Assembly: GCA_040767805.1 (NCBI GenBank)
Contig: JAXGNU010000005.1
Span: 64,001 to 128,000, forward strand
Length of the DNA stretch: 64,000 bases
Origin: Thermovirgaceae bacterium
GTDB taxonomy: Bacteria; Synergistota; Synergistia; Synergistales; Thermovirgaceae
Reading direction: 5' to 3'
In this document: positions 1-64,000 of the stretch, in pieces
Position numbering within the stretch: the first letter of the stretch is position 1
Layout: every line of letters begins with the position of its first letter
Translations under genes and position numbers: made by a program
The notes under the pieces: generated by a model
The model's input: the letters and a program-made list of their open reading frames with translations, nothing else
Database searches by the model: none
Told to the model about the DNA's origin: nothing

Positions 1-14
1 CAACGCTCAAGGAA

Positions 15-557
15 ATGAACCTTAAACCCGAAGATCTTGTCCAATGGCAAATGGAAAACCCCGAGTCGGTCCTTCGCAGGCTCTGGCGCATGGACCCTGC
101 CAACCAGAAAAACGCCTCCGTCATCGCCCTTTACATCCTTCACCAGAACCGTAACATCGAACCCCTCACCGCCTGGCGGGAAGCGGTCTCCTTCGTGTAC
201 TACAGCCGCAAGTACGATGTCCCCCTCACGCTCGCCGTGGCGGTGGGCAACGCCGAGAGCCACTTTGACCCCGAGGCGAGGAGTTCCTACGGCGCCGCCG
301 GGGTCATGCAGGTGGTATGGAGGGTCCATTCGTACCTCCTCGTGGCTCACGCCGGGCTCGAGGCCGAAGAGGACCTCTGTCACCCGGAGAAGGGCGTGTC
401 CGCCGGCATCCTGCTGCTTTCAAGGTACATGAAGACTTACGGCAGCACGAAGAAGGCCCTGGGGAGATACTGCGGCGGGGGCGTCGAGCGGTACTGGTCC
501 AGGGTCTCCAGGGGCATGAAGCAGGTCGCCAGTTACGGCCTGGACCCCGAGATCTGA
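15..557 (+). CDS. Lytic transglycosylase SLT-domain protein (probably 5'-truncated by the window edge)
   Basis: AVGNAESHFDPEARSSYGAAGVMQV is the SLT catalytic ES...GxMQ motif; the frame is open to the window start. Confidence 0.85.
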   Translation: MNLKPEDLVQWQMENPESVLRRLWRMDPANQKNASVIALYILHQNRNIEPLTAWREAVSFVYYSRKYDVPLTLAVAVGNAESHFDPEARSSYGAAGVMQVVWRVHSYLLVAHAGLEAEEDLCHPEKGVSAGILLLSRYMKTYGSTKKALGRYCGGGVERYWSRVSRGMKQVASYGLDPEI

Positions 558-564
558 TCTCTCT

Positions 565-597
565 TTGTCCACAAGATCTTCCCCACCCTGTGGATGC
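565..597. promoter_or_regulatory. Pair of DnaA-box-like 9-mers between convergent genes
   Basis: TTGTCCACA at 565-573 (1 mismatch to TTATCCACA) and TGTGGATGC at 589-597. Confidence 0.45.
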
Positions 598-663
598 CCG
601 CCGGTGAGGCGCGGCGTTCCGAGGGCCTGTGCGCTGTGCAGGCCATGGAAGGCCTTCGAGTCC

Positions 664-1449
664 CTACAGCCTGAATTCGGCGACGACCACGGTGTGGTCC
701 GAGGGCCTTTCCCAGGCTCGGGGTTCCCTGTCGGCGTAACTGTCGACGGAACGCTCGGCCAGCGGGGCCGTGGCAAGAATGTGGTCGATCCTCCAGCCGA
801 TGTTCCTCTCGAGGGAGTTAGGGACCCTGTAATCCCAGAAAGAGTACTCCCCCTCTCCGGGGCGGTGCTTCCTGAAGACGTCCACCAGGCCCAGGGAGCA
901 GAGGCTCCAGAAGGCCTTCCTGACGTCCTCGTGGAAGCAGACATGGTTCTTCTTGTTCCCGGGATTGGTCACGTCCATCTCCGTGGGCGCCACGTTGAGG
1001 TCGCCCACCAGGGCCAGCTGCCCCCCCGGGACCCCCTTGGATCGCAGCAACCCCTCTAGCCTTTTGAAGAACCGGAGTTTCATGGGGTAATCGGGGTTGT
1101 CTATGGTTTTGCCCTGGGGAACGTAGGCGTTGACCACCCGGAGTTCACCGAAGCGGCACCAGGCGATGCGGGTCTTGCCCGAAGGCTCCTCGCCGTCGCC
1201 GAGGCCGAAGCCGTACTCGTCGGGGGGGACCATCGACGCGATGGCCACGCCGTTGTAGGACTTCTCGCCGCTGAAGCAAAGGTGGAAGCCCAGGTCCTCG
1301 AAGAAGGAGGCCGGGAACGAGCTGTCCTCCACCTTCGTCTCCTGGAGGCAGAGGCAGTCCACCCTGTTGCCGGCGAGCCACCTTTCGAGGATGGGCAGCC
1401 GGCTCCTGACGGAATTCACATTGAACGTGGCGATCTTGAAATTGCCCAT
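664..1449 (-). CDS. xth: Exodeoxyribonuclease III
   Basis: ATFNVNS, LQETK, YNGVAI, GDLNVA, GWRIDH and SDH motifs. Confidence 0.95.
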   Translation of the reverse strand: MGNFKIATFNVNSVRSRLPILERWLAGNRVDCLCLQETKVEDSSFPASFFEDLGFHLCFSGEKSYNGVAIASMVPPDEYGFGLGDGEEPSGKTRIAWCRFGELRVVNAYVPQGKTIDNPDYPMKLRFFKRLEGLLRSKGVPGGQLALVGDLNVAPTEMDVTNPGNKKNHVCFHEDVRKAFWSLCSLGLVDVFRKHRPGEGEYSFWDYRVPNSLERNIGWRIDHILATAPLAERSVDSYADREPRAWERPSDHTVVVAEFRL

Positions 1450-1612
1450 GCTTCAACCCCTTCCCGGTCGCCCGTTACGAGGACCTGGTTTTGTATTCAG
1501 GGCGGCGAAGACGAGGCCCTTTTCCCCCGCCGTGACAGTGGGGGCATGCCCTTGGCCTTTCACGTCCTTCAGGCCCAAGCCTCGCGTCTTCCTTTTCACT
1601 ATCTTATTCACT

Positions 1613-2365
1613 TCATAGGCTAATCGAGTACTGGATCGTGACGACGGCCTTCACGGCTTTTTCTATCGTCGACGTGTCGTACCTCCCCCAGTCCTCCACG
1701 TCGGTGGAGAAAAGGGGCGTGATCTGGAATACCCCCTGGCTCGCCGCCCTCAGGGGCCCCACCTTCCCGCCGCTGTTGACGGCCAGCTGCTCCGCCCTCT
1801 GGCGGGCGTTCTTCGTCGCCTCACCCAGCAACCGGATCTTTATGTCCTCGATCCCCGAGTAGTAGTACTCCGGCGAGAAGGAGAAGAACTCCACCCCTTC
1901 CCTTATCAGGGTGGTGGACTCCCTCGAGAGGGACGCCACCAGGTCCACTTCCTTCGACCTCACCGTGACGGTCTGGTCCAGTACGTACTGCTCGATCTCG
2001 TTGGTGTCGTACCCCTGGGAGGTCTTGCGGTACTGGATCATGGTGGTGACGGCCGAGACTTCGATCTCCTCCCTGGCGATGCCGCTCCTCCCCAGGAAGC
2101 CCAGCACCTTCTCCAGGTCCGACTCGAGCCTGGAGTAGGCCTGGACCAGGTCCGCGTCCCTGGTGGTGAAGCGCCCCGTCCAAAGGGCTATGTCCGACCG
2201 TACGTCCAACTGGGCGGTGCCCTTGACGGCAATTGTCTGGTTGGCCAGTTTTACGTTCTTCACCGTGTCCGACACGAGCCATGACGAGAGGACCATTCCC
2301 GCCGCGAGGGCGATGCCGAGAACGACGAGCCCCCCGTTGATGGACCTCTTCCCGCTCTCCTCCAT
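1613..2365 (-). CDS. SIMPL (DUF541) domain periplasmic protein
   Basis: N-terminal TM segment; TIAVKG, 'EATKNARQRAEQLA...KVGPLRAASQGVFQIT' pattern. Confidence 0.85.
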   Translation of the reverse strand: MEESGKRSINGGLVVLGIALAAGMVLSSWLVSDTVKNVKLANQTIAVKGTAQLDVRSDIALWTGRFTTRDADLVQAYSRLESDLEKVLGFLGRSGIAREEIEVSAVTTMIQYRKTSQGYDTNEIEQYVLDQTVTVRSKEVDLVASLSRESTTLIREGVEFFSFSPEYYYSGIEDIKIRLLGEATKNARQRAEQLAVNSGGKVGPLRAASQGVFQITPLFSTDVEDWGRYDTSTIEKAVKAVVTIQYSISL

Positions 2366-2370
2366 GGCGA

Positions 2371-2898
2371 TCAGCCTTCCTTTCCCGTTTTATGGCGGGG
2401 CAGCCCGCCTTCGGAACCGAACTTCTTCCTGTAAAGCGCCATGAGCCTCGCCAGGTCCTCGGCGACGTCGTCCCTTCCCACCGCGGGGCGGACCTCCTCC
2501 AGGCAGGCGGCGACCTCACCGGCGACGGGCTTCAGTGGCTTGGGTTCACGCGACCTTTTCTCGGGGGGTTTCCTCCCGCGGGGCCTCCCGACCCTGGCAC
2601 TGACTCCCGAGACCTCGAGGCCCCATTTTTCCTTCACCCTGGAGGCGATGTCCCCCCCTCTCATGGTTATCTCCTGGCACAGGAGGGGGTCGGAGGCCAC
2701 GACGACGAGGGTGCCGTCGAGCAGTTGCCCCGGGGAACTTCTCCGGGCGAGCTTCGGACCCACCACCTCGCACCACCGGGAGCAGAGGTCGGCGAAGAGG
2801 AGCATCGACGCCTGCTCCCGGGAGAGGGAGGCCATGAGGAGCGACCCGACCTTCGAAAGACCCTGCCGGCTACACCTCGCCCTTTTCCTGGCCGCCAT
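2371..2898 (-). CDS. dciA: DUF721/DciA-family helicase operator
   Basis: WCEVVGPKLARRSSP...GTLVV pattern of DUF721; located downstream of recF in the dnaA operon. Confidence 0.75.
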   Translation of the reverse strand: MAARKRARCSRQGLSKVGSLLMASLSREQASMLLFADLCSRWCEVVGPKLARRSSPGQLLDGTLVVVASDPLLCQEITMRGGDIASRVKEKWGLEVSGVSARVGRPRGRKPPEKRSREPKPLKPVAGEVAACLEEVRPAVGRDDVAEDLARLMALYRKKFGSEGGLPRHKTGKEG

Positions 2899-4780
2899 TG
2901 CCCCTCTCCCTCCGGAGGCGTTCGATGAAGACCTCCAGCAACATTATATCCGCTGGCGTCACCCCCGATATCCTCCCCGCCTGCCCAAGGTTCCTGGGGC
3001 GGACCGCCTCCAGTTTCTGCCTGCTCTCGTCGAGGAGGCCCGTCACGGAAGAGTAGTCCAGCTCCTCGGGTACGCACACCTGTTCCATTCTCTTCATCCT
3101 CTCCACCTGGGAGAGCTGCCGGGCCACGTACCCCTCGTACTTGATCTCCACCTGGGCCCGTTCCGTAATCTCCCGGTCAAGGGGTTCCGGCGGCGGCGCG
3201 GCACGGGCCACCATCTCCCAGGTCACGCCGGGCCTCTTCAGCAATTCGGCGGCGGTGACGCCGGGCTGGGACGAACCGCTCCCGGCCCCCCCCAGGACCG
3301 TCTCCACCAACCCAGCGTCGCGGATCCTGGTGTTTTTCAGCCTATCGATCTCCCCGTCCAGGGCGGCCCACCGGGTCTTTAGGACCTTCCAGCGGCGGTG
3401 GTCCAGCAGGCCGAGCCTCCTCGCTACGGGGGCCAACCGCCTGTCGGCGTTGTCGTGCCTCAGCAGGAGCCTGTACTCGCAGCGGCTGGTGAGCATCCTG
3501 TAGGGTTCGTCGGTCCCCCGGGTGACGAGGTCGTCCACGAGCACCCCCAGGTATCCCCGGGACCTCTCGATCACCAGCGGCTCCTCCCCCCGGGTCGAAA
3601 GGGCCGCGTTGATGCCGGCCAGGACCCCCTGGGCGGCGGCTTCCTCGTAGCCCGAGGTGCCGTTGACCTGCCCCGCGCAGAAGAGACCCCCGATGCCTTT
3701 CACTTCCAGCCAGGGCTCCAGCTGGGTGGGGGGGATGAAGTCGTACTCGATCCCGTAGCCGGGCCTCATTATCCTGGCCTTCCCACACCCGGGGAGGGAC
3801 CGGACCATCTTCAACTGGACGTCGAGGGGGAGGCCGGTGGTGAAGTTCTGCATGTAGATCTCAACGCTCTCCCTGCCTACGGGTTCGAGGAAGACCGGGT
3901 GGCTCTCCTTCTCGGGGAACCGGGCCACCCTTTCTTCGATGGAGGTGCAGTACCTGGGTCCCTTGACCTCGCCCGTCTCGAGGGATTCGGGCGACCTTTC
4001 CTGGCAGTCCCTGATGATCCGGTGGGTCTCCACGCCGGTCCTGGTGGAGTAGCAGGCGTGGCCGCTGTAGACCCTCGGGGTCCCCCAATGGCTGAAGCAG
4101 TGGGGTTCGGCGTCGCTCTCCTGCCTGGTGAGGGAGCCCCAGTCGACGCTGCCGGCGTGGATCCTGGGGGTAGTGCCCGTCCTCAGCCTCCCGACCTGGA
4201 GGCCCGCCCCCCGGAGGTCCGCGCCGAGGGCCTCGGTGGAGACCTGTCCCAGCGGCCCCGACGGGAAGGAGACCTGCCCGATATGGACCCTCCCGCCTAG
4301 GAAGGTCCCCGTGGCGATGACGACCGCCCGGGCCTCGTAGAGGGTGCCCATCCTGGTCCTCAGGCCCCTGACCCTCCCGCCATCGACCCAAAGGCCGGTG
4401 ACCTCGTCCTGCATGACCTCGAGCCCGGCCTGGCCGTCGCAGGCCCTTCTATACCAGCGGTGGTAGTCGCCCAGGTCGCACTGGGCCCTCAGGGCCCTGA
4501 CGGCCGCGCCCTTGGAGGTGTTGAGCATCCTGATGTGGAGGGTGGAGGCGTCGGCGGCGGCGCCCTGTTCACCGCCGAGGGCGTCCACCTCCCGGGTGAG
4601 GTGCCCCTTGGCCGGGCCCCCGATGGAGGGGTTGCAGGGCATCATGGCCGCGTTGTCCAGCAGGAGGTTGAGCAGGAGGGTCCTCGCCCCCATCCTGGCC
4701 GAAGCCAGGGCGGCCTCGCACCCGGCGTGGCCGCCGCCCACCACTATGACATCGAAGGGACCGTCACGCCGCATCGACAC
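2870..4780 (-). CDS. mnmG: tRNA uridine-5-carboxymethylaminomethyl modification enzyme MnmG (GidA)
   Basis: VVGGGHAGCEAA, MPCNPSIGGPAKG, AGQVNGTSGYEEAAAQG, EPYRMLTSR, IKYEGY. Confidence 0.97.
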   Translation of the reverse strand: MSMRRDGPFDVIVVGGGHAGCEAALASARMGARTLLLNLLLDNAAMMPCNPSIGGPAKGHLTREVDALGGEQGAAADASTLHIRMLNTSKGAAVRALRAQCDLGDYHRWYRRACDGQAGLEVMQDEVTGLWVDGGRVRGLRTRMGTLYEARAVVIATGTFLGGRVHIGQVSFPSGPLGQVSTEALGADLRGAGLQVGRLRTGTTPRIHAGSVDWGSLTRQESDAEPHCFSHWGTPRVYSGHACYSTRTGVETHRIIRDCQERSPESLETGEVKGPRYCTSIEERVARFPEKESHPVFLEPVGRESVEIYMQNFTTGLPLDVQLKMVRSLPGCGKARIMRPGYGIEYDFIPPTQLEPWLEVKGIGGLFCAGQVNGTSGYEEAAAQGVLAGINAALSTRGEEPLVIERSRGYLGVLVDDLVTRGTDEPYRMLTSRCEYRLLLRHDNADRRLAPVARRLGLLDHRRWKVLKTRWAALDGEIDRLKNTRIRDAGLVETVLGGAGSGSSQPGVTAAELLKRPGVTWEMVARAAPPPEPLDREITERAQVEIKYEGYVARQLSQVERMKRMEQVCVPEELDYSSVTGLLDESRQKLEAVRPRNLGQAGRISGVTPADIMLLEVFIERLRRERGNGGQEKGEV

Positions 4781-5819
4781 ACCCCCCTTCCACGGACCAG
4801 ACCTTCCCGGGCCATTCGGGTGCGCAGGCCTCCGCCGTGGCGGCGAAGACTTGCCAGCCAGTGCGGAGGAGGACCTCGATGAGCCTCTCTCTCCCCTCCA
4901 GGTCCAGTTCGGCCATGACCTCGTCGAGGAGGAGGATGGGCTTTCTCCGCATCTTCCTCTCCACGGCCCATCCCGAGGAGATCAAGAGGGCTATGGCGAC
5001 CCTCCTCCTGTAGCCGCGGCTGAAACACCGTGCCACGTCCTTTTCGCCGAAGCGGATGAGGAGGTCGTCCCTGTGGGGCCCGACGGGGCAGGCGCCCATG
5101 CCCCTCTCGTGACCCTGGCAGGCCTCGAGGGACTCCCAGAAGTCGAGGTGAAGGTCTTCGAGCCCCTTGCCTCCCCTCTTGAGTTCCACCGTGACGCCCT
5201 GGGGGAGAAGGCCCCCGCCGTTTTCGAGGCCCTTGCGGAGGAGGTCCGTGGCGGTGAGCCGGCAGGCCCATATCCAGGCCGCCAGGGGGGCCATGACCCT
5301 GGCGGTGGCGGCCAGGTTCCTTCCCTGCCGGAGGGCGGCGTTCCTTTGCCTCAGGGCCTTGCCGTACTCGTGGAGCCTCAAGGCGTACACGGGGAAAAGG
5401 AGGGCGCAAAGACGGTCCACGAGCCGCCTTCTCGTCGCCGGGGAACCCTCCACCAGCGAGAGGTCGTTGGGAAGGAAGATCAGCGAGGGGACCAGGGGCC
5501 TGAGCTGGGAAGACCGTATTGAAGACCCTCCCTTCTTCGCTACGATGCGGGCGCCGATGCCGACCCTGACGTCGAGGGCTTCTTCCCCTTCGAAGCCGGC
5601 GGAGAGGAAGGTTCCCCTGCCTGGGTCGGACCAGCTGCGGAGGTCGGAGGTCCTCTCTCCCCTTAGGGACCCCCACCCCGTCAGCACGTGGAGCGCCTCG
5701 AGAATATTGGTCTTTCCGGAACCGTTCGGACCCAGAAGCAGGTGAAGCCCCTCCGCCCATTGCAGGCGCCGGGGCTTCAGGTTTCTGAATCCTTCCCATT
5801 GGGTGACCGCGATCTTCAT
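4764..5819 (-). CDS. recF: DNA replication/repair protein RecF
   Basis: FRNL, GPNGSGKTNILEA, GPHRDDL, PILLLDEVMAELD; follows dnaN. Confidence 0.95.
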   Translation of the reverse strand: MKIAVTQWEGFRNLKPRRLQWAEGLHLLLGPNGSGKTNILEALHVLTGWGSLRGERTSDLRSWSDPGRGTFLSAGFEGEEALDVRVGIGARIVAKKGGSSIRSSQLRPLVPSLIFLPNDLSLVEGSPATRRRLVDRLCALLFPVYALRLHEYGKALRQRNAALRQGRNLAATARVMAPLAAWIWACRLTATDLLRKGLENGGGLLPQGVTVELKRGGKGLEDLHLDFWESLEACQGHERGMGACPVGPHRDDLLIRFGEKDVARCFSRGYRRRVAIALLISSGWAVERKMRRKPILLLDEVMAELDLEGRERLIEVLLRTGWQVFAATAEACAPEWPGKVWSVEGGCVDAA

Positions 5820-6958
5820 GCCGTCTCTTGCCCGCTCTCCTCCTCGGGAAGGGTTATGGGCATCAGGACGTAGAGGAAGCTGTCCTCCCTCGGCCTGGAT
5901 AGGGTCATCTGGCCGTTGGGGCCGTTGAAGGACAGGTGCGCCACAGTGCCGTGAAGGGCTTTCAGCCCTTCCAGCAGGTACTTCACGTTGAAGGCTATCC
6001 TGATGGGTTCCCCATCGCAGTCGCCGGCGATCTCCTCGAAGGCCTCGCCCACCTCGGGGGCTTTGGCCCGCATCTTGAGGTTACCGGCGGGGGCGAACTC
6101 GAGGACGACCATTCGACTGAAATCGCGCACCACCACCTCGGCCCTCTCGAGGGCCTCGATGAAGAGATCCCGGTCGATGGTCAACCAGGATGTCCTGTCC
6201 GTGGAAAGGACCTTTTCGTAGGGTGGGAACCTCGATTCCACCCTCCTCACGGAAAACTCGATACTTTTCGTCTTGAAGTAGACCTGGGCGTCGTCTTTAA
6301 GGACGACGACCTCCTCATCGCCCTCTACAGCGGAGAGGGCCCTCTGGAGTTCCCTCAGCCCGGCAAGGGGGAGCAGCACCTGGTCCGGTTCCCCCTCCAC
6401 GGTGACTACGCCCTGGGAGAGGGAAAGCCTCCTGCCGTCGGTGGATACCACCCTGACCTTGTCCTCGATGGTCTGGACCAGGCCGGCGCTAAGGTACTGG
6501 GGAAATTCCTCCCCCGGCGACCCCGAGAAGGTGCCCTCCTCGAGGAGCCTCTTCAGGTCGACGCACTCCACCCGGAAAAAGGGCTGGGCCTTGTCCGAGG
6601 TCGGCAATTTCGGAAATTCCGTTACGGGATAGGTGGCGAAAGAATAGACACTGGCGCCGGAGACGACCGTGGCCTTCCCCTTGTCCACCTCGACGGTGAA
6701 GTTCTCCCCGGGGGCTTTCTTGAAGAACTCGCCGATGTTCTTGACGGGGAAAATGGAACCCCCTTCCCGGAGAACCTCCACCCCGTCGGCGTCGCAGCTT
6801 ATCGAGGTCTTGAGATCGGTCGCCTTCAGGAACACCCCTTCAGCCGAAGCCTCGCACTTGACGCCGGTGAGGACCGAGATGGTGCTCCTCTGGCCCGCGC
6901 TCCTTTCCGCCAGGTTCCAACTTTTCAGGAACTTCGCCTTGTCCACGAGGAGCTTCAA
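5816..6958 (-). CDS. dnaN: DNA polymerase III beta sliding clamp
   Basis: ATDL, STDGRRL, FPPYEKV, IAFNVKYLLE, YVLMP; 380 aa; follows dnaA. Confidence 0.97.
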   Translation of the reverse strand: MKLLVDKAKFLKSWNLAERSAGQRSTISVLTGVKCEASAEGVFLKATDLKTSISCDADGVEVLREGGSIFPVKNIGEFFKKAPGENFTVEVDKGKATVVSGASVYSFATYPVTEFPKLPTSDKAQPFFRVECVDLKRLLEEGTFSGSPGEEFPQYLSAGLVQTIEDKVRVVSTDGRRLSLSQGVVTVEGEPDQVLLPLAGLRELQRALSAVEGDEEVVVLKDDAQVYFKTKSIEFSVRRVESRFPPYEKVLSTDRTSWLTIDRDLFIEALERAEVVVRDFSRMVVLEFAPAGNLKMRAKAPEVGEAFEEIAGDCDGEPIRIAFNVKYLLEGLKALHGTVAHLSFNGPNGQMTLSRPREDSFLYVLMPITLPEEESGQETA

Positions 6959-6959
6959 G

Positions 6960-7180
6960 GTGGCACCACTCCCTTCTTCTTATCACTTATATATGAAATA
7001 AATAAGTAGGTCTAGTAGTAAGGGTGTGATTCATGGGGATAACTGTCGAAACCCATGGAGCCCCCGTTTTTTTCCTGTGGGTATCATCGCCGGAAATTGT
7101 GGAGACCCTTCCACATGGCCGCTCCTTTTCGCGTCGGGGGAGAGGGTTCTGTGGAGTACTTTCCCAGGAACACACCGGGT
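6960..7180. other. oriC unwinding region (dnaA-dnaN intergenic): tandem DnaA boxes, GC cluster, DnaA-trios, AT-rich tract
   Basis: Minus strand from 7042 reads TTATCCCCA-TGAATCACA-CCC-TTACTACTAGACCTACTTATTTATTTCATATATAAG; further boxes at 7076-7084, 7098-7106, 7107-7115, 7150-7158. Confidence 0.9.
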
Positions 7181-8500
7181 TCACAACTTTTCCCTGAGGT
7201 TGTCCACCATGCCCTTCATGTTCGGGTCTTTCTTTATGGATTCCTCGATCTTCCTGCAGGCGTGGATCACGGTGGTGTGGTCCTTCCTGTTGAAGGCGTA
7301 GCCGATCTGCTGGAGCGTTGTGCCCGTCAGGTCCCTGCTGAGGTACATGGCCACCTGCCGGGCCAGGGCTATCTCGGAGGTCCTCTTGTTGCCCGAAAGG
7401 GAGGAAACGGGTATGCCGAAGGACTCGGCCGTCACCTGCTGGATGAGATCGATGGTCACCTGGCCCCGGGAGGACCGCCGGATGAGGTCCTTGAGCCATC
7501 GCGAGGCGTTCTCCACGGTCACCGATTCATTGTTCAGTTCGGCGAAGAACATGACGCTGTTCAGGGAGCCCTCCAGCTCGCGGATGTTGCTGGGTATATT
7601 CTGGGCCAGGAAGTCGATCACGTCGTCGGGGATGAAGTAGTTCCTCAGGGCCGCCTTCTTTTTGAGGATGGCGATCCTGGTCTCCAGGTCGGGGGGTTGT
7701 ATGTCCGTGACCAGGCCCCACTCGAAACGGCTCACCAGCCGCTCCTCGATGTTGTGTATGTCCTTGGGGGGCTTGTCGGAGGTGAGGACGATCTGCTTCT
7801 TGGCGTCGTGGAGGCTGTTGAAGGTGTGGAAGAACTCCTCCTGGGTGCTCTCCTTGTTGGCGAGGAAGTGGATGTCGTCGATGAGAAGGACGTCGACGCC
7901 GCGGTACTTCTGCTTGAATTCGTGGGTCTTGTTATTCTGGATGGAGAGGATGAATTCGTTGATGAACTTCTCGGAACTGATATAGGCTATCTTGATCCCC
8001 TCGTTGTGCCGGGCGACGAAGTTGCCGATGGCGTGGAGGAGGTGGGTCTTCCCCAGGCCGACGCCTCCCCAGAAGAAGAGGGGGTTGTAGGCGACGCCGG
8101 GGGATTCGGCCACGGCGAGGCTGGCGGCGTGGGCGAGCCGGTTGGACTTGCCCACCACGAAGGAGTCGAACTGGTAGTCGGGGTTGAGGCCGTTCCTGGG
8201 CCTCTCCGCTTCCCGGGAGATCCGCTCGGCCCGCTTGATCTCGTCCTTCTTGGCGCCGCCCACCTCGAGGACGATCTTGTCGGCCAGCCCCCTCTGGGAG
8301 GAAAGGGCGGTGAGCTTCTCGATGAACCTCGACTGGATCTGCTCCCTCACGAAGACGTTCGGGACGTCCAGCGTGAGCACCTTGCCCTCCAGGGAGACGG
8401 GGAGACACGTCTTGAGCCAGATGTCCGCGGCTCCCTTGGGCAGACTCTCCTCGGCTATCCCGAGGATCTCTCTCCAGACCTGATCGGTTTTTTCCTGCAA
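7181..8500 (-). CDS. dnaA: Chromosomal replication initiator DnaA
   Basis: YNPLFFWGGVGLGKTHL, LLIDDI, QEEFFHTFN, NIRELEG, RKDHTTVIHA; TTG start with GAGGTG RBS. Confidence 0.99.
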   Translation of the reverse strand: MQEKTDQVWREILGIAEESLPKGAADIWLKTCLPVSLEGKVLTLDVPNVFVREQIQSRFIEKLTALSSQRGLADKIVLEVGGAKKDEIKRAERISREAERPRNGLNPDYQFDSFVVGKSNRLAHAASLAVAESPGVAYNPLFFWGGVGLGKTHLLHAIGNFVARHNEGIKIAYISSEKFINEFILSIQNNKTHEFKQKYRGVDVLLIDDIHFLANKESTQEEFFHTFNSLHDAKKQIVLTSDKPPKDIHNIEERLVSRFEWGLVTDIQPPDLETRIAILKKKAALRNYFIPDDVIDFLAQNIPSNIRELEGSLNSVMFFAELNNESVTVENASRWLKDLIRRSSRGQVTIDLIQQVTAESFGIPVSSLSGNKRTSEIALARQVAMYLSRDLTGTTLQQIGYAFNRKDHTTVIHACRKIEESIKKDPNMKGMVDNLREKL

Positions 8501-8556
8501 GGGGGCTCACCTCACGACCTTTTTGGACCGATGGCGAAGTCAATATTACCATATTT

Positions 8557-8742
8557 GAATCCACAAATTTTATCCACATATCCACATTTTGTTCATAATG
8601 CCCGGATAAGGGGAAAAACCCGCAGGGTGATGTATGTTTTCAAACTGGTCGTAAAAAAAATACTATTTGACCAATCGTAATTAAGCCGGTCCTTTCGGGC
8701 CGAAAAGTTGTTCGCATTCCTGTTCACATCGGCTGTGGATTT
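8557..8742. promoter_or_regulatory. DnaA-box cluster upstream of dnaA (autoregulation / second half of a bipartite oriC)
   Basis: GAATCCACA 8557-8565, perfect TTATCCACA 8570-8578, ATATCCACA 8578-8586, CTGTTCACA 8720-8728, TGTGGATTT 8734-8742, all in AT-rich DNA. Confidence 0.9.
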
Positions 8743-8816
8743 CTGGCCTATAATACCGGTAGCCCGCCGCCGCCCCGCGGGGCGCCGATCCTCGGGCTGG
8801 GAAGGAGGCCCCTACC

Positions 8817-9827
8817 ATGAGCCGTGCCGGCCTTCACGTGATAAGCCATACCGATCTCGACGGCGTGACGTCGGCCCTCGTGGCGTGGACCTACGCCCGC
8901 CCCAGGATGAGCCCCGTCAGGGTTTCCCTGGTCGGCTACGGCGAGGTGGACCTCCTGGTGATGGATTCCCTCTCCAGGGGCGAGCCCTTCGTGGTGCTGG
9001 ACCTCTTCTGCCAGAGGCCCCAGACGGTGGAGGAGATCGACCGCGCCTTCGTCCAGGGTGATCCTCCCCTGTTCTTCGACCACCACCAGAGCACGCTGGA
9101 ACGGTACGGGAACAGGCCCTGGGTTCACGGTGACGTGAAAAGCTGCGCGGCCCTGGTCTATTACCGCTGGCTCATGGAGAAGGCCGCCGGGGAGGACCGC
9201 CGGCGGCTGGCTCGCCTGGAGGGGATCGTGGAGACCGCCAACGACCGCGACCTCTGGCTCAACCGGATCCCCGAGAGCAGGCTGTGGCAGGCCCTGGTCA
9301 CCCTCTGCGGCCCGTGGGCCGTCCTGGCCCGCCTGATCGAGGACCCTTCACCGGGGCTGGGGCCCGACGAGAAGGCCTTCACCGAGGCCTTCGTCCGGGA
9401 GCAGGAGGCGCGATTCGGCCTCGCCCTGGAGAAGGCGATGCGGTCCGGTGAGGACCTGCTCTTCGTCGGCCCTGGTTCACTCGAGTTCGGCGACGTCTCG
9501 GACTTCTGCGGCCTCGTCCTGGATCGGATGGCGTCGCCCCCGAGGCTGGTGGCGGTCCTCAGCCGGCGCCCCGCCGGCGACTGGAGCGTCTCCCTCAGGA
9601 GCAGGGAGGGCTTTGCGGGGAGGGTGACGGGGCTGCTCCGGGACGGCAAAAAGGTCCGGGGAGGCGGCCACGAGGACTCGGCGGGGCTTTACTTCCCGCC
9701 CCATTACAGGCCCGAGGAGATCCGCGATTCGCTCCTATCGGCGGTGAGATCCGCCCTGGAGTCCGACGCCCCCTCGGGGCTTACGCTGGGCGACCTGCTG
9801 AAACAGGCCATGAAGGAAAAGGAGTGA
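8817..9827 (+). CDS. DHH/DHHA1-family phosphoesterase
   Basis: HTDLDG, FFDHH, SVSLRS and GGGH motifs. Confidence 0.85.
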   Translation: MSRAGLHVISHTDLDGVTSALVAWTYARPRMSPVRVSLVGYGEVDLLVMDSLSRGEPFVVLDLFCQRPQTVEEIDRAFVQGDPPLFFDHHQSTLERYGNRPWVHGDVKSCAALVYYRWLMEKAAGEDRRRLARLEGIVETANDRDLWLNRIPESRLWQALVTLCGPWAVLARLIEDPSPGLGPDEKAFTEAFVREQEARFGLALEKAMRSGEDLLFVGPGSLEFGDVSDFCGLVLDRMASPPRLVAVLSRRPAGDWSVSLRSREGFAGRVTGLLRDGKKVRGGGHEDSAGLYFPPHYRPEEIRDSLLSAVRSALESDAPSGLTLGDLLKQAMKEKE

Positions 9828-9839
9828 AACCCGGGGAGG

Positions 9840-10961
9840 GTGAGGTCCTTGTCATTTCGAGCGGCCCTTCTTTACGCTTCCGTCGGGACCGGCCACAGGA
9901 GCGCGGCCCTGGCCCTGGAGAAGTGGTTCGGGCGGGAGGTGCCCCACTCGCGGGTCCTCTGCCTGGACACGCTCTCCTTCGCCCTACCCATAGTGAGGGG
10001 CGTCTACACCAGGTCCTACCTGGAGATGGTGAGGCACATGCCCCACCTCTGGGGTTACTTCTACGAGACCACCGACGACCTCCAGACGAGGGACGGCGTT
10101 CTAGCTACCCTGGGGGAACTGACGGAAAAACTGAACCTCCAGGGGCTCAAAAAGGCCCTCTCCTCCTTTTCACCCGACGTCATCATCTTCACCCACTTCT
10201 TCGGCGCCGCCGCCATAGCCGAGTCCTTCGCCCCGGGCGTTCCCATCTGCTACGTCAACACCGACTTCCTGAGCCACGTCTTCCACCGTAATCCCTCTTT
10301 CTCGGCCTGGTTCGTCTCCAGCGACGAGACCCTTCGCCAGTACCTGGCCGACGGCCTGCCCCCCGACAGGGTCTTCCCGACGGGTATCCCCGTGGACCCC
10401 GTCTACGCCGAGCCCCCGGGGAAGGAAGAGGCCCGCCGGCGCCTAGGCCTGGACGCCGATGACAGGGTCGCCCTGGTGATGGGAGGGGGGATAGGGGTGG
10501 GCCCCATCGAGGAAGTGGTGGCCTCCCTCGTGAGGGGCGGTTTCACCGCGGAGGTCATCTGCGGCATAAACGAGAAGGTCCGGGAGGCCATCCTGGAAAG
10601 GTTCACCGGCCGGCCGGGCCTGCGGGTCCACGGTTTCGTGGACGACATGCCCTACCGCTACGCTTCGGCGGACATCATTTTCATGAAACCCGGGGGTCTC
10701 TCCACCTCGGAAGCCCTCTGCGTGGGTACCCCCATAGTGATCACCGACCCCATACCGGGGCAGGAGCAGCGCAACAGCGACTTCCTGCTCGACCGGGGAG
10801 CCGCCAGGACCCTCTTCGACTACCGGCTGGCCGCCGAGAAGGCCGAGGCCCTTCTCTCCGCCGGTGGTGAGAGGGATCGCCTCCGGCGGGCGGCGGCCGA
10901 AATAGCCCGACCCCACGCGGGAAGGGATATCGTCGGGAAGGTCCTGGGACTCAAAGGTTAG
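9840..10961 (+). CDS. MGDG synthase / UgtP-like diacylglycerol glycosyltransferase (GT28)
   Basis: SVGTGHRSAA, TGIPV, MGGGIG, KPGGLSTSEAL, PIPGQEQRN. Confidence 0.9.
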   Translation: MRSLSFRAALLYASVGTGHRSAALALEKWFGREVPHSRVLCLDTLSFALPIVRGVYTRSYLEMVRHMPHLWGYFYETTDDLQTRDGVLATLGELTEKLNLQGLKKALSSFSPDVIIFTHFFGAAAIAESFAPGVPICYVNTDFLSHVFHRNPSFSAWFVSSDETLRQYLADGLPPDRVFPTGIPVDPVYAEPPGKEEARRRLGLDADDRVALVMGGGIGVGPIEEVVASLVRGGFTAEVICGINEKVREAILERFTGRPGLRVHGFVDDMPYRYASADIIFMKPGGLSTSEALCVGTPIVITDPIPGQEQRNSDFLLDRGAARTLFDYRLAAEKAEALLSAGGERDRLRRAAAEIARPHAGRDIVGKVLGLKG

Positions 10962-11127
10962 TAAAAGATAAGGTTTTCGTCCTCTTATTTTCCCTTCTCC
11001 TCTCCCGCCCGCAGGGATCCTCTCCCGCCACCACCGGCCGTCGGGGCGAACCCGGATCGGGCCTGAAGAGAAAGCTCCTTTTCGTGTATCATCGACCCAG
11101 GCAAGTCCTTACCAGGAGGTGTTGATC

Positions 11128-12105
11128 ATGAAGATCGATCCCGGTATTACCGACGTTCTGCTGGCAGCCCGCTTCCTCCAGGGGAGGGTCCGCCGCACTC
11201 CGACGGAGCGGTCCGAGCCCTTGAGCAGGATCACGGGGGGCGAGGTGTTCCTGAAATGGGAGAACCAGCAGCTCTGCGGCTCTTTCAAGATCCGGGGGGC
11301 GCTGAACAGGATGTACAGCCTCACCGCCGAGGAGAGGGCCCGGGGGGTTGTGACGGCCTCCAGCGGGAACCACGCCCAGGGCGTCGCCCTGGCCGCCAGG
11401 GCCCTATCGACCAGGGCGGTGATATGCGTGCCCGGCGTCTGCCCCGAGACGAAGAGGGAAGCCATCAGGAGGCTGGGCGGCGACAGGGTCGAACTCAGGG
11501 TCACGGGTCATTTCTACGACGACGCCGAAGAGACGGCCCACCGCCTACAGGAAGAGGAAGGCATGACTTATATATCATCCTACGCCGACCCCTTCATCAT
11601 CAGCGGTGCCGGGACCCTGGGGCTGGAGATGGTCATGGACGAGCCGGAACTGGACATGGTCATCGTGCCGGCCGGCGGCGGCGGGCTGATAAACGGCGTA
11701 GCCATAGCGGTGAAGGCTCTAAGCCCCGAAACCCAGGTATGGGGCGTCCAATCGGTGGCGTCCAACCCCTTCGTGGTCTCCTGGCCGGGCGGCAAGGTGC
11801 TCGAGGTGGAATACCAGGACTCCCTGGCCGACGGCCTCACGGGACTGATACCCCAGAGCCTCCTGGACCTGGCGAAAAAAAGGGTGGCGGGCTTCGTGGA
11901 TGTCGAGGAGGTGGACATCGCGAAGGCCATAGCCTTCCTTCATTCCAGCCATCACCAGGTGGTCGAGGGTTCCGGGGCCGTGGGCGTGGCGGCCATGGCC
12001 AGTGGCAGGATCGCCGTGAAGGGTTTGCGGGTGGGCGTGGTCATCTCAGGCGGGAATATCGACCACCACCGCCTCATGGAGATCCTGCAAGAATATTCCC
12101 ATTGA
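11128..12105 (+). CDS. PLP-dependent threonine/serine dehydratase (no regulatory domain)
   Basis: KWENQQLCGSFKIRG, TASSGNHAQG, PAGGGGL, ISGGNID; AGGAGG RBS before ATG 11128. Confidence 0.9.
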   Translation: MKIDPGITDVLLAARFLQGRVRRTPTERSEPLSRITGGEVFLKWENQQLCGSFKIRGALNRMYSLTAEERARGVVTASSGNHAQGVALAARALSTRAVICVPGVCPETKREAIRRLGGDRVELRVTGHFYDDAEETAHRLQEEEGMTYISSYADPFIISGAGTLGLEMVMDEPELDMVIVPAGGGGLINGVAIAVKALSPETQVWGVQSVASNPFVVSWPGGKVLEVEYQDSLADGLTGLIPQSLLDLAKKRVAGFVDVEEVDIAKAIAFLHSSHHQVVEGSGAVGVAAMASGRIAVKGLRVGVVISGGNIDHHRLMEILQEYSH

Positions 12106-12114
12106 AGGGACCGT

Positions 12115-12130
12115 TGTTTCACGTGAAACA
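12115..12130. other. parS centromere site 1
   Basis: Perfect consensus TGTTTCACGTGAAACA. Confidence 0.97.
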
Positions 12131-12158
12131 TGGGCGGCCCGGGCCGCCCATGTTTTTT
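12126..12158 (+). terminator. Intrinsic terminator overlapping parS1
   Basis: Palindrome AAACATGGGCGGCCC|GGGCCGCCCATGTTT followed by a T run, between convergent genes. Confidence 0.75.
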
Positions 12159-15100
12159 AATCGCCGGCGCTCTCCCCCGTCGGGATGCTGATGGTCACCT
12201 TGTGTCCCCTGTCGTCCTGCAAAGTCTGGCCCGTGCCGTTGGGGTCCTGTGGGGGTCTGGAGGCATCCCGGGGCGGAGCCACCCTGAAGTTGGTGAAGAG
12301 GGGGTTGGACCAAGTACCTTCCACCCGGAAGCTGGTGTCCCGAAAGTCCTGCTTCCCCATGCCCCCAACGACCCCCCCGATGAGGCCTTCCAGGATCGCC
12401 CCGGGGGAGGCCGTCCCCGCCACGGCCAGCCCCTGGATGGCGCCGAGCAGGGTATTCAGGGCCTGCACGTTGACGAGCCCCGAACAGTAGAGGTTGAGGT
12501 TGCCGCCGGGGCCGGCCGCCCCGTCGACGGTGAGGTAGCGGTAAAGGGCGTCGTCGCCCCGGGCGGTGGCCCGGCTTCCGGGGAGGAGAGTCACCACGTT
12601 GCCGTCCACCTTGAAGTTGGCGTCGATCCTCCCGTAGCGAAGGGAGGACACGCCGTAGGTCGAGGAAATGGCCTTGAGGGCCTTGAAACCCGACACCTCC
12701 CCCTCGGTGGCGGTGAAGTTTCCGCCGCCCGTCACGAGGAGGTGCTTCCCGAGGGCTCCCGAAAGGGCAAGGTCAAGGTCGCCCCTCCCGGTGATCCTTC
12801 CGTCGATGTCCGTGAGGGCTTTGACGGCCCTGTCTATGTCGGCGCCCCGGAGGGAGGCCCTGATGTTCCAGCGGCCCGTGCCCGTTTCGAGACCGCCGCC
12901 GCCCTCGAGGCGCCCCTCGAAGAGCCGCGCCGAAACGTTCTCGGCCCTTACGCCCCCTTCCCCGAGCACCAGGGGAAGGGTGACCCCATCGAAGTCTAGG
13001 CCGAAGGCCCTCATCCTTTCGGAACGGAGTTCTCCCCTGCCGGCCCAGGCTCCATCCTTCAGGGAACCCGAGAGGGTCACGTCCGCCGTGCCCGACAAGG
13101 CCGGCGAACCGTTACGCTTGAGTTCTTTCGTTACCTGGGCGAGATCGAGGTCGGAACCTTCCAGGCTGAAATCCAGTTCTACGCCGCCCGGCAGGAGGTC
13201 CACCGTCCCCGTCGCCGTAAGGGCGCCCCGGCCGGCGTAACCCTTCAGCTCCTCCAGGGCCATGTGGGTACCGTCGCCCCGGGCGGTGAAGACGAGGTCC
13301 GTCAGGTGGAGTCCGCCGAGGAAGATGGAGGGTGAGCGCCCCGTGAGGGTGATCGTGGGGCCGGGCAGGGCGCCCTTGATGGAGAAGTCCGTCTCCAGGG
13401 GCCCGTGAATGTCGAAGGGAGCCTTGTCGCCCAGGATGGATAAATCCACCCCGGTGGCGGTGCCCCTGAGGTCAACGCTGCCGGCCCCGCTGCGCCCGGG
13501 CAGTTTCGCCGACCCGGTGAGGGAGAAGGAGGCGCCGAGGGTCTCGCCCTGGGCGTTCTCGATGTTCATGACCCCTGAAGTGACGGTGAAAGCCGTCCTC
13601 AATCCTGTGAGTGTCCCCGAGGGGAGTTCAAGGCTTTCGGCGGCCAGGTCGAGCCTCATGTCGGGGGTGTCCCCCGACGATGGAAGGTAGACCTTGGTGA
13701 GGATCTTCATCCCCGAAAGGCACGCCCTTTCGGGGACGGTCACCCTGGGGGAGCGTATTTCCAGGGCGAGGACGGGCCTCTCGAGGGGGCCCTTGAGAGA
13801 CCAGGCCGTCGTAGCGGTGCCCTCAAGGCCCAACTCCTTCAGCGCCGGGACAAAGGCGGCAAGGCTGGAAACGGGCCCTTCCGTGGCGTTCCCCCTGAGA
13901 TCGAAAGCCCCGGCGCCGCCCTTCAGGCCCGTGACCTGCCCCGATCCGGCGACGGCCGAACCCCTCCACCGGGCTGCCAGGGAGCTGAAGGTCAAAGTCC
14001 CGTCGGAGTAGGCGAAGGCGACCTTCGGTTTTTCGAGGATCTCCCCCGATGCTTCGACTCGCTCGGAACGGATGGTCCCCTCGGCTTTAAGGGCGTCGGG
14101 AGCGCCGAAGAGGCGGACCTTGGCGGCGGCCCTGCCCGAAAGGGTCAGTTTCAGGTAGGGCAGGGCTTCCGCGGTGCGTTTTAGGTCTAGACCGCTTCCA
14201 GAGAGGGTGAGGTCCAGGGCCGGCCCGGCGCCGAAGGCGACGGTTCCCTCCCCCTTCACGACGGAGCCTAGCCATTCCGCCCCCAGGTCCAGCTCCAGGG
14301 TCGAACTATCCTTGAGTTCCAAGGCGCCTTCGATCCCTGAGAGGGGCTGTCCCGCCAGTTTTAGTTCCGAGGTCTTGAGGGTGATCATCCCCGACAGGGA
14401 GTTCGAGGGACCGACGAGGTTAACGTCGAGGGAGTCGATGACACCCTCGGCCAGGGGGTGGAGCCAGGGGAAGGTTTTCGCCCACGACTTAACCTCGGCT
14501 CCGCGGGCCGTGATGTCGATGGCCGTGACGGGCGGCAGGGCGCTGAAGGAAAATCGCAGCGTCCCCGATAGGGCTGTTCCGTTGGCCGCGCCCCTGACTT
14601 CCCTCATTTCCAGGGTGTCGCCGCTGTAGGACCAGGAGGAGGAAAGGTCCTCCACGTCGATGCCGTAGACCTCGCCTCGGGTGGCGACCAGGCGGCCTTC
14701 CATGGCGACCCCTGGCCAAGGGCCCCTGGCCGTGAAAGATGTAGAGAACTTCCCGGAATAACCCTGCCCTGCCAGTTCGGGCCAGAATCCCTCCAGCACC
14801 CCTACGTCCAGATCGGAGACCTCACCCGCCAGGTCCATCACGGGGAGGACCCGCCCTGAAGCGGTCAGACCGCCCTGGGCGGTCTTGACGAAGAGACGGC
14901 GAAGGAAGAGCTCCTCCCCGGCCGGTTCGAGTTCCGCCCTTATCGAAAAAGGTGTCTCCCTGTAAAGGAGGGACCCCGACGCGTCGATCGTCCCATCACC
15001 GAGGGAAACCTTACCTTCCTCTATCTTGAGGTCGCCCTTGGGTGTCCGCAGGATGCATTTTTGGACCAGCAGCGTGTCGAAGGGAAGCGCCATCGGCCCC

Positions 15101-15477
15101 GGCGCCCCATCCTTGGGAGGCCGGAGGTGAAGGTCGCCCGGGTCAAACAGGGCTCCGCCGAGGGAGATGGACCTGATCCTCGGCGATCCCTTGAGCAGCG
15201 AGAGGGGTTCAAAGGCTACGGCCACCTCGGGTGCGGAAAAGAACACCCGGCCGCCGCGCCTGAGGGCGACGTTTTTCATCTTGAAGCCCTTGATGGGGTT
15301 ACCCGACAGCGACGAAAGGGATAGTTCGGCATCCAGTTGCCGCCTGGCGGCCTTCCCAAGTTCGGAGACGGCGAAACCGGCCCCTATGTCGCCCCTCGAG
15401 ATCAGGACGAGGACCCCTGCGGCGGCCAGGGAGAGCAGGATGAACAGGACCAGCAGAGCCTTCCAGCATTTTGCCAA
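12157..15477 (-). CDS. AsmA/TamB-like large beta-rich periplasmic bridge protein
   Basis: About 1100 aa; single N-terminal TM helix followed by Gly/Leu/Ser-rich repeated beta motifs; TTG start after GGAGG. Confidence 0.8.
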   Translation of the reverse strand: MAKCWKALLVLFILLSLAAAGVLVLISRGDIGAGFAVSELGKAARRQLDAELSLSSLSGNPIKGFKMKNVALRRGGRVFFSAPEVAVAFEPLSLLKGSPRIRSISLGGALFDPGDLHLRPPKDGAPGPMALPFDTLLVQKCILRTPKGDLKIEEGKVSLGDGTIDASGSLLYRETPFSIRAELEPAGEELFLRRLFVKTAQGGLTASGRVLPVMDLAGEVSDLDVGVLEGFWPELAGQGYSGKFSTSFTARGPWPGVAMEGRLVATRGEVYGIDVEDLSSSWSYSGDTLEMREVRGAANGTALSGTLRFSFSALPPVTAIDITARGAEVKSWAKTFPWLHPLAEGVIDSLDVNLVGPSNSLSGMITLKTSELKLAGQPLSGIEGALELKDSSTLELDLGAEWLGSVVKGEGTVAFGAGPALDLTLSGSGLDLKRTAEALPYLKLTLSGRAAAKVRLFGAPDALKAEGTIRSERVEASGEILEKPKVAFAYSDGTLTFSSLAARWRGSAVAGSGQVTGLKGGAGAFDLRGNATEGPVSSLAAFVPALKELGLEGTATTAWSLKGPLERPVLALEIRSPRVTVPERACLSGMKILTKVYLPSSGDTPDMRLDLAAESLELPSGTLTGLRTAFTVTSGVMNIENAQGETLGASFSLTGSAKLPGRSGAGSVDLRGTATGVDLSILGDKAPFDIHGPLETDFSIKGALPGPTITLTGRSPSIFLGGLHLTDLVFTARGDGTHMALEELKGYAGRGALTATGTVDLLPGGVELDFSLEGSDLDLAQVTKELKRNGSPALSGTADVTLSGSLKDGAWAGRGELRSERMRAFGLDFDGVTLPLVLGEGGVRAENVSARLFEGRLEGGGGLETGTGRWNIRASLRGADIDRAVKALTDIDGRITGRGDLDLALSGALGKHLLVTGGGNFTATEGEVSGFKALKAISSTYGVSSLRYGRIDANFKVDGNVVTLLPGSRATARGDDALYRYLTVDGAAGPGGNLNLYCSGLVNVQALNTLLGAIQGLAVAGTASPGAILEGLIGGVVGGMGKQDFRDTSFRVEGTWSNPLFTNFRVAPPRDASRPPQDPNGTGQTLQDDRGHKVTISIPTGESAGD

Positions 15478-15664
15478 AGGGTGAACCTCCCGGAGATCGA
15501 TCACAGGAGACCTCATAATAAAGGCGGGCCGGGAAAGAATCAATCGGGGTAAATACCTAGAGACCCGCAAGGGCGGAAAGATTTTCTAAATACCCGTTAA
15601 GAACGGATGCCGGAAACCCGGGGGAGTCAAGGTTGCATGCACAAGGCGGCCTCGGGGGGTATTC

Positions 15665-15738
15665 TCTGTGGAGTACTGTCGATTAATGTCAAAATGACCG
15701 GAAAGGGGATGTGGAGATGTGGAAAAACTTGTGGATAA
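15665..15738. promoter_or_regulatory. Satellite DnaA-box cluster
   Basis: Co-oriented TGTGGAGTA 15667-15675, TGTGGAGAT 15710-15718, TGTGGAAAA 15718-15726 and perfect TGTGGATAA 15730-15738. Confidence 0.8.
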
Positions 15739-15745
15739 GACCGGG

Positions 15746-16522
15746 TCATCGGGATGACAATACCTGGGACGGATCGGTCAGCAGGATCTCGGGTCCTCCG
15801 AAGCCGGGCGTGACCTTTCCCACGACGGTGAGGGTTTTCCCGACTGACTCCTCGAAGGGGCCGAATTGACCGGCATCGCTCTTGTGGACGATGAGGGAGG
15901 CGTTGCCCTTATCGGAGCGTAGGGTGATGCGGGTCTCCGATGAGACCACCTCCTGGACCTTGAAACGGACAGTGATGAAGTGCCCGGCCACCGTGGGCAG
16001 TTCAGCCCAGACCTGGGCCGGCGTGAACACTCTCCCCCGGGCCCTGGACCAGAGGCCCTTCCCCGAAGCCCGTGCACGGCCGAAGGCCTCCCTGAAAAGT
16101 TCCGTGTGCCGCAGATTCGGGGGAAAGCTGTAGGGGAGGGCGAAGCCCTCGGCCACCATCAGTTCGTTGATCATGGCGCCCTTTCCCTCGTCGGCGAGCC
16201 ACAGGTAGGCCAGGGTCCTCCCGTAGCGGTCCCTCCTCTGCAGGTCAAACTCAAGGAGGACCCTCTTCCCCAGCACCAGCGACTCGTTGAACCGGGAGGC
16301 CTCCCGCCCCAGTTCTTCCACCCTCCTGCGAGGGTGGTGGGTCTCAGGGGAGTCGATGCCGATATAACGCACCTGCTCGACGGTCCCATCGTCGGTGGCG
16401 ACGGTCACCGTATCACCGTCGGCGACCCTCACGACCCGGCCCGGGAGGGCCGCCCCGGGCCAGGCCTGAAGGGGCGTGAGAAGGAGCAGGAGGCAGGCGG
16501 CCAGGGCCGCGAAGCCCTTCAT
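15746..16522 (-). CDS. Secreted thermonuclease (SNase) with C-terminal OB-fold-like domain
   Basis: Signal peptide; VVRVADGDT, VRYIGIDSPE, DRYGRTLAY, KGLW. Confidence 0.9.
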   Translation of the reverse strand: MKGFAALAACLLLLLTPLQAWPGAALPGRVVRVADGDTVTVATDDGTVEQVRYIGIDSPETHHPRRRVEELGREASRFNESLVLGKRVLLEFDLQRRDRYGRTLAYLWLADEGKGAMINELMVAEGFALPYSFPPNLRHTELFREAFGRARASGKGLWSRARGRVFTPAQVWAELPTVAGHFITVRFKVQEVVSSETRITLRSDKGNASLIVHKSDAGQFGPFEESVGKTLTVVGKVTPGFGGPEILLTDPSQVLSSR

Positions 16523-16944
16523 TTTTTCCCGGGGAAGAATCTCATGGGCTCTCCCTCTACGACGAGCTTCCTTTCGAAGGCAAGTCCCTTGGGCACCAGG
16601 AACACCATCTCGCAGGTGAAGTTGACCGTCGCGCTGAAGAGATGGCCTCCGACGACGGAATGATCCTTGCCCGCCAGTGAGGCATGGGCGTGGATAAAGG
16701 GCTTTCCGTCCTGCTGGCGGTTCACCGTCCCCGAAAGGGAGAGGATCTCGCAGGGTTCGTGGAATCGTTTCTTCTCGTAACCTTCGGGGCCCAGCCAGCC
16801 TATTTCAAAGTCGCGGAGCATGCCGACGGCGGAGATGATCACCGCCGATGTTGTATCACCCAGGGTCTCGAGGAGGCGGGGCATGAGGTCCTCGCCGTCG
16901 TCGAAACGCAGGGCCACCATGTTCTCGTCCCGTTCAACGATCAA
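16519..16944 (-). CDS. PPC-domain (DUF296) protein
   Basis: LRFDDGEDL, EILSLSG, HAHASL...VGGHL. Confidence 0.9.
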   Translation of the reverse strand: MIVERDENMVALRFDDGEDLMPRLLETLGDTTSAVIISAVGMLRDFEIGWLGPEGYEKKRFHEPCEILSLSGTVNRQQDGKPFIHAHASLAGKDHSVVGGHLFSATVNFTCEMVFLVPKGLAFERKLVVEGEPMRFFPGKK

Positions 16945-17101
16945 ACTTTACCCTCCCTTCCGTGATCTATCCAGGGTCCCTTGCCCCTTTAACACCAGTC
17001 TATCACCGAAAAGCACCATCCACACGCCGGGTTTTTCGGGTAAGATAGCAATGCGGGAGGGAACTTGGAAGGGGTCGGCCTCCCCGGAAGGATGGATAAG
17101 C

Positions 17102-17803
17102 TTGCCTGAAACCTTTCCCGAATACAGGCTGCAGCCGGAGGATTATCTCGTCGAACTCCAGAAGAACAGGGAAAGGATAGAGTATTACGCCTTCCTCCTG
17201 GCTTCATTCAACGAGAGGGCGAGGCTCACCGGTCCCACGGAGCCACCGGAGATAATGGAACATATCAGGGATTGCGCCGTATCCCTCGTCTTCGCCCCCG
17301 ACATCGGCGCCGTCGTGGATATCGGGACCGGGGGGGGCCTTCCGGGGATTGTCTGGGCCCTGTGCAGGCCGAAACTGAAGATCACACTGGTCGAGAGCGT
17401 CGAGAAAAAGTGCGGTATCCTCGAGGAGATGGCCCGGATGCTCCGGCTGCCCAACGTGGAGGTGGCCTGCGCCCGGTCGGAGGCTCTCTCCCTGGAGCGG
17501 CGGGAGAACTATCGCATCGCCCTTTCAAGGGGTGTGGGCCACCTCGGGGTCGTCGCCGAATACGCCTCCCCCCTCCTCGGTGTGGGCGGTTTCGCCTACT
17601 TTTTCAAGGGGCCCAAGGCCGCCGAGGAGTTGCGGGATGTGGGGGACCGGTGGGTGACCCTGGGTTTTGACGACCCCGTGATCTATCCTTACGATCTGGA
17701 TGGGAAGAGCCTTTGCCTGGTGGGGCTCGAAAAGACCGCCCCCTGCCCGGTCAAGTACCCGAGGCGCCCCGGCAAGGCCGGCAAAAGTCCCTGGTGGAGG
17801 TGA
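17102..17803 (+). CDS. rsmG: 16S rRNA m7G527 methyltransferase RsmG (GidB); start uncertain (17051 or 17102)
   Basis: HIRD, DIGTGGGLPG, VESVEKK, YPRRPG; upstream of parA. Confidence 0.93.
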   Translation: MPETFPEYRLQPEDYLVELQKNRERIEYYAFLLASFNERARLTGPTEPPEIMEHIRDCAVSLVFAPDIGAVVDIGTGGGLPGIVWALCRPKLKITLVESVEKKCGILEEMARMLRLPNVEVACARSEALSLERRENYRIALSRGVGHLGVVAEYASPLLGVGGFAYFFKGPKAAEELRDVGDRWVTLGFDDPVIYPYDLDGKSLCLVGLEKTAPCPVKYPRRPGKAGKSPWWR

Positions 17804-17808
17804 GGCTT

Positions 17809-18579
17809 TTGAAGACCGTCGCCGTCGCGAACCAGAAGGGGGGTGTGGGCAAGACCACCTGCTGTGTGAACCTGGCCGCCGAACTCGGCAGGCAGGGCAA
17901 GAAGGTGCTCGTGCTCGATATCGACCCCCAGGGCAACAGTACCAGCGGCCTTGGTGTGGATGTCTCCAACGTCAATAACAGCATGTATCACGTGATCCTC
18001 GACGAGGTGTCCCCCACCAGCGCGATCATCCCGTCGGCCTGGGAGGGGGTCTGGGTACTTCCGGCCACCCTCGACCTGGCCGGCTCCGAGGTGGAACTGG
18101 CCGGGGTGATGAGTCGCGAGACGAGGCTGGCGAGACATATGGACGCTATGAAGGACTTCGACATCGGCTTCATCGACTGCCCCCCTTCGCTGGGACTCCT
18201 CACCGTCAACGCCCTCGTCGCCGCCGACAGCCTCATGGTCCCGATCCAGTGCGAATATTACGCCCTGGAGGGCGTGGGTCAGCTCATGAGGACCATTTCG
18301 CTGGTTCAGCGTTACCTCAACGAGAATCTCAACCTCGACGGCGTAGTCCTCACCATGTACGACGTCAGGACCAACCTCTCCAAGGAGGTGGCCGACGAGG
18401 TCAGGAACCAGTTCCGCGAGGCCGTCTTCGATACCCTCATACCGAGGAACGTCAGGCTTTCCGAGGCCCCCAGCCACGGCAAGCCCATCTGCTACTACGA
18501 CCCGGATAGCGCCGGCGCGGGCGCCTTCCGGAACCTTGCCCGGGAGGTGCAGCAGCGATGGCTCGCCCAAGAGCGCTAG
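17809..18579 (+). CDS. parA: Chromosome partitioning ATPase ParA/Soj
   Basis: ANQKGGVGKTT, DPQGN, IDCPPSLG, QCEYYALEG, RLSEAPSHG; GGAGGTG RBS. Confidence 0.97.
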   Translation: MKTVAVANQKGGVGKTTCCVNLAAELGRQGKKVLVLDIDPQGNSTSGLGVDVSNVNNSMYHVILDEVSPTSAIIPSAWEGVWVLPATLDLAGSEVELAGVMSRETRLARHMDAMKDFDIGFIDCPPSLGLLTVNALVAADSLMVPIQCEYYALEGVGQLMRTISLVQRYLNENLNLDGVVLTMYDVRTNLSKEVADEVRNQFREAVFDTLIPRNVRLSEAPSHGKPICYYDPDSAGAGAFRNLAREVQQRWLAQER

Positions 18580-19442
18580 GGAAAGGCCTGGGGGCCCTCA
18601 TACCGGGGGCGCAGGCGGAGCCCCTGCCGCCGGAAGGTGCGACGGAGGTCCTCCGCTTGAACCTTGGGGAGATAAAACCCTCGCCGAACCAGCCCAGGAA
18701 GGACTTCGACATCGAGGGCCTGGAAGCCCTGGCAGCCTCCATCAGGGAGCACGGCGTCGTCCAGCCCGTGGTCGTCCGAAAGCTCGATGGCGGTTACGAG
18801 ATCGTGGCCGGTGAGAGAAGGTGGCGCGCCGCAGGTATGGCGGGCCTTGACGAGGTGCCCGTCCGGGTCATCGATGTGGACGAGAACAGGGTCATCGAGC
18901 TGTCCCTGGTGGAGAACCTCCAGAGGGAGGACCTCTCCCCCCTGGAGGCCGCCAAGGGTATAGGCGAGCTGGTGGATAAGTTCTCCCTCACCCAGGAACA
19001 GGCGGCCCGGAAACTGGGGTGGAGCAGGGCGGCCGTGGCCAACAAGCTGAGGCTTCTGAACCTCCCCGAGGAACTCCAGGCGATGCTCCACCGGGGGGAC
19101 TTGAGCGAGGGGCACGCCAGGGCGCTGCTTTCCCTGGAGGATCCCCTGGAACAGGTCCAGCTCGCCAGGCAGTGTGTGGACCGGGGCATGTCCGTCCGGG
19201 AGGTCGAAGAGGCCGTCCGCAAGCCCTCGGGCGGGGGGAAGTCCGGGAGGAGCCGGTCGTCCCAGTCGATCCTGGTCCCTGAGCCCCTTCTCAGGGTCTC
19301 GGAACGCTACGGCATTGATATCAGGGTCAGCGGGCGCGGGGACAACGTGAGGGTCATGCTGGGCGGGTTGAGCGAGGACGAAGCCCGCAGGCTCTTCGAA
19401 ATGATAGACCGGAGCGGGGAGATACTCTTCCCCGGCAAGTGA
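18558..19442 (+). CDS. parB: Chromosome partitioning protein ParB/Spo0J
   Basis: LGKGLGALI, QPRK, GERRWRA CTPase motif, ENLQREDL, HTH, GHARALL. Confidence 0.97.
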   Translation: MARPRALGKGLGALIPGAQAEPLPPEGATEVLRLNLGEIKPSPNQPRKDFDIEGLEALAASIREHGVVQPVVVRKLDGGYEIVAGERRWRAAGMAGLDEVPVRVIDVDENRVIELSLVENLQREDLSPLEAAKGIGELVDKFSLTQEQAARKLGWSRAAVANKLRLLNLPEELQAMLHRGDLSEGHARALLSLEDPLEQVQLARQCVDRGMSVREVEEAVRKPSGGGKSGRSRSSQSILVPEPLLRVSERYGIDIRVSGRGDNVRVMLGGLSEDEARRLFEMIDRSGEILFPGK

Positions 19443-19459
19443 AGCCGAGGGTCGCGGCG

Positions 19460-19672
19460 ATGTCGAGGCTCACCGGGGACCTAGCCGCCTTCTCCAGGGT
19501 GCTTTCCTCGGCGCTTCTCCTCTGTGGCTTCATTATCCTCGGCGTGGTGGGCGGAAGGGCCCTGGTCACGCGGGGGTACCCCGGGTGGACACAACCGGCG
19601 GCGATCGTGGGTGGAACAGCCCTCGGCGCCTGGCAGGCCTGGGGTTTTCTGAAGGCCGGGATGAAGAGGTGA
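19460..19672 (+). CDS. Small two-TM protein resembling the AtpZ/AtpI ('ATPase gene 1') family; alternative start 19439
   Basis: About 70 aa, two hydrophobic helices with GxxxG; directly follows parB. Confidence 0.5.
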   Translation: MSRLTGDLAAFSRVLSSALLLCGFIILGVVGGRALVTRGYPGWTQPAAIVGGTALGAWQAWGFLKAGMKR

Positions 19673-19685
19673 CGGGAGCGGAAGC

Positions 19686-19715
19686 CGTGAATCGTAAATC
19701 GTGAATCGTGAATCG
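19686..19715 (+). repeat. Heptamer tandem repeat (CGTGAAT)x4
   Basis: CGTGAAT-CGTAAAT-CGTGAAT-CGTGAAT-CG. Confidence 0.85.
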
Positions 19716-19876
19716 GAAAGGCAAGGAGGCAGAAAACCCCGGAACTAAGACAAAACCTAAAGGCGGGAGACGAAAGGGCAGGGTCCGGGAAGCGAAAGAC
19801 CTTGAGCTGGGGTTTGCAGCCCTTGACCATTGAATCTCTCAGGCTTTTCATTTTAAGACCGGCGGCCCGCCGCGGG

Positions 19877-19892
19877 TGTTTCACGTGAAACA
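19877..19892. other. parS centromere site 2
   Basis: Perfect TGTTTCACGTGAAACA about 430 bp downstream of parB. Confidence 0.97.
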
Positions 19893-19928
19893 TACACGGT
19901 CACGGCCGTCATGGAAGGGGGGGGCTCT

Positions 19929-20426
19929 TTGGACCAACTCTTCGCACCCTGGCGGATGGCCTATATCGACGGGGCCGACAAGCAGGAAGGGTGCATCTTC
20001 TGCGATTTTCCCAAGGCGAATGAAGACAGGAAGCGGCTCATCCTCGCCCGGGGGGAACTGGTTTTCGTGATACTCAACGCCTTCCCCTACAACCCCGGGC
20101 ACCTCATGGTGGCCCCCTTCAGGCACGAGGGGGACTACGAGAACCTCAAGGACGAAGAATGCCTGGAGATGCACCGCTTCGGGCAGAGGTGCGTCACCGT
20201 CCTCAAGGAAGCCATGAACCCCCAGGGCTTCAACCTGGGCATAAACATCGGCAGGACCGCCGGGGCGGGCTTCGCCGATCATGTCCATCTTCACATCGTC
20301 CCCAGGTGGAACGGGGACACCAACTTCATGCCCGTCATAGCCGGCACGAAGGTCCTGCCGGCCTCGCTGCAGGAGACCTGGGAGAGCCTGAAGAAGGTTT
20401 GGGAGGCCCATGACCGGCGGCGGTGA
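19929..20426 (+). CDS. HIT-family nucleotide hydrolase/phosphorylase
   Basis: LFAPWRMAYI, CIFC, NAFPYNPGHLMV, HVHLHIVPRW. Confidence 0.92.
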   Translation: MDQLFAPWRMAYIDGADKQEGCIFCDFPKANEDRKRLILARGELVFVILNAFPYNPGHLMVAPFRHEGDYENLKDEECLEMHRFGQRCVTVLKEAMNPQGFNLGINIGRTAGAGFADHVHLHIVPRWNGDTNFMPVIAGTKVLPASLQETWESLKKVWEAHDRRR

Positions 20427-21036
20427 ATTCTTCGAGCCGGCCACCTTCGCCGAGGTCGAAACTAGGCACAAGCGCTCCCTTTTCATTGGTAGGGTCTTTC
20501 GCGCGGGCACCGAAGAGGAAGCCCGGGAATACGTCAGAGAGATATCTCGGCGACATGCTGACGCTACGCATCACTGTTGGGCCTACAAAGTGGGCTTCCC
20601 CCAGGCGACGGAGTACTACTCCGATGCCGGCGAGCCTTCGGGGACGGCGGGCAGGCCCATCCTCGGGGCCATCCACCGGGCCGGCGTCGTCAACACGGTG
20701 GTGGTGGTCACCCGGTACTTCGGGGGGACGAAGCTGGGCGTGAGGGGCCTCATCGAGGCCTACGGCGAGTGCGCCGCGCTGGCCCTGGCGGCGGCCGGGC
20801 GAAGGGGGCGCGTCAGGTCCAGGGAGGCTTCCCTGGAGTGCCCCTATGAGCACGCCCGGTCGGTCCTGAAGCAGCTGGCGGACCTCGGCCTGCCAGAGAG
20901 CGCCGTGGAGACGGAGTGGGGTGCCGCGGTGACCCTCACAGCGGCGGTGCCCCTGTCCCTCGCCGACGATGCCGCTTCCCTCTTCGATAATTACGAAGAA
21001 AGAGGTTTAATTACCCGCTGGGAATGGAAAAAATAG
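20410..21036 (+). CDS. YigZ/IMPACT family protein
   Basis: KRSLFI, DATHHCWAY, DAGEPSGTAG, VTRYFGGTKLG. Confidence 0.93.
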   Translation: MTGGGEFFEPATFAEVETRHKRSLFIGRVFRAGTEEEAREYVREISRRHADATHHCWAYKVGFPQATEYYSDAGEPSGTAGRPILGAIHRAGVVNTVVVVTRYFGGTKLGVRGLIEAYGECAALALAAAGRRGRVRSREASLECPYEHARSVLKQLADLGLPESAVETEWGAAVTLTAAVPLSLADDAASLFDNYEERGLITRWEWKK

Positions 21037-21054
21037 GACTGGAGGGGATCATCA

Positions 21055-22560
21055 GTGCAGCACACCGATGACCGTTCATCGTTCAGTGAGAAGCTGGCCC
21101 ACCCCGTGAGCCGGAGCCTCCTCCGGGACGTCACCGAGGATGAACTCAGGGCCATGGCTTTCCACGAAGCCGTGCCCAACGACCAGGGAGCCTCCCTCTA
21201 CGTAACGAAAATCCGCTCCAGGAGCGCGGCCTTCACCGATATCGTCTACGAGGTCGACGAGCCCCTGGTGGCGCTGCTGGAACAGGTATGGGGTTACCTC
21301 CGGTGGCAGCAGATGATCCGCGTAACGGCCAGGATAGGCTCACCGGACCGCCGGCCGATGCTGGCGAACTTCTACGTGACCCGCAGGTATGCCAGGCTGG
21401 CCCAGATGTTCGCCATGAACTTCTCCACGGAACTGGACCGGGACTATGCCGACATAGTCACCGTGGCCGTCCCCGAGTGGCACCAGCGCAAGATCATCGT
21501 CCTCCCCAGGCAGAGGGTCACCTACATCCTGGGGAGCGACTACTACGGCGAGACCAAGATGGCCACCCTGAGGATGGTCATGCACCTGGGGCGCGAAACG
21601 ATGAACGCCCTCGGCCTTCACGCCGGCAGCAAGGTCATCAGGGTGAACACCCCCAGGGGGCTGGAGGAGAAGGGAGTGCTCATCTTCGGGCTTTCCGGCA
21701 CCGGCAAGACCACCATCACCACGGCCGATCACGGCCTGGAGGCGCCCGAGGGCGTGGAGGTGCTTCAGGACGATATAAACATCCTCCTCTCCAACGGCAG
21801 CGCCCTGGGTTCGGAGGCCAACTTCTACATAAAGACCGACAACGTGACGAAGCAGCCGGCTCTCCTGTGGGCCGCCCGGGACAGGAAGGCCCTCATAGAG
21901 AACTGCTGGGTGGACGATGACGACCATATCAACTTCGACGACCACGCCCTGACGACCAACGGCAGGGCCGTCGTCCCCCGGGAGGCGATACCCAACACGT
22001 CGGGCCGGATAGACCTGGACAAGGTCGACTGCCTGCTTTTCAACATGAGGAGGTACGACACCCCGCCCATCGGGCGCCTCGTCTCGCCGGAGCAGGCCGC
22101 GGCCTACTTCATGCTGGGGGAGTCGACCATCACCAGCGCGGACGACCCCTCCAGGGTGGGCCAGGCCAAGAGAGTGGTTGGCTTCGACCCCTTCGTCATC
22201 GACAACCCCCACATCAACGGCAACAGGCTGTTGAGGATCCTGAGGGACAACCCGGGCATCCGGTGCTACCTCCTCAACACCGGGAGGATTGGGGGCAAGG
22301 ACGGGGCCAACATCACCGTCGAGGCCACCACCACGGCCGTCAGAGAAGCCATGAGGGAGACCCTGGAGTGGCGCTACGACGATATCCTGGGTTACGAGGT
22401 ACCCTCGTCGCTGCCGGTGCCCCAGGGAGGGGACCTCGACCCCTACCGGTGGTACTCCCGGGAGGAATACGCCTCCATGATCGGCGACCTTCGCAGGGAA
22501 AGAAAGGAATACCTGCAACAGTTCAAGGGCCTGGCCCCGGAGATCGTCGACGGGGTCTGA
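21055..22560 (+). CDS. pckA: Phosphoenolpyruvate carboxykinase (ATP)-family protein
   Basis: YYGETK, LHAG, FGLSGTGKTT P-loop, LQDD, NGRA, YLLNTG. Confidence 0.85.
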   Translation: MQHTDDRSSFSEKLAHPVSRSLLRDVTEDELRAMAFHEAVPNDQGASLYVTKIRSRSAAFTDIVYEVDEPLVALLEQVWGYLRWQQMIRVTARIGSPDRRPMLANFYVTRRYARLAQMFAMNFSTELDRDYADIVTVAVPEWHQRKIIVLPRQRVTYILGSDYYGETKMATLRMVMHLGRETMNALGLHAGSKVIRVNTPRGLEEKGVLIFGLSGTGKTTITTADHGLEAPEGVEVLQDDINILLSNGSALGSEANFYIKTDNVTKQPALLWAARDRKALIENCWVDDDDHINFDDHALTTNGRAVVPREAIPNTSGRIDLDKVDCLLFNMRRYDTPPIGRLVSPEQAAAYFMLGESTITSADDPSRVGQAKRVVGFDPFVIDNPHINGNRLLRILRDNPGIRCYLLNTGRIGGKDGANITVEATTTAVREAMRETLEWRYDDILGYEVPSSLPVPQGGDLDPYRWYSREEYASMIGDLRRERKEYLQQFKGLAPEIVDGV

Positions 22561-22584
22561 CGGGAGAACCGCCCTAAGGCCAAG

Positions 22585-23220
22585 CTAGAGCCCTTCCTGG
22601 ACGGCCCTCTCCCAGGCGCTCCCGAGGTGGCAGGCCTCGCCCAGGACGAGGACCTCCAGCCCCCGGGGCGTCTCCTCCAGGAGGGTGATGCTGCCGTTCC
22701 CGAGGCGGAACCTCCAGAAGCTGTCCAAGGGCGCGTCGAAGACCCGGCAGAGGAGGACCTTGAGGACCGCGTCGTGGGAGAAGAGGGCCAGGGTGTCCCC
22801 CGGGCCCGCCAGGATCTCCCTGAAGGCCCCCCATGCCCGGCGGGAGACCCCGTGGAGGTTCTCCCCCCCCGGCATGGTCACCTCCTCCGGCCTGGAGTGC
22901 CAGAGGGAGAGCATCCCCGGCCACAGGCTTTCCACTTCCCCGGCGGTGTGCCCCTCCCAGAGACCATGGTCTATTTCGATCAAGCCCGGGTGGGTCTCAA
23001 TACCTAACCCAAGGAGGGAGGCCGCGGCCTCCGCCGTCCCGGCGGCGCGGGAGAGGGGGCTCGACACCACCCTGTCCACGGAAGAACGCAGGAGCGCCCC
23101 CGCGGCGGAGCGGGCCTGCCCCCTGCCCAGGTCGTTCAGGGGGATGTCCCTCCTGCCCTGGAAGCGCCCTTCCCGGTTCCAGTCCGTCTCGCCGTGCCTT
23201 ACCAGGAAGATCCGCCTCAT
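22585..23220 (-). CDS. Histidine-phosphatase-family, metal-independent phosphoserine phosphatase (iPSP/PspA type)
   Basis: RHGET catalytic motif; EIDHG with His at residue 85; last gene of the serC-serA operon. Confidence 0.8.
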   Translation of the reverse strand: MRRIFLVRHGETDWNREGRFQGRRDIPLNDLGRGQARSAAGALLRSSVDRVVSSPLSRAAGTAEAAASLLGLGIETHPGLIEIDHGLWEGHTAGEVESLWPGMLSLWHSRPEEVTMPGGENLHGVSRRAWGAFREILAGPGDTLALFSHDAVLKVLLCRVFDAPLDSFWRFRLGNGSITLLEETPRGLEVLVLGEACHLGSAWERAVQEGL

Positions 23221-24867
23221 CTAGAGGTCCTCCGTAAAGCGGACCTTCACCGCCCAGAGCAGGTCCACATCCTTTTTCAGTTCCTCCAGGACGGGCATGG
23301 GGACGTCGTCGTCGATCTGCAGGGCCCCCACGGCCAACCCGCTCCCGTTCCTGCGCCCCAGGGCGAAGTTGGCGATGTTCGTCCCGGCTCTCCCCAGGAG
23401 GGTCCCCACCTTCCCGATCACGCCGGGGCGGTCGTGGTTGCTGAAGAGGAGTACCGTCCCCTCGGGGATGAACTCTATCCAGTAGCCCCCTATGTTGACC
23501 ACCCTCTGGCGTCCCTCTTCGGTTATCGTCCCCGACACGGTGATGCCCTCCCGGGAACCGGGCGACAGGAGCTCCAGTTCGACCTGGTTGCGCCAGGTCC
23601 CGGGGCCGGTACGGCTCTCCTCGATCCTGATGCCCTTGTCCTCCGCCAGCATCGGCGCCGACATGTAGTTCACCTCGGGACCGTGGGAGTATTCCAGGTA
23701 GCCCTTGAGCCCAGCCACAGTGAAGGGGGAGAAATGATAGGGTATTTCGAAGCACACCGGCTCGTCGGCGGGCGAGAAGAGGGGGCCCCGCAGGCTGACC
23801 TTCAGCCGCGTAGCCGGCTCCCGCGAGAGGTGCGCCGCCAGGTAACCGAGTTTGCGGGCCAGCGAAAGGAAGGCCCTGGTGCCCTCGGGGAGGGACTGCT
23901 CCACGAAAGGTAAGTTCACGGCGTTCTCGCAGGGTTTCCCCTTGAGGGCGGCCAGGAGGTTCGAGCAGGCTATGACGGCCACCGCCGACTGGGCCTCCTC
24001 GGTGTTGGCCCCGATGTGGGGCGTCAAGACCACCTTCTCACGGATATCATCGGCAAGCAGGGGGTTGTCGGGCCGCGGGGGTTCGCCGTCGTAGACGTCG
24101 ATGGCGGCCCCGGCCAGGTGCCCTGAGCGCAGGGCCTCCGCGCAGGCAGCCTCGTCCACGAGCCCGCCCCTGGCGCAGTTGACCAGGTAGGCTCCCGGCC
24201 TGCAGGCTTTTATTGCCTCCCCGTCGATGATACCCCGCGTCTCGGACGTCAGGGGGACGTGCAGGGTGACCACGTCGGCCAGGGACAGGGCGCCCTTGAG
24301 GTCTTCCATCAGGCGGACGCCGGCCCTGTCGGCCTTGGCCTGGGAGACGTAGGGGTCGTAGGCGGAAACCTCCATGCCGAAAGCCCTGCACCGGGCCGCC
24401 ACCTGGGTCCCTATCCTGCCCAGCCCGACGATGAGGAGCCTTTTGCCCGAGAGCTGCCTGCCCAGGAAGCGGCTCCTCTTCCACTCCCCGGAGGTCAGCG
24501 ATTGAAAGGCCTGGGGTACCTTCCTTACCATGGAGAGCATCACGGCCATGGTGTGTTCCGTCGCCGCCAAGGTGTTCCCCGTGGGCGCGTTTATGACCAC
24601 GACGCCCCTGCGGCTAGCTTCGGCCAGGTCGATGTTGTCCAGCCCTACGCCGGCCCTCGCCGCAGCCCGCAGCCTTTTCGCGGCGTCCAGGATCTCGGGG
24701 TCGAGGGGGGTCCCGCTCCGGGTGATCATCCCGTCCACGTCCCCCACCTCCGCGAGGAGTTCCTCCCGGGAGAGGCCCGTTTTGACGAGCAACTGCACCT
24801 CCGGGTCCTGCCGAAGTACATCCAGCCCAGCCTCGGAGATATTTTCCGTTACCAGTACCTTCAGCAT
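23221..24867 (-). CDS. serA: D-3-phosphoglycerate dehydrogenase (type I, ASB+ACT)
   Basis: RAGVGLDNID, GLGRIG, NCARGG, TPHIGA, DRPGVIG ACT domain; ATG 24867 overlaps the upstream stop. Confidence 0.95.
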   Translation of the reverse strand: MLKVLVTENISEAGLDVLRQDPEVQLLVKTGLSREELLAEVGDVDGMITRSGTPLDPEILDAAKRLRAAARAGVGLDNIDLAEASRRGVVVINAPTGNTLAATEHTMAVMLSMVRKVPQAFQSLTSGEWKRSRFLGRQLSGKRLLIVGLGRIGTQVAARCRAFGMEVSAYDPYVSQAKADRAGVRLMEDLKGALSLADVVTLHVPLTSETRGIIDGEAIKACRPGAYLVNCARGGLVDEAACAEALRSGHLAGAAIDVYDGEPPRPDNPLLADDIREKVVLTPHIGANTEEAQSAVAVIACSNLLAALKGKPCENAVNLPFVEQSLPEGTRAFLSLARKLGYLAAHLSREPATRLKVSLRGPLFSPADEPVCFEIPYHFSPFTVAGLKGYLEYSHGPEVNYMSAPMLAEDKGIRIEESRTGPGTWRNQVELELLSPGSREGITVSGTITEEGRQRVVNIGGYWIEFIPEGTVLLFSNHDRPGVIGKVGTLLGRAGTNIANFALGRRNGSGLAVGALQIDDDVPMPVLEELKKDVDLLWAVKVRFTEDL

Positions 24868-26012
24868 GACCGATCCCCTTCCCTTTCCCACGTCTTGAAG
24901 GCTTTGTCCAGAAAACCGCCCCCCGCGTCGATGCCGCATTCCCTGGCTGCGCCGAAGACTCCGCCGGCCAGGAGGCATACCTCCGGCCACCCACCGGGGT
25001 TGTAGTGGGCGATCCGCAGGGTGCCGCCGCCCCTTCCCTGCCCCTCGGCGACGGTGATGCCCATATCTTCGAGGGCCTTCTTCATGGGCCGCTCTTTCCC
25101 TGAGGGCACCTCGAGGGCGGTCATGACGGGCGATCGGTACTCCCTTTCCCTCACGAAAAGTTCGAAACCCATCGCCTCGCAGGCGGCCTCGAAGGAGCGA
25201 GCCTTCCTGCGCGTCCTGTCGGCCCAGGCGTCCCATCCGAAGCCCTCGAGAAGGCGGAGCGACTCGGCCAGTCCGTAAAAGACGCTCACGGGAGGAGTGA
25301 AGGGGTTCTGGGGCCTCCCCTTTTTCAGGAATCTCCTGTGGAGGGTCAGGTCGAAGAAGTATGAGGGGCAGGCCCCCTTGGCGGCCCTTTCCCAACCCCG
25401 TTCCGAGAGGTGGACCAGGGCAAGGCCGGGGGGAGCGAGAAGCCCCTTCTGGGAGCAGGAGGCGAGGCCGTCGATCCCCCACTTCGAGGGGCGGCAGGTC
25501 ATGGCTCCGAGGGAGCTCACGGCGTCGACCAGCACAAGCGGTCCGTCGGCGGGGACCTCCGCCAGGAGTTCTTCCAGGGGGTTGACCACGCCCGTGGAAG
25601 TCTCGTGGTGGGTGAAAAGTAGTGCATCAGCCCCGGGATATCTTTCCAGGGCTTCCCTGACGTGCCCTCTCGTGAATCCCTCGCCCCGGGGTGCGTCAAG
25701 GGCGTGGATCTTGGCGCCTCTCCTCGATGCGATCTCCCGGAAACGGTCCCCGAAGGTCCCGCAGGAGAAGGAGATCACCTCGTCGTCGGGCGACAACAGG
25801 TTGGCCGTCAGGGTTTCCAGGGCCCCTGTGCCGGAACCCGGAAGGATGACCACGGGTTCCTCGACGTCCAGGAGTCTTTCAAGGCGGCCCGTTACTTCCT
25901 CCAGCAGGTCGGACCATTCCTCGCTCCGATGGCTGATCATGGGCCCGGCCGCCGCCCTCCTGACGGAAAAGGGCACGTCCACCGGCCCGGGAGTGTACAG
26001 GTATCGCGTCAT
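24861..26012 (-). CDS. Class V PLP aminotransferase, probable phosphoserine aminotransferase (alanine-glyoxylate-type fold)
   Basis: YTPGPV, GSGTGALE, HHETSTGV, VDAVSS, SQKGLLAPPG; first gene of the ser operon. Confidence 0.85.
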   Translation of the reverse strand: MTRYLYTPGPVDVPFSVRRAAAGPMISHRSEEWSDLLEEVTGRLERLLDVEEPVVILPGSGTGALETLTANLLSPDDEVISFSCGTFGDRFREIASRRGAKIHALDAPRGEGFTRGHVREALERYPGADALLFTHHETSTGVVNPLEELLAEVPADGPLVLVDAVSSLGAMTCRPSKWGIDGLASCSQKGLLAPPGLALVHLSERGWERAAKGACPSYFFDLTLHRRFLKKGRPQNPFTPPVSVFYGLAESLRLLEGFGWDAWADRTRRKARSFEAACEAMGFELFVREREYRSPVMTALEVPSGKERPMKKALEDMGITVAEGQGRGGGTLRIAHYNPGGWPEVCLLAGGVFGAARECGIDAGGGFLDKAFKTWEREGDRSC

Positions 26013-26030
26013 GGGATCCCCTCCTCGTAG

Positions 26031-26064
26031 ATAAAAAAGGCCGGGAGAACACTTCTCCCGGCCT
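26031..26064 (-). terminator. Attenuator terminator of the ser operon leader
   Basis: Minus strand AGGCCGGGAGAA-GTG-TTCTCCCGGCCT-TTTTTAT, immediately upstream of the aminotransferase RBS. Confidence 0.9.
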
Positions 26065-26108
26065 GTATCTCCCTGAAACGCTGTGTTTTTTCCCCAGTTG
26101 TCCTGGGT

Positions 26109-26222
26109 CTACCGCGGTCCTCCCCCTGCCGGCAAAGAGAGGCCTGCCCTTCCGGGCCAACCGGAAGAGGAGCTGGAAGAAGAGCTACCGGCCTTGCCGA
26201 CAAAAAGGTAAACCTCGATCAA
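26109..26222 (-). CDS. Serine-rich leader peptide MIEVYLFVGKAGSSSSSSSSGWPGRAGLSLPAGGGPR (37 aa)
   Basis: TTG start after GGGGAAGTG; codons 13-20 are AGC TCT TCT TCC AGC TCC TCT TCC; TAG stop before the terminator. Confidence 0.85.
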   Translation of the reverse strand: MIEVYLFVGKAGSSSSSSSSGWPGRAGLSLPAGGGPR

Positions 26223-26317
26223 GAGAAAACACTTCCCCGTGAAAACATTGTCCGATTTATACCACGAGAGCGTTCAAAGGTAAATAGCCGCCCCGGGCCC
26301 CGGGCGGCGCCTCTTGT

Positions 26318-26346
26318 TTGACGTATGCGTCTGCAGCCTCTACGAT
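26318..26346 (+). promoter_or_regulatory. Sigma70-type promoter of the C-N hydrolase gene
   Basis: TTGACG-N17-TACGAT. Confidence 0.6.
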
Positions 26347-26413
26347 GATGCCTCAAATAGACCCTCCAAGGGGCTCGATCTTTAACGGGAAAACGCGAAG
26401 GGAGATGTAGAAA

Positions 26414-27976
26414 ATGAGGATAGCCTGTGTCCAGATGGAAGCGCCGGAATTGGCCGATTTTGAAAAGACTTTTAGCAGGATCCAACGTCTCCTGGATGAG
26501 GCCCTCCGGCCCGGCGTCGACCTGGTGGTGTTCCCGGAATGCTCATGGCCGGCCTACTTCATCGATCCCGCGGAGAAACAGTCCCTCAAGGAGGCCCTGT
26601 CGCTCAACGAACGATTGATCGACCATATCAGCAGGAAAGCCAGTGAACACGCTTCCTACGTGGCTTTCGGGCTGGTGGAGGAAAAGGACGGGAAGCTCGG
26701 CAACAATGCCATCCTCGTGGACCCCTCGGGAGAAATAGTCCTCAGGGTGTCAAAGATGAACCTTTGGCATTTCGACAGGGACCTCTACGAGCCGGGCCGA
26801 AGTTTTGACGTGGTCGATTCACCCTTTGGGCGGATCGGCCTCCTGATATGCGCCGACGCGCGTCTCCCGGAAATCGCCCGGGTGCTCTCCGTGATGGGGG
26901 CCGATCTCATCATCGACCCGGCGAACCTCACGGGCTACGCCGCTTCACACCAGGGCCTGACTAACCCGCAGCTGGATTTCATGCTGCCCGCCAGGGCTTT
27001 CGAGAACGGGGTATGGTGGGTCCTCTCAAACAAGTGCGGGATCGAATCGGCGGCGGTGCCCTACGTGGGCGGCAGCAGGGTGATATCCCCGGAGGGGGTC
27101 CTCGTCGCCTCGGCAAGCCCGGACAGGGAAGAAGTCATCTTCGCCGATATAGACCTGCCGGTGAAAAGGCCCGCGGCCCTTCCGGAAAGGGCGCCGGCGG
27201 CGTACGGGGTGCTCACTGAGCCCACCGAGAATCTTCCTGTGACGGGGATCACTACCCAACCCGCCATCCCCTCCTGCAATAGCTTTTTCCTGGGAGCCGC
27301 CCAGTTCGGGGCCGGTGATGCCGAAGAGTACGTCCTCAAGGCAGGGAAGCACCTGGCCGCACTGGGGCGGCTGCATGCGTCCGTCGCGGCCCTCCCCCCG
27401 GCCGGCTTTCTTCCCCCCAAGGGGATCCTCCATTTAGCCGAAGCAATAAGGGAAAGGTATGGAGCGGCGATCGGGGGGATGGTCGTCGCCCTCGCCCACG
27501 GCGGGGGTGACGGTGAACCCCTTGGAGTACTTTTCGACGCGGGGAAGATCCTGGCATCCTCCCGGGGCCTTCCGCCCCTCTCGGGATCGGATGTCATCGG
27601 GACGCCCCACGGTAACTTCGCCTTCGTCCACGGCGAGGGGATCGTCCTCCCCGAATACGCCAGGATCCTGACCCTCCTGGGCGCGGATTTGCTGTTTTCC
27701 CTTACGGACACCTTGACGGGGCCTTCCCTTGAGATCGCCAGGACGCGGGCCTACGAGAACAAGGTCTTCCTGGTGCGCGCCGCCTCCCCCGGTGAGGGCA
27801 AGAGGTCCTTCATCTGTGACCCCTACGGGAGGGTCCTCTCCAGTGCCTTCATCGGGGTTGAGCAGGTCTTCGGCTGCCAGGCGGAACTCTTGTCGGCGAG
27901 GTGCAAAGAGGTCGTCCCGGGCACCGACGTGATAAGAGGCAGGAGACCTTCCGACTATCGGTCGCTCTGCCGGTAA
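26414..27976 (+). CDS. Carbon-nitrogen hydrolase (nitrilase superfamily) with a tandem second degenerate domain
   Basis: N-domain has the VFPE / SKMNL / LICAD triad; C-domain repeats the fold (PEYARILTLLGADL, RAYEN, DPYG) without the triad. Confidence 0.85.
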   Translation: MRIACVQMEAPELADFEKTFSRIQRLLDEALRPGVDLVVFPECSWPAYFIDPAEKQSLKEALSLNERLIDHISRKASEHASYVAFGLVEEKDGKLGNNAILVDPSGEIVLRVSKMNLWHFDRDLYEPGRSFDVVDSPFGRIGLLICADARLPEIARVLSVMGADLIIDPANLTGYAASHQGLTNPQLDFMLPARAFENGVWWVLSNKCGIESAAVPYVGGSRVISPEGVLVASASPDREEVIFADIDLPVKRPAALPERAPAAYGVLTEPTENLPVTGITTQPAIPSCNSFFLGAAQFGAGDAEEYVLKAGKHLAALGRLHASVAALPPAGFLPPKGILHLAEAIRERYGAAIGGMVVALAHGGGDGEPLGVLFDAGKILASSRGLPPLSGSDVIGTPHGNFAFVHGEGIVLPEYARILTLLGADLLFSLTDTLTGPSLEIARTRAYENKVFLVRAASPGEGKRSFICDPYGRVLSSAFIGVEQVFGCQAELLSARCKEVVPGTDVIRGRRPSDYRSLCR

Positions 27977-28050
27977 ACCGTTCCTTCGAAGTCGCCTGCG
28001 GGCCTATTTCCCAGTTCACCAGGGTGATCCTCTATAAGTGCATTGCCGTC

Positions 28051-28088
28051 TTGACAAGATTCATATAGTCTATATTCTATAGACCATA
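28051..28088 (+). promoter_or_regulatory. Promoter with overlapping palindromic operator (likely for the GntR at 32334)
   Basis: TTGACA 28051-28056, TATTCT 28073-28078; inverted repeat GTCTATA-TTC-TATAGAC at 28068-28084. Confidence 0.65.
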
Positions 28089-28130
28089 GGAACTGGACCA
28101 CGCCATCCACTATTCTCAGGAGGTGCTTGT

Positions 28131-28529
28131 ATGGAGAAAAAGGTCATACCGTTCGGCAGCGCCATGGGAATGAAGGTAGCCTTCAGTACCGCCGTAAGCG
28201 TGGATGTCAAGTCCGTCGAGAAGATCATCTGGGTCTCCGGCCAGGTCTCTTTCGACGAAAAGGGGAACATCCTGGGTAAGGACGACATGTTCGTCCAGAC
28301 GGAGCACGTTATCCGGAACATTCAAAGCGCCCTGGCGGAGTTCGGGGCCGGCCTGGATGACGTGGTCGAGGTCAACGTGTTCGTCAGGGACATGAGCCGG
28401 CTCAAGGAGATCCACGAAGCGAGGCTCAAATATTTCAAGGAGCCTTTCCCCACCAGCACCCTGGTTGAGGTCAACAAATTCGTGCATCCCGACGCCCTGA
28501 TCGAGATCAATGCCGTGGCAGTGATCTAG
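28131..28529 (+). CDS. Rid-family (YjgF/YER057c/UK114) protein lacking the catalytic Arg
   Basis: VSGQV, FPTSTLVEV, LIEINAVA. Confidence 0.9.
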   Translation: MEKKVIPFGSAMGMKVAFSTAVSVDVKSVEKIIWVSGQVSFDEKGNILGKDDMFVQTEHVIRNIQSALAEFGAGLDDVVEVNVFVRDMSRLKEIHEARLKYFKEPFPTSTLVEVNKFVHPDALIEINAVAVI

Positions 28530-28578
28530 AAACCAGGTCCGGGAAAGCAGATATCTGACATCGTAAGGGGGAGAAGAG

Positions 28579-29631
28579 ATGAAAAGGAAGAGCTTTATCG
28601 CGGTTCTGCTGGTTGTACTGGTTATGAGCCTGGCCTCGGCCGCCGTGGCCGAGGAAAAGTTCCACTGGAGACTGCAGTCCAGTTGGGCCACGGGGCTGGA
28701 GATCCAGAGGCAGGTCGAGAGGTTCGCCGAACTCGTGACAAAAATGAGTGGAGGACGGTTGACTATTACTGCCCTTCCGGCGGGCGCGGTGGTGGGGGGG
28801 CTTGAGGTTTTCGACGCCGTGAGCCAGGGCGTCATTGACGCCATGAACAGCCTTTCCGCGTACTGGATCGGGAAAGAGCCCGCGGCGCCCATGTTCTCGG
28901 CGATCCCGCTCGGTATGGATGTCATGCAGTACTACGCCTGGTATTACTACGGTGACGGCCTCGACCTCATGCAGGAGATGTACGCCAAGCACAACATCGG
29001 TTACGCCGCTTTCTGCGCGATAAACCCGGCCGAGGACTTCCTCTGGGCCCACAAACCGATCACGAAGCTCAGCGATTTCAAGGGCCTGAAGATCCGCACC
29101 GTCGGCTACTGGGGCGAGATCGCGACCAAACTCGGTGCCCGCGTCGTCACCCTCCCGGGCGGTGAGCTCTACGGCGCCCTTGAGAAACGAATAATCGACG
29201 CGGCCGAGTTCTGCAACCCCGAGTCGGATTTCAAGTCCGGCCTGCATGAAGTGGCGAAGTACGTCCACGTCCCCGGCGTCCACCAGCCCGTGTCTTTCCT
29301 CGAGCTCCTCATCAACAAGCAGTCCTGGGACGCCCTGCCCGAAGACCTCCAGGAGATCGTGAAGTCGGCGGCAAAGGCTTCCGTCCTGGAAGGGTATGTC
29401 ACCTGCCTCATGGCCGACGGCGAGGCCCTGAGGGAATTCGAGAAGAATAAGAACGTCATAGTGAAGCTCCCCCCGGAGATGATCGCCGAACTGAAGAAAC
29501 TCGCATGGGAGCTCTACGACGAGAAGGCGGCGAAAGACCCGTTCTTCAAAAAGGTTTGGGATTCCCAGCGCAAGATCATAGCTGATTACGACCACTGGGC
29601 ATCCTACATGGTCCCGCCGAGGCTGGACTAA
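28579..29631 (+). CDS. TRAP transporter substrate-binding protein (DctP/TakP-like)
   Basis: Signal peptide, WRLQS, SGGRL, FKGLKIR, GGELYGALE..IDAAE. Confidence 0.93.
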   Translation: MKRKSFIAVLLVVLVMSLASAAVAEEKFHWRLQSSWATGLEIQRQVERFAELVTKMSGGRLTITALPAGAVVGGLEVFDAVSQGVIDAMNSLSAYWIGKEPAAPMFSAIPLGMDVMQYYAWYYYGDGLDLMQEMYAKHNIGYAAFCAINPAEDFLWAHKPITKLSDFKGLKIRTVGYWGEIATKLGARVVTLPGGELYGALEKRIIDAAEFCNPESDFKSGLHEVAKYVHVPGVHQPVSFLELLINKQSWDALPEDLQEIVKSAAKASVLEGYVTCLMADGEALREFEKNKNVIVKLPPEMIAELKKLAWELYDEKAAKDPFFKKVWDSQRKIIADYDHWASYMVPPRLD

Positions 29632-29744
29632 GTTCGCCTGTCCGTCCCCCCGGACGGTCGGGCTTATGGGGGGCAGGGCCACGGATCGTTCCTCCGTGGC
29701 CCTGATCTTATTGACCCAGGAGACGTTCTGAGAGGAGAAATTCC

Positions 29745-30269
29745 ATGGTCCGTAAATTCGTGAATTTCATCGATGCCCTCAACCTTTTCGTCGGACGGTC
29801 CGCGAGGTGGCTCGTGCTCATATTGACGGGCTGTTTCACCTATGAAGTGATAATGCGGTACGGGTTCAACAACCCCACGGTCTGGATCTTCGACGTCAGC
29901 TACATGCTCGGGGGGAGCTTCTTCGTCCTCGGGATGGGTTACACCCTGTTGAAGAACAACCACGTCAGGGTCGATGTTTTTTCTTCCAAGTTCAACGTGA
30001 AGGTGAAGGCCTTCATAGAGATCGTGCTCACCCTTTTCCTCTTCTACCCGGCGTGGGGCATCCTGATATACCGGGCTATCCCTTACGTCTACCGGTCCTG
30101 GATCACCAGGGAAAAGGCCCTGGAGAGTTTCTGGCAGCCCCCGATATACCCATTCAAGACGATCTTTCTCCTGGGCGTGATCCTGCTCCTGCTCCAGGTG
30201 ACGGCCGAATTGTTCCGTTCCTTCGAAGTGTTCTTCAGCAAGGGAGGTGCCGGTGATGCCAACGTTTAG
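29745..30269 (+). CDS. TRAP transporter small permease (DctQ)
   Basis: YEVIMRY, HVRVD; 4 TM helices. Confidence 0.92.
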   Translation: MVRKFVNFIDALNLFVGRSARWLVLILTGCFTYEVIMRYGFNNPTVWIFDVSYMLGGSFFVLGMGYTLLKNNHVRVDVFSSKFNVKVKAFIEIVLTLFLFYPAWGILIYRAIPYVYRSWITREKALESFWQPPIYPFKTIFLLGVILLLLQVTAELFRSFEVFFSKGGAGDANV

Positions 30270-31605
30270 CCCCGAGATGAACACCCTCCTGATGTTCGGC
30301 TCCTTGCTGATCCTCCTGTTCCTCGGTTTCCCGCTGGCCTTCGTGTTGACCGGCATCGGCCTCCTGTTCGGCGTCTCCCTTTTCGGGCTGAATTACGCCG
30401 GGGCTTTCATCCTCGCCTTCCTGTCGACGATGAAGAACTACATCCTGCTGGCGATCCCCCTTTTCGTGTTCATGGGGGCGATAATGCAGTACTCCGACGT
30501 CAGCGACAGGCTTTTCGGCACCGTCTACGTGCTGTTCGGGAAGTTGCGGGGAGGCCTTGCTATTACCAGCAACATACTGTCGACCATTTTCGCCGCCTGC
30601 ACGGGGGTCGTGGGGGCGTCGGTGGTGACCGTGGGGCTGCTCTCCATGCCCCCGATGCTGAAAAGGAACTACGACAAGAAACTCATCGCCGGGATAATCT
30701 GCGCCGGCGGCTGCCTGGGGGTCCTGATCCCGCCGAGCATCATGGTGATAGTCTACGGGCCCGCGGCAGGGGTCTCGGTGGGCAAGCTCTTCATGGGACT
30801 GATCGGGCCGGGGCTTTTGCTCTCAGCCCTTTACACCCTCTACATCGTCGTCCTGACGTCGATCTTCCCTGAAGCGGGCCCCCCGATCTCAAAGGAGGAC
30901 CTCGCCGATTTTCCCTGGGCTAAAACAAAGAGAGGCGTGGCCTTAAGGGTCCTCTCTTCCCTTGTGGCGCCCCTCGTGATCATCCTGGCAGTCCTCGGCA
31001 CCATATTCTTCGGCGTGGCTTCCCCGACGGAAGCGGCCGGGGTGGGCGCGGCGGCGGCGATAGCCCTCGCCTTCGCCTATAAAAAACTGAACGTGAAGAT
31101 GCTCGTCGACGCCTCGGACTCGGCCCTCAAAACGACCTGCATGATCCTGACCATGACGGTGGGGGCCGTCCTGTTCGTGTCAACCTTCATGTCGATGGGA
31201 GGCGGCGCCGTCGTTGAGCGTTTCATCATGGGTCTCCCCTTCGGGAAATGGGGGATCTTCTTCCTCATGTTCGCCGTCGTCACCATACTGGGCATGTTCC
31301 TGGACTGGATTGGGATCGTCCTCCTGATCGTCCCCCTATTCACGCCCATCGCCGCCAACCTGGGTTTCGACCCGGTCTGGTTCTCCATAATGATGATCCT
31401 CTTCCTGCAGCTGTCCTACCTTACGCCGCCCTTTGCGCTGGCGATATTCTATTTCAAGGGCATCTGCCCACCGGAGATCACGACGATGGACATCTACAAG
31501 GGGGTCGTTCCCTTCATCGCGATCCAGGTTTTCGCCTTCACTCTCTGCATCCTGTTCCCGGGGATCATCCTGTGGCTGCCCTCCGTGTCAGTCACGGGCT
31601 GGTAG
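30256..31605 (+). CDS. TRAP transporter large permease (DctM)
   Basis: AIPLFVFMG, LIPPS, PTEAA, LTPPF. Confidence 0.95.
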   Translation: MPTFSPEMNTLLMFGSLLILLFLGFPLAFVLTGIGLLFGVSLFGLNYAGAFILAFLSTMKNYILLAIPLFVFMGAIMQYSDVSDRLFGTVYVLFGKLRGGLAITSNILSTIFAACTGVVGASVVTVGLLSMPPMLKRNYDKKLIAGIICAGGCLGVLIPPSIMVIVYGPAAGVSVGKLFMGLIGPGLLLSALYTLYIVVLTSIFPEAGPPISKEDLADFPWAKTKRGVALRVLSSLVAPLVIILAVLGTIFFGVASPTEAAGVGAAAAIALAFAYKKLNVKMLVDASDSALKTTCMILTMTVGAVLFVSTFMSMGGGAVVERFIMGLPFGKWGIFFLMFAVVTILGMFLDWIGIVLLIVPLFTPIAANLGFDPVWFSIMMILFLQLSYLTPPFALAIFYFKGICPPEITTMDIYKGVVPFIAIQVFAFTLCILFPGIILWLPSVSVTGW

Positions 31606-31650
31606 CAGCGCTGTCGAGGGTTTTATCATGAATTCAAGGAGGGTTCGCTC

Positions 31651-32238
31651 GTGAAAGAGATCCTGGTCAAGGGAGGCACCGCGGAAGCTTTCGAGGTCCG
31701 GAAGGGCGGGAAGTTCAAACTTACCGACGTCGTGGGCGGCCAGGTCGCCGATTTCGTGGCCTTCAACAAGAACGACCTGAAGGAAAAATCTTCGCCCGGC
31801 CATACCCGCATCTCCAACCGTTCACTGAGGTTGAAGACCGGTGACAGCATCCGCTCAAACTTGAGGCATGAGATGATCCGACTGCTGGAGGAGACCGCCG
31901 GGCACCACGACATCCTGATCGTCGCCTGCGATGAGCAGCGGTACCTCGTGGATTACGGGGTGGCCGATCATCGAAGCTGCGTGAACAATTTCGAGCAGGT
32001 GCTCGGGCGATACGGGATCGACCGGTGGGTCCTCCCTGACCCTGTCAACTTTTTCCAGCACACCCGGATCGGTGACGACGGAGAGATCATACAGTTGCCC
32101 TCGATCAACCCAGGCGGCTCCTTCGTGATGATGGAGGCCCTGATGGACCTGGTCTGCGCCGTCTCGGCATGCCCCATGGACCTCAACCCCATCGGCGGGA
32201 GCGATATTACCGATATTCTCGTCACTCTATATGACTAA
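31651..32238 (+). CDS. DUF1989 (urea/guanidine carboxylase-associated) family protein
   Basis: GGQVADF, HHD...ACD, SCVNN, PDPVNFF, SACPMD. Confidence 0.85.
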   Translation: MKEILVKGGTAEAFEVRKGGKFKLTDVVGGQVADFVAFNKNDLKEKSSPGHTRISNRSLRLKTGDSIRSNLRHEMIRLLEETAGHHDILIVACDEQRYLVDYGVADHRSCVNNFEQVLGRYGIDRWVLPDPVNFFQHTRIGDDGEIIQLPSINPGGSFVMMEALMDLVCAVSACPMDLNPIGGSDITDILVTLYD

Positions 32239-32333
32239 CATGCCGGGGTAGGAGGCGAAGGGGACCCTGTTGGAGTCCTTTGCGCGGCCGCCCGGTACTG
32301 CTGCCAAAGGACATAAAAAGAGGTGTGACCGGG

Positions 32334-33047
32334 ATGACAGCGAGAAAAACGGAAAAGGGCTACCTGACGAAAAGCCAATACGCCTACAGGACCATCAGGG
32401 AGGGGATAATCACCCGGCGTTACCTCCCGGGGTCTCCGATGATAATCACGAGCCTCAGCAAAAGCCTCGGCGTGAGCGAGACGCCCGTCAGGGACGCCAT
32501 AAAGATGCTCCTTTCGGAAGGGTTCGTTGTATCCAATGATCACGTGGGAGCCAGGGTGGCCAGTCCCTCCCTGGAGGACCTGAAGAACATGTTCGAAATG
32601 CTCCTCAGCCTCCAGGGCATCGCCACGAGGATGGCGGTCTACCAGGATCCGGGAGGCCTCCTTGACGAGCTGGAGGAGATCCTGGAGAGGACGAAGCTTT
32701 ACATCCATGAGCAACGCCACGAGGAATACGGGATCCTGAACGACCGGTTCCACGATTCCATCGAGAGCCGGTGCTGCAACCTTGAACTGGCCTCGACCAT
32801 CAATTCCTACAGGGAAAGGACCGGCTGGGTGCGGTCCCTCTTCGTGTTGAACCCGAAACGCCTTGAGGAGTCCTTTGACGAGCACGTCGAGATTTTTGAG
32901 GCCATCAAGGGGAGAAAGGCCAGGACGGCGGAAAAGATCCTGAAAAAACACCTGCTCATATCCTTCAACGGCTACCTTGATTTCCTGAAAAAAGAGAAAG
33001 GGTACGAGGGGAAGGAATATGAGATAGACGGGAGCCGCTGGATCTGA
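32334..33047 (+). CDS. GntR-family transcriptional regulator (FCD domain)
   Basis: wHTH LSKSLGVSETPVRDA; FH...EH motif of the FCD domain. Confidence 0.9.
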   Translation: MTARKTEKGYLTKSQYAYRTIREGIITRRYLPGSPMIITSLSKSLGVSETPVRDAIKMLLSEGFVVSNDHVGARVASPSLEDLKNMFEMLLSLQGIATRMAVYQDPGGLLDELEEILERTKLYIHEQRHEEYGILNDRFHDSIESRCCNLELASTINSYRERTGWVRSLFVLNPKRLEESFDEHVEIFEAIKGRKARTAEKILKKHLLISFNGYLDFLKKEKGYEGKEYEIDGSRWI

Positions 33048-33079
33048 ACCGGCAGGGCCTTCGAGCCGGCCGGACCACG

Positions 33080-33135
33080 AGAGGGCTCTCCGCCCCTGTG
33101 CGGGGACGGGGAGCCCTCGGGTGCGCGCCCTTTTC
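33080..33135. terminator. GC-rich hairpin between the convergent gntR and rid genes
   Basis: GAGGGCTCTCCG...CGGGGAGCCCTC imperfect inverted repeat. Confidence 0.5.
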
Positions 33136-33137
33136 AG

Positions 33138-33545
33138 TTACAGGGCGGCGACAGTCTGGACCTCGACGAGGAAAGGCTCCTGGACGAGCCTGTCTACCAT
33201 CAAAAGGGTGTTGGGCGGGTAGACCCCGTCGGGGAAAAGGCGAGGAAACTCCCGTTTCCGGAATTCCATGAATTTCGGAATATCCTGGGAGTGGACCAGG
33301 TAGGTCGTGAACTGTACGACCTGGCCCCAGCCGGCACCTGCCGAGGCAAGGGCTTCACCGATGTTTTTGAAAACCTGGGTGCACTGGGCGTCGAAGTCGT
33401 CTTTCCCGACCACGTTACCGGCTCCGTCGGATGAGAGCATGCCCGAAATGAAGAGCAGCTCACCGGCCTTGACGCGGGCTATGTGGGAATACTGTCCCAG
33501 GGGTTTACCCAGGGTTTCGGCGTTGTAGATCTTGATCTCCGCCAT
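33138..33545 (-). CDS. Rid-family protein (Arg replaced by Asn)
   Basis: PLGQYSH, FISGM, YPPNTLL, LVEVQTVA. Confidence 0.9.
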   Translation of the reverse strand: MAEIKIYNAETLGKPLGQYSHIARVKAGELLFISGMLSSDGAGNVVGKDDFDAQCTQVFKNIGEALASAGAGWGQVVQFTTYLVHSQDIPKFMEFRKREFPRLFPDGVYPPNTLLMVDRLVQEPFLVEVQTVAAL

Positions 33546-33757
33546 TGGTTCAACCTCCCCTATCATTTATTGGGCTTCGGGTCCCGGGACCGAGGAGTCC
33601 AAGGTCGAAGCGCTCGTTACCGGTTCCTTCGGGTCATTCTTCGCAAGTATATAACACAAGGTGCGCCCTGGAGCAAGATAGTATACATCAACGGGCCGCC
33701 CCTAAAGCGACACGACAGGTCGATCAAGAAAAAGAAAAGGAGAGGAGAGTTTTCGCG

Positions 33758-34945
33758 ATGTGGAAGGACATTAAATTCGTGACCCCCGATATCGTTTTCG
33801 GCATGAATGCCGTAAACACCGTCGGGGACAAGATCAAAGCCCTCAAGGGAAAAAGGGCCCTGGTGGTAACCGGCCCCTCGGTTAAGGCTTCAGGAGCGCT
33901 GGACAAGGTGTTGCAATCCGCCAGGGACGCCGGCGTGGACTTCGACGTCAACGTCCAGCAGCGGTCTACACCCGAGCCCACCACCGAACTCGCCGAGGAA
34001 GTGGCGAAGTACATCGTTGACGGCAAATTCGACGTTGTAGTGGGACTTGGAGGCGGCAGCATTCTAGACGTGGCGAAGATGTCCTCGGCGCTCACCACGA
34101 ACCCCGGCAAGACGAGAGACTATTTCGGCCCCGGGAAGGTCAAGAACAAGGGTCTCCCCACCATCATGATCCCCACCACCGCTGGGACCGGTTCAGAGGT
34201 CACCAAGCACGCCATCTTCCTGGACCAGGAGAACAACGTGAAAAAGGCCGTCGCTTCTTCGGCCCTGCTCCCCGATGTGGCCATCGTCGACCCGATGTTG
34301 ACCGTGTCATCGCCACGCCACGTCACCAGCGCTTCGGGTTTCGACGCCTGGCTTCACGCCGCGGAGCCCTTCGTGTCGAAGAACACGAACCCCATCACCG
34401 ACGCCCTGGCACTGCAGGCGGTGAGCATCATCGCGAAGCACCTGGGCGTGGCCTGGTCCGACCCCAACGACCTGGACGCCCGGTACCACGTATCCCTCGG
34501 TTCCCTGATGTCCGGCATGGTCCTCAACAATGCGGGGACCAGCCTGGTGCATGCCCTGGCTTACCCCATAGGAGGCGAGTACCACGCAACCCACGGTATC
34601 TCCCTAAGCGTGCTTCTCATCGCCTGCTTCAAGGCGATAGCCGCCTCCAAGGGGGAGCGCCTCGTCCAGATAGCCAGGGCCATGGGCGAGAACGTGGACG
34701 GCCTTTCCACCCGGGAGGGTGTGGAGGTCGCCCTCGACGCCATGGCGGCTTTCATGAAGAGCGTGGAACTGCCCATCAGCCTCGAGGAGATAGGGATAAC
34801 GGACCGGTCCGGCGTCGAGCGGTGGGCCGTGGAGGGTTGGAATGAAAGGCGCCTCCTGGGCCGCTGTGCCCGCGACCTGACCGTCGAGGATATAGCCGCT
34901 ATTTACAGGGATGCCTTCGAGGCGAGGAACTTTTGCTGGGAATAG
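33758..34945 (+). CDS. Iron-containing alcohol dehydrogenase family protein
   Basis: GLGGGSILDVAK, PTTAGTGSEVT, DAWLH, LVHALAY, HG. Confidence 0.93.
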   Translation: MWKDIKFVTPDIVFGMNAVNTVGDKIKALKGKRALVVTGPSVKASGALDKVLQSARDAGVDFDVNVQQRSTPEPTTELAEEVAKYIVDGKFDVVVGLGGGSILDVAKMSSALTTNPGKTRDYFGPGKVKNKGLPTIMIPTTAGTGSEVTKHAIFLDQENNVKKAVASSALLPDVAIVDPMLTVSSPRHVTSASGFDAWLHAAEPFVSKNTNPITDALALQAVSIIAKHLGVAWSDPNDLDARYHVSLGSLMSGMVLNNAGTSLVHALAYPIGGEYHATHGISLSVLLIACFKAIAASKGERLVQIARAMGENVDGLSTREGVEVALDAMAAFMKSVELPISLEEIGITDRSGVERWAVEGWNERRLLGRCARDLTVEDIAAIYRDAFEARNFCWE

Positions 34946-35116
34946 GCGGCGCGATCCGTGAGAATAGGGCGTGAGAGGGCGTCATCGACGGGCCTGCCCG
35001 GTGGCGGTCGAGCCTAAGCCCATCGCCCGCGATAGATGAACAGGACACCCACGCCGGCTTTCCCGGGCGCCCTGCGTAAACCGGCCCCGGGTGGCTTTGC
35101 AGAGGAGGAATGAAAA

Positions 35117-36367
35117 TTGGCTACGATCCACAACAAGAGCGCGACACCCTGGAAGACTGACAAGTGGTACACGAGTCCCTGGAACTTCATCCCCGAGGTC
35201 CGGGAGGGGATGAAGTTTTCCCCGAACATCCAGTTCCACGACGTGTCCCTCCGGGACGGCGAGCAGCAGGCGGGCCTCCTTTTCAACAAGGACCAGAAGA
35301 TAGCCATTGCCGAAAAACTGGCTGAACTGGGCATCCAGAGGATCGAGGCCGGCATGCCCGTGGTTTCGGAGCAGGATGCCGAGGCCATCAGGGAGATCGT
35401 CAAGAGGAACCTCGGTCCGAAGATCTTTTCCTTCGCAAGGTGCATGAAGGAGGACGTGAAGAGGTCCGTCGATATCGGCGTGAAGAACATAGTCATGGAG
35501 GTCCCGGCCAGCGACCATATCCTGAAGTACGCCTACCGTTGGGAGTTCGAGAAGGCCATCGAAGTGTCGATCGAGGCCACCCTCTACGCGAAGGAGAACG
35601 GCCTTTACGTCTCCTTCTTCACCATCGACGGCACCAGGGCCGACATCGACGACTACCTGAAGATCGTCGACCGGGTCGCCTCGGAGGGGCACATGGATGA
35701 ACTCACCGTGGTGGACACCTTCGGCGGGCTGAACCCCCACTCGGTCCCCTACCTTATCAAGAAAGTCAAGGAGCATATACCCGACAAGCCCATCGGTGTC
35801 CATTTCCACGACGACTTCGGCCTGGGCGCGGCCACGACGATCATGGGTCTGGCCTCGGGCGCGGACATCGCCCACACCTCCATATCGGGCATCGGCGAGA
35901 GGGCCGGCAACGCGCCCTACGAGGATGTGGCCATGGCCCTTTTGACGATGTACGGTGTCGATACGGGTCTACGCTACGAGAAGATCTATCCCCTCTCGAA
36001 ATACCTCCGGGAGATCACGGGGCTTACGGTGCGCCAGAACAGGGGCATCGTAGGGGATCACGTGGCCGATATCGAATCGGGGATAGTAGCGGCCTGGTAC
36101 AAGAACGTGGAGGGTATAGCGCCCCTTGAACTTTCCCCCTTCCTCTACGACCTGGTGGGCCACCCCGACACGAAGGTGGTCATCGGGAAGCTTAGCGGGC
36201 TCCCCACGGTGGATATCTACCTGGACAAGCTGGGCATCGAGACCGATGACAAGGACGCCAAGGCAGAGATCCTGAAGAGGATCAAGGACACGGCGCTGGA
36301 GAAGAGGCGCCTGCTGACCATCGAGGAGTTCGGAGAGATAGCGACGTCGGTCCTGGATAAGTCCTAA
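35117..36367 (+). CDS. DRE-TIM metallolyase (LeuA/homocitrate/citramalate synthase-like) without regulatory domain
   Basis: DVSLRDGEQ, IEAG, HFHDDFG, GIGERAGN, GKLSG. Confidence 0.85.
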   Translation: MATIHNKSATPWKTDKWYTSPWNFIPEVREGMKFSPNIQFHDVSLRDGEQQAGLLFNKDQKIAIAEKLAELGIQRIEAGMPVVSEQDAEAIREIVKRNLGPKIFSFARCMKEDVKRSVDIGVKNIVMEVPASDHILKYAYRWEFEKAIEVSIEATLYAKENGLYVSFFTIDGTRADIDDYLKIVDRVASEGHMDELTVVDTFGGLNPHSVPYLIKKVKEHIPDKPIGVHFHDDFGLGAATTIMGLASGADIAHTSISGIGERAGNAPYEDVAMALLTMYGVDTGLRYEKIYPLSKYLREITGLTVRQNRGIVGDHVADIESGIVAAWYKNVEGIAPLELSPFLYDLVGHPDTKVVIGKLSGLPTVDIYLDKLGIETDDKDAKAEILKRIKDTALEKRRLLTIEEFGEIATSVLDKS

Positions 36368-36715
36368 GGAGGTTCTGTCATTCTCCTGACTCCCTCTCCT
36401 GAGGGTGATTGCCCTGGGCATCCGGATTTTGTAGGTTTGGGGGAGTTGCCCCCGGATGCTGTTTTTGAAATGACCCAACGAGGCGCTATCGAAGATGTTG
36501 TGGCAGCGTCGGTCAACATGACCGTCGGGGTCGCCAGGGAAAGGGCCTCTATTATCGTAGTAACAGGAGAGAGCAACCAGGGATACATTGAAAAGTTGGG
36601 TCTGACCTCTGCCCCCGATTTCTCTACGGCAATGGGATTGGCAGAAAAGAAATCGGGAGGCATCGAAAGCATAGGGATCATCACCCACGGTGGAGATTTC
36701 GCGCCCAAGTTTTAA
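36368..36715 (+). pseudogene. 3' fragment of a LarA-family (nickel-pincer racemase/epimerase) gene
   Basis: Frame reads GGSVILLTPSPEGDCPGHP...IIVVT...IEKLG...IGIITHGGDFAP, resembling the LarA C-terminal domain; no start codon or N-domain. Confidence 0.65.
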
Positions 36716-36761
36716 CAAAAGTGAAATTATGCAAAGATTCTATGGGGTTGAGGTAGTCATC

Positions 36762-37271
36762 GTGGAACGTGAACCGATACTTGACAGAGTCGAATCCCTG
36801 GGTATTGAGTATGAAAGAAAGTACGGAGGATGCTCCCAGTGCGTTATAGGAGCCATCCGGGATACTTTCGGCGGGATCGACGACAGCGTGTTCAAGGCTG
36901 CTACTGGTCTGGCCGGCGGAGTTGGGCTAACAGGGGCTACCTGCGGGGCTTTGACTGGTGCGGCAATGGCGATCGGTGCCTTCTTGGGAAGGGAGTATGA
37001 TCAGTTCGCCGATCCCGAAAGGATCAGGTTCACGACCTTTGAACTGGTTCGTCGCATGGTGGCCCGCTTTGAACAAGAATACGGAAGCACCCTGTGCCGG
37101 CATATTCAGGAAAAGATCATGGGCCGCTCCTACAAGCTCTATGACGAAGGTGAGCACAAGGCCTTTATTGAAGCCGGGGGCCACGACGACAAATGTCCTG
37201 TTGTCGTCGGTAAGGCCGCCCGATGGGTGGCCGAGATCCTGCTTGAGGAGGGCCTTGTGCAAGGTCATTGA
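36762..37271 (+). CDS. C-GCAxxG-C-C family putative redox protein
   Basis: GCSQC, GLAGG...TCGALTG, LCRHI, KC; GAGGT RBS before GTG. Confidence 0.9.
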   Translation: MEREPILDRVESLGIEYERKYGGCSQCVIGAIRDTFGGIDDSVFKAATGLAGGVGLTGATCGALTGAAMAIGAFLGREYDQFADPERIRFTTFELVRRMVARFEQEYGSTLCRHIQEKIMGRSYKLYDEGEHKAFIEAGGHDDKCPVVVGKAARWVAEILLEEGLVQGH

Positions 37272-37304
37272 GCGTTTAAGATCTCAACCTGGGAGGTCAA
37301 CTCA

Positions 37305-37673
37305 ATGAAAAGAGAGATCCGCACCGATCGGTCGCCCGACCCGATAGGACCCTATTCCCAGGGCCTGGTGGTGGGCGGCAGGATCTACGTCTCTGGGCAG
37401 GGGCCGCTGGACCCCGCCACCGGCAAGATCCCCGGGACCATCGAGGAACAGACGCGGCAGGTCCTGATCAACATCAGGAATATCCTCGAAGCCGGCGGGG
37501 CCACCATGGAACAGGTGGTCAAGACCACCGTCCACCTCGCCGATCTCAAGGATTTCCAGGCCTTCAACGACGTTTACAAGGAATTTTTTAATCCCCCTTA
37601 CCCGGTGAGGACCACCGTGGGTAGCGCGCTGCTGGGCATCCTCGTGGAGATCGACGTCATCGCGGAGCTGTAA
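37305..37673 (+). CDS. ridA: RidA-type enamine/imine deaminase (Arg retained)
   Basis: IGPYSQG, YVSGQ, YPVRTTV, VEID. Confidence 0.88.
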   Translation: MKREIRTDRSPDPIGPYSQGLVVGGRIYVSGQGPLDPATGKIPGTIEEQTRQVLINIRNILEAGGATMEQVVKTTVHLADLKDFQAFNDVYKEFFNPPYPVRTTVGSALLGILVEIDVIAEL

Positions 37674-37690
37674 AAGGCTGCTTTTCGCAA

Positions 37691-37727
37691 GTTAAGAAAT
37701 GTTAAGGCTCCTTTTACAAGGGGTTAC
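37691..37727. promoter_or_regulatory. OmpR/CpxR-type direct-repeat boxes upstream of the two-component operon
   Basis: GTTAAG repeated at 37691 and 37701; TTTAC-N5-GTTAC at 37713-37727 (GTAAC-N5-GTAAA on the minus strand). Confidence 0.5.
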
Positions 37728-37796
37728 CCTTCTTGACGGCCCTTAAGACCTCCATGGGGTAGTATGGTGAGAACCTTGCCGATCGGGGGGAAAGCC

Positions 37797-38504
37797 GTGG
37801 AGAGGATACTGCTCGCCGATGACGACGCGGGCCTTTGCGAATTGCTCACCGAGTTCCTTGAATCGGAAGGCTTCAAGGTCGAGTCCGTCCACGACGGGAG
37901 CAAGGTCGTCGCTAGGGTCCTGGCGGAACGGTTCTCGCTGCTGATACTGGACGTAATGCTCCCCGGGCTCTCGGGCATGGAGGTCCTCAAGGAGATCCGG
38001 CGGCAGTCGGCCATCCCCGTCCTGATGCTCACCGCCCGTGGCGACGACGTGGACCGCATCGTGGGCCTCGAACTGGGGGCCGACGATTACCTGCCCAAGC
38101 CCTTCAACCCCAGGGAACTGGTGGCCAGGATCCGGGCGGTGCTGCGCCGGGGGCGCCTCGATGGTTCCCGGGCCCCCCAGGCGGAGGTCTACCGCGTAGG
38201 CGACATGGTCATTGACCCCGCCGCGAGGCATGTGAGCTCCGGCGGCACCCGCATAGAACTGACCACGGTGGAGTTCGACCTGCTGGAGACCCTCGCCCAG
38301 TCGTCGGGGGTCGCCCTGTCGAGGGAGGCCCTGGTGAAAAGCGTCCTGAAAAGGTCCTTCTCCCCCTTCGACAGGAGCCTCGATGTCCATATCAGCAACC
38401 TCCGCCGGAAGATCGGCACCTACCCCGACGGGTCCGAGCGCATCAAAACCATTCGGGGCCTGGGCTACATCCTCGCTCTGCCGCCCGAGGACTTCAAGCC
38501 GTGA
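37797..38504 (+). CDS. OmpR-family response regulator, CpxR-like
   Basis: LLADDD, LDVMLP, GLELGADDYLPKPF, FDRSLDVHISNLRRK. Confidence 0.93.
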   Translation: MERILLADDDAGLCELLTEFLESEGFKVESVHDGSKVVARVLAERFSLLILDVMLPGLSGMEVLKEIRRQSAIPVLMLTARGDDVDRIVGLELGADDYLPKPFNPRELVARIRAVLRRGRLDGSRAPQAEVYRVGDMVIDPAARHVSSGGTRIELTTVEFDLLETLAQSSGVALSREALVKSVLKRSFSPFDRSLDVHISNLRRKIGTYPDGSERIKTIRGLGYILALPPEDFKP

Positions 38505-39919
38505 GGGAGCGGAAGCTTTTCCTGAGGATATTCCTATGGTTTCTGGGGGCCATGCTCTTGATGGCCCTCGTGAGCGTCCTCCTGACGGTCTTCATGACCC
38601 AGCAGGGCATCATCCTCACCGGGCAGCAGGAAGCCCTCTCGAACGCCCTGGACAGGAACGGGAAAAGGCTTCTGGAGCTCCATGAGACGGAGACCCCCTC
38701 CCGCCTGAGTGAAGAGATCGAAAGGATCAGGAATGAAACGGGCCTCGCCATATTCATCTTCGACGGGCGGGGGACGCCGGTGCCCATCGAAGGCGGCCCC
38801 TCGGGGGAATTCCTGGTGAGGCTCGGCAAGGACGCCCTGAACCTCCTCGACCAGGGGACCACTTTCCAGACCAGGGGGCAGTTCTCCTCGGTCTTCAGGC
38901 GGCTGGTTTCCCCCTCCGGCAAGGACTACATCCTGGTCGGGTCCTTCCGGAGGTCGCCCTACATCGCAAGGGTCCTTACGGGAAACCCCAAGGCGTTGGC
39001 GATCCACCTCCTGGGGCTCCTTGTCACGGCCCTCGTGTTTTGCTTCCTCCTCGCCCGGTACCTCGCGGATCCCCTGGTCCGGCTGAGCAGGACCGCCCGG
39101 TCCGTCTCGGGGGGGCGCCTGGATACCCCGGTGGACGACGGGGTGAAGAAACGTTCCGATGAGATAGGGGAACTGGCCCGCAGCTTCGAGGCCATGACCA
39201 GGCATCTGACGACCCTGCTCGAAGCCCAGCGGCGGCTCATCCAGGACATCTCCCATGAACTGCGCACCCCCCTCGCCCGGCTTGGTGTGGCCCTTGAACT
39301 GGCGCGGAAAAAGTCCGGGGCCGTGGCGAAGGAGTCCCTGGACAGGATAGGACGTGAATCGGAGGTACTGAACGTCATGATAGGGGACCTGCTCTCCCTG
39401 TCGAGGCTCGAGGCGGAGATGGAGCACATGGACTATGAGAAGGCCGATCTCGGGTCTATCCTCGAATCCGTCGTCGAGGACGCCAACTTCGAGGCGAGGG
39501 CTATGAAACGCAAGGTGGAGCTCGTCTACCCCGATGACCTGGGGCTGGTGAGGCTTTACAGCGAACTGGTCCGAAGGGCCGTAGAGAACATCGTTCGCAA
39601 CGGTCTCCGGTACGCCCCCGAAGGGACCTCCGTCATAGTCAGGGCGGAACTTCTGGACAGGGATGGCCGCCCGGGGGTCTCCATCTCGGTCCGCGACCGG
39701 GGGCCCGGGGTTCCTGAAGCGGAACTGGAGGAGATCTTCAAACCCTTCTACAGGACCGAGTCATCCCGCTCCCGTGATACGGGCGGTACCGGCCTCGGCC
39801 TCGCCATCGCACGGAAGGCGGCCCTCGCCCACGGGGGCGATATCCGTGCCGTGCTGCCCCCGGGAGGCGGTCTTCTGGTGGAGATGTGGCTCCCTATCCA
39901 CCCGCAGGGCCGGGTATGA
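38501..39919 (+). CDS. Sensor histidine kinase, CpxA-like
   Basis: Two TM segments, HAMP (DEIGELA), ISHELRTPL, ENIVRNG, DRGPG, GTGLGLAI. Confidence 0.95.
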   Translation: MRERKLFLRIFLWFLGAMLLMALVSVLLTVFMTQQGIILTGQQEALSNALDRNGKRLLELHETETPSRLSEEIERIRNETGLAIFIFDGRGTPVPIEGGPSGEFLVRLGKDALNLLDQGTTFQTRGQFSSVFRRLVSPSGKDYILVGSFRRSPYIARVLTGNPKALAIHLLGLLVTALVFCFLLARYLADPLVRLSRTARSVSGGRLDTPVDDGVKKRSDEIGELARSFEAMTRHLTTLLEAQRRLIQDISHELRTPLARLGVALELARKKSGAVAKESLDRIGRESEVLNVMIGDLLSLSRLEAEMEHMDYEKADLGSILESVVEDANFEARAMKRKVELVYPDDLGLVRLYSELVRRAVENIVRNGLRYAPEGTSVIVRAELLDRDGRPGVSISVRDRGPGVPEAELEEIFKPFYRTESSRSRDTGGTGLGLAIARKAALAHGGDIRAVLPPGGGLLVEMWLPIHPQGRV

Positions 39920-40004
39920 TCGCCGCCCCTTTAGCAATGATCTCTTCAGTGTGTATAATCGAAAGCGCTGAGGCAGTCCAAGTTCACAAAAGGTGAGATG
40001 ACCC

Positions 40005-40922
40005 TTGAAGGACGATCGCATGACGCCCCCGGTCCTGGCCGCCCTGGTAGCGGTTTATTTTTTTTGGGGGACCACGTACCTGGGGATGAAATTCGCCATC
40101 GAGACGCTTCCCCCTTTCATCATGCTCGGCCTCCGGTTCATCGCGGCGGGGGCCATCATGTTCGCCTGGGAATGGGTGCGGCTCAGGCCCAGGATAACCT
40201 GGGGCCAGTGGAAGGGCATGGGAATTGTCGGCGGCCTCATGCTCCTGGGCGGGACCGGCGGCGTCGCATGGTCGGAGCAGGTGGTGCCCTCCAACATCGC
40301 CGCCGTCGTGGTGGCCACGGTGCCGCTCTGGATAGCCGTCATCCGCTGGGCCTTCCTCCGCCACGACCGCCCCGAGAGGGTGACCATCGTCGGCTTGCTG
40401 ACGGGTTTCGCCGGGATAATCATGCTCGTGGTCTACACCAGCGGTCCCTCCGCGGCCGAGGGTTACGGCCTGGGGCTCGTCGTCCTCGGTTTTTCGACCT
40501 TCCTGTGGTCGGCGGGTTCCCTCTATTCGAGGGCGGCCGATCAGCCCGACTCCCCGGCCCTGGGCATCTCGATGCAGATGCTCGTCGGGGGCCTTCTTAA
40601 CCTCATCGTGGGGATCCTGTGCAACGGCGGTTCCATGGTGCCCCTGGCAGAGGTGTCGATGAGGTCCGCCGTGGCCCTGGCCTACCTAGTCGTGTTCGGG
40701 TCGATCGTGGGCTTCAGTTCCTATATCTGGCTCCTGAAGAAGACCGACCCGGCCCTGGCCTCCAGCTACGCCTACGTGAACCCCGTGGTGGCGATTATCC
40801 TCGGATGGTTGCTGGCCGGCGAGAGGCTCAACACGGGGAGCCTTGCCGCGACGGCGGTCATCCTCTTCGGGGTGATCCTCATCGTGAGGGGGACGGTGAG
40901 GCCCGCCGCCCAGTCGTCCTGA
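40005..40922 (+). CDS. EamA/DMT family transporter (YedA-like)
   Basis: VYFFWGTTYL, YAYVNPVVA; about 10 TM helices. Confidence 0.92.
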   Translation: MKDDRMTPPVLAALVAVYFFWGTTYLGMKFAIETLPPFIMLGLRFIAAGAIMFAWEWVRLRPRITWGQWKGMGIVGGLMLLGGTGGVAWSEQVVPSNIAAVVVATVPLWIAVIRWAFLRHDRPERVTIVGLLTGFAGIIMLVVYTSGPSAAEGYGLGLVVLGFSTFLWSAGSLYSRAADQPDSPALGISMQMLVGGLLNLIVGILCNGGSMVPLAEVSMRSAVALAYLVVFGSIVGFSSYIWLLKKTDPALASSYAYVNPVVAIILGWLLAGERLNTGSLAATAVILFGVILIVRGTVRPAAQSS

Positions 40923-40951
40923 TATCCTGGGCTTCGTCGGGTAACGATAAG

Positions 40952-40991
40952 AAAAGGGAGGGTTCACCCCCAAGGGTGAACCCTCCCTTTT
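40952..40991. terminator. Bidirectional intrinsic terminator
   Basis: Perfect 18-bp arms: AAAAGGGAGGGTTCACCC-CCAA-GGGTGAACCCTCCCTTTT. Confidence 0.92.
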
Positions 40992-41007
40992 GCCGCTTGT
41001 GGGAATC

Positions 41008-42396
41008 CTATTTCCCGTCCTTTACAGGTTTCGTCACCACCGGCGGAAGCGGTTTTTTCTGCCCCGGGGCTGGTCCGGGGTTCTTCGTCAGTATCGGCGG
41101 CACCGGCTTGTTCGGTGCCTTTGGCGGCGCCGGTTTTTCCTGGAACTTCGGTGGCGCCGGCTTGTTCGGTGCCTTCGGCGGCACCGGCTTTTCCTGGAAC
41201 TTCGGTGGCGCTGGCTTGTTCGGTGCCTTTGGCGGCGCAGGCTTTTCCTGGAACTTTGGTGGTGCCGGTTTCTCCTGGAACTTTGGTGGCGCCGGTTTCT
41301 CCTGGAACTTTGGCGGTACCGGTTTCTCCTGGAACTTTGGTGGTGCCGGTTTCTCCTGGAACTTTGGCGGTGCCGGCCTGTTCGGCACATTAGGCGGCGC
41401 CGGTTTTCCCTGGTACTTCGGCGGCACCGGCCTGTCCTGGAACTTCGGCGGCGTCGGCCTTTCGCGGCCCCCCTGCCGGTTTTCCCTCTCCCGGATCAGG
41501 GAATCGAAGGTCTTGCGCTGTCCGTCATCGAGTATCGACCGGAACCTGTCCCTCGAGTCACGGGGCGGTGTCAGGCTTTCCCGGCGCCTTTGGAGTAGGT
41601 CCCGCCTGTACCTGTCGATGTCGCGGAAGGAATCGCGGTCCCAGTTCCTCTTGAGGTAATCCTTCTCGAGGTCCCTGTAGCGCCTCTCCCTGTCCCACCG
41701 GCGTTTGTACAGGTCGTCGTAGTAGCGCTCCATGTCCCTCCTCTGCTTTTCGCTCAGGTGGAGCCTGCGGTCCCAATCCCTCATCGCTTCCCGGTAGTAG
41801 CGGTAATGGTAGTCCCTGAAGCGGTCGGGCCTGTAGTAGTAGTCGTCGTACCAGCGGTCGAAGTATATCTTGAAGGTATAGCGCTGGTTCATGTCCAGGA
41901 TCCTGAAGAACAGGTAGAGAAAATCGTCGATCCTGATCCAGCGGCCGGGCCCGTAACCATAACCGTAACCGTAACCATAATCGTAGCCGTAGCCGGGGTC
42001 GTAATACCTGTCGGTGTCCTGGGCCTGGCTGAGAAGGAGGCCGAAGGCGAGGAGGGCCAAAAAGGTCCGAAAGTTGTCGTTCTCCCGTTCGATCACGACC
42101 CTGGGGCCGCCGGGCCTTATCATCCCGCCGAGGCTGAAGATTGCGTCCAGCCCGCCGGAATACCGCTGGTCGGGCCGGTAACCCCAGTCCCTGCCGCGGA
42201 GTTCCTGGAAGGTGCTCCTCTGGCTGGGCGTAAGGGCGAGGGCCCTCATCAGTTCCGGTGAAAAGAGGCTGTCCACCTCCTCCTCGGCCCAGTAAACCAT
42301 CCCGTCGAGGTCGGGCCCGGCGGCCGAAGCCGCCACGGAGAGGCCCGTGCCGAGGAACAGGCTTCCCAATAGGAGCAGGGCTGTTATCTTTCTCAT
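41008..42396 (-). CDS. Secreted protein with Spy/CpxP-like LTxxQ motifs, Tyr/Asp/Arg-rich segments and a Pro/Lys repeat tail
   Basis: GGAGG RBS; signal peptide MRKITALLLLG...ASA; LTPSQ, LDMNQ, LSEKQ and LDDGQ motifs. Confidence 0.7.
   Translation of the reverse strand: MRKITALLLLGSLFLGTGLSVAASAAGPDLDGMVYWAEEEVDSLFSPELMRALALTPSQRSTFQELRGRDWGYRPDQRYSGGLDAIFSLGGMIRPGGPRVVIERENDNFRTFLALLAFGLLLSQAQDTDRYYDPGYGYDYGYGYGYGYGPGRWIRIDDFLYLFFRILDMNQRYTFKIYFDRWYDDYYYRPDRFRDYHYRYYREAMRDWDRRLHLSEKQRRDMERYYDDLYKRRWDRERRYRDLEKDYLKRNWDRDSFRDIDRYRRDLLQRRRESLTPPRDSRDRFRSILDDGQRKTFDSLIRERENRQGGRERPTPPKFQDRPVPPKYQGKPAPPNVPNRPAPPKFQEKPAPPKFQEKPVPPKFQEKPAPPKFQEKPAPPKFQEKPAPPKAPNKPAPPKFQEKPVPPKAPNKPAPPKFQEKPAPPKAPNKPVPPILTKNPGPAPGQKKPLPPVVTKPVKDGK
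41029..41460 (-). repeat. Coding 27-bp tandem repeat, 16 units (13 well conserved): KPAPPKFQE / KPAPPKAPN
   Basis: In-frame 9-aa units visible in both DNA and translation. Confidence 0.95.
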
Positions 42397-42504
42397 GGGG
42401 CGTACCTCCGTTTCTCGAGAAAGGTATTCCCTTTCATGATCTCTTCGCGGTCCATTACCGATCCTCATTCTAGGGTCCATCTCATTAAGGTGCCCTTTGA
42501 AAAT

Positions 42505-42519
42505 GTAAAGAATTGTATA
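42505..42519. promoter_or_regulatory. CpxR-box-like site upstream of the Spy-like gene
   Basis: GTAAA-GAATT-GTATA (1 mismatch to GTAAA-N5-GTAAA). Confidence 0.5.
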
Positions 42520-42567
42520 GACCGCGAACGGGAGGGTGCGCCTCAAGGTCAGCCCCTCGAGGGGGCT

Positions 42568-43395
42568 TTATTCGATCTCCTGCATGGCCTGGGCCCTCGC
42601 TTCGGCCGAAAGGGTTCGGGCCCTCGCGGAAGCCGCACTGATGGCCTTCATGAAGGCCGTCCGGATGCGGCTTTCCTCCAGTTCGTAGATCCCGTCAATG
42701 GTCACCCCTCCCGGGGTCAGCACCATGTCCCTCAACTCGGCGGGGTGTTTTCCCGTCTCAAGGAGGAGGCACGATGCCCCTATGGCCGTGTGGGCCGCCG
42801 CTATCAGGGCGAGGTTCCTGGGGAGCCCCTCCCTGAGCGCCCCGTATATCATGGATTCGATCACGGTGAAGATGTAGGCCGGCCCCGAGCCCGACATGGC
42901 CGTAAGGACGTCCAGGTATTGTTCATCCACCTGCTGGATCTCTCCCAGTTCCATCAGTATCCTCTCCAGCAGGGGGAGCCTCTCCGCGGGGAAATCCCGC
43001 TCGGGGTAGAAGAGGGTAAACCCCTTGTGGATCCGGACGGCGATATTCGTCATCGCCCTGACGAAGTGGGCCTTCGGCGCCGCCAGCTTCAGTATATCCG
43101 TCGAAATGGCCGCGGCGAAGGATACGACGGTCTTGCCGCTGACGGTCTCGGCGATCTCCTTGAGGACCGGGACCACCTGCGCCGGCTTGACGGACAGGAT
43201 CACCAGGTCGGCGTCCTCGGCGGCCGCCCTGTTGTCGGAGGTCACCCTGACGCCCTTTTCGCTGAGCCCGTTCAGTTTGTCGAAGCTTCGGCGCGTCGCC
43301 GTCACCGGGTATCGCGGCACAAGCGCCTCCGCGATGGCCCCTCCGACGATTCCGGCGCCGATCACGCAAATCCTTGTCTCGTCTTTCTCCTTCAT
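42568..43395 (-). CDS. proC: Pyrroline-5-carboxylate reductase
   Basis: IGAG, LSVKP, RAMTN, SGSGPAY, HPAELRDMVLTPGGVTI. Confidence 0.95.
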   Translation of the reverse strand: MKEKDETRICVIGAGIVGGAIAEALVPRYPVTATRRSFDKLNGLSEKGVRVTSDNRAAAEDADLVILSVKPAQVVPVLKEIAETVSGKTVVSFAAAISTDILKLAAPKAHFVRAMTNIAVRIHKGFTLFYPERDFPAERLPLLERILMELGEIQQVDEQYLDVLTAMSGSGPAYIFTVIESMIYGALREGLPRNLALIAAAHTAIGASCLLLETGKHPAELRDMVLTPGGVTIDGIYELEESRIRTAFMKAISAASARARTLSAEARAQAMQEIE

Positions 43396-43412
43396 GATGA
43401 TCCCCCCTGGGT

Positions 43413-43444
43413 AATAAAATGCCGCCGACCCGGAGGTCGGCGGC
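43413..43444 (-). terminator. Attenuator terminator in the proC leader
   Basis: Minus strand GCCGCCGACC-TCCG-GGTCGGCGGC-ATTTTATT, just upstream of the proC RBS. Confidence 0.85.
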
Positions 43445-43477
43445 CCTGGATGCTTTCGCGTTGAACATGTCACTGGG

Positions 43478-43573
43478 TCAGGACAAGACCGTACCTTCCC
43501 GGGAGGGGCTCTTTCGGGACCTGGGCGGGACGCACGGGTTAGGTCGGGTCGTTCTTCTGACGGAAACCTGCAT
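43478..43573 (-). CDS. Putative proC leader peptide MQVSVRRTTRPNPCVPPRSRKSPSREGTVLS (31 aa)
   Basis: GAGGAG RBS 7 nt before ATG; Pro at codons 11, 13, 16, 17 and 23. Confidence 0.65.
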   Translation of the reverse strand: MQVSVRRTTRPNPCVPPRSRKSPSREGTVLS

Positions 43574-43616
43574 GACAACGCTCCTCGCTTGAAGTCACCT
43601 TGATCGGTCGAGGAAA

Positions 43617-43645
43617 AAGATACCCCCAGATCCCGCTTTCGTCAA
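43617..43645 (-). promoter_or_regulatory. Sigma70-type promoter of the proC leader
   Basis: TTGACG-N17-TATCTT on the minus strand. Confidence 0.7.
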
Positions 43646-43716
43646 TACCCGGGTTCGATCCTGCTTGAAAAGAGGGGGACCTTGAGGTTAACCTTCTTAA
43701 CGGGAGGGGGTCCGTA

Positions 43717-43926
43717 ATGGCAAGATGGCTCATGGCCGCCGGCGTGGTCCTGTTGTTGCTGGGGGCGGTCCTTCACTTCGCCCCCTGGCTCCTGTCATGG
43801 TTCGGCAAACTCCCCGGGGATATCTGCTACGAGACGGGGCGGACGAGGGTTTTCATACCCATCACTTCGATGGTCATCATCAGCCTTGTCCTTACGCTGG
43901 TGATGAACCTGCTCTCCAGGAGGTAA
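43717..43926 (+). CDS. DUF2905 small membrane protein
   Basis: GKLPGDI...FIPITS motif. Confidence 0.9.
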   Translation: MARWLMAAGVVLLLLGAVLHFAPWLLSWFGKLPGDICYETGRTRVFIPITSMVIISLVLTLVMNLLSRR

Positions 43927-43944
43927 CGGGTACTCCGGCAGGCC

Positions 43945-45192
43945 TTACCCTTTCGCTTTCTGGCTGTCGATGGCCGTCACGGCGTGGTAAAGCAGTTCTA
44001 CGCCCTTTTGCAGGTCCTCGTAATCGGTCCATTCCTCCGGGCAGTGGCTCCTGCCTCCCCTGCTCGGGACGAAGATCATCCCCGTGGGGAAAAAGGGGGC
44101 CATTATCATGGCGTCGTGTCCCGCCCCGCTGCTCATGGTCCGCCAGGAAAAGCCCAGCCCGTCGGCCTGGTCCTGGAGCACCCGGCGTATCCCCTCGTCC
44201 AGTTCCACCGGTTCGACTTCGAGAAGCTGCTCCACCCGGTAGGCCGTCCCGTCGGCGGCGGCCCTCTCGTCCAGGTCCCTCCTGACCCTGTCCTTGACCG
44301 CCTTGATCGACAGGGTGTCGAGGGAGCGGATATCCACGGTGAATTCGACCTCGCCGGGGACCACGTTCGCGGCCCCGGGCCTCACGACGAGGGAACCCAC
44401 CGTCGTCACGGCGTCTCCGCCCTGTTCCGCGGCGAAGGATGGGATCCTCCCGATGACGACCGCCGCCGTCTTGAGGGCGTCGAGCCTCATGTCCATGGGG
44501 GTCGTCCCGGCGTGGTCCGGCCTCCCTTCGACGGTCACCCGGGTGAGGTCGGTGCCCACGATGCTCGTGACGATGCCCAGTTCGAAGCCCTCCCTTTCCA
44601 GCACGGGGCCCTGCTCAATGTGCATTTCCAGGAAGGCCCGCACTTCCCCCGGCTTTCTCCTCGCTTCGGCGATCCTCGCGGGGTCGAACCCGAAGCGGGT
44701 CAAGGCCTCGGCCAGGGTGACCCCGCCCTCGTCCTTGCGCTGTTCCAGTTCCTCCCGGGCGATCCCAAGGGTCATGGCGCGGCTTGAGAGGAAGCCGGCC
44801 CCGAAGCGCCCCCCTTCCTCCTCGATCATGGCTATCATCTCGACGGGGTGGGCCGTACGCACGCCCCTTTCCTCCAGGCAGCGGAGTACTTCCAGCGCCG
44901 CCACCACCCCGGCCTGCCCGTCGAAGTTGCCTCCGTGCCGCACGGAGTCGAAGTGGGAGCCCATCATGATGGGCGGGAGGGAAGGGTTGCCGCCCTCCCT
45001 TCTCCCGACGAGGTTCGCGGCGGCGTCTTCGTAGACATAGACCCCAAGTTCCCTAAGGCGCTCGGACAGGTAGTCCCGGGCTCCACGGTCCTCGGGCGTC
45101 AGGGAAAAGCGGGTGAGACCCTTCCCCGGGGTCGCGTTGAAGAGGGCCAGGTTTTCCAGGTCCTTCCGGATCCTGTCGAGGTCCGTCTTCAC
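43945..45192 (-). CDS. M20 Zn-dependent amidohydrolase (N-carbamoyl-amino-acid / allantoate amidohydrolase family)
   Basis: GSHFDSV, GNFDG, EEEG, EMHIEQG, HAGTTPM, SGAGHDA, SHCPEE. Confidence 0.93.
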   Translation of the reverse strand: MKTDLDRIRKDLENLALFNATPGKGLTRFSLTPEDRGARDYLSERLRELGVYVYEDAAANLVGRREGGNPSLPPIMMGSHFDSVRHGGNFDGQAGVVAALEVLRCLEERGVRTAHPVEMIAMIEEEGGRFGAGFLSSRAMTLGIAREELEQRKDEGGVTLAEALTRFGFDPARIAEARRKPGEVRAFLEMHIEQGPVLEREGFELGIVTSIVGTDLTRVTVEGRPDHAGTTPMDMRLDALKTAAVVIGRIPSFAAEQGGDAVTTVGSLVVRPGAANVVPGEVEFTVDIRSLDTLSIKAVKDRVRRDLDERAAADGTAYRVEQLLEVEPVELDEGIRRVLQDQADGLGFSWRTMSSGAGHDAMIMAPFFPTGMIFVPSRGGRSHCPEEWTDYEDLQKGVELLYHAVTAIDSQKAKG

Positions 45193-45710
45193 GAGGCTTC
45201 CTCCTCTCCCGCCCCGGGCAGCAACTCGCCGCTGATGGTCTCCCTATCCCGTAAGGATACCAGGACACGGCGGGCGAGGTTCCTGCAAAGATCCAGGAAG
45301 ATGCCGTAGGGGCGGCCGGCAAGGGAAAATATCAGCGACATGAAGGCCGAGGAAACCGCTATCTGCTTCCAGGTCGCCCCTGCGAAGAGGAGGACGATGA
45401 CATAAAGGGGCACCTGGAAGATGACGAAGGCCAGGGTGTCGCCCCCGATCATTTTCAGGGGCATTGTCCGGTCGATCCCCAGGAAGGTGAAAAGCCTGTC
45501 CCTGAACCAGCCGTAAGGCCTCCCGGTGACCAGGTTGACCGGTATGGCGGCGATCCTCGCCTGGACGGACTGGAAAAAGGTGAGCCTGGCGATGAAGATC
45601 TCGATCATCATGCACAGGGCCGTGGAGAAGATCATCATGGCCGTGATATCGGCGGCGGCCATGACGAGCCTGTCGCGCCTTTCACCCCGCCTGATGGTCC
45701 CATCCGACAA
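45189..45710 (-). CDS. alaE: L-alanine exporter AlaE-family protein (start uncertain)
   Basis: ADITAM...IEIFI...QS..AR..AIPVN...RPYG.FRD...D.LAFVIFQVPLY. Confidence 0.8.
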   Translation of the reverse strand: MSDGTIRRGERRDRLVMAAADITAMMIFSTALCMMIEIFIARLTFFQSVQARIAAIPVNLVTGRPYGWFRDRLFTFLGIDRTMPLKMIGGDTLAFVIFQVPLYVIVLLFAGATWKQIAVSSAFMSLIFSLAGRPYGIFLDLCRNLARRVLVSLRDRETISGELLPGAGEEEAS

Positions 45711-45920
45711 GGCATCCCGCCCCCTTCTCGCCCGCCGACGGGCCGGCTCTTCAAGACGCGCCGGCCGGTCGACCAACAATTTTTAAATACTATATGAAAA
45801 ACCCTCGAAGGGCCAGTCTTCCGGCGTTGCGGCGCCGAAGGTCCGTTTCGATGGGGTGAGCCTGGTGCTATGATAACAGGGTAAATATCCCCGATCCGGA
45901 CAGGAAAGGAGCTGGAGGAG

Positions 45921-46388
45921 TTGGCGAAAAGGTCGTTTTCCTCCTGGACCGTCCTTTTTTTACTTCTCGTCTCCTTCAATGCCGCCCAGGCCCAGGATCT
46001 TTCCGGTTACTGGGATGTCAAGGTGCAAGGCGCCGATCATTTCACCGACAGGGAACCCTCCCAGGTGCCCATCGCTGAGACGGAGACCTTCATGCAGATC
46101 GACCGCGACAACGGGAAGGTGGTGATCACCTTCGGCGGTTTCGGGGGGGTCCACTCCGCCACGATCTTCAAGGGGGCGGCGGGAGAGGACCGCTTCGTGG
46201 CGACCTGGTGGTACGAGGCCTACCCCTACGAGACCAAGGTCCTCACGGGGCTGTACGAACCTTCCAGCGGCAAGCTAAGGGGGAGGATGATCTACCCCAG
46301 GGTCTCCGACAGGCCCGGGATTGCGCCGGGCTGGGTGGATGTCGAATACGTGGCTACCAGGAGGACCGTCATGGCGCCCAGCCGTTGA
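45921..46388 (+). CDS. Hypothetical secreted beta-rich protein
   Basis: RBS before TTG; signal peptide ending AQA; no recognised family. Confidence 0.6.
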   Translation: MAKRSFSSWTVLFLLLVSFNAAQAQDLSGYWDVKVQGADHFTDREPSQVPIAETETFMQIDRDNGKVVITFGGFGGVHSATIFKGAAGEDRFVATWWYEAYPYETKVLTGLYEPSSGKLRGRMIYPRVSDRPGIAPGWVDVEYVATRRTVMAPSR

Positions 46389-46407
46389 GACCGGTCATCC
46401 ACGCCGT

Positions 46408-47610
46408 TCAAATGATAATGTTCCTCCTCCGGGCCATTTCGAGGACCCTCTCCTCGAGATCCGGGCCTTCCAGTTCGGCAGCGACATCCTTAAGAAGAAG
46501 GGGGATATCGAGGCCCTGGGGGCATTTCCCCAGGCACTGCCCGCACTCGACGCACTGGGAGGCGAAACCGCTCCCGCTCCTCTGCAAAACGCCGCTCATC
46601 CTCATCACGTAAGAGTCCTTGCCCCCCTCGAGGTCGCCGAAGAGGTGGACCCTGTCGAAGACCTCGAAGCAAGCGGGGATGTTAACCCCCGCGGGGCAGG
46701 GCATGCAGTAACCGCATCCGGAACAGCCGACCTTCATCAACTCCCTGTACCGGGCGGCTGCCCGCTTGACGAGGCCCCTTTCTCCGGGGGTCAGCGAATT
46801 GGGCAGGGCTTCGCCGGCTGTCCCCAGGTTCTCCTCTATGTGGGCTTCATCGTTCATGCCCGAGAGGACCATGACGACGCCGGGATGGTCCCAGACCCAG
46901 CGCAGGGCCCATTCGGCGGGGGTTCTCTTCAAGGGGGCCTCATCCCACAGGGCGGCGATCGGGGGCGGCGCCCCGGGCAAGCCCAGGTTCCCTCCCCGGA
47001 GGGGTTCCATGACGAAGACCCCCAGGCCCTTCGAGGCGGCGTACTCGAGCCCCCTGGTGCCGGCCTGGTTCTCCTCGTCCAGGTAGTTGTACTGGATGAG
47101 GCAGCATTCCCAGGGGTAGGCGTCGACGATGGGGGCGAAATCCGTCCCGAGGCCGTGGAAGGAGAATCCCGCGTTCACGATCCGGCCGTCGGCCTTGGCC
47201 CTGTCGAGGAAATCCCTTGCGCCGAGGGCGTCGAGGCGTTCCCATAGTGGCCCGGTGAGGGTGTGCAGGAGGTAGTAGTCGATGCGGTCTGTCTGGAGTT
47301 TCTCCAGTTGGGCCTCCAGGAAGCGGTCCATGTCGCTCCGGGACTTCACCAGGAAGGAGGGCAGCTTCGTGGCCAGCCTCACCCTCTCCCGGTAGCCGTC
47401 CCGGAGGGCCCTCCCGAGGAAGCTCTCGCTCTCCCCCCCGTGGTAGGTCCAGGCGGTGTCGATATAGTTGACGCCCCTGTCAATGGCGTACCGGACCTGG
47501 GCGGCGGCCCGCTCCTCGTCGATACGGCCTTCCTTCGTCGGGAGGCGCATGCACCCGAACCCCAGTATGGACAGTTCATCGCCCGTTTTCGGCACTTTGC
47601 GGTAGAGCAT
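46408..47610 (-). CDS. Aldo/keto reductase with C-terminal 4Fe-4S dicluster
   Basis: LGFGCMRLP, DTAWTY, MEPLRGG, CSGCGYCMPCP, CVECGQCLGKCP. Confidence 0.93.
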   Translation of the reverse strand: MLYRKVPKTGDELSILGFGCMRLPTKEGRIDEERAAAQVRYAIDRGVNYIDTAWTYHGGESESFLGRALRDGYRERVRLATKLPSFLVKSRSDMDRFLEAQLEKLQTDRIDYYLLHTLTGPLWERLDALGARDFLDRAKADGRIVNAGFSFHGLGTDFAPIVDAYPWECCLIQYNYLDEENQAGTRGLEYAASKGLGVFVMEPLRGGNLGLPGAPPPIAALWDEAPLKRTPAEWALRWVWDHPGVVMVLSGMNDEAHIEENLGTAGEALPNSLTPGERGLVKRAAARYRELMKVGCSGCGYCMPCPAGVNIPACFEVFDRVHLFGDLEGGKDSYVMRMSGVLQRSGSGFASQCVECGQCLGKCPQGLDIPLLLKDVAAELEGPDLEERVLEMARRRNIII

Positions 47611-47687
47611 CGCAAGGATCACCTCTTCCTGGAGAGCCGCCGAAGCCGCTCCCCCGGCGTTTCAGTCTCTTCGATTTAAGGTTTCAA

Positions 47688-48407
47688 TCATTCTTGGGGG
47701 TCTAGTCCACTTGGAGCAGGCGCCTTTCCGTTTTCTAGGATTTTCCAGAGGCTGTCCATGATGTGCTCCTGCATTAGGTCCCTTGCGCCTTTTGGATCCT
47801 TGTTCTTGATCTTGTCCAGGATCTCGGCGTGTTCGAGGGAAAATTTGCGGCGGTCCTCTATAGGCCATTCCTTGAATTTTTTTCTCTGAATCGAAATCTC
47901 CGCCCTGATCGAGTTGTAAAGCTGGATCAGGAGCTTGTTGCCCGAGAGTTTCACTATGGTGTCATGAAACCTGGCGTGAAGGTCAACATCAGGTTCCGGC
48001 AGGAGCTCGTCCTCCTTGAGGATTGCCTCCAGTTCAGAGATCGTTTCTTTTGTCGCTCGCTCGGAAGCCCAGTAGGCCGCCTGGGCTTCAATAAGAAGAC
48101 GGACCTCCATCAGCTCGATGAGTGAGGATCGTCCCGAAATGAGCTTGACAAGCTCTGTGTTGTGGATATTCCTCAAAGCATTGGGGGAGAGAAAAGTACC
48201 GTTGCCTGGACGGGGCTCGACTATCCCGAAGAAGGCGAGGGATTTCATTACTTCCCTGATCGAGTTGCGGCTCACCTGGAACTCTGAAGCCAACGCGCTC
48301 TCTCCAGGCATGCGGCTGCCTGGTTCCCAGTAACCTCTTTCAATGGCGGTCAACATCTGCGTCAGGACCGATTCGTAAAGGGTTGAACGCACAACCGGTT
48401 TGATCAT
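47688..48407 (-). CDS. FadR/GntR-family transcriptional regulator
   Basis: PGESALASEFQVSRNSIRE, GNGTF; FCD domain; divergent from the TRAP operon. Confidence 0.93.
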   Translation of the reverse strand: MIKPVVRSTLYESVLTQMLTAIERGYWEPGSRMPGESALASEFQVSRNSIREVMKSLAFFGIVEPRPGNGTFLSPNALRNIHNTELVKLISGRSSLIELMEVRLLIEAQAAYWASERATKETISELEAILKEDELLPEPDVDLHARFHDTIVKLSGNKLLIQLYNSIRAEISIQRKKFKEWPIEDRRKFSLEHAEILDKIKNKDPKGARDLMQEHIMDSLWKILENGKAPAPSGLDPQE

Positions 48408-48497
48408 TTCCTATCCTCTTTCTCTTGTTTTGTCGTTTGCTCCCAACGAGGGGGGGGAATCCCAAAAAGGGTAATCCATTCTTTTTCTCAAAATTAT

Positions 48498-49766
48498 GGA
48501 ATCTCTGAAAAAGTCCTCTAGAAACGGACCTTGACCTAGTAAAATATGGTTGTGACAGCCTTGGTTTGTCCATTCCAGCCTTCTGTACGACCATACCATC
48601 CTTTGAGGGAGCTGATCCCGCATGAAGAGCCAGAAGAGCCTTGCCAACGCCGTGACCTTCGAGAAGTTTAAAAAGACCACAAGGCGCGAGCAATTTCTGG
48701 CCGAGATGGAACAGGTCGTCCCCTGGAAGGAACTTTGCGCCCTCATTGAACCTTACTACCCCAAGCTGGGAAGGGGTAGACCTCCCATAGGACTGGAACG
48801 GATGCTTCGGATCCATTTCCTGCAGAGTTGGTTCAACCTCAGCGACCCCGGAGCCGAAGAAGCGCTCTACGATATGGAATCCATGAGGCGATTTGTTGGG
48901 ATAGACCTCGGCAACGAGCCTGTACCGGACGAAACGACGATCTGCAAGTTCCGCCACCTTCTCGAGGCCCATGACCTTGGCAAGATGATCTTCAGGGAGG
49001 TCAACGCCCACCTTGAATCAAGAGGTATGAGGCTCTCCGAGGGTACCATCGTTGATGCCACCATCATCAACGCTCCGTCTTCGACGAAGAACAAAGAGAA
49101 GAAGCGGGACCCAGAAATGCACTCCACGAAGAAAGGCAACCAGTTCTACTTCGGCATGAAGATCCACATAGGTGTCGACAAAGCCACTAAACTGGCCCAC
49201 AGCCTTGTCACTACGCCTGCCAACGTGCACGACTCGCATCTCATCGGCGAACTTCTTCATGGGGGAGAAAGCGGAGTATGGGGCGACTCGGCCTACATGG
49301 GCAAGACGGAAGAGATCAACGACAAGGCTCCCATGGCCTCGGATAACACGAACAAAAGGTCCACCAGAAACAGGAAGCTCACGGAAGAGGAGAAGGAAAG
49401 GAACAAGATGCTTTCCAAGACCCGCGTTCGGGTAGAACACGTCTTCGGTGTGGTCAAGAACGTATTCGGATACAGGAAGGTTCGCTACAAGGGTCTTGCG
49501 AAGAACACCAATGGCATCCATGTTCTCTTTGCTTTGTCTAACCTTTACATGGTCAGGAGGGAACTGCTCTCGCTCCTGGCAGGGGTGTAGTGTCCCTGGA
49601 TATGGGGAGAAAGGCCAGAAAAGGAAGCAAAAGGGGCGATACAATCCTCCGAAGGCCTTGAAATGATCTTCTTAAGACCGGAATAGCCTGACTTATCCAC
49701 AGGAAACGGATTCGGTTGTCAAGGTCCCAATGTTGCAACTATCAAGGTCTTTTGTTCAGAGGTTCC
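48498..49766 (+). mobile_element. Complete IS5-family insertion sequence (1269 bp)
   Basis: IRL GGAATCTCTGAAAAA versus IRR reverse complement GGAACCTCTGAACAA (13/15); 4-bp TSD TTAT at 48494-48497 and 49767-49770. Confidence 0.95.
48622..49590 (+). CDS. IS5-family DDE transposase
   Basis: RREQFLAEME, VPDETTI, VDAT, FGMKIHIGVD, GDSAY, RVRVEHVF, RYKG. Confidence 0.97.
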   Translation: MKSQKSLANAVTFEKFKKTTRREQFLAEMEQVVPWKELCALIEPYYPKLGRGRPPIGLERMLRIHFLQSWFNLSDPGAEEALYDMESMRRFVGIDLGNEPVPDETTICKFRHLLEAHDLGKMIFREVNAHLESRGMRLSEGTIVDATIINAPSSTKNKEKKRDPEMHSTKKGNQFYFGMKIHIGVDKATKLAHSLVTTPANVHDSHLIGELLHGGESGVWGDSAYMGKTEEINDKAPMASDNTNKRSTRNRKLTEEEKERNKMLSKTRVRVEHVFGVVKNVFGYRKVRYKGLAKNTNGIHVLFALSNLYMVRRELLSLLAGV

Positions 49767-49806
49767 TTATATATTAGAGCCCGTCAATGCTCCAATTTTA
49801 ATAAAG

Positions 49807-50716
49807 GGTGATTGCACCCTATTTGGCACTGGTATTAGGATGGTGCCATGGACCTCAAAGCCTATGAACACTTGATCCGTACCGAGTCTGCAGCCAGGAA
49901 ATTCATGTTGGGATTTTGCTGGAAAAACCAACAAAGATTTTGTCCTAAATGCAGACAAAGAAAACTTTACAGGCTTACTGACGGTAGACGTCGATGCTCC
50001 CGTTGCGGTTATACCTTCCACGACTTCTCCGGAAGGTGGATTAATCTGGTTGACCTTGACTGCGGACAGTGGCTTCGGCTAATAAAGCTCTTCGAGCTGG
50101 AGCTTTCATCCCGAAAGATCGCCCAACAGCTGTCCGTTTCATACAAGGTCGCCCACAGGGCTGTAATGGTTCTTAGAGGGGCCATAATGGCCCATGCACC
50201 CGACGCCCAAAAACTTCTGGGCGGCGAGGTGGAAATAGATGAATCCTATTTCGGCGGCAAACGTAAAGGCAAACGCGGCCGCGGCGCCTCCGGCAAGGTC
50301 CCGGTCTTCGGCATCCTGGAAAGGGACGGACTTGTTCACGTGGAGGCCGTCCCGAACGTAAGGGCCGAAACGCTCCTTGGCATGACCATCAAGAAGGTGC
50401 GCCGCGGAAGCATAGTCTACACGGACAAGTTCAAGGTCTACGATTCCCTTATGTTCTGCGGATACAGGCACCTCAAGGTGGATCACGGCAAAAGGGTCTA
50501 TGCCAGCGGCAAAGTCTACATCAACGGCCTGGAAGGCTTCTGGAGCTTTGCCAAGGAACGCCTTATCAAGCACCATGGTGTTTCAAGGACCTGGTTCCCT
50601 TATTACCTGAAAGAACTCGAGTTCCGGTACAATAACCGACGAAACGAAATATTCAATGTTCTCTGTCAGTATATATGTGACTTTACACCTCTTGTGCCAG
50701 ATAGGGAGTAATCACC
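49807..50716 (+). mobile_element. Complete IS1595-family insertion sequence (910 bp)
   Basis: 23-bp IRs GGTGATTGCACCCTATTTGGCAC / reverse complement GGTGATTACTCCCTATCTGGCAC (20/23); 8-bp TSD TAATAAAG at 49799-49806 and 50717-50724. Confidence 0.95.
49848..50711 (+). CDS. IS1595-family transposase
   Basis: Zn finger CPKC...CSRC, HTH, VEIDESYFGG, VYTD, NGLEGFWS. Confidence 0.95.
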   Translation: MDLKAYEHLIRTESAARKFMLGFCWKNQQRFCPKCRQRKLYRLTDGRRRCSRCGYTFHDFSGRWINLVDLDCGQWLRLIKLFELELSSRKIAQQLSVSYKVAHRAVMVLRGAIMAHAPDAQKLLGGEVEIDESYFGGKRKGKRGRGASGKVPVFGILERDGLVHVEAVPNVRAETLLGMTIKKVRRGSIVYTDKFKVYDSLMFCGYRHLKVDHGKRVYASGKVYINGLEGFWSFAKERLIKHHGVSRTWFPYYLKELEFRYNNRRNEIFNVLCQYICDFTPLVPDRE

Positions 50717-50772
50717 TAATAAAGAGGTCCTCCCTCCCCCTCGCCCCTTTTTAGCTGATATCCCCCCTCACG

Positions 50773-50847
50773 TAGGATTATATTGACAGCAGTATGCCCA
50801 TTTGTTACTCTATTTGAGCACTGTGAATTATCCTACAATAGGATAAT
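50773..50847 (+). promoter_or_regulatory. Promoter and palindromic operator of the opine/Grd operon
   Basis: TTGACA (50783)-N17-TACTCT (50806) with TGn extension; perfect IR ATTATCCTA-CAA-TAGGATAAT at 50827-50847; extra half-site TAGGATTAT at 50773-50781. Confidence 0.75.
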
Positions 50848-50914
50848 AATATTATCAAGGTAGGGAGAATGATTCATCGCTTTCGCTCAATCTTAACCAA
50901 GGGGGAGGGAAATC

Positions 50915-51436
50915 ATGACTGCAAAAGACGTTGTGAAAAGGCTTTGGTCAATGCTATACGAAATTCAGGGGTTTGTGTTGTTCATACTGATGCTTGGCGT
51001 AACGGTCCTCGTCTTTGTGCAGGTAATCATGCGGTATGTTCTTCATGCTCCTCTCATGGGCATTGAGGAACTGTTGCTTTTCCCGGCAATATGGCTCTAC
51101 CTCCTGGGAGGAGCAAGCGCTTCTATGGAAAGGACCCATATAGAGTGCAATGTGATCAATGTTTACGTGAAGGGTCCCCTCGCGCTCAAATTACTGGAGA
51201 TCCTGAAATCGTCCATCTCCCTGGGCGTATGCTTGTGGCTCACCTATTGGGCCTTTGAATACTTGCAGTATTCGTTGAGAGTTTGGAAACTCAGTAACCT
51301 CCTTTACATCCCCCTCTTCTTTGGCGAAAGCGCCCTCTTCATCTGTCTTACCCTTATGGCGGTTTACACCGCCGTGGAACTTGGAGACGACTTCCTTGGC
51401 CTCAGGGCTGCTTTAAAAAGCGAGGAGGCGGAATAG
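50915..51436 (+). CDS. TRAP transporter small permease (DctQ)
   Basis: QVIMRY, GIEEL, HI; 4 TM helices. Confidence 0.9.
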   Translation: MTAKDVVKRLWSMLYEIQGFVLFILMLGVTVLVFVQVIMRYVLHAPLMGIEELLLFPAIWLYLLGGASASMERTHIECNVINVYVKGPLALKLLEILKSSISLGVCLWLTYWAFEYLQYSLRVWKLSNLLYIPLFFGESALFICLTLMAVYTAVELGDDFLGLRAALKSEEAE

Positions 51437-51438
51437 CC

Positions 51439-52752
51439 ATGAGTCTCACGACAGTAATACTTCTCGATGTTCTGATCCTTATCCTTCTTTTGATCTTGAG
51501 TGTTCCACTGCCCTTCTGTTTTGGAGGCGCCCTGCTTTTTTTGACCCTATTCGGGAACGTGTCCATGGCCAGCATGATGATGTGGGGATTCAACCAGATG
51601 ATAGCCATGGTCCTCTTGGCCAGTCCCCTTTTCATTTTCGCCGGGCTACTCATGGCTAACAGCGGGATTGCTGACACGCTTTTAGATTTCGTGGATTTGT
51701 TCGTAGGAAGGATCAAGGGAGGATTGGGTGTCGTCAGTACAGTAACCTGCGCCATAATCGGGGCCATTTCGGGCAGCGGCTTTACCGGCGTAGCGGCCAC
51801 CGGGCCCATAATGGTTCCCCGGATGGTGGCCCAGGGTTACCCCAGGGGTTACGCCACGGCCCTGGTTACTGTTTCCTCCATCCTGGGACTACTGATACCG
51901 CCGAGTGTGACCATGATCATCTTCGGATGGATTACGGAGACATCGATCCTGGCCTGTTTCCTTTCCACGGTGGGGCCAGGGCTCCTGATCACCCTATCTC
52001 TATCGATCGTCAACCTCGTATGGGTCCGCAAGATGCCCGGTATTATCCTGGAAGACCTCGAGACGCATAAACAAAGAAGAAAGGAAATGCCCGCCCGTTT
52101 CTCCAAGGCCATCCCGGCCCTTTCTATTCCCTTCGTGATCTTGGGGGGGATTTACGGTGGAGTTTTTACTCCCACCGAAGCGGCCGCCGTGGCCGCGATC
52201 CTGGCCCTGCCGATAGGGTTCTGGGTGTACAAGGGGCTGAACCTCAAGAATTTCATCCCCCTCGTGAGAGAATCGGCAACGTCCGTAGGGGCCATTATGA
52301 CGATGATCCTTTTCACCCTGATCCTGAGCCAGACCTTCGTCATGCTCAGGGTTCCCCAAATGCTTGTACAAGTGGTGTTCCGTTTAACGGAGAACTACTG
52401 GCTGATCCTTTTCCTCATCAATATTTTTCTCTTCTTTGTAGGGATGATAGTCAATGACATTACGGGGATAATCCTGATCGCCCCTCTCCTTCTCCCCCTT
52501 GTCCGGGAGATGGGTATGAACCCGATCCAACTCGCGGCCATCATGGGAACCAACCTCGCCATGGGCGGTGTGACGCCTCCTTATGCCAGCATCCTCTATC
52601 TTGGGATGAGGGTAGGCAAATGTGAATTCACCGACATCTTCAAGCCGACCATGATTTTTTTGATCGTTGCCTATATCCCCATCATCTTCCTAACGACCTA
52701 TTGGGCTCCGCTCTCAATGTGGCTGCCGACGGTCCTCGGTTATGTGAAATGA
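51439..52752 (+). CDS. TRAP transporter large permease (DctM)
   Basis: PLFIFAG, GAISGS, LIPPS, FTPTEAA, VTPP. Confidence 0.95.
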   Translation: MSLTTVILLDVLILILLLILSVPLPFCFGGALLFLTLFGNVSMASMMMWGFNQMIAMVLLASPLFIFAGLLMANSGIADTLLDFVDLFVGRIKGGLGVVSTVTCAIIGAISGSGFTGVAATGPIMVPRMVAQGYPRGYATALVTVSSILGLLIPPSVTMIIFGWITETSILACFLSTVGPGLLITLSLSIVNLVWVRKMPGIILEDLETHKQRRKEMPARFSKAIPALSIPFVILGGIYGGVFTPTEAAAVAAILALPIGFWVYKGLNLKNFIPLVRESATSVGAIMTMILFTLILSQTFVMLRVPQMLVQVVFRLTENYWLILFLINIFLFFVGMIVNDITGIILIAPLLLPLVREMGMNPIQLAAIMGTNLAMGGVTPPYASILYLGMRVGKCEFTDIFKPTMIFLIVAYIPIIFLTTYWAPLSMWLPTVLGYVK

Positions 52753-52804
52753 GAAAAGGGGGGTTCCCCTGTTGTGACCCTCAGGTATCAAGGAGCGTGG
52801 TGAA

Positions 52805-53899
52805 ATGAAACCGGTAGTGACTGTTCTAGGTGCGGGAAATGGCGGACAGGCCCTGGCAGGTCACTTGGCGCTCAAAGGCTACAGTGTGCGGCTTTTTGAA
52901 CACCCCGATTTTGGAGATAAGGTCCCCGTCATAGAGGACATGGGCGGGATCGAATTGAGAGGTAAACTCGAAGGCTTCGGCGAACTCGAAAAAACCACGA
53001 CAAACGCCGCAGAGGCCCTGGCGGGGGCTGATGTCGTCTACGTTGCCGCGCCGTCTTTTGCTCAGAAACCCATCATCGATAAAGCAGGTCCTTATATTTC
53101 CGAAGGGATGAAAGTGGTGTTCCTACCGGGGAACTTCGGCTCCCTGGAAGCCGTTAACTGGCTGGATGCCGGGAAAAAAGAGGGGATCCTTTTGGGGGAG
53201 ACCAATACACTCCCCTATGCCTGTAGACAGATCGAACCCGGCATTGTGGACATCTGGGGGATCAAGACGAAGGTCTTGTTGGCGGCCCTGCCGTCAAAAA
53301 GGAACGGAGAACTGCTTGAAGCAGTGGGGGAAATGTTTCCCACCGCTATCGTGGAAGCGTCCAACGTCCTTGAGACTGGTTTTTCCAATATGAACATGGT
53401 GGTCCACTGCTCGACGATGATCCTGAATGCCGGACGCATTGAATCTGAAAAAGGTAATTTCCGTTTTTATACTGACGGAATGAGCCCATCGGTATGCAAA
53501 ATTTCTGAATTTGTCGATGCTGAAAGGATCGCCGTCGGGAAGGCTCTAGGTCTTAAGCTTCAGACAGAGATCCAGTGGCTTAGAGAAACTTACAGCCTGG
53601 AGGGTGAGACTCTCTACGAGGTTCTCCAGAGTAGCAACGTTTACGGAGGTCATGGTCCTGACGCTCCAAAAACCTTATCCCATAGGTACCTTACGGAAGA
53701 CGTTCCCTATTTGCTGGTGCCGGTGGCTTCCCTGGGACGTGCTCTCGGTGTGCCCTGTCCCGTGATCGAGAGCATAATTCTACTGGCGGGGAAGATCAAC
53801 GGCAGGGATCACTTTTCTGAAGGGCGGACAATGGAAAGGATGGGATTCCGCTCCGCCGGTATCGAAAGCATCAGGGAAAAGCTGGTGGAAGGAGCATAG
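52805..53899 (+). CDS. NAD/NADP-dependent opine (octopine/nopaline) dehydrogenase family protein
   Basis: GAGNGG, ETNTLPYACR, NMNMVVH, RFY.DG, DAERI, RYLTEDVPY. Confidence 0.9.
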   Translation: MKPVVTVLGAGNGGQALAGHLALKGYSVRLFEHPDFGDKVPVIEDMGGIELRGKLEGFGELEKTTTNAAEALAGADVVYVAAPSFAQKPIIDKAGPYISEGMKVVFLPGNFGSLEAVNWLDAGKKEGILLGETNTLPYACRQIEPGIVDIWGIKTKVLLAALPSKRNGELLEAVGEMFPTAIVEASNVLETGFSNMNMVVHCSTMILNAGRIESEKGNFRFYTDGMSPSVCKISEFVDAERIAVGKALGLKLQTEIQWLRETYSLEGETLYEVLQSSNVYGGHGPDAPKTLSHRYLTEDVPYLLVPVASLGRALGVPCPVIESIILLAGKINGRDHFSEGRTMERMGFRSAGIESIREKLVEGA

Positions 53900-53917
53900 C
53901 TCGGGGAGGATCAGGGG

Positions 53918-55504
53918 ATGGCTGTTCTCGAAGTACCGGGAAGCATTTTTGACATACTGGGCCCCATCATGACGGGACCCTCAAGCTCCCACACTGCCGG
54001 AGCCGTCCGCGTAGGTCTCATGGCGCGCGGCATCGCCGGGGGGGCCCTGAAGGGGGCCGTCATCACCTTTTACGGGTCCCTGGCCGAGACCTACAAGGGG
54101 CACATGACGGACTCGGGAGTCGTCGCGGGGCTTCTGGGCATGGGTGTCGACGATCCCGGCATAAGGGAAGCCCTCGAAAGCGCGGAAAAAAGAGGCATCT
54201 CCATCCGGGTCCTTGCTCTTCCCTCGGAAACGAAAAACCCCAACACGATAGTAGTCGAACTCGAGACCCGCGAGGGGGAAACGCGGCGCGTGGAGGGCGT
54301 CACCATTGGCGGCGGGGAGATACAGGTCTCCTCCATCGATGGTTTCCCCGTGGACTTACGGGGGAAGCACGACGAGGTCCTTTTATTCACCGGGCCCGGC
54401 GCGGCCTTCCCCGATGAGGCGGCGGCCATCGCCGCCGGGAGTGAGCCCTCCGTCTCGGAAGGCCCTGGCGGCGCGAGGCTGTTCGTGATCAGGCCCTTCG
54501 CGTCCCCTGAAAGATCCGTGCTAGAGGGGCTGGGAAAGGCGAACGGTGTCCTGGGGGTCAGCTTCCTCCCGCGGCTTTACGACTACGGAAAGGCGGACGG
54601 TCCCGCCCTTTTCAGCACCGTGGAGGGGATGGTCCGGCTTTCAGGGGAGATCGGGCTCCTCCCGGCCTTGGAAAATTACGAAGCAGGGCGCAGCGGGCTG
54701 AGCAGGGAAGAGACTCGGGAGAAACTGGCCCGTGTCTGGTCCGTCATGGAGGGATCGACGAAGGCGGGCCTTTCGGGCCGCAACAGGATGGTCGGCGGCT
54801 TTATGCCGGGCGATGACGGGCGCAAACTCCTCGATGCCTTGAACTCGGGGGTCACCCTGTCGGGGCCGGTCCTGCCCTTGGCCGTAGCGAAAGCCATTTC
54901 CGCCATGGAGGTCAACGCTTCCATGGGTCGGGTCTGCGCCGCGCCGACGGCGGGCTCCTGCGGGGTGCTGCCGGGGGTCCTTTCCGCTATGAAGGAACAG
55001 AGGTCTTTGCAAGACGATACTCTGGTGGACGCACTGCTGGTGGCGGGTGTCTACGGGGCCCTAGTAGCTTTCAGGGCGCCCATATCCGGGGCCCTGGGGG
55101 GGTGCCAGTCCGAGATAGGGGTGGCCTCGGCGATGGCCGCCGCCGCCCTGGCCTACCTAGGGGGAGGATCGGCCGAGGCGACGGCCCACGCCATGGCGCT
55201 GGCCTTGAAGAGCCTCTTGGGGCTCGTCTGTGACCCCGTGGCCGGCCCCGTCGAAATCCCCTGCATCAAGCGAAACGCCGTGGGCGTAGCCAACGCCTTC
55301 GCCGCCGCCGACATGGCGCTGGCCGGGATAAGAAGCGTAATCCCCCCCGATGAAGTGATCGATGCCCTGGTGAACGTCCAGCAATTAATGCCGGCTGAGC
55401 TCAGGGGTTCCACCCAGGCGAGCCTGGGGGTGACGAAGACCGCGATACGCTTGAAAGAAGAGTGGCTCTCGCGGTGCAGGCACTGCAAGGAAGAATGTCC
55501 TTGA
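53918..55504 (+). CDS. Fe-S L-serine dehydratase, fused beta+alpha subunits
   Basis: IFDILGPIMTGPSSSHTAG (beta); APTAGSCG, GGCQSE, GLVCDPVAG.VE.PC.KRN (alpha). Confidence 0.92.
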   Translation: MAVLEVPGSIFDILGPIMTGPSSSHTAGAVRVGLMARGIAGGALKGAVITFYGSLAETYKGHMTDSGVVAGLLGMGVDDPGIREALESAEKRGISIRVLALPSETKNPNTIVVELETREGETRRVEGVTIGGGEIQVSSIDGFPVDLRGKHDEVLLFTGPGAAFPDEAAAIAAGSEPSVSEGPGGARLFVIRPFASPERSVLEGLGKANGVLGVSFLPRLYDYGKADGPALFSTVEGMVRLSGEIGLLPALENYEAGRSGLSREETREKLARVWSVMEGSTKAGLSGRNRMVGGFMPGDDGRKLLDALNSGVTLSGPVLPLAVAKAISAMEVNASMGRVCAAPTAGSCGVLPGVLSAMKEQRSLQDDTLVDALLVAGVYGALVAFRAPISGALGGCQSEIGVASAMAAAALAYLGGGSAEATAHAMALALKSLLGLVCDPVAGPVEIPCIKRNAVGVANAFAAADMALAGIRSVIPPDEVIDALVNVQQLMPAELRGSTQASLGVTKTAIRLKEEWLSRCRHCKEECP

Positions 55505-55535
55505 CATAATTTCAGAGAATGTGGGGGAGGATAAC

Positions 55536-56534
55536 ATGTTTAAAACAAGACTATTGAGCCAGGAAGAAGTAAAGAAACTGATTTCAATGAAGGACGTGAT
55601 CGATGCGGCGGAGAAGACCTTCAGGGGCATGGGAGAGGAGACGGTGGTCAACCCCACGAAAGTCGGCCTCGACCTTGGAGAGACAGCGGAGTTCCCACCC
55701 TACGAGGGATTCATGAATGCTATGCCCGCTTATATCGGCTGGCTGGACTCGGCGGGGATCAAGTGGGCGGGCGGTTTCCTGGGCGAGAGAAAGAAAAGGG
55801 GTCTTCCTTACATTACCTCCTTGATCCTTCTCATCGATCCGAAGATAGGTAATTTCCGGGCCGTAATGGATGGCGCCTACATCACCAATATGAGGACCGG
55901 GGCCCAGACAGCGGTAGCCCTGAAGTACCTCCACCCGGAGAAAAACTTGAAGCTGGGACTTTTCGGGGCCGGGATGCAGGGGCATACCCAGACCATGGCG
56001 ATAGCGGAACTCTTCCATATCGACGAGGTCCACGTCTACGATATTTCCCCCGAGGCCAGCAGGAAATACGCGGAAGACATGAAGGATACGGTCCAGGGGA
56101 AGATCGTCATAGCGAAAACCCCGGAAGAGGCTGCGACCGGTGCCGACGTCGTCGTCTGCGTAACCCAGTCCAAGGACAAATTTGTCAAGGATTCCTGGAT
56201 CAAACCCGGTGGGATCCTCTTCCCCATGGGTTCGTACCAGGAGTGTGAAGATGCTTACATCCTCAACGCCGACAGGATCATCGTGGACCATGTCGGACAA
56301 TGCCTGCACAGGGGAGCACTGAAGGAACTGAGCGAAGCCGGAAAGATCACCGAAAAGAGTATCTACGCCACGATAGGAGAGATCGTGGCCGGGAAAAAGA
56401 AGGGTCCGGGATCGCCGTCGGAAAGGACTCTTTGCATTCCCATAGGGACCGGGGCTATGGACATAGCGGTCGCAACGATTGCTCTCAAGAAAGCGGAAGA
56501 GAAGGGAATCGGGGGGTTCTACGAATTCGCGTGA
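55536..56534 (+). CDS. Ornithine cyclodeaminase/mu-crystallin family imine reductase/dehydrogenase, paralog 1
   Basis: AMPAY, GIKW, TNMRTGA, GAGMQG, GEIVAGK, G.GAMDIA. Confidence 0.92.
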   Translation: MFKTRLLSQEEVKKLISMKDVIDAAEKTFRGMGEETVVNPTKVGLDLGETAEFPPYEGFMNAMPAYIGWLDSAGIKWAGGFLGERKKRGLPYITSLILLIDPKIGNFRAVMDGAYITNMRTGAQTAVALKYLHPEKNLKLGLFGAGMQGHTQTMAIAELFHIDEVHVYDISPEASRKYAEDMKDTVQGKIVIAKTPEEAATGADVVVCVTQSKDKFVKDSWIKPGGILFPMGSYQECEDAYILNADRIIVDHVGQCLHRGALKELSEAGKITEKSIYATIGEIVAGKKKGPGSPSERTLCIPIGTGAMDIAVATIALKKAEEKGIGGFYEFA

Positions 56535-56572
56535 GAAGTTCCTCAACCCTTATAAACACAGGAGGTGATGTG

Positions 56573-57568
56573 GTGGCCACTCTTCTTGTCACGCAGAAAG
56601 AAATCGTCGAACTGGTTTCCATGGCTGAAGTGATCGACGCAGTGGAGAAAACCTTTCGGGGCATGGGGGAAGGATCGGTCATCAACCCCACGAAGGTTCA
56701 TCTGGACCTAGGGGATGGTGAAAGCGGTCTCCCCTATAACGCCGGAATGAACTCAATGCCGGCCTACGTCGGTTGGCTTGAGTCAGCAGGGATTAAGTTC
56801 ATCGGGGGATGGGAGGATAACCCCTCAAAAGGAATGCCTTACATCAGCGGGATGATCCTTCTGGTTGACCCCAGGGATGGTCGATTTCTGTCCGTCATGG
56901 ATGGGACCCTTGTGACGGCTCTCAGAACAGGGGCCCAGACGGCGGTCGCCCTGAAATACTTGGTATCAGAACCCCGGAACCCTGTAATAGCTCTCTATGG
57001 AGCCGGGGCCCAGGGACGGACCCAGGTCGAAGCCATTGCTACCGCTTTCAAGGTGAAGGAATTCCGGGTCTTCGATATCAGGAAAGAAGCCTCCCAGGCA
57101 TTTGCAGAGGAAATGGCTCCAAAGATGGGGGTGCCTATAACGGTCGTGGACCGCCCGGAAGACGCCGTCAAGGAAGCCCATGCCGTTGTGTCGGTAACCC
57201 ACGCCCGTAACAAGTTCATCAGGAACGACATGATAGGTGAAGGTGTCACCGTCTGTCCCCTGGGCTCTTTCAGGGAGTGTGAGGATGAACTGATCCTTTC
57301 AATGGACAAGATCATTGTGGATCATGTCGGCCAAACCCTGCACAGGGGAGCGCTCAAGGATGTCAGCGAATCAGGCCGTCTCGGGGAGGAGGACCTGTAC
57401 GGGACCATAGGGGAGGTCGTTGCGGGAAAGAAGAAGGGCAGGGAAAACTCAAAGGAAAGGATCCTCTGTATTCCCATAGGTACAGGGGCAATGGACGTTA
57501 CCGTCGCCACCCTGGCTTACCGAAAAGCTCTTGAAAAAGGCGTGGGAAAGGAATTTCCCTTCATCTAG
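56573..57568 (+). CDS. Ornithine cyclodeaminase/mu-crystallin family protein, paralog 2
   Basis: SMPAY, GIKF, TALRTGA, GAGAQG, GEVVAGK; GGAGG RBS before GTG. Confidence 0.92.
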   Translation: MATLLVTQKEIVELVSMAEVIDAVEKTFRGMGEGSVINPTKVHLDLGDGESGLPYNAGMNSMPAYVGWLESAGIKFIGGWEDNPSKGMPYISGMILLVDPRDGRFLSVMDGTLVTALRTGAQTAVALKYLVSEPRNPVIALYGAGAQGRTQVEAIATAFKVKEFRVFDIRKEASQAFAEEMAPKMGVPITVVDRPEDAVKEAHAVVSVTHARNKFIRNDMIGEGVTVCPLGSFRECEDELILSMDKIIVDHVGQTLHRGALKDVSESGRLGEEDLYGTIGEVVAGKKKGRENSKERILCIPIGTGAMDVTVATLAYRKALEKGVGKEFPFI

Positions 57569-57674
57569 GTCAAGCAGTTTTTTGACCTGGTATTGGGGAA
57601 ATCTCACCGGTGACAACGGGATGTTGCCGGTGAATGGCAAGGACAAAATTAGTAGAAAAGGGGAGGGAAAAGAG

Positions 57675-58685
57675 ATGAGAGCGAAATGGTTGGTTCTTGG
57701 GACAGCGTTGCTGGTTGCCATCATGGTTATAGCGACCGGCACGGCTGTCGCAGCGCAGTACCAGTGGAAGATCGGGCATATAAGGCCTACCGGGACGGAT
57801 GTCGACAATGACGTAAACTGGCTTGTCGAGAAGATCAAGGAAGAGTCCGGCGGACGGATCGTGATCGACATCTTCCCCGCAAGCCAACTGGGCGACTACA
57901 CTGTGGTCCAGGAAAGGGTATCGATGGGCGCCATCGAGATGCAGCTGGCCTGCCTGGGTACGACGGTCTCCAAGGCCCTGAACCTTCCCGGAGCTCCGTA
58001 CCTTGCCACTAATTACGAAGAAGCGGAGAAGCTCTTCGGCCCGGGTGGGATCGTGTACGAAATAGTGGATGAGATCCTCGACCAGAAGGAGAACATACAC
58101 CTCATCGCAGGATGGCCTTGCTATTTCGGAGGGATCGCCCTGGGCAAGGAAGCCCCGGCTCCAGGAGATCCCGATGTTCCCAAGAACATCAAGATCCGCG
58201 TCCCGCCGATCAAGTCCTACGAATTGGTCGCCGATGCACTGGGCTACATGGCCACCCCTATCCCCTGGGCCGAAACCTTCACAGCCATGCAGACGGGCAT
58301 AGTTGACGGGGCTATCGGGGCGGGAGCCGAGGGGTACTATGCGAACCTCCGGGACCTCATGAAGGTCTACCTCGTCATCAACGACCACTTTGAAATGTGG
58401 TTCTGGTACATGAACAAGGACCTCTGGAACAAGCTCTCCAAGGAGGACCAGGAACTACTCACCAAAGCGGGTCGAGAACTCGAGGCCAGGAGATGGAAAG
58501 CAGCTCCCGAAGCCCAAATAGCAAACGAAAAGAGGTTGGCCGATTTTGGTGTAAAGGTTATCTACATCAAGCCGGAAGAATTCAAGGCCATAGTGAAAAA
58601 GGCGGAAGAATTAGTGTGGCCGGGCATCAAGGGAGATATCGGGGAAGAGTACTTTAACAGGACCATGGAAGCGCTGAAGAAATAG
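57675..58685 (+). CDS. TRAP transporter substrate-binding protein (DctP)
   Basis: Signal peptide, SGGRI, FPASQLG, KIRVP, TAMQTGIVDG. Confidence 0.93.
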   Translation: MRAKWLVLGTALLVAIMVIATGTAVAAQYQWKIGHIRPTGTDVDNDVNWLVEKIKEESGGRIVIDIFPASQLGDYTVVQERVSMGAIEMQLACLGTTVSKALNLPGAPYLATNYEEAEKLFGPGGIVYEIVDEILDQKENIHLIAGWPCYFGGIALGKEAPAPGDPDVPKNIKIRVPPIKSYELVADALGYMATPIPWAETFTAMQTGIVDGAIGAGAEGYYANLRDLMKVYLVINDHFEMWFWYMNKDLWNKLSKEDQELLTKAGRELEARRWKAAPEAQIANEKRLADFGVKVIYIKPEEFKAIVKKAEELVWPGIKGDIGEEYFNRTMEALKK

Positions 58686-58731
58686 CCTGACAATGCTTGG
58701 CGCTTTCCGCTTCACCGTTCATTGTTGATGG

Positions 58732-58760
58732 GCCGGGGGGCGCAAGTCCCCCGGCTTGTT
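58732..58760 (+). terminator. Hairpin after dctP (weak terminator or mRNA stabiliser)
   Basis: GCCGGGGG...CCCCCGGC followed by TTGTT. Confidence 0.45.
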
Positions 58761-58840
58761 CCAAGGACCTTGGGAAAGGCCGTAGTCTGGCGATTGGAAA
58801 GAAGAGTCTTCAAAGAGGGGCTTAAGAATTCGAATGTTGG

Positions 58841-60217
58841 GTGGTACGAGAGGGTGTGAATACCGTGGTTGTTGAAACCTGTCTTGAAAAGCAAAAGAAG
58901 GAAGGCGCCGTTGTAACAGAAGGGCCGTTGAAAATACGGAAGGTATTGGTAAAGGACGTGCAATTCGGCGAAGAGACGGAAATCAGGGGCGAAACCCTTT
59001 TCCTGAATGCCGATGATATGGAAAGAGAATTGCTCGAGGACAAACATCTCCTTTCCGTCGATGTGAAGATCGCCAGGCCCGGGGAGAGCATCAGGATAAT
59101 CCCCGTAAAGGATATCCTGGCGCCGGCGGTTAAAGTGGACGGTCCCGGTTGTGTCTTCCCGGGCTTTATCGGAAACCCCACCAGGACGATCGCCGGGAGG
59201 GGTACTACGGCGTTCCTCGAAGGCGTGGCCGTGGTGACCTCGGGAAGATTGGTCAACTTCCAGGAGGGGCTGATCGACATGACCGGTCCCGGGGCCGAGT
59301 ATTCGATCTTCTCCAGGTTGGTCAACGTGGTCCTCGTCCTTGAACCCGTTGAAGGGCTCGGGAAGTACGAACATGAGAGGGTCGTCAGGGAAGCCGGCGT
59401 TAAGGCGGCTGCTTTCATAGGGAAGGCCGCCGCAACGGCTGAGTATTTCGAGGAGACGGTCTATGCCAACGAAGCCATCCCCGAGATCCACTCCAAATAC
59501 CCTGACCTGCCGAAAGTGGTCTATGTAAGGCAGGTCCTGGCTCAAGGACTGCTCCATGACAATTACCTTTACGGATTGAACGCAAGGGAAGGTGCTGTCC
59601 CTCTGTATATGCAGGCCACGGAACTCTTTGACGGGGCCATTGTCAGCGGGAACTGCGCCGCCCCCTGTCATAAACACACCACCTATCATCACCAAAGGGA
59701 CCCCATTTCCGAGGACCTTCTCGCTGAGCACGGGAAGTCCCTGGCTTTCCTGGGTATCATCGCCCAACCCGTGAGGACGGCTTTCTCTGAAAAAGAAAGG
59801 AATTCTTTCCAGGTCCTCAAAATCGCGAAAAGCCTGGGAGCCGACGGGGCCATAATCGCCGAGGACGGAGGCGGCAATCCCGAGTGTGACCTGATGCTTA
59901 CGGCCAGTATTCTCGAACAGGCCGGCATCAAGACCGTCATCGTGACCGACGAATACGCCGGTGGCGACGGGGCGTCTCCCGGGCTGGCGGATATTTCTCC
60001 ATACGCCGATGCCGTTGTCACCAACGGTAACGGGAACGAACGCGTGGTATTGCCCCCGATGGAAAAAGTCATCGGACACTTGGAGACTATCGAAGTGATC
60101 ACCGGTGGTCATTCGGGAAGCCTTTTGAAGGATGGATCGATAAACATGGAAATAGCCGGCATCATGGGCTCCACGAACGAACTGGGGATGGAAAACCTCT
60201 CCACAAGGGCAATATGA
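58841..60217 (+). CDS. grdE: Glycine/sarcosine/betaine reductase component B proprotein (GrdE-like; start uncertain)
   Basis: VKDVQFG, PGESIRIIPVKD, QEGLIDM.GPGA.YS, DGAIVSGNC cleavage motif, GNP..D, TDE.AG.DG. Confidence 0.92.
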   Translation: MVREGVNTVVVETCLEKQKKEGAVVTEGPLKIRKVLVKDVQFGEETEIRGETLFLNADDMERELLEDKHLLSVDVKIARPGESIRIIPVKDILAPAVKVDGPGCVFPGFIGNPTRTIAGRGTTAFLEGVAVVTSGRLVNFQEGLIDMTGPGAEYSIFSRLVNVVLVLEPVEGLGKYEHERVVREAGVKAAAFIGKAAATAEYFEETVYANEAIPEIHSKYPDLPKVVYVRQVLAQGLLHDNYLYGLNAREGAVPLYMQATELFDGAIVSGNCAAPCHKHTTYHHQRDPISEDLLAEHGKSLAFLGIIAQPVRTAFSEKERNSFQVLKIAKSLGADGAIIAEDGGGNPECDLMLTASILEQAGIKTVIVTDEYAGGDGASPGLADISPYADAVVTNGNGNERVVLPPMEKVIGHLETIEVITGGHSGSLLKDGSINMEIAGIMGSTNELGMENLSTRAI

Positions 60218-60234
60218 GGGACGGTGCTGGGAAG

Positions 60235-61584
60235 ATGAAAAAGTACAGGATCGTTCACTATATCAACCAATTCTTTGCCGGCATCGGGGGTGAAGAAAAA
60301 GCGGGGATCGGTCCCTGGTTCGAGGACAAACCGGTGGGTTTCGGCAAGCAGATCGAGGCGGCTTCCGGCGGCCGTCTTGAGGTCGTGCGGACGGTGATAT
60401 GCGGGGACAACTATGCTGCGGAAAACCTTGAGGAATTTGAGAGGACCATTCTCCCCTGGATAAAAGAAGTTGACGCTGATCTTCTTTTCGCCGGCCCGGC
60501 CTTCGGTGCCGGGCGTTACGGGACCGCATGCGGGACCCTTTGTGACCGCGTTTCATCCCTATTGGGTCTGATTGCGATCTCTGCAATGCACGAGACAAAT
60601 CCCGGGGTGGATGTAGCGAAAAGGACGACTTACGTTTTGAAGACCGGAGATTCGGCGAGAAAAATTGGCAAGGTGGTTCAAGATATGATCCGGTTCGGCC
60701 TCCGTCTCCTCGATGGAGAAGAAATAGGAAGCCCGGAAGTGGAAGGATATCACCCTCGTGGAGTCCGGATAAACTTCCGAAGAAAAGAGCGGGGATCGAA
60801 AAGGGCCGTATCCATGCTCCTCAAGAAAATTCACGGCGAGCCTTTTGAGACGGAACTACCCATGCCTGTCTATGACCTCGTCCCGCCTGCGCCTCCCGTG
60901 GCGAACCTTGAGGAAGCCCTTATTGCCATCGGCACGGAGGGTGGCATCGTCCCCAGGGGTAACCCCGATCGGATCGAAGCTCACAATGCTTCCAAATGGT
61001 GTGCCTATCCCCTGGTGGGTTTGGACAACCTCAAGAAAGGCGATTACGAAGTCGCCCACGGCGGTTATGACTTGGTCCATGCCAACGAGGACCCCGACAG
61101 GGTTCTGCCCCTGGATGGCATGCGGCGCCTTGAAAAAGCGGGCAGGTTCCGAAAACTGCTTGAGAAATATTTCGTCACCGTGGGAAACGTAACGGCGGTG
61201 AAATCAGCTGAACGATACGGGCGCGAGATCGCGGCGATGCTCCACGATGAGGGAGTCGATGGTGTGGTGATGACCTCCACCTGAGGCACCGGCACGCGTT
61301 GCGGCGCAACGCTGGCAAGGGAGATCGAAAGATCCGGGATACCGACAGCCCTGATCACGGCCATACCCAGCATCGCCCTCACCGTCGGAGCCAACAGGAT
61401 AGTCCAGGGGGTGGCGATACCTCACCCCGTCGGTTCCATCACGGAGGACAGCTACGAGGCGGAGATGGAGATAAGGATGGAGATATTGGAGAGAGCCCTG
61501 AACGCCATCTGCACGCCCATCACCGAGCAGACCGTTTTCCGCAAGGGAGAACAGGTGGAGGTGGCTGGTGCTGGAAGGGAGTAA
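60235..61584 (+). CDS. grdB: Selenoprotein B of a glycine/sarcosine/betaine reductase-family enzyme; UGA at 61282-61284 read as Sec350 (449 aa)
   Basis: HYINQFFAG.GGEE, GPAF.AGRYG, HGGYD; the frame continues through TGA as TST-U-GTGTRCGA...VGANRIV...IPHPVG to TAA at 61582-61584. Confidence 0.93.
61296..61312 (+). promoter_or_regulatory. Bacterial SECIS hairpin
   Basis: GCGTTGC-GGC-GCAACGC, starting 11 nt after the UGA, with a G-initiated loop. Confidence 0.8.
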
Positions 61585-61966
61585 GAACCTCCCAAGGAGC
61601 AGGATCATCACTAACAACCCACTCGTGATCGAAAGGTTCAAAGAGAGCATTCCAGTAGAAGGGGGCCCCGCCGAGGTTTTCAAGGAGGCCCTGCAGCACC
61701 TTGAAAAGGGCGCTGTTCTCTCGGGGCATCCCCTTTCTGGAAGCATAAGGCTCACAGCGAACCCTTACCGTTCCATCGTCGTCGATGCTCCGGAAGGGGC
61801 CGCCCTGGACAGGAATGGAGTAGCCGCCCTCCTGGACGCGATCGATCGTGTCGAGAGAGCGTCGAGAGAAAGGATCGCGCCGCAGGAATGCCTGGAGGAT
61901 TACGCGTTCATAGATTTGGACCTTTTGAAGGCCGGTATCAGCGACGACCCGGAGAAAAAGGTTTGA
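61568..61966 (+). CDS. grdX: GrdX-family protein
   Basis: IITNNPLV, HPLSGS...PYRSI, DYAFID. Confidence 0.85.
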   Translation: MLEGSKNLPRSRIITNNPLVIERFKESIPVEGGPAEVFKEALQHLEKGAVLSGHPLSGSIRLTANPYRSIVVDAPEGAALDRNGVAALLDAIDRVERASRERIAPQECLEDYAFIDLDLLKAGISDDPEKKV

Positions 61967-61994
61967 ACCCTGAGGTTCTTCCCACGGGAGCGGT

Positions 61995-62747
61995 TCAGGC
62001 GCAGTAATTCCTCAGGGTGCCCACCCCTTCGATCTCCACTTCCACCACGTTGCCGGGCCTCAGGGGGCCTACGCCAGCCGGGGTGCCCGTGGCGATCACG
62101 TCGCCCGGGGAGAGCGTGGCGAAGCGGCTTATGAGGGCTATGATCCGGGTGGCGGGAAACCCCATGGCGTCGGTGTTCGACGACTGGACCACCTTGCCGT
62201 TGAGCCTGGTCTCGATCTTCCTGCCCCCCGCGTCTCGGCTGTCCACAAGCCATGGCCCCATGGGGCAGAAGGTGTCGAAGCTCTTGGAGCGGGTCAGGCG
62301 CGCGTCCTTTTTCGTCAGGTCCCTGGCCGTGACGTCGTTGAGGCAGGTCAGCCCGAAGATCACGTCCCGGGCATCTTCTTCGGGGACGTCCCTGCACCTT
62401 TTGCCGATGACCACCGCCATCTCCCCCTCGTAGTCGACCCTCCCCGGCCAGGTGGGGATGATTATCGTCCCCTCGTGCCCTAGGAGTGAATTCACCCCCT
62501 TGAGGAAGATGTTCGGCTCCTCGGGCATCGGGGTGCCCGATTCCTCGGCGTGGTCGGCGTAGTTCAGGCCGACGCAGAAGATGTTGCCCGGCTCCGCCGG
62601 CGGCAGGAGCTTCACTTCTCCGATCAGGGTCTGTTCCCCCGTCGGTTCCCTGGTGACCCAGGGCGCCCCCGCCAGGGCGGATATCACGTCGCCCTCGAGC
62701 ATACCCCAGCTCGTTTCACCGGCCTTTTGATACCTGACGAATTTCAT
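61995..62747 (-). CDS. Fumarylacetoacetate hydrolase family protein
   Basis: VGLNYADH, DYEGE, NDVTARD, KSFDTFCPMGP, PGDVIATGTP. Confidence 0.93.
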   Translation of the reverse strand: MKFVRYQKAGETSWGMLEGDVISALAGAPWVTREPTGEQTLIGEVKLLPPAEPGNIFCVGLNYADHAEESGTPMPEEPNIFLKGVNSLLGHEGTIIIPTWPGRVDYEGEMAVVIGKRCRDVPEEDARDVIFGLTCLNDVTARDLTKKDARLTRSKSFDTFCPMGPWLVDSRDAGGRKIETRLNGKVVQSSNTDAMGFPATRIIALISRFATLSPGDVIATGTPAGVGPLRPGNVVEVEIEGVGTLRNYCA

Positions 62748-62883
62748 GGACCTTCCTCCCCTTCTTTCGGCCGTCCCGCCCCCAAAGGGGCGGGAAGCCC
62801 TGTTTTTATGAACATGCCGTGCCTTACCTTCACCAAGTATAGCCTCATCCTCCCGGTCGTGACGGCGGGGGCGGGCCTCCCCG

Positions 62884-63744
62884 TCATCCCGCCGCCAACA
62901 GCGCTACACCGGCCAGGATGACGGCCGACCCCGTCATCCTGCGCTTCCTGTCGCCCTCGCCGAGGACCGTCGTCCCCAGGTACGTCCCGATCACGACGCT
63001 GACCTCCCTCGCCGGGGCCACCAGGCTCAGGGGGGTGAAGGAGAGGGCGTAGAGCACGGCCAGGTAAGCCGCTGCCGACATCAGGGCGATGAAAAAGGCC
63101 GGCCTCCTGTTGCGCTCCCACTGGAAGAGGATCCCCTCGGGGTCGCGGAGGGCTGGAGGCGAGAGAAGGACCGTCTGGAAGGCGATGATGGCGAAGAAAA
63201 AAAGGACGGGGGGGAAGGACCGGAGCCCCACGGCCACCCTGTCCACCAGGGAGTAACCGGCGATGCACGCCCCCGTCGCGATGCCCAGCAGGGGTGCCGC
63301 CCTGGAGCGGGAGTCCCTGAAGAGGGAGGCGCCCCCGGCGATCCAGAGTATCCCCGCGATGACCAGGCCCGTACCGGCCTGGTTCAGCAGCGTGGGCTCC
63401 TCGCCCAGCAGCGCGATCGCCAGCAGGGTGGAAAGCAGCGGCCCCGTCCCCCTCGCGAGGGGGTAGACGATGGACAGGTCGCCGGCCCTGTACCCCTTCT
63501 GGAGGAGGATATAGTAACCGGCCTCGAAGGCGGCGCTTGCCGCGGCCAGGAGTACGAGGGGCGTCCCGAAGCGGCAGGCCCCGCCCCGGGAGGCGAAAAG
63601 AGCGAAGGGAAAAAGGAGCAGCGAGGCGAAAAGGGAGAAAAGCCACGCGAAGGCCGCGCCGCCGGCGACGCGCTTGGCGACCAGGTTCCACCCTGCATGG
63701 AGAAAAGCCGCTGTAACGACCAGGAACAGGGAAAACAGCGTCAT
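62884..63744 (-). CDS. EamA/DMT family transporter
   Basis: HAGWNL, GDLSIVYPLARG, VAPARE; multiple TM helices. Confidence 0.88.
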   Translation of the reverse strand: MTLFSLFLVVTAAFLHAGWNLVAKRVAGGAAFAWLFSLFASLLLFPFALFASRGGACRFGTPLVLLAAASAAFEAGYYILLQKGYRAGDLSIVYPLARGTGPLLSTLLAIALLGEEPTLLNQAGTGLVIAGILWIAGGASLFRDSRSRAAPLLGIATGACIAGYSLVDRVAVGLRSFPPVLFFFAIIAFQTVLLSPPALRDPEGILFQWERNRRPAFFIALMSAAAYLAVLYALSFTPLSLVAPAREVSVVIGTYLGTTVLGEGDRKRRMTGSAVILAGVALLAAG

Positions 63745-63808
63745 GGCAGCCGTTGACCTTTCGCGCCTTCTGGCTTTTCCGATTCACAACTGGCTATTCA
63801 CGGTTTCT

Positions 63809-64000
63809 TCACTCCACCCCCGGCTCCACCACGGTCAGCGTCGACCTCGAACCGTCCAGCACGGCCCGCGCCCCCATGGGCAGGGTGGCCTTCCTCGGCC
63901 CGTGGCCGAAGCAGGCGTTCACCAGCGTCGGCTTCCCCTCGGGGACGAGGATCGCTTCCAGGACCTCCGGCAGGGTGAAGGAATCCTTCGGCTTCCTCGG
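63809..64000 (-). CDS. C-terminus of an S66 LD-carboxypeptidase (MccF/LdcA-like), partial
   Basis: Hand translation ...ILVPEGKPTLVNACFGHGPRKATLPMGARAVLD...* contains the FGH...TLP.G motif. Confidence 0.75.
   Translation of the reverse strand, partial: PRKPKDSFTLPEVLEAILVPEGKPTLVNACFGHGPRKATLPMGARAVLDGSRSTLTVVEPGVE

Follow-up and report, generated by a model that had tools for sequence, protein, structure and literature searches.

The his leader of E. coli and Salmonella (hisL; Rfam His_leader, RF00514) contains a short leader ORF with seven uninterrupted His codons, followed by a terminator before the first gene. At trp, the terminator is thermodynamically favored and the decision is kinetic. 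Multivalent leaders include those of thr (Thr and Ile) and ilv (Leu, Val and Ile). Known controls of serine biosynthesis are the feedback inhibition of SerA and the action of protein regulators; T-boxes are used in Firmicutes, and alpha-proteobacteria have a small RNA that is so far unexplained.

RNA elements have been described at related genes. The serC leader RNA (RF00517), which precedes the serC–serA operon in alpha-proteobacteria, is a small two-hairpin RNA that hides the RBS and has no ORF, terminator or known ligand (Corbino et al., 2005; PMC1273637). Serine T-box leaders are exemplified by that of serA of Paenibacillus polymyxa (PMC8002221). The element uORFC-8-2, located before cysS in Rhodobacterales, is an SD-led Cys-codon uORF with two tandem Cys codons in a stem and a terminator; it is a recently recognized attenuator for a ‘non-classical’ amino acid and was found by comparative genomics (Brewer et al., 2021; PMC8632094). 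A preliminary interpretation of the present locus made from its letters only (the sequence-only reading) knew of no well-described serine version of such an attenuator, and no serine-specific leader-peptide attenuator was found in the literature searched. The screen of Stav et al. (2019), which included the Synergistetes Thermovirga lienii, reports nothing on serine genes in its main text or in one of its supplements.

The locus analyzed here lies within a window of 64,000 nt from a Thermovirgaceae bacterium (Synergistota). Two divergent genes are separated by a gap of 400 nt, and the minus strand carries, in this order, a promoter, a leader ORF, hairpins, a terminator and an operon. This arrangement is probably a ribosome-mediated leader-peptide transcription attenuator which senses charged tRNA-Ser and controls a phosphoserine-pathway operon.

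The operon (22585–26012, minus strand) consists of three tightly packed genes. Gene 1 (24861–26012, minus strand) encodes a class-V aminotransferase (PF00266) and starts with an ATG at 26012, with its RBS at 26026–26018. The ATG of gene 2 (23221–24867, minus strand; ATG at 24867), which encodes SerA (PGDH), overlaps the gene 1 stop codon, and the ATG of gene 3 (22585–23220, minus strand), which encodes a PspA-like histidine phosphatase, abuts the gene 2 stop codon. Judging from its sequence, the gene 2 product is a bona fide PGDH (SerA): it passes the PGDH equivalog TIGR01327 (561 bits vs. a cut-off of 454) and contains PGDH_inter and ACT domains. Gene 1 is below every NCBIfam cut-off, and gene 3 attains 131 bits with the PspA phosphoserine phosphatase model, which is among its best matches and has a cut-off of 350. 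Thus, in the operon name serC–serA–pspA proposed earlier, serA is well founded, whereas ‘serC’ (gene 1) and ‘pspA’ (gene 3) come from gene context. The combination of SerA, an AGXT-type aminotransferase and a PspA-type phosphatase represents the phosphoserine pathway described in Hydrogenobacter and Synechocystis, and the operon is therefore read as biosynthetic. A catabolic operon composed of serine-glyoxylate aminotransferase and hydroxypyruvate reductase was set aside because of the PGDH equivalog match of gene 2 and its PGDH_inter and ACT domains. A PEP carboxykinase-type gene (21055–22560, plus strand; NF006821, 450 bits) is convergent with the 3′ end of the operon. The divergent neighbor (26414–27976, plus strand) encodes a 520-aa protein, the first 250 residues of which form a C-N hydrolase (nitrilase-type) domain; the remaining residues (about 270) match no Pfam family at an E-value of 1e-5 or better.

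The promoter read from the sequence comprises a −35 element TTTACC (26284–26279, minus strand), a spacer of 17 nt and an extended −10 element TGgTATAAA (26264–26256, minus strand; TATAAA at 26261–26256, TG at 26264–26263). The candidate TTTACC-N17-TATAAA of the sequence-only reading is thus present, and relatives carry a TGnTATAA(A)-like box at the equivalent position upstream of the leader. An automated promoter scan, the rule of which demands T as the last −10 base, did not list this promoter. Transcription would start near 26249, about 27 nt ahead of the leader ORF. Between the divergent genes and directly upstream of the −35 box, a perfect 7-bp GC palindrome with an 8-nt loop is found (26287–26308; GCCGCCC...GGGCGGC), which was scored as terminator-like on both strands; the 92% relative L002 carries a related hairpin in the corresponding position. 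This palindrome could be an operator or an insulator. In metatranscriptome run X3, one 152-nt contig without mismatch covers 26075–26226, a region inside the leader and upstream of the terminator; this contig shows neither transcript ends nor levels and is too little to call a leader transcript. Runs X2 and X4 include short contigs within the first gene. The RNA libraries consist of contigs, which hold no information on 5′ ends, termination or levels, and the X1 library is probably DNA.

A short ORF preceded by an SD-like GGGGAAG (26238–26232, minus strand) is located in the 5′ leader of this amino-acid biosynthesis operon. The ORF (26109–26222, minus strand) has 37 codons with a TTG start at 26222 and a TAG stop at 26111–26109. 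It contains an unbroken run of eight codons for serine, the product of the pathway that the operon is read to encode (AGC TCT TCT TCC AGC TCC TCT TCC; 26163–26186, minus strand), which are presumed to be the sensing codons; the previously noted 37-aa leader with eight tandem Ser codons mixing AGC, TCT and TCC is accurate in all these respects. TCT is rare, representing 5.7% of the Ser codons of the genome, yet occupies three of the eight positions in the run. The leader is single-copy in this genome according to nhmmer (self match, E 4.8e-52): in the assembly, which is 81% complete, the next match is the terminator on the other strand (E 0.002), followed by noise at E of at least 0.11. Genome-wide, 536 short frames have at least four Ser codons, a number which is uninformative. 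A 9-codon uORF overlapping the TTG start (26219–26248, minus strand) exists as reported earlier and lies at the inferred transcript 5′ end, but its ATG is not kept in relatives (ATT in a 92%-identical relative); a function of this uORF was rejected, and it is probably due to chance.

The leader was compared at the level of the order using 41 related Synergistota genomes, in which 24 loci encode a gene 1 orthologue at 46–100% identity. Upstream DNA was taken from these loci and from a contig-start fragment (L027). Later counts omit L027, which has no upstream sequence, and L024, an orthologous locus in which no Ser-rich ORF is seen close to the gene; contig ends truncate L003 and L009, in both of which the 3′ portion of a frame that is homologous or Ser-rich can still be seen. 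At all 21 assessable loci, the orthologous aminotransferase gene is preceded by a short ORF that has an SD and, in frame, a core rich in Ser codons. The ORFs were called at 27–45 codons in 20 of the 21; the exception, L015, has 60 codons from a TTG further upstream and also offers a 40-codon version starting with ATG. When 23 orthologous upstream regions were scanned, 21 showed a strong hairpin followed by a T-run; the hairpin and T-run of L018 lie further upstream and were set by hand, and L019 has a hairpin without a T-run. The leader terminator and the first gene are separated in L017 and L018 (genus g7) by an additional stretch of about 100 nt, which carries another hairpin and T-run and may represent a second tandem control element.

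Ser accounts for 21.9% of the codons in the 21 leaders (181 codons), compared with about 5.4% in long open frames of this genome; the corresponding values are 14.5% and about 10.9% for Gly, and 3.8% and about 0.9% for Cys. All six Ser codons occur (TCC 75, TCT 45, TCA 27, AGC 20, AGT 9, TCG 5), so that the use of both codon families that had been noticed in the single leader extends to all 21 leaders taken together (TCN 152 and AGY 29 of 181). The best 10-codon window contains four to nine Ser codons, compared with zero to four in reverse complements under the same selection, and at least five Ser per 10 codons were seen in just 30 of 1050 mononucleotide shuffles. A phylum-wide search detected the gene 1 orthologue in 72 of 201 genomes at E ≤ 1e-70. 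From these results a further set of 28 upstream regions, one or two per genus, was chosen by genus label only, and 21 of the 28 loci, all from other genera, have an ORF with at least five Ser in 10 codons. Because this test takes the most Ser-rich ORF, it is biased upward, and the 30 of 1050 shuffles serve as its yardstick. No such ORF was found in the other seven (L058, L063, L072, L074, L075, L076 and L081), of which L081 belongs to another order. The search for poly-Ser uORFs in relatives suggested in the sequence-only reading therefore yielded a Ser-rich frame in 21 of 21 assessable and 21 of 28 further loci; that reading had also named a Ser run out of frame in relatives as evidence against itself, and the run proved to be conserved in frame. 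Between genera, the leader nucleotides cannot be aligned, yet the SD, the start codon and the Ser-rich frame persist.

Cys codons often adjoin Ser codons in the leaders of L010, L013, L016–L023 and L054–L073 (e.g., ...GCGSCSS... and ...SSSCGGSGC...). Cysteine and glycine are both made from serine. The juxtaposition suggests joint sensing of serine and of the cysteine made from it, and judging from codon content the family may sense the serine family of amino acids (Ser, Cys and Gly).

Close relatives provide evidence for translation. A pattern of 25 bases derived from hairpin H1 (see below), with three free positions, identified 21 metagenome loci, 17 of them distinct; after removal of two truncated and five duplicate sequences and addition of six genome loci, an alignment of 20 sequences was obtained. 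A search of genome contigs gave one true relative, a Synergistetes MAG with a gene 1 identity of 92%. The ORF is open from one shared alignment column in all 20 sequences, with 35–40 codons including 7–11 Ser codons. At this column, the start codon is TTG in nine, GTG in nine and ATG in two. All 16 gaps within the shared ORF are 3, 6 or 9 nt long; the four gaps of 1 or 2 nt are confined to the 3′-extended portion of two sequences, and their lengths add up to a multiple of three. Past the leader stop codon, only three of 60 gaps are 3 nt long. As start codons interchange and ORF indels are in frame in the 20 relatives, the leader is read as a translated frame, and its translation is very probable on these comparative grounds. 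The Ser run is broken by Thr, Phe or Leu in some close relatives and is thus not sacrosanct.

The 226-nt leader region folds better than all of 200 shuffles (z −3.5). A search of Rfam at E ≤ 10 gave eight matches with E-values of 0.5–8, all at 22 bits or less compared with gathering scores of 37–60; no amino-acid leader, T-box or serC leader RF00517 was among them. Several helices are recognizable. Segment 1 (GTCGGCAAGG; 26192–26201, minus strand), directly 5′ of the Ser run, pairs with 26137–26128 (duplex, −24.8 kcal/mol). The 6-bp core of this 1:2 pairing around the Ser run, postulated previously, is paired in 20 of 20 relatives, but changes within it are one-sided only. Hairpin H1 (26147–26169, minus strand; −14.0 kcal/mol) is formed by the last Ser codons plus Gly (26169–26161) and CCGGAAGGG (26155–26147). 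H1, which supplied the search pattern, is invariant in all 20 close relatives, and one compensatory change is seen in the relative L077; its 5′ strand resembles the 3′ arm of the terminator. Hairpin P2 (26116–26144, minus strand; −15.1 kcal/mol) lies inside the ORF and pairs GGCCTCTCTTTG with CAGGGGGAGG-CC, its 5′ strand corresponding to segment 2 of the sequence-only reading. In P2, 95% of the cells are paired across the 20 relatives and three of 12 pairs change on both sides; it is the only helix with covariation, and it does not fit the four-segment scheme. A smaller hairpin, P3, follows (26107–26093, minus strand; −8.9 kcal/mol). The leader stop codon (26109–26111) is replaced by the Ser codon TCA in 10 of 20 close relatives, in which the ORF extends three to five codons more; a ribosome stalled at that extra TCA would cover the 3′ strand of P2.

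An intrinsic terminator (26033–26064, minus strand; −22.5 kcal/mol) is located between the leader ORF and the first structural gene. It has a 12-bp stem (26064–26053 and 26049–26038), a GTG loop and a run of six T at 26038–26033, the first of which also closes the stem, consistent with the 12-bp terminator with a U-tract ahead of the first RBS described earlier. The stem is near-invariant: eight of 11 pairs never vary in the 20-sequence alignment. When H1, P2 and the terminator were taken jointly, none of 500 shuffles reached their covariation score. The sequence AATACA (26065–26070) abuts the 5′ side of the stem and is kept in 17 of 20 family members, with GATACA in this genome and AATATA in two; the motif is also seen in more distant relatives, and no pairing partner or other reason for this site was found. 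The operon begins 20 bases past the terminator, and the interval from terminator to first gene (about 25 nt) contains no promoter-like site. Since there is no room for a promoter, the operon must be transcribed through the terminator.

For the antiterminator, the pairing initially proposed is 2:3, in which 26144–26133 pairs with segment 3 (CAGGGAGATACAGGCC; 26060–26075, minus strand) to sequester the base of the terminator. The duplex can form in this genome (−18.6 kcal/mol), but across the 20 relatives 83.7% of the cells are paired vs. 83.4% in shuffles, the 8-bp arm is 75.5% paired and there is no covariation; the sequestration is partial, as just five of 12 nt of the terminator 5′ arm are covered. 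We regard 2:3 as unlikely to be the antiterminator. Another candidate strand is TTTGCCGGC (26128–26136, minus strand), which is complementary to 26062–26054 and to segment 1 (−13.5 to −14.4 kcal/mol); both TTTGCCGGC and its partner in the terminator arm are invariant in 20 of 20 relatives. Downstream of the Ser run, the best complement to the terminator 5′ arm is confined to the region upstream of the stop codon in 17 of the 21 orthologous leaders, which represent several genera; the own partner of this post-run segment sits at or just before the Ser run. The z-scores of the antiterminator duplex are modest, being −1.5 or lower in nine or seven of the 21 leaders in two computations.

Folding of full-length and nascent transcripts was analyzed either ribosome-free or with a footprint placed over each Ser codon or over the stop codon, using MFE, pairing probabilities and ensemble free energies for this genome, the 21 orthologous leaders and the 20 close relatives. 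In these three sets, masked equilibrium folding revealed no state-specific sequestration of the terminator arm. The terminator is present in every full-length MFE with or without the footprint, and its 5′ arm is paired to something in every folding state. Every strand can pair with every other because CCGG/GGCC cores are common to all strands, and many pairings arise from this composition alone. In the stalled-state MFE of this genome, P2 is kept and the terminator arm is almost free (1 kcal/mol by MFE, 2.1 by ensemble); P2 can still form while a ribosome occupies the Ser run, and it would be a competitor of both candidate antiterminators. When the Ser run of L004 is masked, the MFE is a relay: the H1 3′ strand, once freed, binds the 5′ part of the P2 strand, and the terminator arm is held by TTTGCCGGC. 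Folds that leave this arm free are all at least 7 kcal/mol worse. The relay structure lies 0.7 kcal/mol above the MFE in L005 and 6 kcal/mol above it in this genome, where P2 persists. The stalled-state MFE pairs the arm with TTTGCCGGC in six of the 20 relatives, not including this genome; in the other 14, pairing of the arm is limited to four bases of its core, which contact the H1 3′ strand. In the unstalled states of the 20 relatives, the arm is sequestered to about the same extent. A his-type relay in which 26136–26128 pairs with 26062–26054, aided by the freed H1 3′ strand on 26142–26137, is a tentative assignment that we consider somewhat short of probable, and whether the antiterminator is something else again is nearly an even call. 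All parts of an attenuator appear to be present at this locus, with the antiterminator strand at the level of a candidate.

The lack of a switch in ribosome-masked folding could also fit an RNA that is sensed directly, i.e., a riboswitch whose ligand is serine or some related metabolite, or the target of a TRAP-like protein bound to UCN repeats, with the ORF being incidental. TRAP binds triplet repeats. Further points in this direction are that P2 covaries and that H1, TTTGCCGGC and the terminator arms are more conserved than the downstream protein (62–92% identity). However, the start codon toggles among TTG, GTG and ATG only, the indels of the ORF are in frame, and between genera it is the SD, the start and the Ser-rich frame that persist rather than alignable nucleotides. 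In addition, AGC and AGT, which are ill-suited to a CU-rich binding motif, make up 29 of the 181 Ser codons, and no Rfam family matches. Direct sensing is thus very unlikely.

Alternatively, the leader might be translated and operate by a logic different from those of trp and his, with the last Ser codons serving as the antiterminator strand, or with a pyrBI-like dependence on coupling distance. The Ser-run strand pairs with 10 of 12 nt of the terminator 5′ arm (−15.7 kcal/mol in this genome), and nine of these 10 pairs are kept in all 20 relatives. In the 21 leaders, this pairing has a median of −15.6 kcal/mol and z-scores of −1.5 or lower in 11, which is at least as good as the post-run strand, and an inverted copy of H1 serves as the terminator stem in L061 and L062. 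The match may nonetheless be compositional, as CU-rich Ser codons pair with any GA-rich arm. Moreover, a ribosome on the Ser codons would then favor termination, and termination upon serine starvation would be senseless in an operon that is biosynthetic and encodes a SerA with an ACT domain. Such a logic is highly improbable. In L061 and L062, which belong to another family, the inverted copy is formed by GCCGGAAGGG and CCCTTCCGGC, and P2 is changed compensatorily.

A further reading is that the Ser-rich peptide is the product of a separate small gene that ends in a terminator of its own, and that the operon is expressed by constitutive leak-through or from an unseen promoter. This is hardly credible even though the peptide part GW(S/P)GR(A/G)GL-LPA is conserved in the close family, because this conservation coincides with paired RNA strands, the peptides of other genera share just their Ser/Gly/Cys richness, the short terminator-to-gene interval has no promoter-like site, and the leader stays linked to the serine operon across the order.

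A serine-sensing leader-peptide attenuator is much the best reading, as the starts alternate among TTG, GTG and ATG and the indels of the shared ORF occur in threes. The trp/his/thr-type attenuation put forward in the sequence-only reading is supported by the conserved Ser-rich ORF and terminator, by the coding signature and by the necessity of read-through. According to this attenuation model, transcription would start about 27 nt ahead of the 37-codon leader ORF. When seryl-tRNA is ample, the ribosome would move past all eight Ser codons, the RNA would adopt its default hairpins (H1 or segment 1:2, and then P2) and form the 12-bp terminator, and transcription would end 20 nt ahead of the first gene. 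When seryl-tRNA is scarce, the ribosome would stall on the Ser run, covering segment 1 and the H1 5′ strand, and the pyrimidine-rich strand 26144–26128 would be free to hold the terminator 5′ arm, such that RNA polymerase would enter the operon. We thus infer that stalling causes read-through.

A more specific idea is that an attenuator for Ser, with Cys and Gly, is conserved across most Synergistota and built as a relay of purine and pyrimidine strands, in which the Ser-codon hairpin resembles an inverted terminator closely enough to be a near-copy of it and P2 has the role of an anti-antiterminator. This is possible though doubtful; if it is true, the switch would operate in several steps, in his-like fashion or by means of a decoy, and not by the four-segment scheme of trp, and no leader-peptide control of serine biosynthesis would have been described before it. 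More generally, serine sensing at this leader would represent a new amino-acid specificity of a textbook mechanism, which is a moderate surprise. If confirmed, it would extend the list of amino acids detected via ribosome stalling to serine, perhaps along with cysteine and glycine, and the mechanism would be widely used in a phylum of amino-acid fermenters in which such control was not previously known. It would also provide an annotation rule, i.e., a short Ser-rich ORF and a terminator ahead of genes for a class-V aminotransferase and serA, which in turn supports placing the aminotransferase and the histidine phosphatase in the phosphoserine pathway.

Compared with the systems known at serine and cysteine genes, as far as the accounts cited above describe them, this leader resembles RF00517 in being a cis element ahead of a serC–serA-type operon, but differs from it in having an ORF and a terminator. 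Like serine T-boxes, it would be an RNA-level leader switch at the same kind of gene with tRNA-Ser charging as the signal; unlike them, it would need translation, whereas a T-box binds uncharged tRNA directly, and no T-box match was found here. With uORFC-8-2, it shares an SD-led uORF, tandem cognate codons within a stem and a terminator, although uORFC-8-2 has two Cys codons, a tRNA synthetase gene downstream and a host in another phylum. The mixture of Ser with Cys and Gly codons in other Synergistota genera is reminiscent of the multivalent thr and ilv leaders, but the leader of this genome has no Cys codons, and its Gly codons may just supply purine strands.

As in the four-segment model of trpL, segment 1 lies beside the sensing codons and segment 2 fits both segment 1 and the terminator 5′ arm; in both cases the terminator is thermodynamically favored, so that any switch must be kinetic. 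Unlike in trpL, the stop codon is located 17 nt past segment 2, and a terminating ribosome would cover the extra P2 strand but not segment 2; there are eight sensing codons instead of the two of trpL. The present leader differs from hisL in amino acid and phylum and in the absence of a covariance-model match; in addition, the 3′ strand of the middle hairpin is not complementary to the terminator arm, and the chain of pairings in the antiterminated state is a candidate only. Like hisL, it has a long uninterrupted run of cognate codons (eight Ser vs. seven His) which forms the 5′ strand of the first of successive hairpins, and an intrinsic terminator directly before the first biosynthetic gene.

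Follow-up and report, generated by a model that had tools for sequence, protein, structure and literature searches.

In the occ and noc systems of Agrobacterium, a transporter and an opine-cleaving oxidoreductase are encoded together under a dedicated regulator, and in invertebrate anaerobiosis opine formation by opine dehydrogenase serves as an electron sink. Flavin opine dehydrogenases are described for opine catabolism of the Agrobacterium type, and the Arthrobacter opine dehydrogenase is described as a catabolic, reversible NAD+ enzyme (PMC4575208). On the reductive side, a UxxCxxC motif is reported after the selenocysteine (Sec) of GrdB (Wagner et al. 1999, via PMC6778437), and its middle Cys is said to interact with GrdA (PMC13188914). 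The far operon of Cloacibacillus and Pyramidobacter encodes a fluoroacetate reductase derived from Grd protein B, with a substrate of the form X-CH2-COOH (PMC10838667).

The DNA analysed here (64,000 nucleotides of a Synergistota bacterium, the window) carries ten genes on the + strand at 50915-61966, namely dctQ, dctM, an Octopine_DH gene, an Fe-S serine dehydratase gene, two OCD/mu-crystallin genes, dctP, grdE, grdB and grdX, with intergenic gaps of -17 to 155 nt. Genes were assigned by Pfam and NCBIfam profile scores, and the curated cut-offs are those of NCBIfam. All ten members of the co-oriented run dctQ-dctM-odh-sda-ocd1-ocd2-dctP-grdE-grdB(Sec)-grdX, as read in a preliminary description, were recovered. 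The pairing of these genes in one operon points to an undescribed fermentation of opine-like compounds.

Transporter and dehydrogenase genes

All three components of a TRAP transporter are encoded in the operon. The small permease DctQ (50915-51436) scored 65.9 bits with PF04290, and the large permease DctM (51439-52752) scored 276.5 bits with PF06808 and passed TIGR00786 (301.3 > 268.45). The solute-binding protein DctP (57675-58685; PF03480 124.1 bits; NF037995 102.2 > 50) most likely starts at ATG 57675, which corrects an earlier call. It falls within one DctP family common to TRAP systems adjacent to Grd genes and those embedded among opine dehydrogenase genes. Its best solved relatives reach only about 84 bits and have unrelated ligands.

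The gene at 52805-53899 encodes a predicted NAD(P)-dependent opine dehydrogenase of the Octopine_DH family (Odh; C-terminal domain PF02317 163.2 bits, with an NAD_Gly3P_dh_N Rossmann fold at the N-terminus). Its product matched the Arthrobacter N-(1-D-carboxyethyl)-L-norvaline dehydrogenase (1bg6) over the full length with 210.6 bits, and His, Arg and Asp are kept at the aligned 1bg6 positions 202, 292 and 297, which we take to be the catalytic residues. The next gene (53918-55504) encodes a putative fused beta-alpha Fe-S L-serine dehydratase (Sda; SDH_beta and SDH_alpha), the alpha part of which passed its cut-off (TIGR00718, 268.1 > 243.2) while the beta part fell below (TIGR00719, 135.6 < 161.2). 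It is followed by two OCD/mu-crystallin dehydrogenases with 54% identity to each other, OCD1 (55521-56534; PF02423 192.7 bits) and OCD2 (56570-57568; PF02423 186.8 bits); an earlier call of the OCD2 start was corrected to the most likely one, GTG 56570 behind AGGAGG. The best NCBIfam match of OCD1 was archaeal alanine dehydrogenase (AlaDH, TIGR02371), for which both proteins scored below the cut-off (214.6 and 196.3 < 409.15); at the family level both match PF02423. The best PDB matches of OCD1 were the Pyr2C reductase 6t3e from Thermococcus (163.9 bits) and the AlaDH structures 1omo/1vll.

A GntR/FCD-family regulator (Pfam GntR and FCD) is encoded on the - strand at 47688-48407, divergently from the operon. 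Homologues are present in 14 related loci, and in two of these (L009 and L011) the regulator gene lies directly upstream of dctQ. In the window the two are separated by two insertions on the + strand. The IS5-family insertion (48494-49766; transposase 48622-49590, NF033581 364.3 bits) is flanked by TTA on both sides, and in contigs of runs X2 and X3 position 48493 is followed directly by 49767, so that its 1273 nt are missing. The IS1595-family insertion (49767-50716; transposase 49848-50711, NF033547 153.6 bits) has much higher read depth and loose ends at 49766 and 50716/50717. An AlaE-type L-alanine exporter is encoded 5 kb upstream.

No terminator-like site was found on the + strand between dctP and grdE. 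This gap is covered by one contig of RNA-library run X3 (contig 23, 58539-59045), although such contigs may include DNA and are not proof of a single transcript. Four loci of other Synergistota (L009, L010, L011 and L013) contain this gene set with an identical or almost identical order, and the arrangement in the window is therefore not due to chance.

A divergent GrdE and GrdB

The last three genes encode a GrdE-type pyruvoyl proprotein of protein B (58841-60217; PF09338 542.5 bits), a GrdB-type selenoprotein B (60214-61584; PF07355 474.4 bits) and a GrdX family protein (61568-61966; NF038093 82 > 40). With TGA 61282-61284 read as Sec, GrdB matched TIGR01918 end to end (510 > 65.45, positions 1-431 of 431), and its Sec fell in the same alignment column as the Sec residues of all 83 extracted GrdB sequences that contain one. 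A hairpin 3′ of the UGA was no more stable than in shuffled sequence (z = -0.55). The genome encodes tRNA-Sec, SelB and two SelD proteins.

The Sec motif of the window GrdB is UGTGTRC, as in 22 of 22 rows of its clade, whereas UGTCTRC is found in 51 of the 57 rows outside the clade. The published UxxCxxC pattern is therefore replaced by UxxGxxC, and loss of the middle Cys could point to another partner or another mechanism. These UGTGTRC proteins (22 of 79 GrdB) form one monophyletic clade with an SH-aLRT of 100, separate from canonical glycine reductase. The window GrdB scored below the cut-offs for glycine (TIGR01917, 494.1 < 602.2), sarcosine (GrdF, NF040794, 519.1 < 800) and betaine reductase (GrdH, NF040795, 448.7 < 775). 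Six other clade members scored 486-550 with the glycine model, and all seven proteins scored failed all three cut-offs. For comparison, a Sedimentibacter GrdF (L043) scored 856.8 with the GrdF model. The best NCBIfam matches were the sarcosine models, GrdF for GrdB and GrdG for GrdE (NF040793, 451.6 < 780). Fluoroacetate reductase was rejected as an assignment of GrdE (FarE, NF053623, 129.1 < 675), and matches to PrdA and PrdB were weak (70.8 < 700 and 96.3 < 300). The expectation that this GrdB would not group with canonical glycine reductase was thus confirmed.

In GrdE the Asn-Cys pyruvoyl site (SGN|C), a predicted self-cleavage site, is kept in 90 of 90 sequences, and the residues that follow are clade-specific. 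The window clade has Cys-AAPCHK (C-AAPCHKH) where glycine and sarcosine types have Cys-VSACDK or Cys-VAPCDK; overall, CDK is found in 50 of the 90 and the Asp is missing from 40. Each of the 22 clade loci has a grdX gene, detected by clustering at 21 of them and by tblastn at L015.

No grdA, grdC/D or thioredoxin genes were found at 50.9-62 kb of the window, as the preliminary description had noted. The genome gave only one GRDA match, which lies on contig C3 beside trxA, grdE, grdB, grdC, grdD and grdX; this grdA has Sec, and the GrdB encoded there passes the glycine cut-off (673.8 > 602.2). The only copies of grdC and grdD are those on C3, in pieces in different frames, in an assembly that is 80.6% complete. 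The genome encodes two UGTG-type and two UGTC-type GrdB proteins, and five other Synergistota genomes each encode one UGTG-type and at least two UGTC-type; canonical-motif paralogues therefore accompany the clade GrdB in six of six genomes checked. The UGTGTRC GrdB clade, the GrdE with Cys-AAPCHK and the presence of UGTC-type paralogues alongside are new observations.

Linkage to opine dehydrogenase genes

Among 151 Synergistota genomes, 12 of the 19 UGTG clade GrdB sites have an Octopine_DH gene no more than 10 kb away, against about 2% of random sites by an estimate from 2 genes in 1.65 Mb. At seven of the 19 its distance to the Sec codon is about 0.8-1.3 kb and it comes straight after grdX, though on the other strand at the C2 locus of the window's own genome. 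Octopine_DH was found near 18 of 40 Asp-less GrdE genes, in three separate GrdE groups, and near none of the 50 canonical, CDK-type ones. Both Octopine_DH copies of the window's own genome adjoin its two UGTG GrdEBX loci. Close OCD1 homologues are likewise linked to Octopine_DH, with 40 of 47 in the phylum lying within 10 kb of such a gene.

The other seven UGTG sites have no Octopine_DH gene within 10 kb, and one genome with a clade GrdB (G142, 91% complete) gave no Octopine_DH match at all. Loci of the Pyramidobacter/Fretibacterium type consist of dctQMP-grdEBX only, and TRAP-GrdEBX loci of this minimal kind, free of Odh and OCD genes, were found at L017, L018, L021, L022 and L025. Octopine_DH occurs in 70 of the 151 genomes and UGTG GrdB in only 17; most Odh/OCD modules therefore work without a UGTG GrdB. 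The preliminary description had suggested a search for conservation of the neighbourhood, and had named independent distribution of grdEBX and odh/ocd as evidence against its interpretation. Its gene identities and the conserved link to the dehydrogenases stand, whereas an obligatory link does not, and the distribution is in part independent. The linkage is real but one-sided.

In Bacillota, a second GrdEB clade sits with genes for a sigma-54 activator, an alanine dehydrogenase (AlaDh_PNT, TIGR00518 392.7 vs 391.85), an NhaC-type transporter and Octopine_DH. This set is analogous, assembled from non-homologous parts, and the pairing of a Grd-type module with Octopine_DH is thus found in two phyla. 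Deltaproteobacterial clade loci have TAXI-TRAP and URO-D-like genes in place of Odh, a context that hints at other N-substituted glycines. At the deltaproteobacterial locus L026 grdC adjoins the clade grdEB (NF040746 630.1 > 450), and at L028 the neighbour is a member of the homologue cluster to which this GrdC belongs, which favours acetyl-phosphate-forming Grd chemistry.

Proposed pathway and comparison with known systems

The operon may be read as one unit of two modules. In the oxidative module, the substrate taken up by the TRAP transporter would be an N-carboxyalkyl amino acid, an imino diacid of the opine type, with strombine or an alanopine-like compound as the simplest candidates. Odh would work in the direction of cleavage, yielding pyruvate and amino acid(s) with NAD(P)+, and the two AlaDH/LhpI-like OCDs and Sda would deaminate the released alanine and serine, respectively, to give pyruvate and NAD(P)H. 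In the reductive module, a substrate-specific protein B (the GrdE pyruvoyl subunit and the GrdB selenoprotein), with GrdX, would consume the reducing equivalents by cleaving a carboxymethyl-N bond to acetyl-phosphate and hence ATP, and its partners GrdA, GrdC/D and thioredoxin would be supplied in trans from the canonical grd locus on C3. GrdEB might act directly on the imported N-substituted glycine, giving acetyl-phosphate and alanine or serine, or on glycine released by Odh. We regard import and NAD-linked cleavage of a strombine- or alanopine-like opine, coupled to a reductive branch that yields acetyl-phosphate, as the best reading, with about an even chance of being correct. Against it speak the UGTG sites and the genome that have no Octopine_DH, the much wider spread of that family, the other genes found at deltaproteobacterial loci, the broken grdC and grdD, the lost middle Cys of the Sec motif, the hairpin of ordinary stability and the low-scoring DctP relatives, and no opine source in digesters or sludge is known to us.

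More tentatively, the UxxGxxC GrdEB could be a fourth Grd substrate class, a reductase of N-carboxymethyl amino acids (strombine-type opines or imino diacids) that forms acetyl-phosphate and free alanine or serine, to be further oxidised or deaminated by the AlaDH-like OCDs and Sda. The active-site changes found in the window GrdEB fit this possible, if doubtful, activity, which the preliminary description had raised as a possibility. If it is true, one imported opine would be both electron donor and electron acceptor, in an intramolecular Stickland fermentation.

Every enzyme of the operon touches pyruvate, alanine, serine or glycine, and the locus could instead serve the turnover of small amino acids (Ser, Ala and Gly) as a hub that imports no opine. 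In that case Sda would convert serine to pyruvate, the OCDs would interconvert alanine and pyruvate, Odh would be a reversible NADH sink condensing pyruvate with an amino acid, and GrdEB, tied to the operon, would be a further protein B of glycine reductase, an isoenzyme that uses free glycine. The AlaE-type exporter, the pyruvoyl site kept as in the glycine type, and closest models known for glycine reduction chemistry only all agree with such a hub. It is nevertheless unlikely, as the genome already has a GrdB next to grdA that passes the glycine cut-off, which all seven clade members scored fail, and the clade residues are changed beside both Sec and the pyruvoyl group. Moreover, TRAP systems import, no amino-acid importer of the DctP type is known to us, and the minimal dctQMP-grdEBX loci make it likely that the reductase acts on the very compound taken up. 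Those same minimal loci, together with G142, could also mean that GrdEB acts on another N-substituted glycine (sarcosine-like, methylated or a xenobiotic aminoacetate) delivered by TRAP, and that Odh, OCD and Sda form a separate imino-acid module joined to it in one operon only in this lineage. The best matches to sarcosine models, the URO-D methyltransferase-like genes beside L026 and L023, and the presence in L015 of both of two sister DctP groups, one Grd-adjacent and one Odh-embedded, are consistent with this. We consider it decidedly improbable in view of the seven sites with Octopine_DH directly after grdX, the recurrence of the linkage in three GrdE groups but with no CDK-type GrdE, and a window TRAP system that is of the Odh-embedded type only.

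The best solved relative of OCD1, a Pyr2C reductase, raises the possibility of cyclic imino acids (hydroxyproline, proline or pipecolate) as substrates. The OCDs would then reduce pyrroline- or piperideine-2-carboxylate, and GrdEB would resemble Prd in reducing the ring or its product. The OCD, TRAP and UGTG GrdEBX genes of the paralogous C2 locus are accompanied by one for AcnX, a relative of cis-3-hydroxy-L-proline dehydratase. However, this AcnX reached 202.9 where the cut-off is 700, it has no counterpart in the window cluster, the PrdA and PrdB matches are weak, the grdC neighbourhoods at L026 and L028 point to acetyl-phosphate chemistry, and Octopine_DH and serine dehydratase have no role in such pathways; we think this very unlikely. 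Expansion of these families, with as many as 8 Octopine_DH genes in one genome of the phylum and 9 OCD copies in the window's own genome, raises the likelihood of chance adjacency, and amino-acid fermentation genes might merely be clustered in small Synergistota genomes. Given the observed against the estimated chance frequency of linkage, and its recurrence in Bacillota with different accessory genes, such a lack of functional connection is already disfavoured and has only the slightest probability.

Like the clostridial proteins B for glycine, sarcosine and betaine (GrdB/GrdE, GrdF/GrdG and GrdH/GrdI), the window version has two subunits, end-to-end HMM matches, a conserved Sec position, the Asn-Cys pyruvoyl site of GrdE and GrdX alongside, and GrdA, GrdC/D and Trx would come from a shared locus. 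It differs in forming a separate clade below all three curated cut-offs, in UxxGxxC for UxxCxxC and Cys-AAPCHK for Cys-VSACDK or Cys-VAPCDK, and in lying amid TRAP, Octopine_DH, OCD and Sda genes rather than grdA/C/D. The far operon likewise encodes a Synergistota derivative of Grd protein B; unlike the window operon, it includes genes for an antiporter and for a radical-SAM protein and is without TRAP, Odh and OCD, and the window GrdE is far below the FarE cut-off. The window Odh is homologous to the Arthrobacter sp. 1C enzyme over its full length and keeps its His, Arg and Asp, but identity is about 40% (by eye from the alignment), and it is encoded in an anaerobe, in an operon with TRAP and a Grd module. 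The Archaeoglobus AlaDH/Thermococcus LhpI subfamily contains the best solved relatives of the OCDs (about 160-164 bits), but the window proteins are tandem paralogues below the AlaDH equivalog cut-off and are tied to Octopine_DH, as the OCD1 homologues indicate. As in the occ and noc systems, genes for uptake and for a predicted opine-cleaving enzyme lie together beside one for a regulator; there, uptake is by ABC transporters and the enzymes are flavin-dependent and linked to respiration, whereas here uptake would be by TRAP, the predicted dehydrogenases are NAD(P)-dependent and a selenoprotein reductive branch is present.

A ten-gene operon in the window

The families of all ten genes at 50915-61966 were assigned by Pfam and NCBIfam profile searches. 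The genes lie on the + strand with intergenic gaps of -17 to 155 nt. The TRAP transporter genes dctQ (50915-51436) and dctM (51439-52752) are followed by an Octopine_DH-family dehydrogenase (Odh, 52805-53899), a fused beta-alpha Fe-S serine dehydratase (Sda, 53918-55504) and two OCD/mu-crystallin genes with 54% identity to each other, OCD1 (55521-56534) and OCD2 (56570-57568). The run is completed by dctP (57675-58685), a grdE-type gene (58841-60217), a grdB-type gene (60214-61584) with an in-frame TGA at 61282-61284, and grdX (61568-61966). Profile searches and gene coordinates thus bore out the ten genes listed in the preliminary description, with the starts of OCD2 and DctP slightly shifted.

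With the TGA read as selenocysteine (Sec), the alignment of the window GrdB to TIGR01918 spans positions 1-431 of 431. The same genome encodes tRNA-Sec, SelB (338.1 > 242.25) and two SelD proteins for Sec decoding. One SelD gene, outside the window at G000:C5:30458-31390 on the same contig, contains an in-frame TGA, and its product is therefore probably a selenoprotein. A SECIS check of the hairpin 3′ of the window grdB UGA gave a stability no better than that of shuffled sequence (z = -0.55), and the hairpin was accordingly discounted as evidence.

A GntR/FCD regulator gene lies upstream of the operon on the - strand (47688-48407). It is separated from dctQ by an IS5-family element (48494-49766) and an IS1595-family element (about 49767-50716); in L009 and L011, both close relatives, the two genes stand about 300 nt apart. 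Contigs from the RNA libraries X2 and X3 connect 48493 directly to 49767, indicating that a form lacking the IS5 copy exists and that this insertion is polymorphic. The - strand upstream of the regulator (43945-47622) encodes an aldo/keto reductase-4Fe-4S dicluster fusion, an M20 peptidase and an L-alanine exporter of the AlaE family; the last of these would be in keeping with a pathway that yields alanine. Convergent FAA-hydrolase-family and EamA transporter genes lie downstream of the operon, and both are kept in L009 and L011. The remainder of the window holds housekeeping dnaN, gidA, gidB, parB, serA-like and PEPCK genes and an unrelated TRAP/GntR set. The assembly is 1.65 Mb in size and 80.6% complete; among named records, Synergistota MAGs come closest, their GrdE proteins being 96%, 80% and 72% identical.

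Between 0.47 and 0.77 of the sampled words of the cluster were present in the metatranscriptomic libraries X2-X4, whose contigs cover 30, 30 and 28 of 30 cluster bins respectively, at depths that cannot rank the genes. Promoter and terminator scans gave counts of 10 against 6.7 and 11 against 17.7 in shuffled sequence, graded at or below expectation. The scan found no + strand terminator-like site between dctP and grdE, a weak point, and one X3 contig bridges this gap (58539-59045). The bridging contig is compatible with, but no proof of, a single transcript, since a contig need not represent one molecule and the libraries may contain DNA.

A distinct clade of protein B

GrdB sequences were compared in a set of 79 related loci and the four paralogues of the same genome. 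All 22 sequences with at least 55% identity to the window GrdB carry the Sec motif U-G-T-G-T-R-C, and U-G-T-C-T-R-C is present in 51 of the remaining 57. The 22 UGTG sequences form one clade with an SH-aLRT value of 100 in a maximum-likelihood tree of 79 rows. Neither the window GrdB nor any of six other clade members scored reached the NCBIfam cut-off for selenoprotein B of the glycine, sarcosine or betaine type; in the same batch, six controls exceeded the glycine cut-off and one control also exceeded the sarcosine cut-off. GrdB/F/H proteins are reported to conserve the UxxCxxC motif, and genes without it have been interpreted as likely pseudogenes (PMC6778437); the motif has also been described as a likely contact with GrdA (PMC13188914). 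Because UxxGxxC is kept across Synergistota and three deltaproteobacterial/Thermodesulfobacteriota loci, it marks a lineage and does not reflect decay.

The Asn-Cys pyruvoyl site of GrdE is kept in 90 of 90 sequences, and the residues that follow differ by type. These read Cys-VSACDKN in the glycine type, Cys-VAPCDKV in the sarcosine type, Cys-AAPCHK(H/N) in the UGTG clade, Cys-AGPCHKN in the Bacillota locus L050 and Cys-VSPGSKT in a second, Bacillota clade. It is precisely the last three groups that have His or Ser in place of the Asp beside the catalytic pyruvoyl group, from which we infer that their substrate pocket may be altered. On the basis of profile, Sec position and pyruvoyl site, the window GrdEB is assigned to the Grd protein B superfamily. 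It is not to be filed as a glycine, sarcosine or betaine reductase, since it falls below the curated cut-offs for these three and lacks UxxCxxC. Identity as a fluoroacetate reductase was rejected (129.1 < 675), and no solved structure of GrdE or GrdB was found at E <= 0.01. Five other Synergistota genomes each have one UGTG-type GrdB and at least two UGTC-type copies, so the clade is an added module and not the sole protein B.

Protein B modules are exchangeable and share proteins A and C. The genome under study has four GrdB paralogues, a canonical one on contig C3, another type on C13, that of the window on C5 and one on C2, which fits this picture. Its single GRDA match is on C3, where the gene order is grdX, trxA, grdE, grdA(Sec), grdB(Sec), grdC, grdD, and the GrdB encoded there scored above the glycine-reductase equivalog cut-off (673.8 > 602.2). 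The C3 grdC and grdD genes (L006:5400-8130, - strand) are broken across several frames, with at least three frame changes in grdC; the neighbouring grdE, grdA and grdB appear intact. No second grdC/grdD copy was found in the 80.6%-complete assembly, and the breaks reflect either an assembly error or decay of protein C.

The C2 locus (L008:5862-18761) holds a second UGTG-type grdE-grdB-grdX set together with an HTH-cupin regulator, a distant Octopine_DH, three OCD genes, an SDH_alpha-only protein and dctQ/dctM. Its AcnX protein is related to cis-3-hydroxyproline dehydratase (202.9 < 700). The C13 locus (L007:6404-11141) belongs to a third Synergistota GrdEB type, also present in L049, L061, L069, L073, L080 and L087, which is marked by ...CGASM... 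in GrdB and Cys-VSSCDKN in GrdE and falls below the glycine model cut-off (577.5 < 602.2). This type has its own GrdX, and in the genome under study an AMP-binding acyl-CoA ligase gene adjoins it.

Linkage to opine and imino-acid dehydrogenases

All 22 clade loci have GrdX; 19 have a TRAP component, and another two have TAXI-type TRAP. Thirteen of the 22 include an Octopine_DH homologue, 12 an OCD gene, eight the fused serine dehydratase and four an SDH_alpha-only relative. The full order of the window operon was seen again in the relatives L009, L010 (as two divergent halves), L011 and L013. Both Octopine_DH genes of the genome under study adjoin its two UGTG loci, on C5 and C2.

As an even sample, 151 Synergistota genomes were scanned for the UGTG codon pattern and Octopine_DH. 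The pattern was found at 19 sites in 17 genomes, and a reversed control pattern gave one match. Octopine_DH lay within 10 kb on the same contig at 12 of the 19 sites, in at least nine genera. It was absent from that distance at the other seven, and one carrier of UGTG GrdB (G142) had no Octopine_DH match anywhere in its genome. Conversely, 70 of the 151 genomes contain Octopine_DH (at least 150 matches), so the majority of copies lie away from any UGTG GrdB; other Synergistota genomes have up to 8 copies. Among 90 GrdE loci, several of them truncated by contig ends, an Octopine_DH homologue lay within 10 kb of 0 of 50 Cys-xxxCDK sequences versus 18 of 40 without the Asp. Linkage is reported as counts and with no P-value; the relatives are not independent. 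The Stickland-type opine fermentation proposed in the preliminary description is partly supported, by the dehydrogenase linkage (12/19 sites), and weakened in that the two parts are distributed partly apart (7/19 sites without Odh; 70 versus 17 genomes).

Close homologues of OCD1 (E <= 1e-110) number 47 genes, and coordinate comparison placed 40 of these within 10 kb of an Octopine_DH match and two more at 10.5 kb; Odh-OCD is the tightest pair in the linkage. The same homologues occur in just 28 of the 151 genomes, and a role for OCD1 as a housekeeping alanine dehydrogenase was rejected on this ground. The 1.65-Mb assembly contains nine OCD/mu-crystallin paralogues, and no AlaDh_PNT-type enzyme was found in it.

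The second GrdEB clade, in Bacillota (14 GrdE), has the Sec motif UGTCTRC and GrdE VSPGSKT, lies 3′ of a sigma-54 activator and is also below the glycine, sarcosine and betaine cut-offs. Its loci include L059, L063, L070, L077, L060, L066, L084 and L067. Downstream are an AlaDh_PNT alanine dehydrogenase (five loci), an NhaC-type transporter (five) and Octopine_DH (four), 6 of the 14 loci ending before downstream genes are visible. These alanine dehydrogenases stand at the TIGR00518 cut-off (392.7, 379.6 and 369.8 versus 391.85). Locus L050, also from Bacillota, contains a sigma-54 activator, odh, dctQMP, sda, grdE and grdB. Protein B, a transporter, an opine dehydrogenase and an AlaDH-type enzyme have thus been united at least three times, from parts that are not all homologous. 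Of the arguments that these genes are functionally linked and that alanine and pyruvate are pathway nodes, this repeated assembly is the strongest.

The clade grdEB has grdC as its neighbour in the deltaproteobacterial locus L026 and a member of the same homologue cluster in L028, which supports acetyl-phosphate-forming chemistry for the UGTG clade. L026, L028 and L023 are UGTG loci, the deltaproteobacterial/Thermodesulfobacteriota members having TAXI-type TRAP; a URO-D-like (methyltransferase-type) gene adjoins L026 and the Synergistales locus L023. There are hints that the deltaproteobacterial/Thermodesulfobacteriota loci act on methylated or other N-substituted glycines. In L017, L021 and L025 (Pyramidobacter, gut Synergistaceae) a RidA/YjgF-family gene lies beside a minimal dctQMP-grdEBX set.

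Proposed pathway and known systems

The operon parts, the Sec decoding capacity, the clade with its motifs and the linkage are observed, and the pathway proposed for them would begin with an imported N-carboxyalkyl amino acid. Odh would split it to pyruvate, an amino acid and NAD(P)H, and an OCD enzyme of opposite stereospecificity may perhaps also split the opine. OCD and Sda would turn alanine and serine into pyruvate. GrdEB, with GrdA, GrdC/D and thioredoxin encoded on C3, would carry out reductive C-N cleavage at the carboxymethyl group to give acetyl-phosphate, using up the reducing power from the oxidative steps.

Two versions of the GrdEB step remain. Odh might free glycine, as from strombine, for subsequent reduction by GrdEB; this is known chemistry, and odh directly follows grdX in many loci. 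Alternatively, GrdEB might itself cleave the N-carboxymethyl compound to yield alanine or serine, a version favoured by the changed residues beside Sec and the pyruvoyl group, by the co-existence of a UGTC-type GrdB in every genome checked, and by the minimal dctQMP-grdEBX loci, including one in a genome without Octopine_DH. Carboxymethyl-lysine was set aside as the substrate and is a possible lead only: its reported products retain the carboxymethyl group, and no locus has been linked to it. Cloacibacillus is named as a possible degrader of it in a review (PMC10198061).

Searches of the literature outside subscription journals and supplements, on GrdB and opines, Synergistetes and TRAP, strombine and alanopine catabolism, and Stickland reactions with opines or iminodiacetate, yielded no description of a Grd-opine linkage, and none of the papers covered joins glycine reductase with opine dehydrogenase or octopine. 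To our knowledge, the established substrates of Grd protein B are only glycine, sarcosine and betaine; the related Prd system uses proline, and one recent case concerns fluoroacetate. The genomes of amino-acid fermenters are full of protein B paralogues lacking assigned specificity. One such clade is now marked by UxxGxxC and by Cys-AAPCHK after the pyruvoyl residue, and its association with NAD-dependent opine dehydrogenases and with enzymes of the AlaDH type extends over two phyla, which narrows the question of what the extra Grd modules act on to a short list of candidates. If correct, the proposed pathway would let anaerobes of digesters, sediments and guts gain ATP from opines and N-carboxyalkyl amino acids, and would give the many Octopine_DH genes of Synergistota (70/151 genomes) a first physiological role.

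Within one well-supported DctP family, the proteins from Grd-adjacent and from Odh-embedded TRAP transporters fall into two sister groups, a grouping that fits related ligands. The best PDB matches to DctP, an isethionate binder and DctP entries without a name, reached about 84 bits, too remote a relationship to point to a ligand. The OCD superfamily is reported to contain the strombine and tauropine dehydrogenases of sponges (PMC4141209). The best solved relatives of OCD1 are Thermococcus Pyr2C reductase and Archaeoglobus alanine dehydrogenase. Odh shows full-length homology to the Arthrobacter opine dehydrogenase 1bg6 and keeps the equivalents of its His202, Arg292 and Asp297, which we take to be the catalytic residues. 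The Arthrobacter enzyme is reported to enable growth on N-(1-D-carboxyethyl) amino acids and to act reversibly (PMC4575208).
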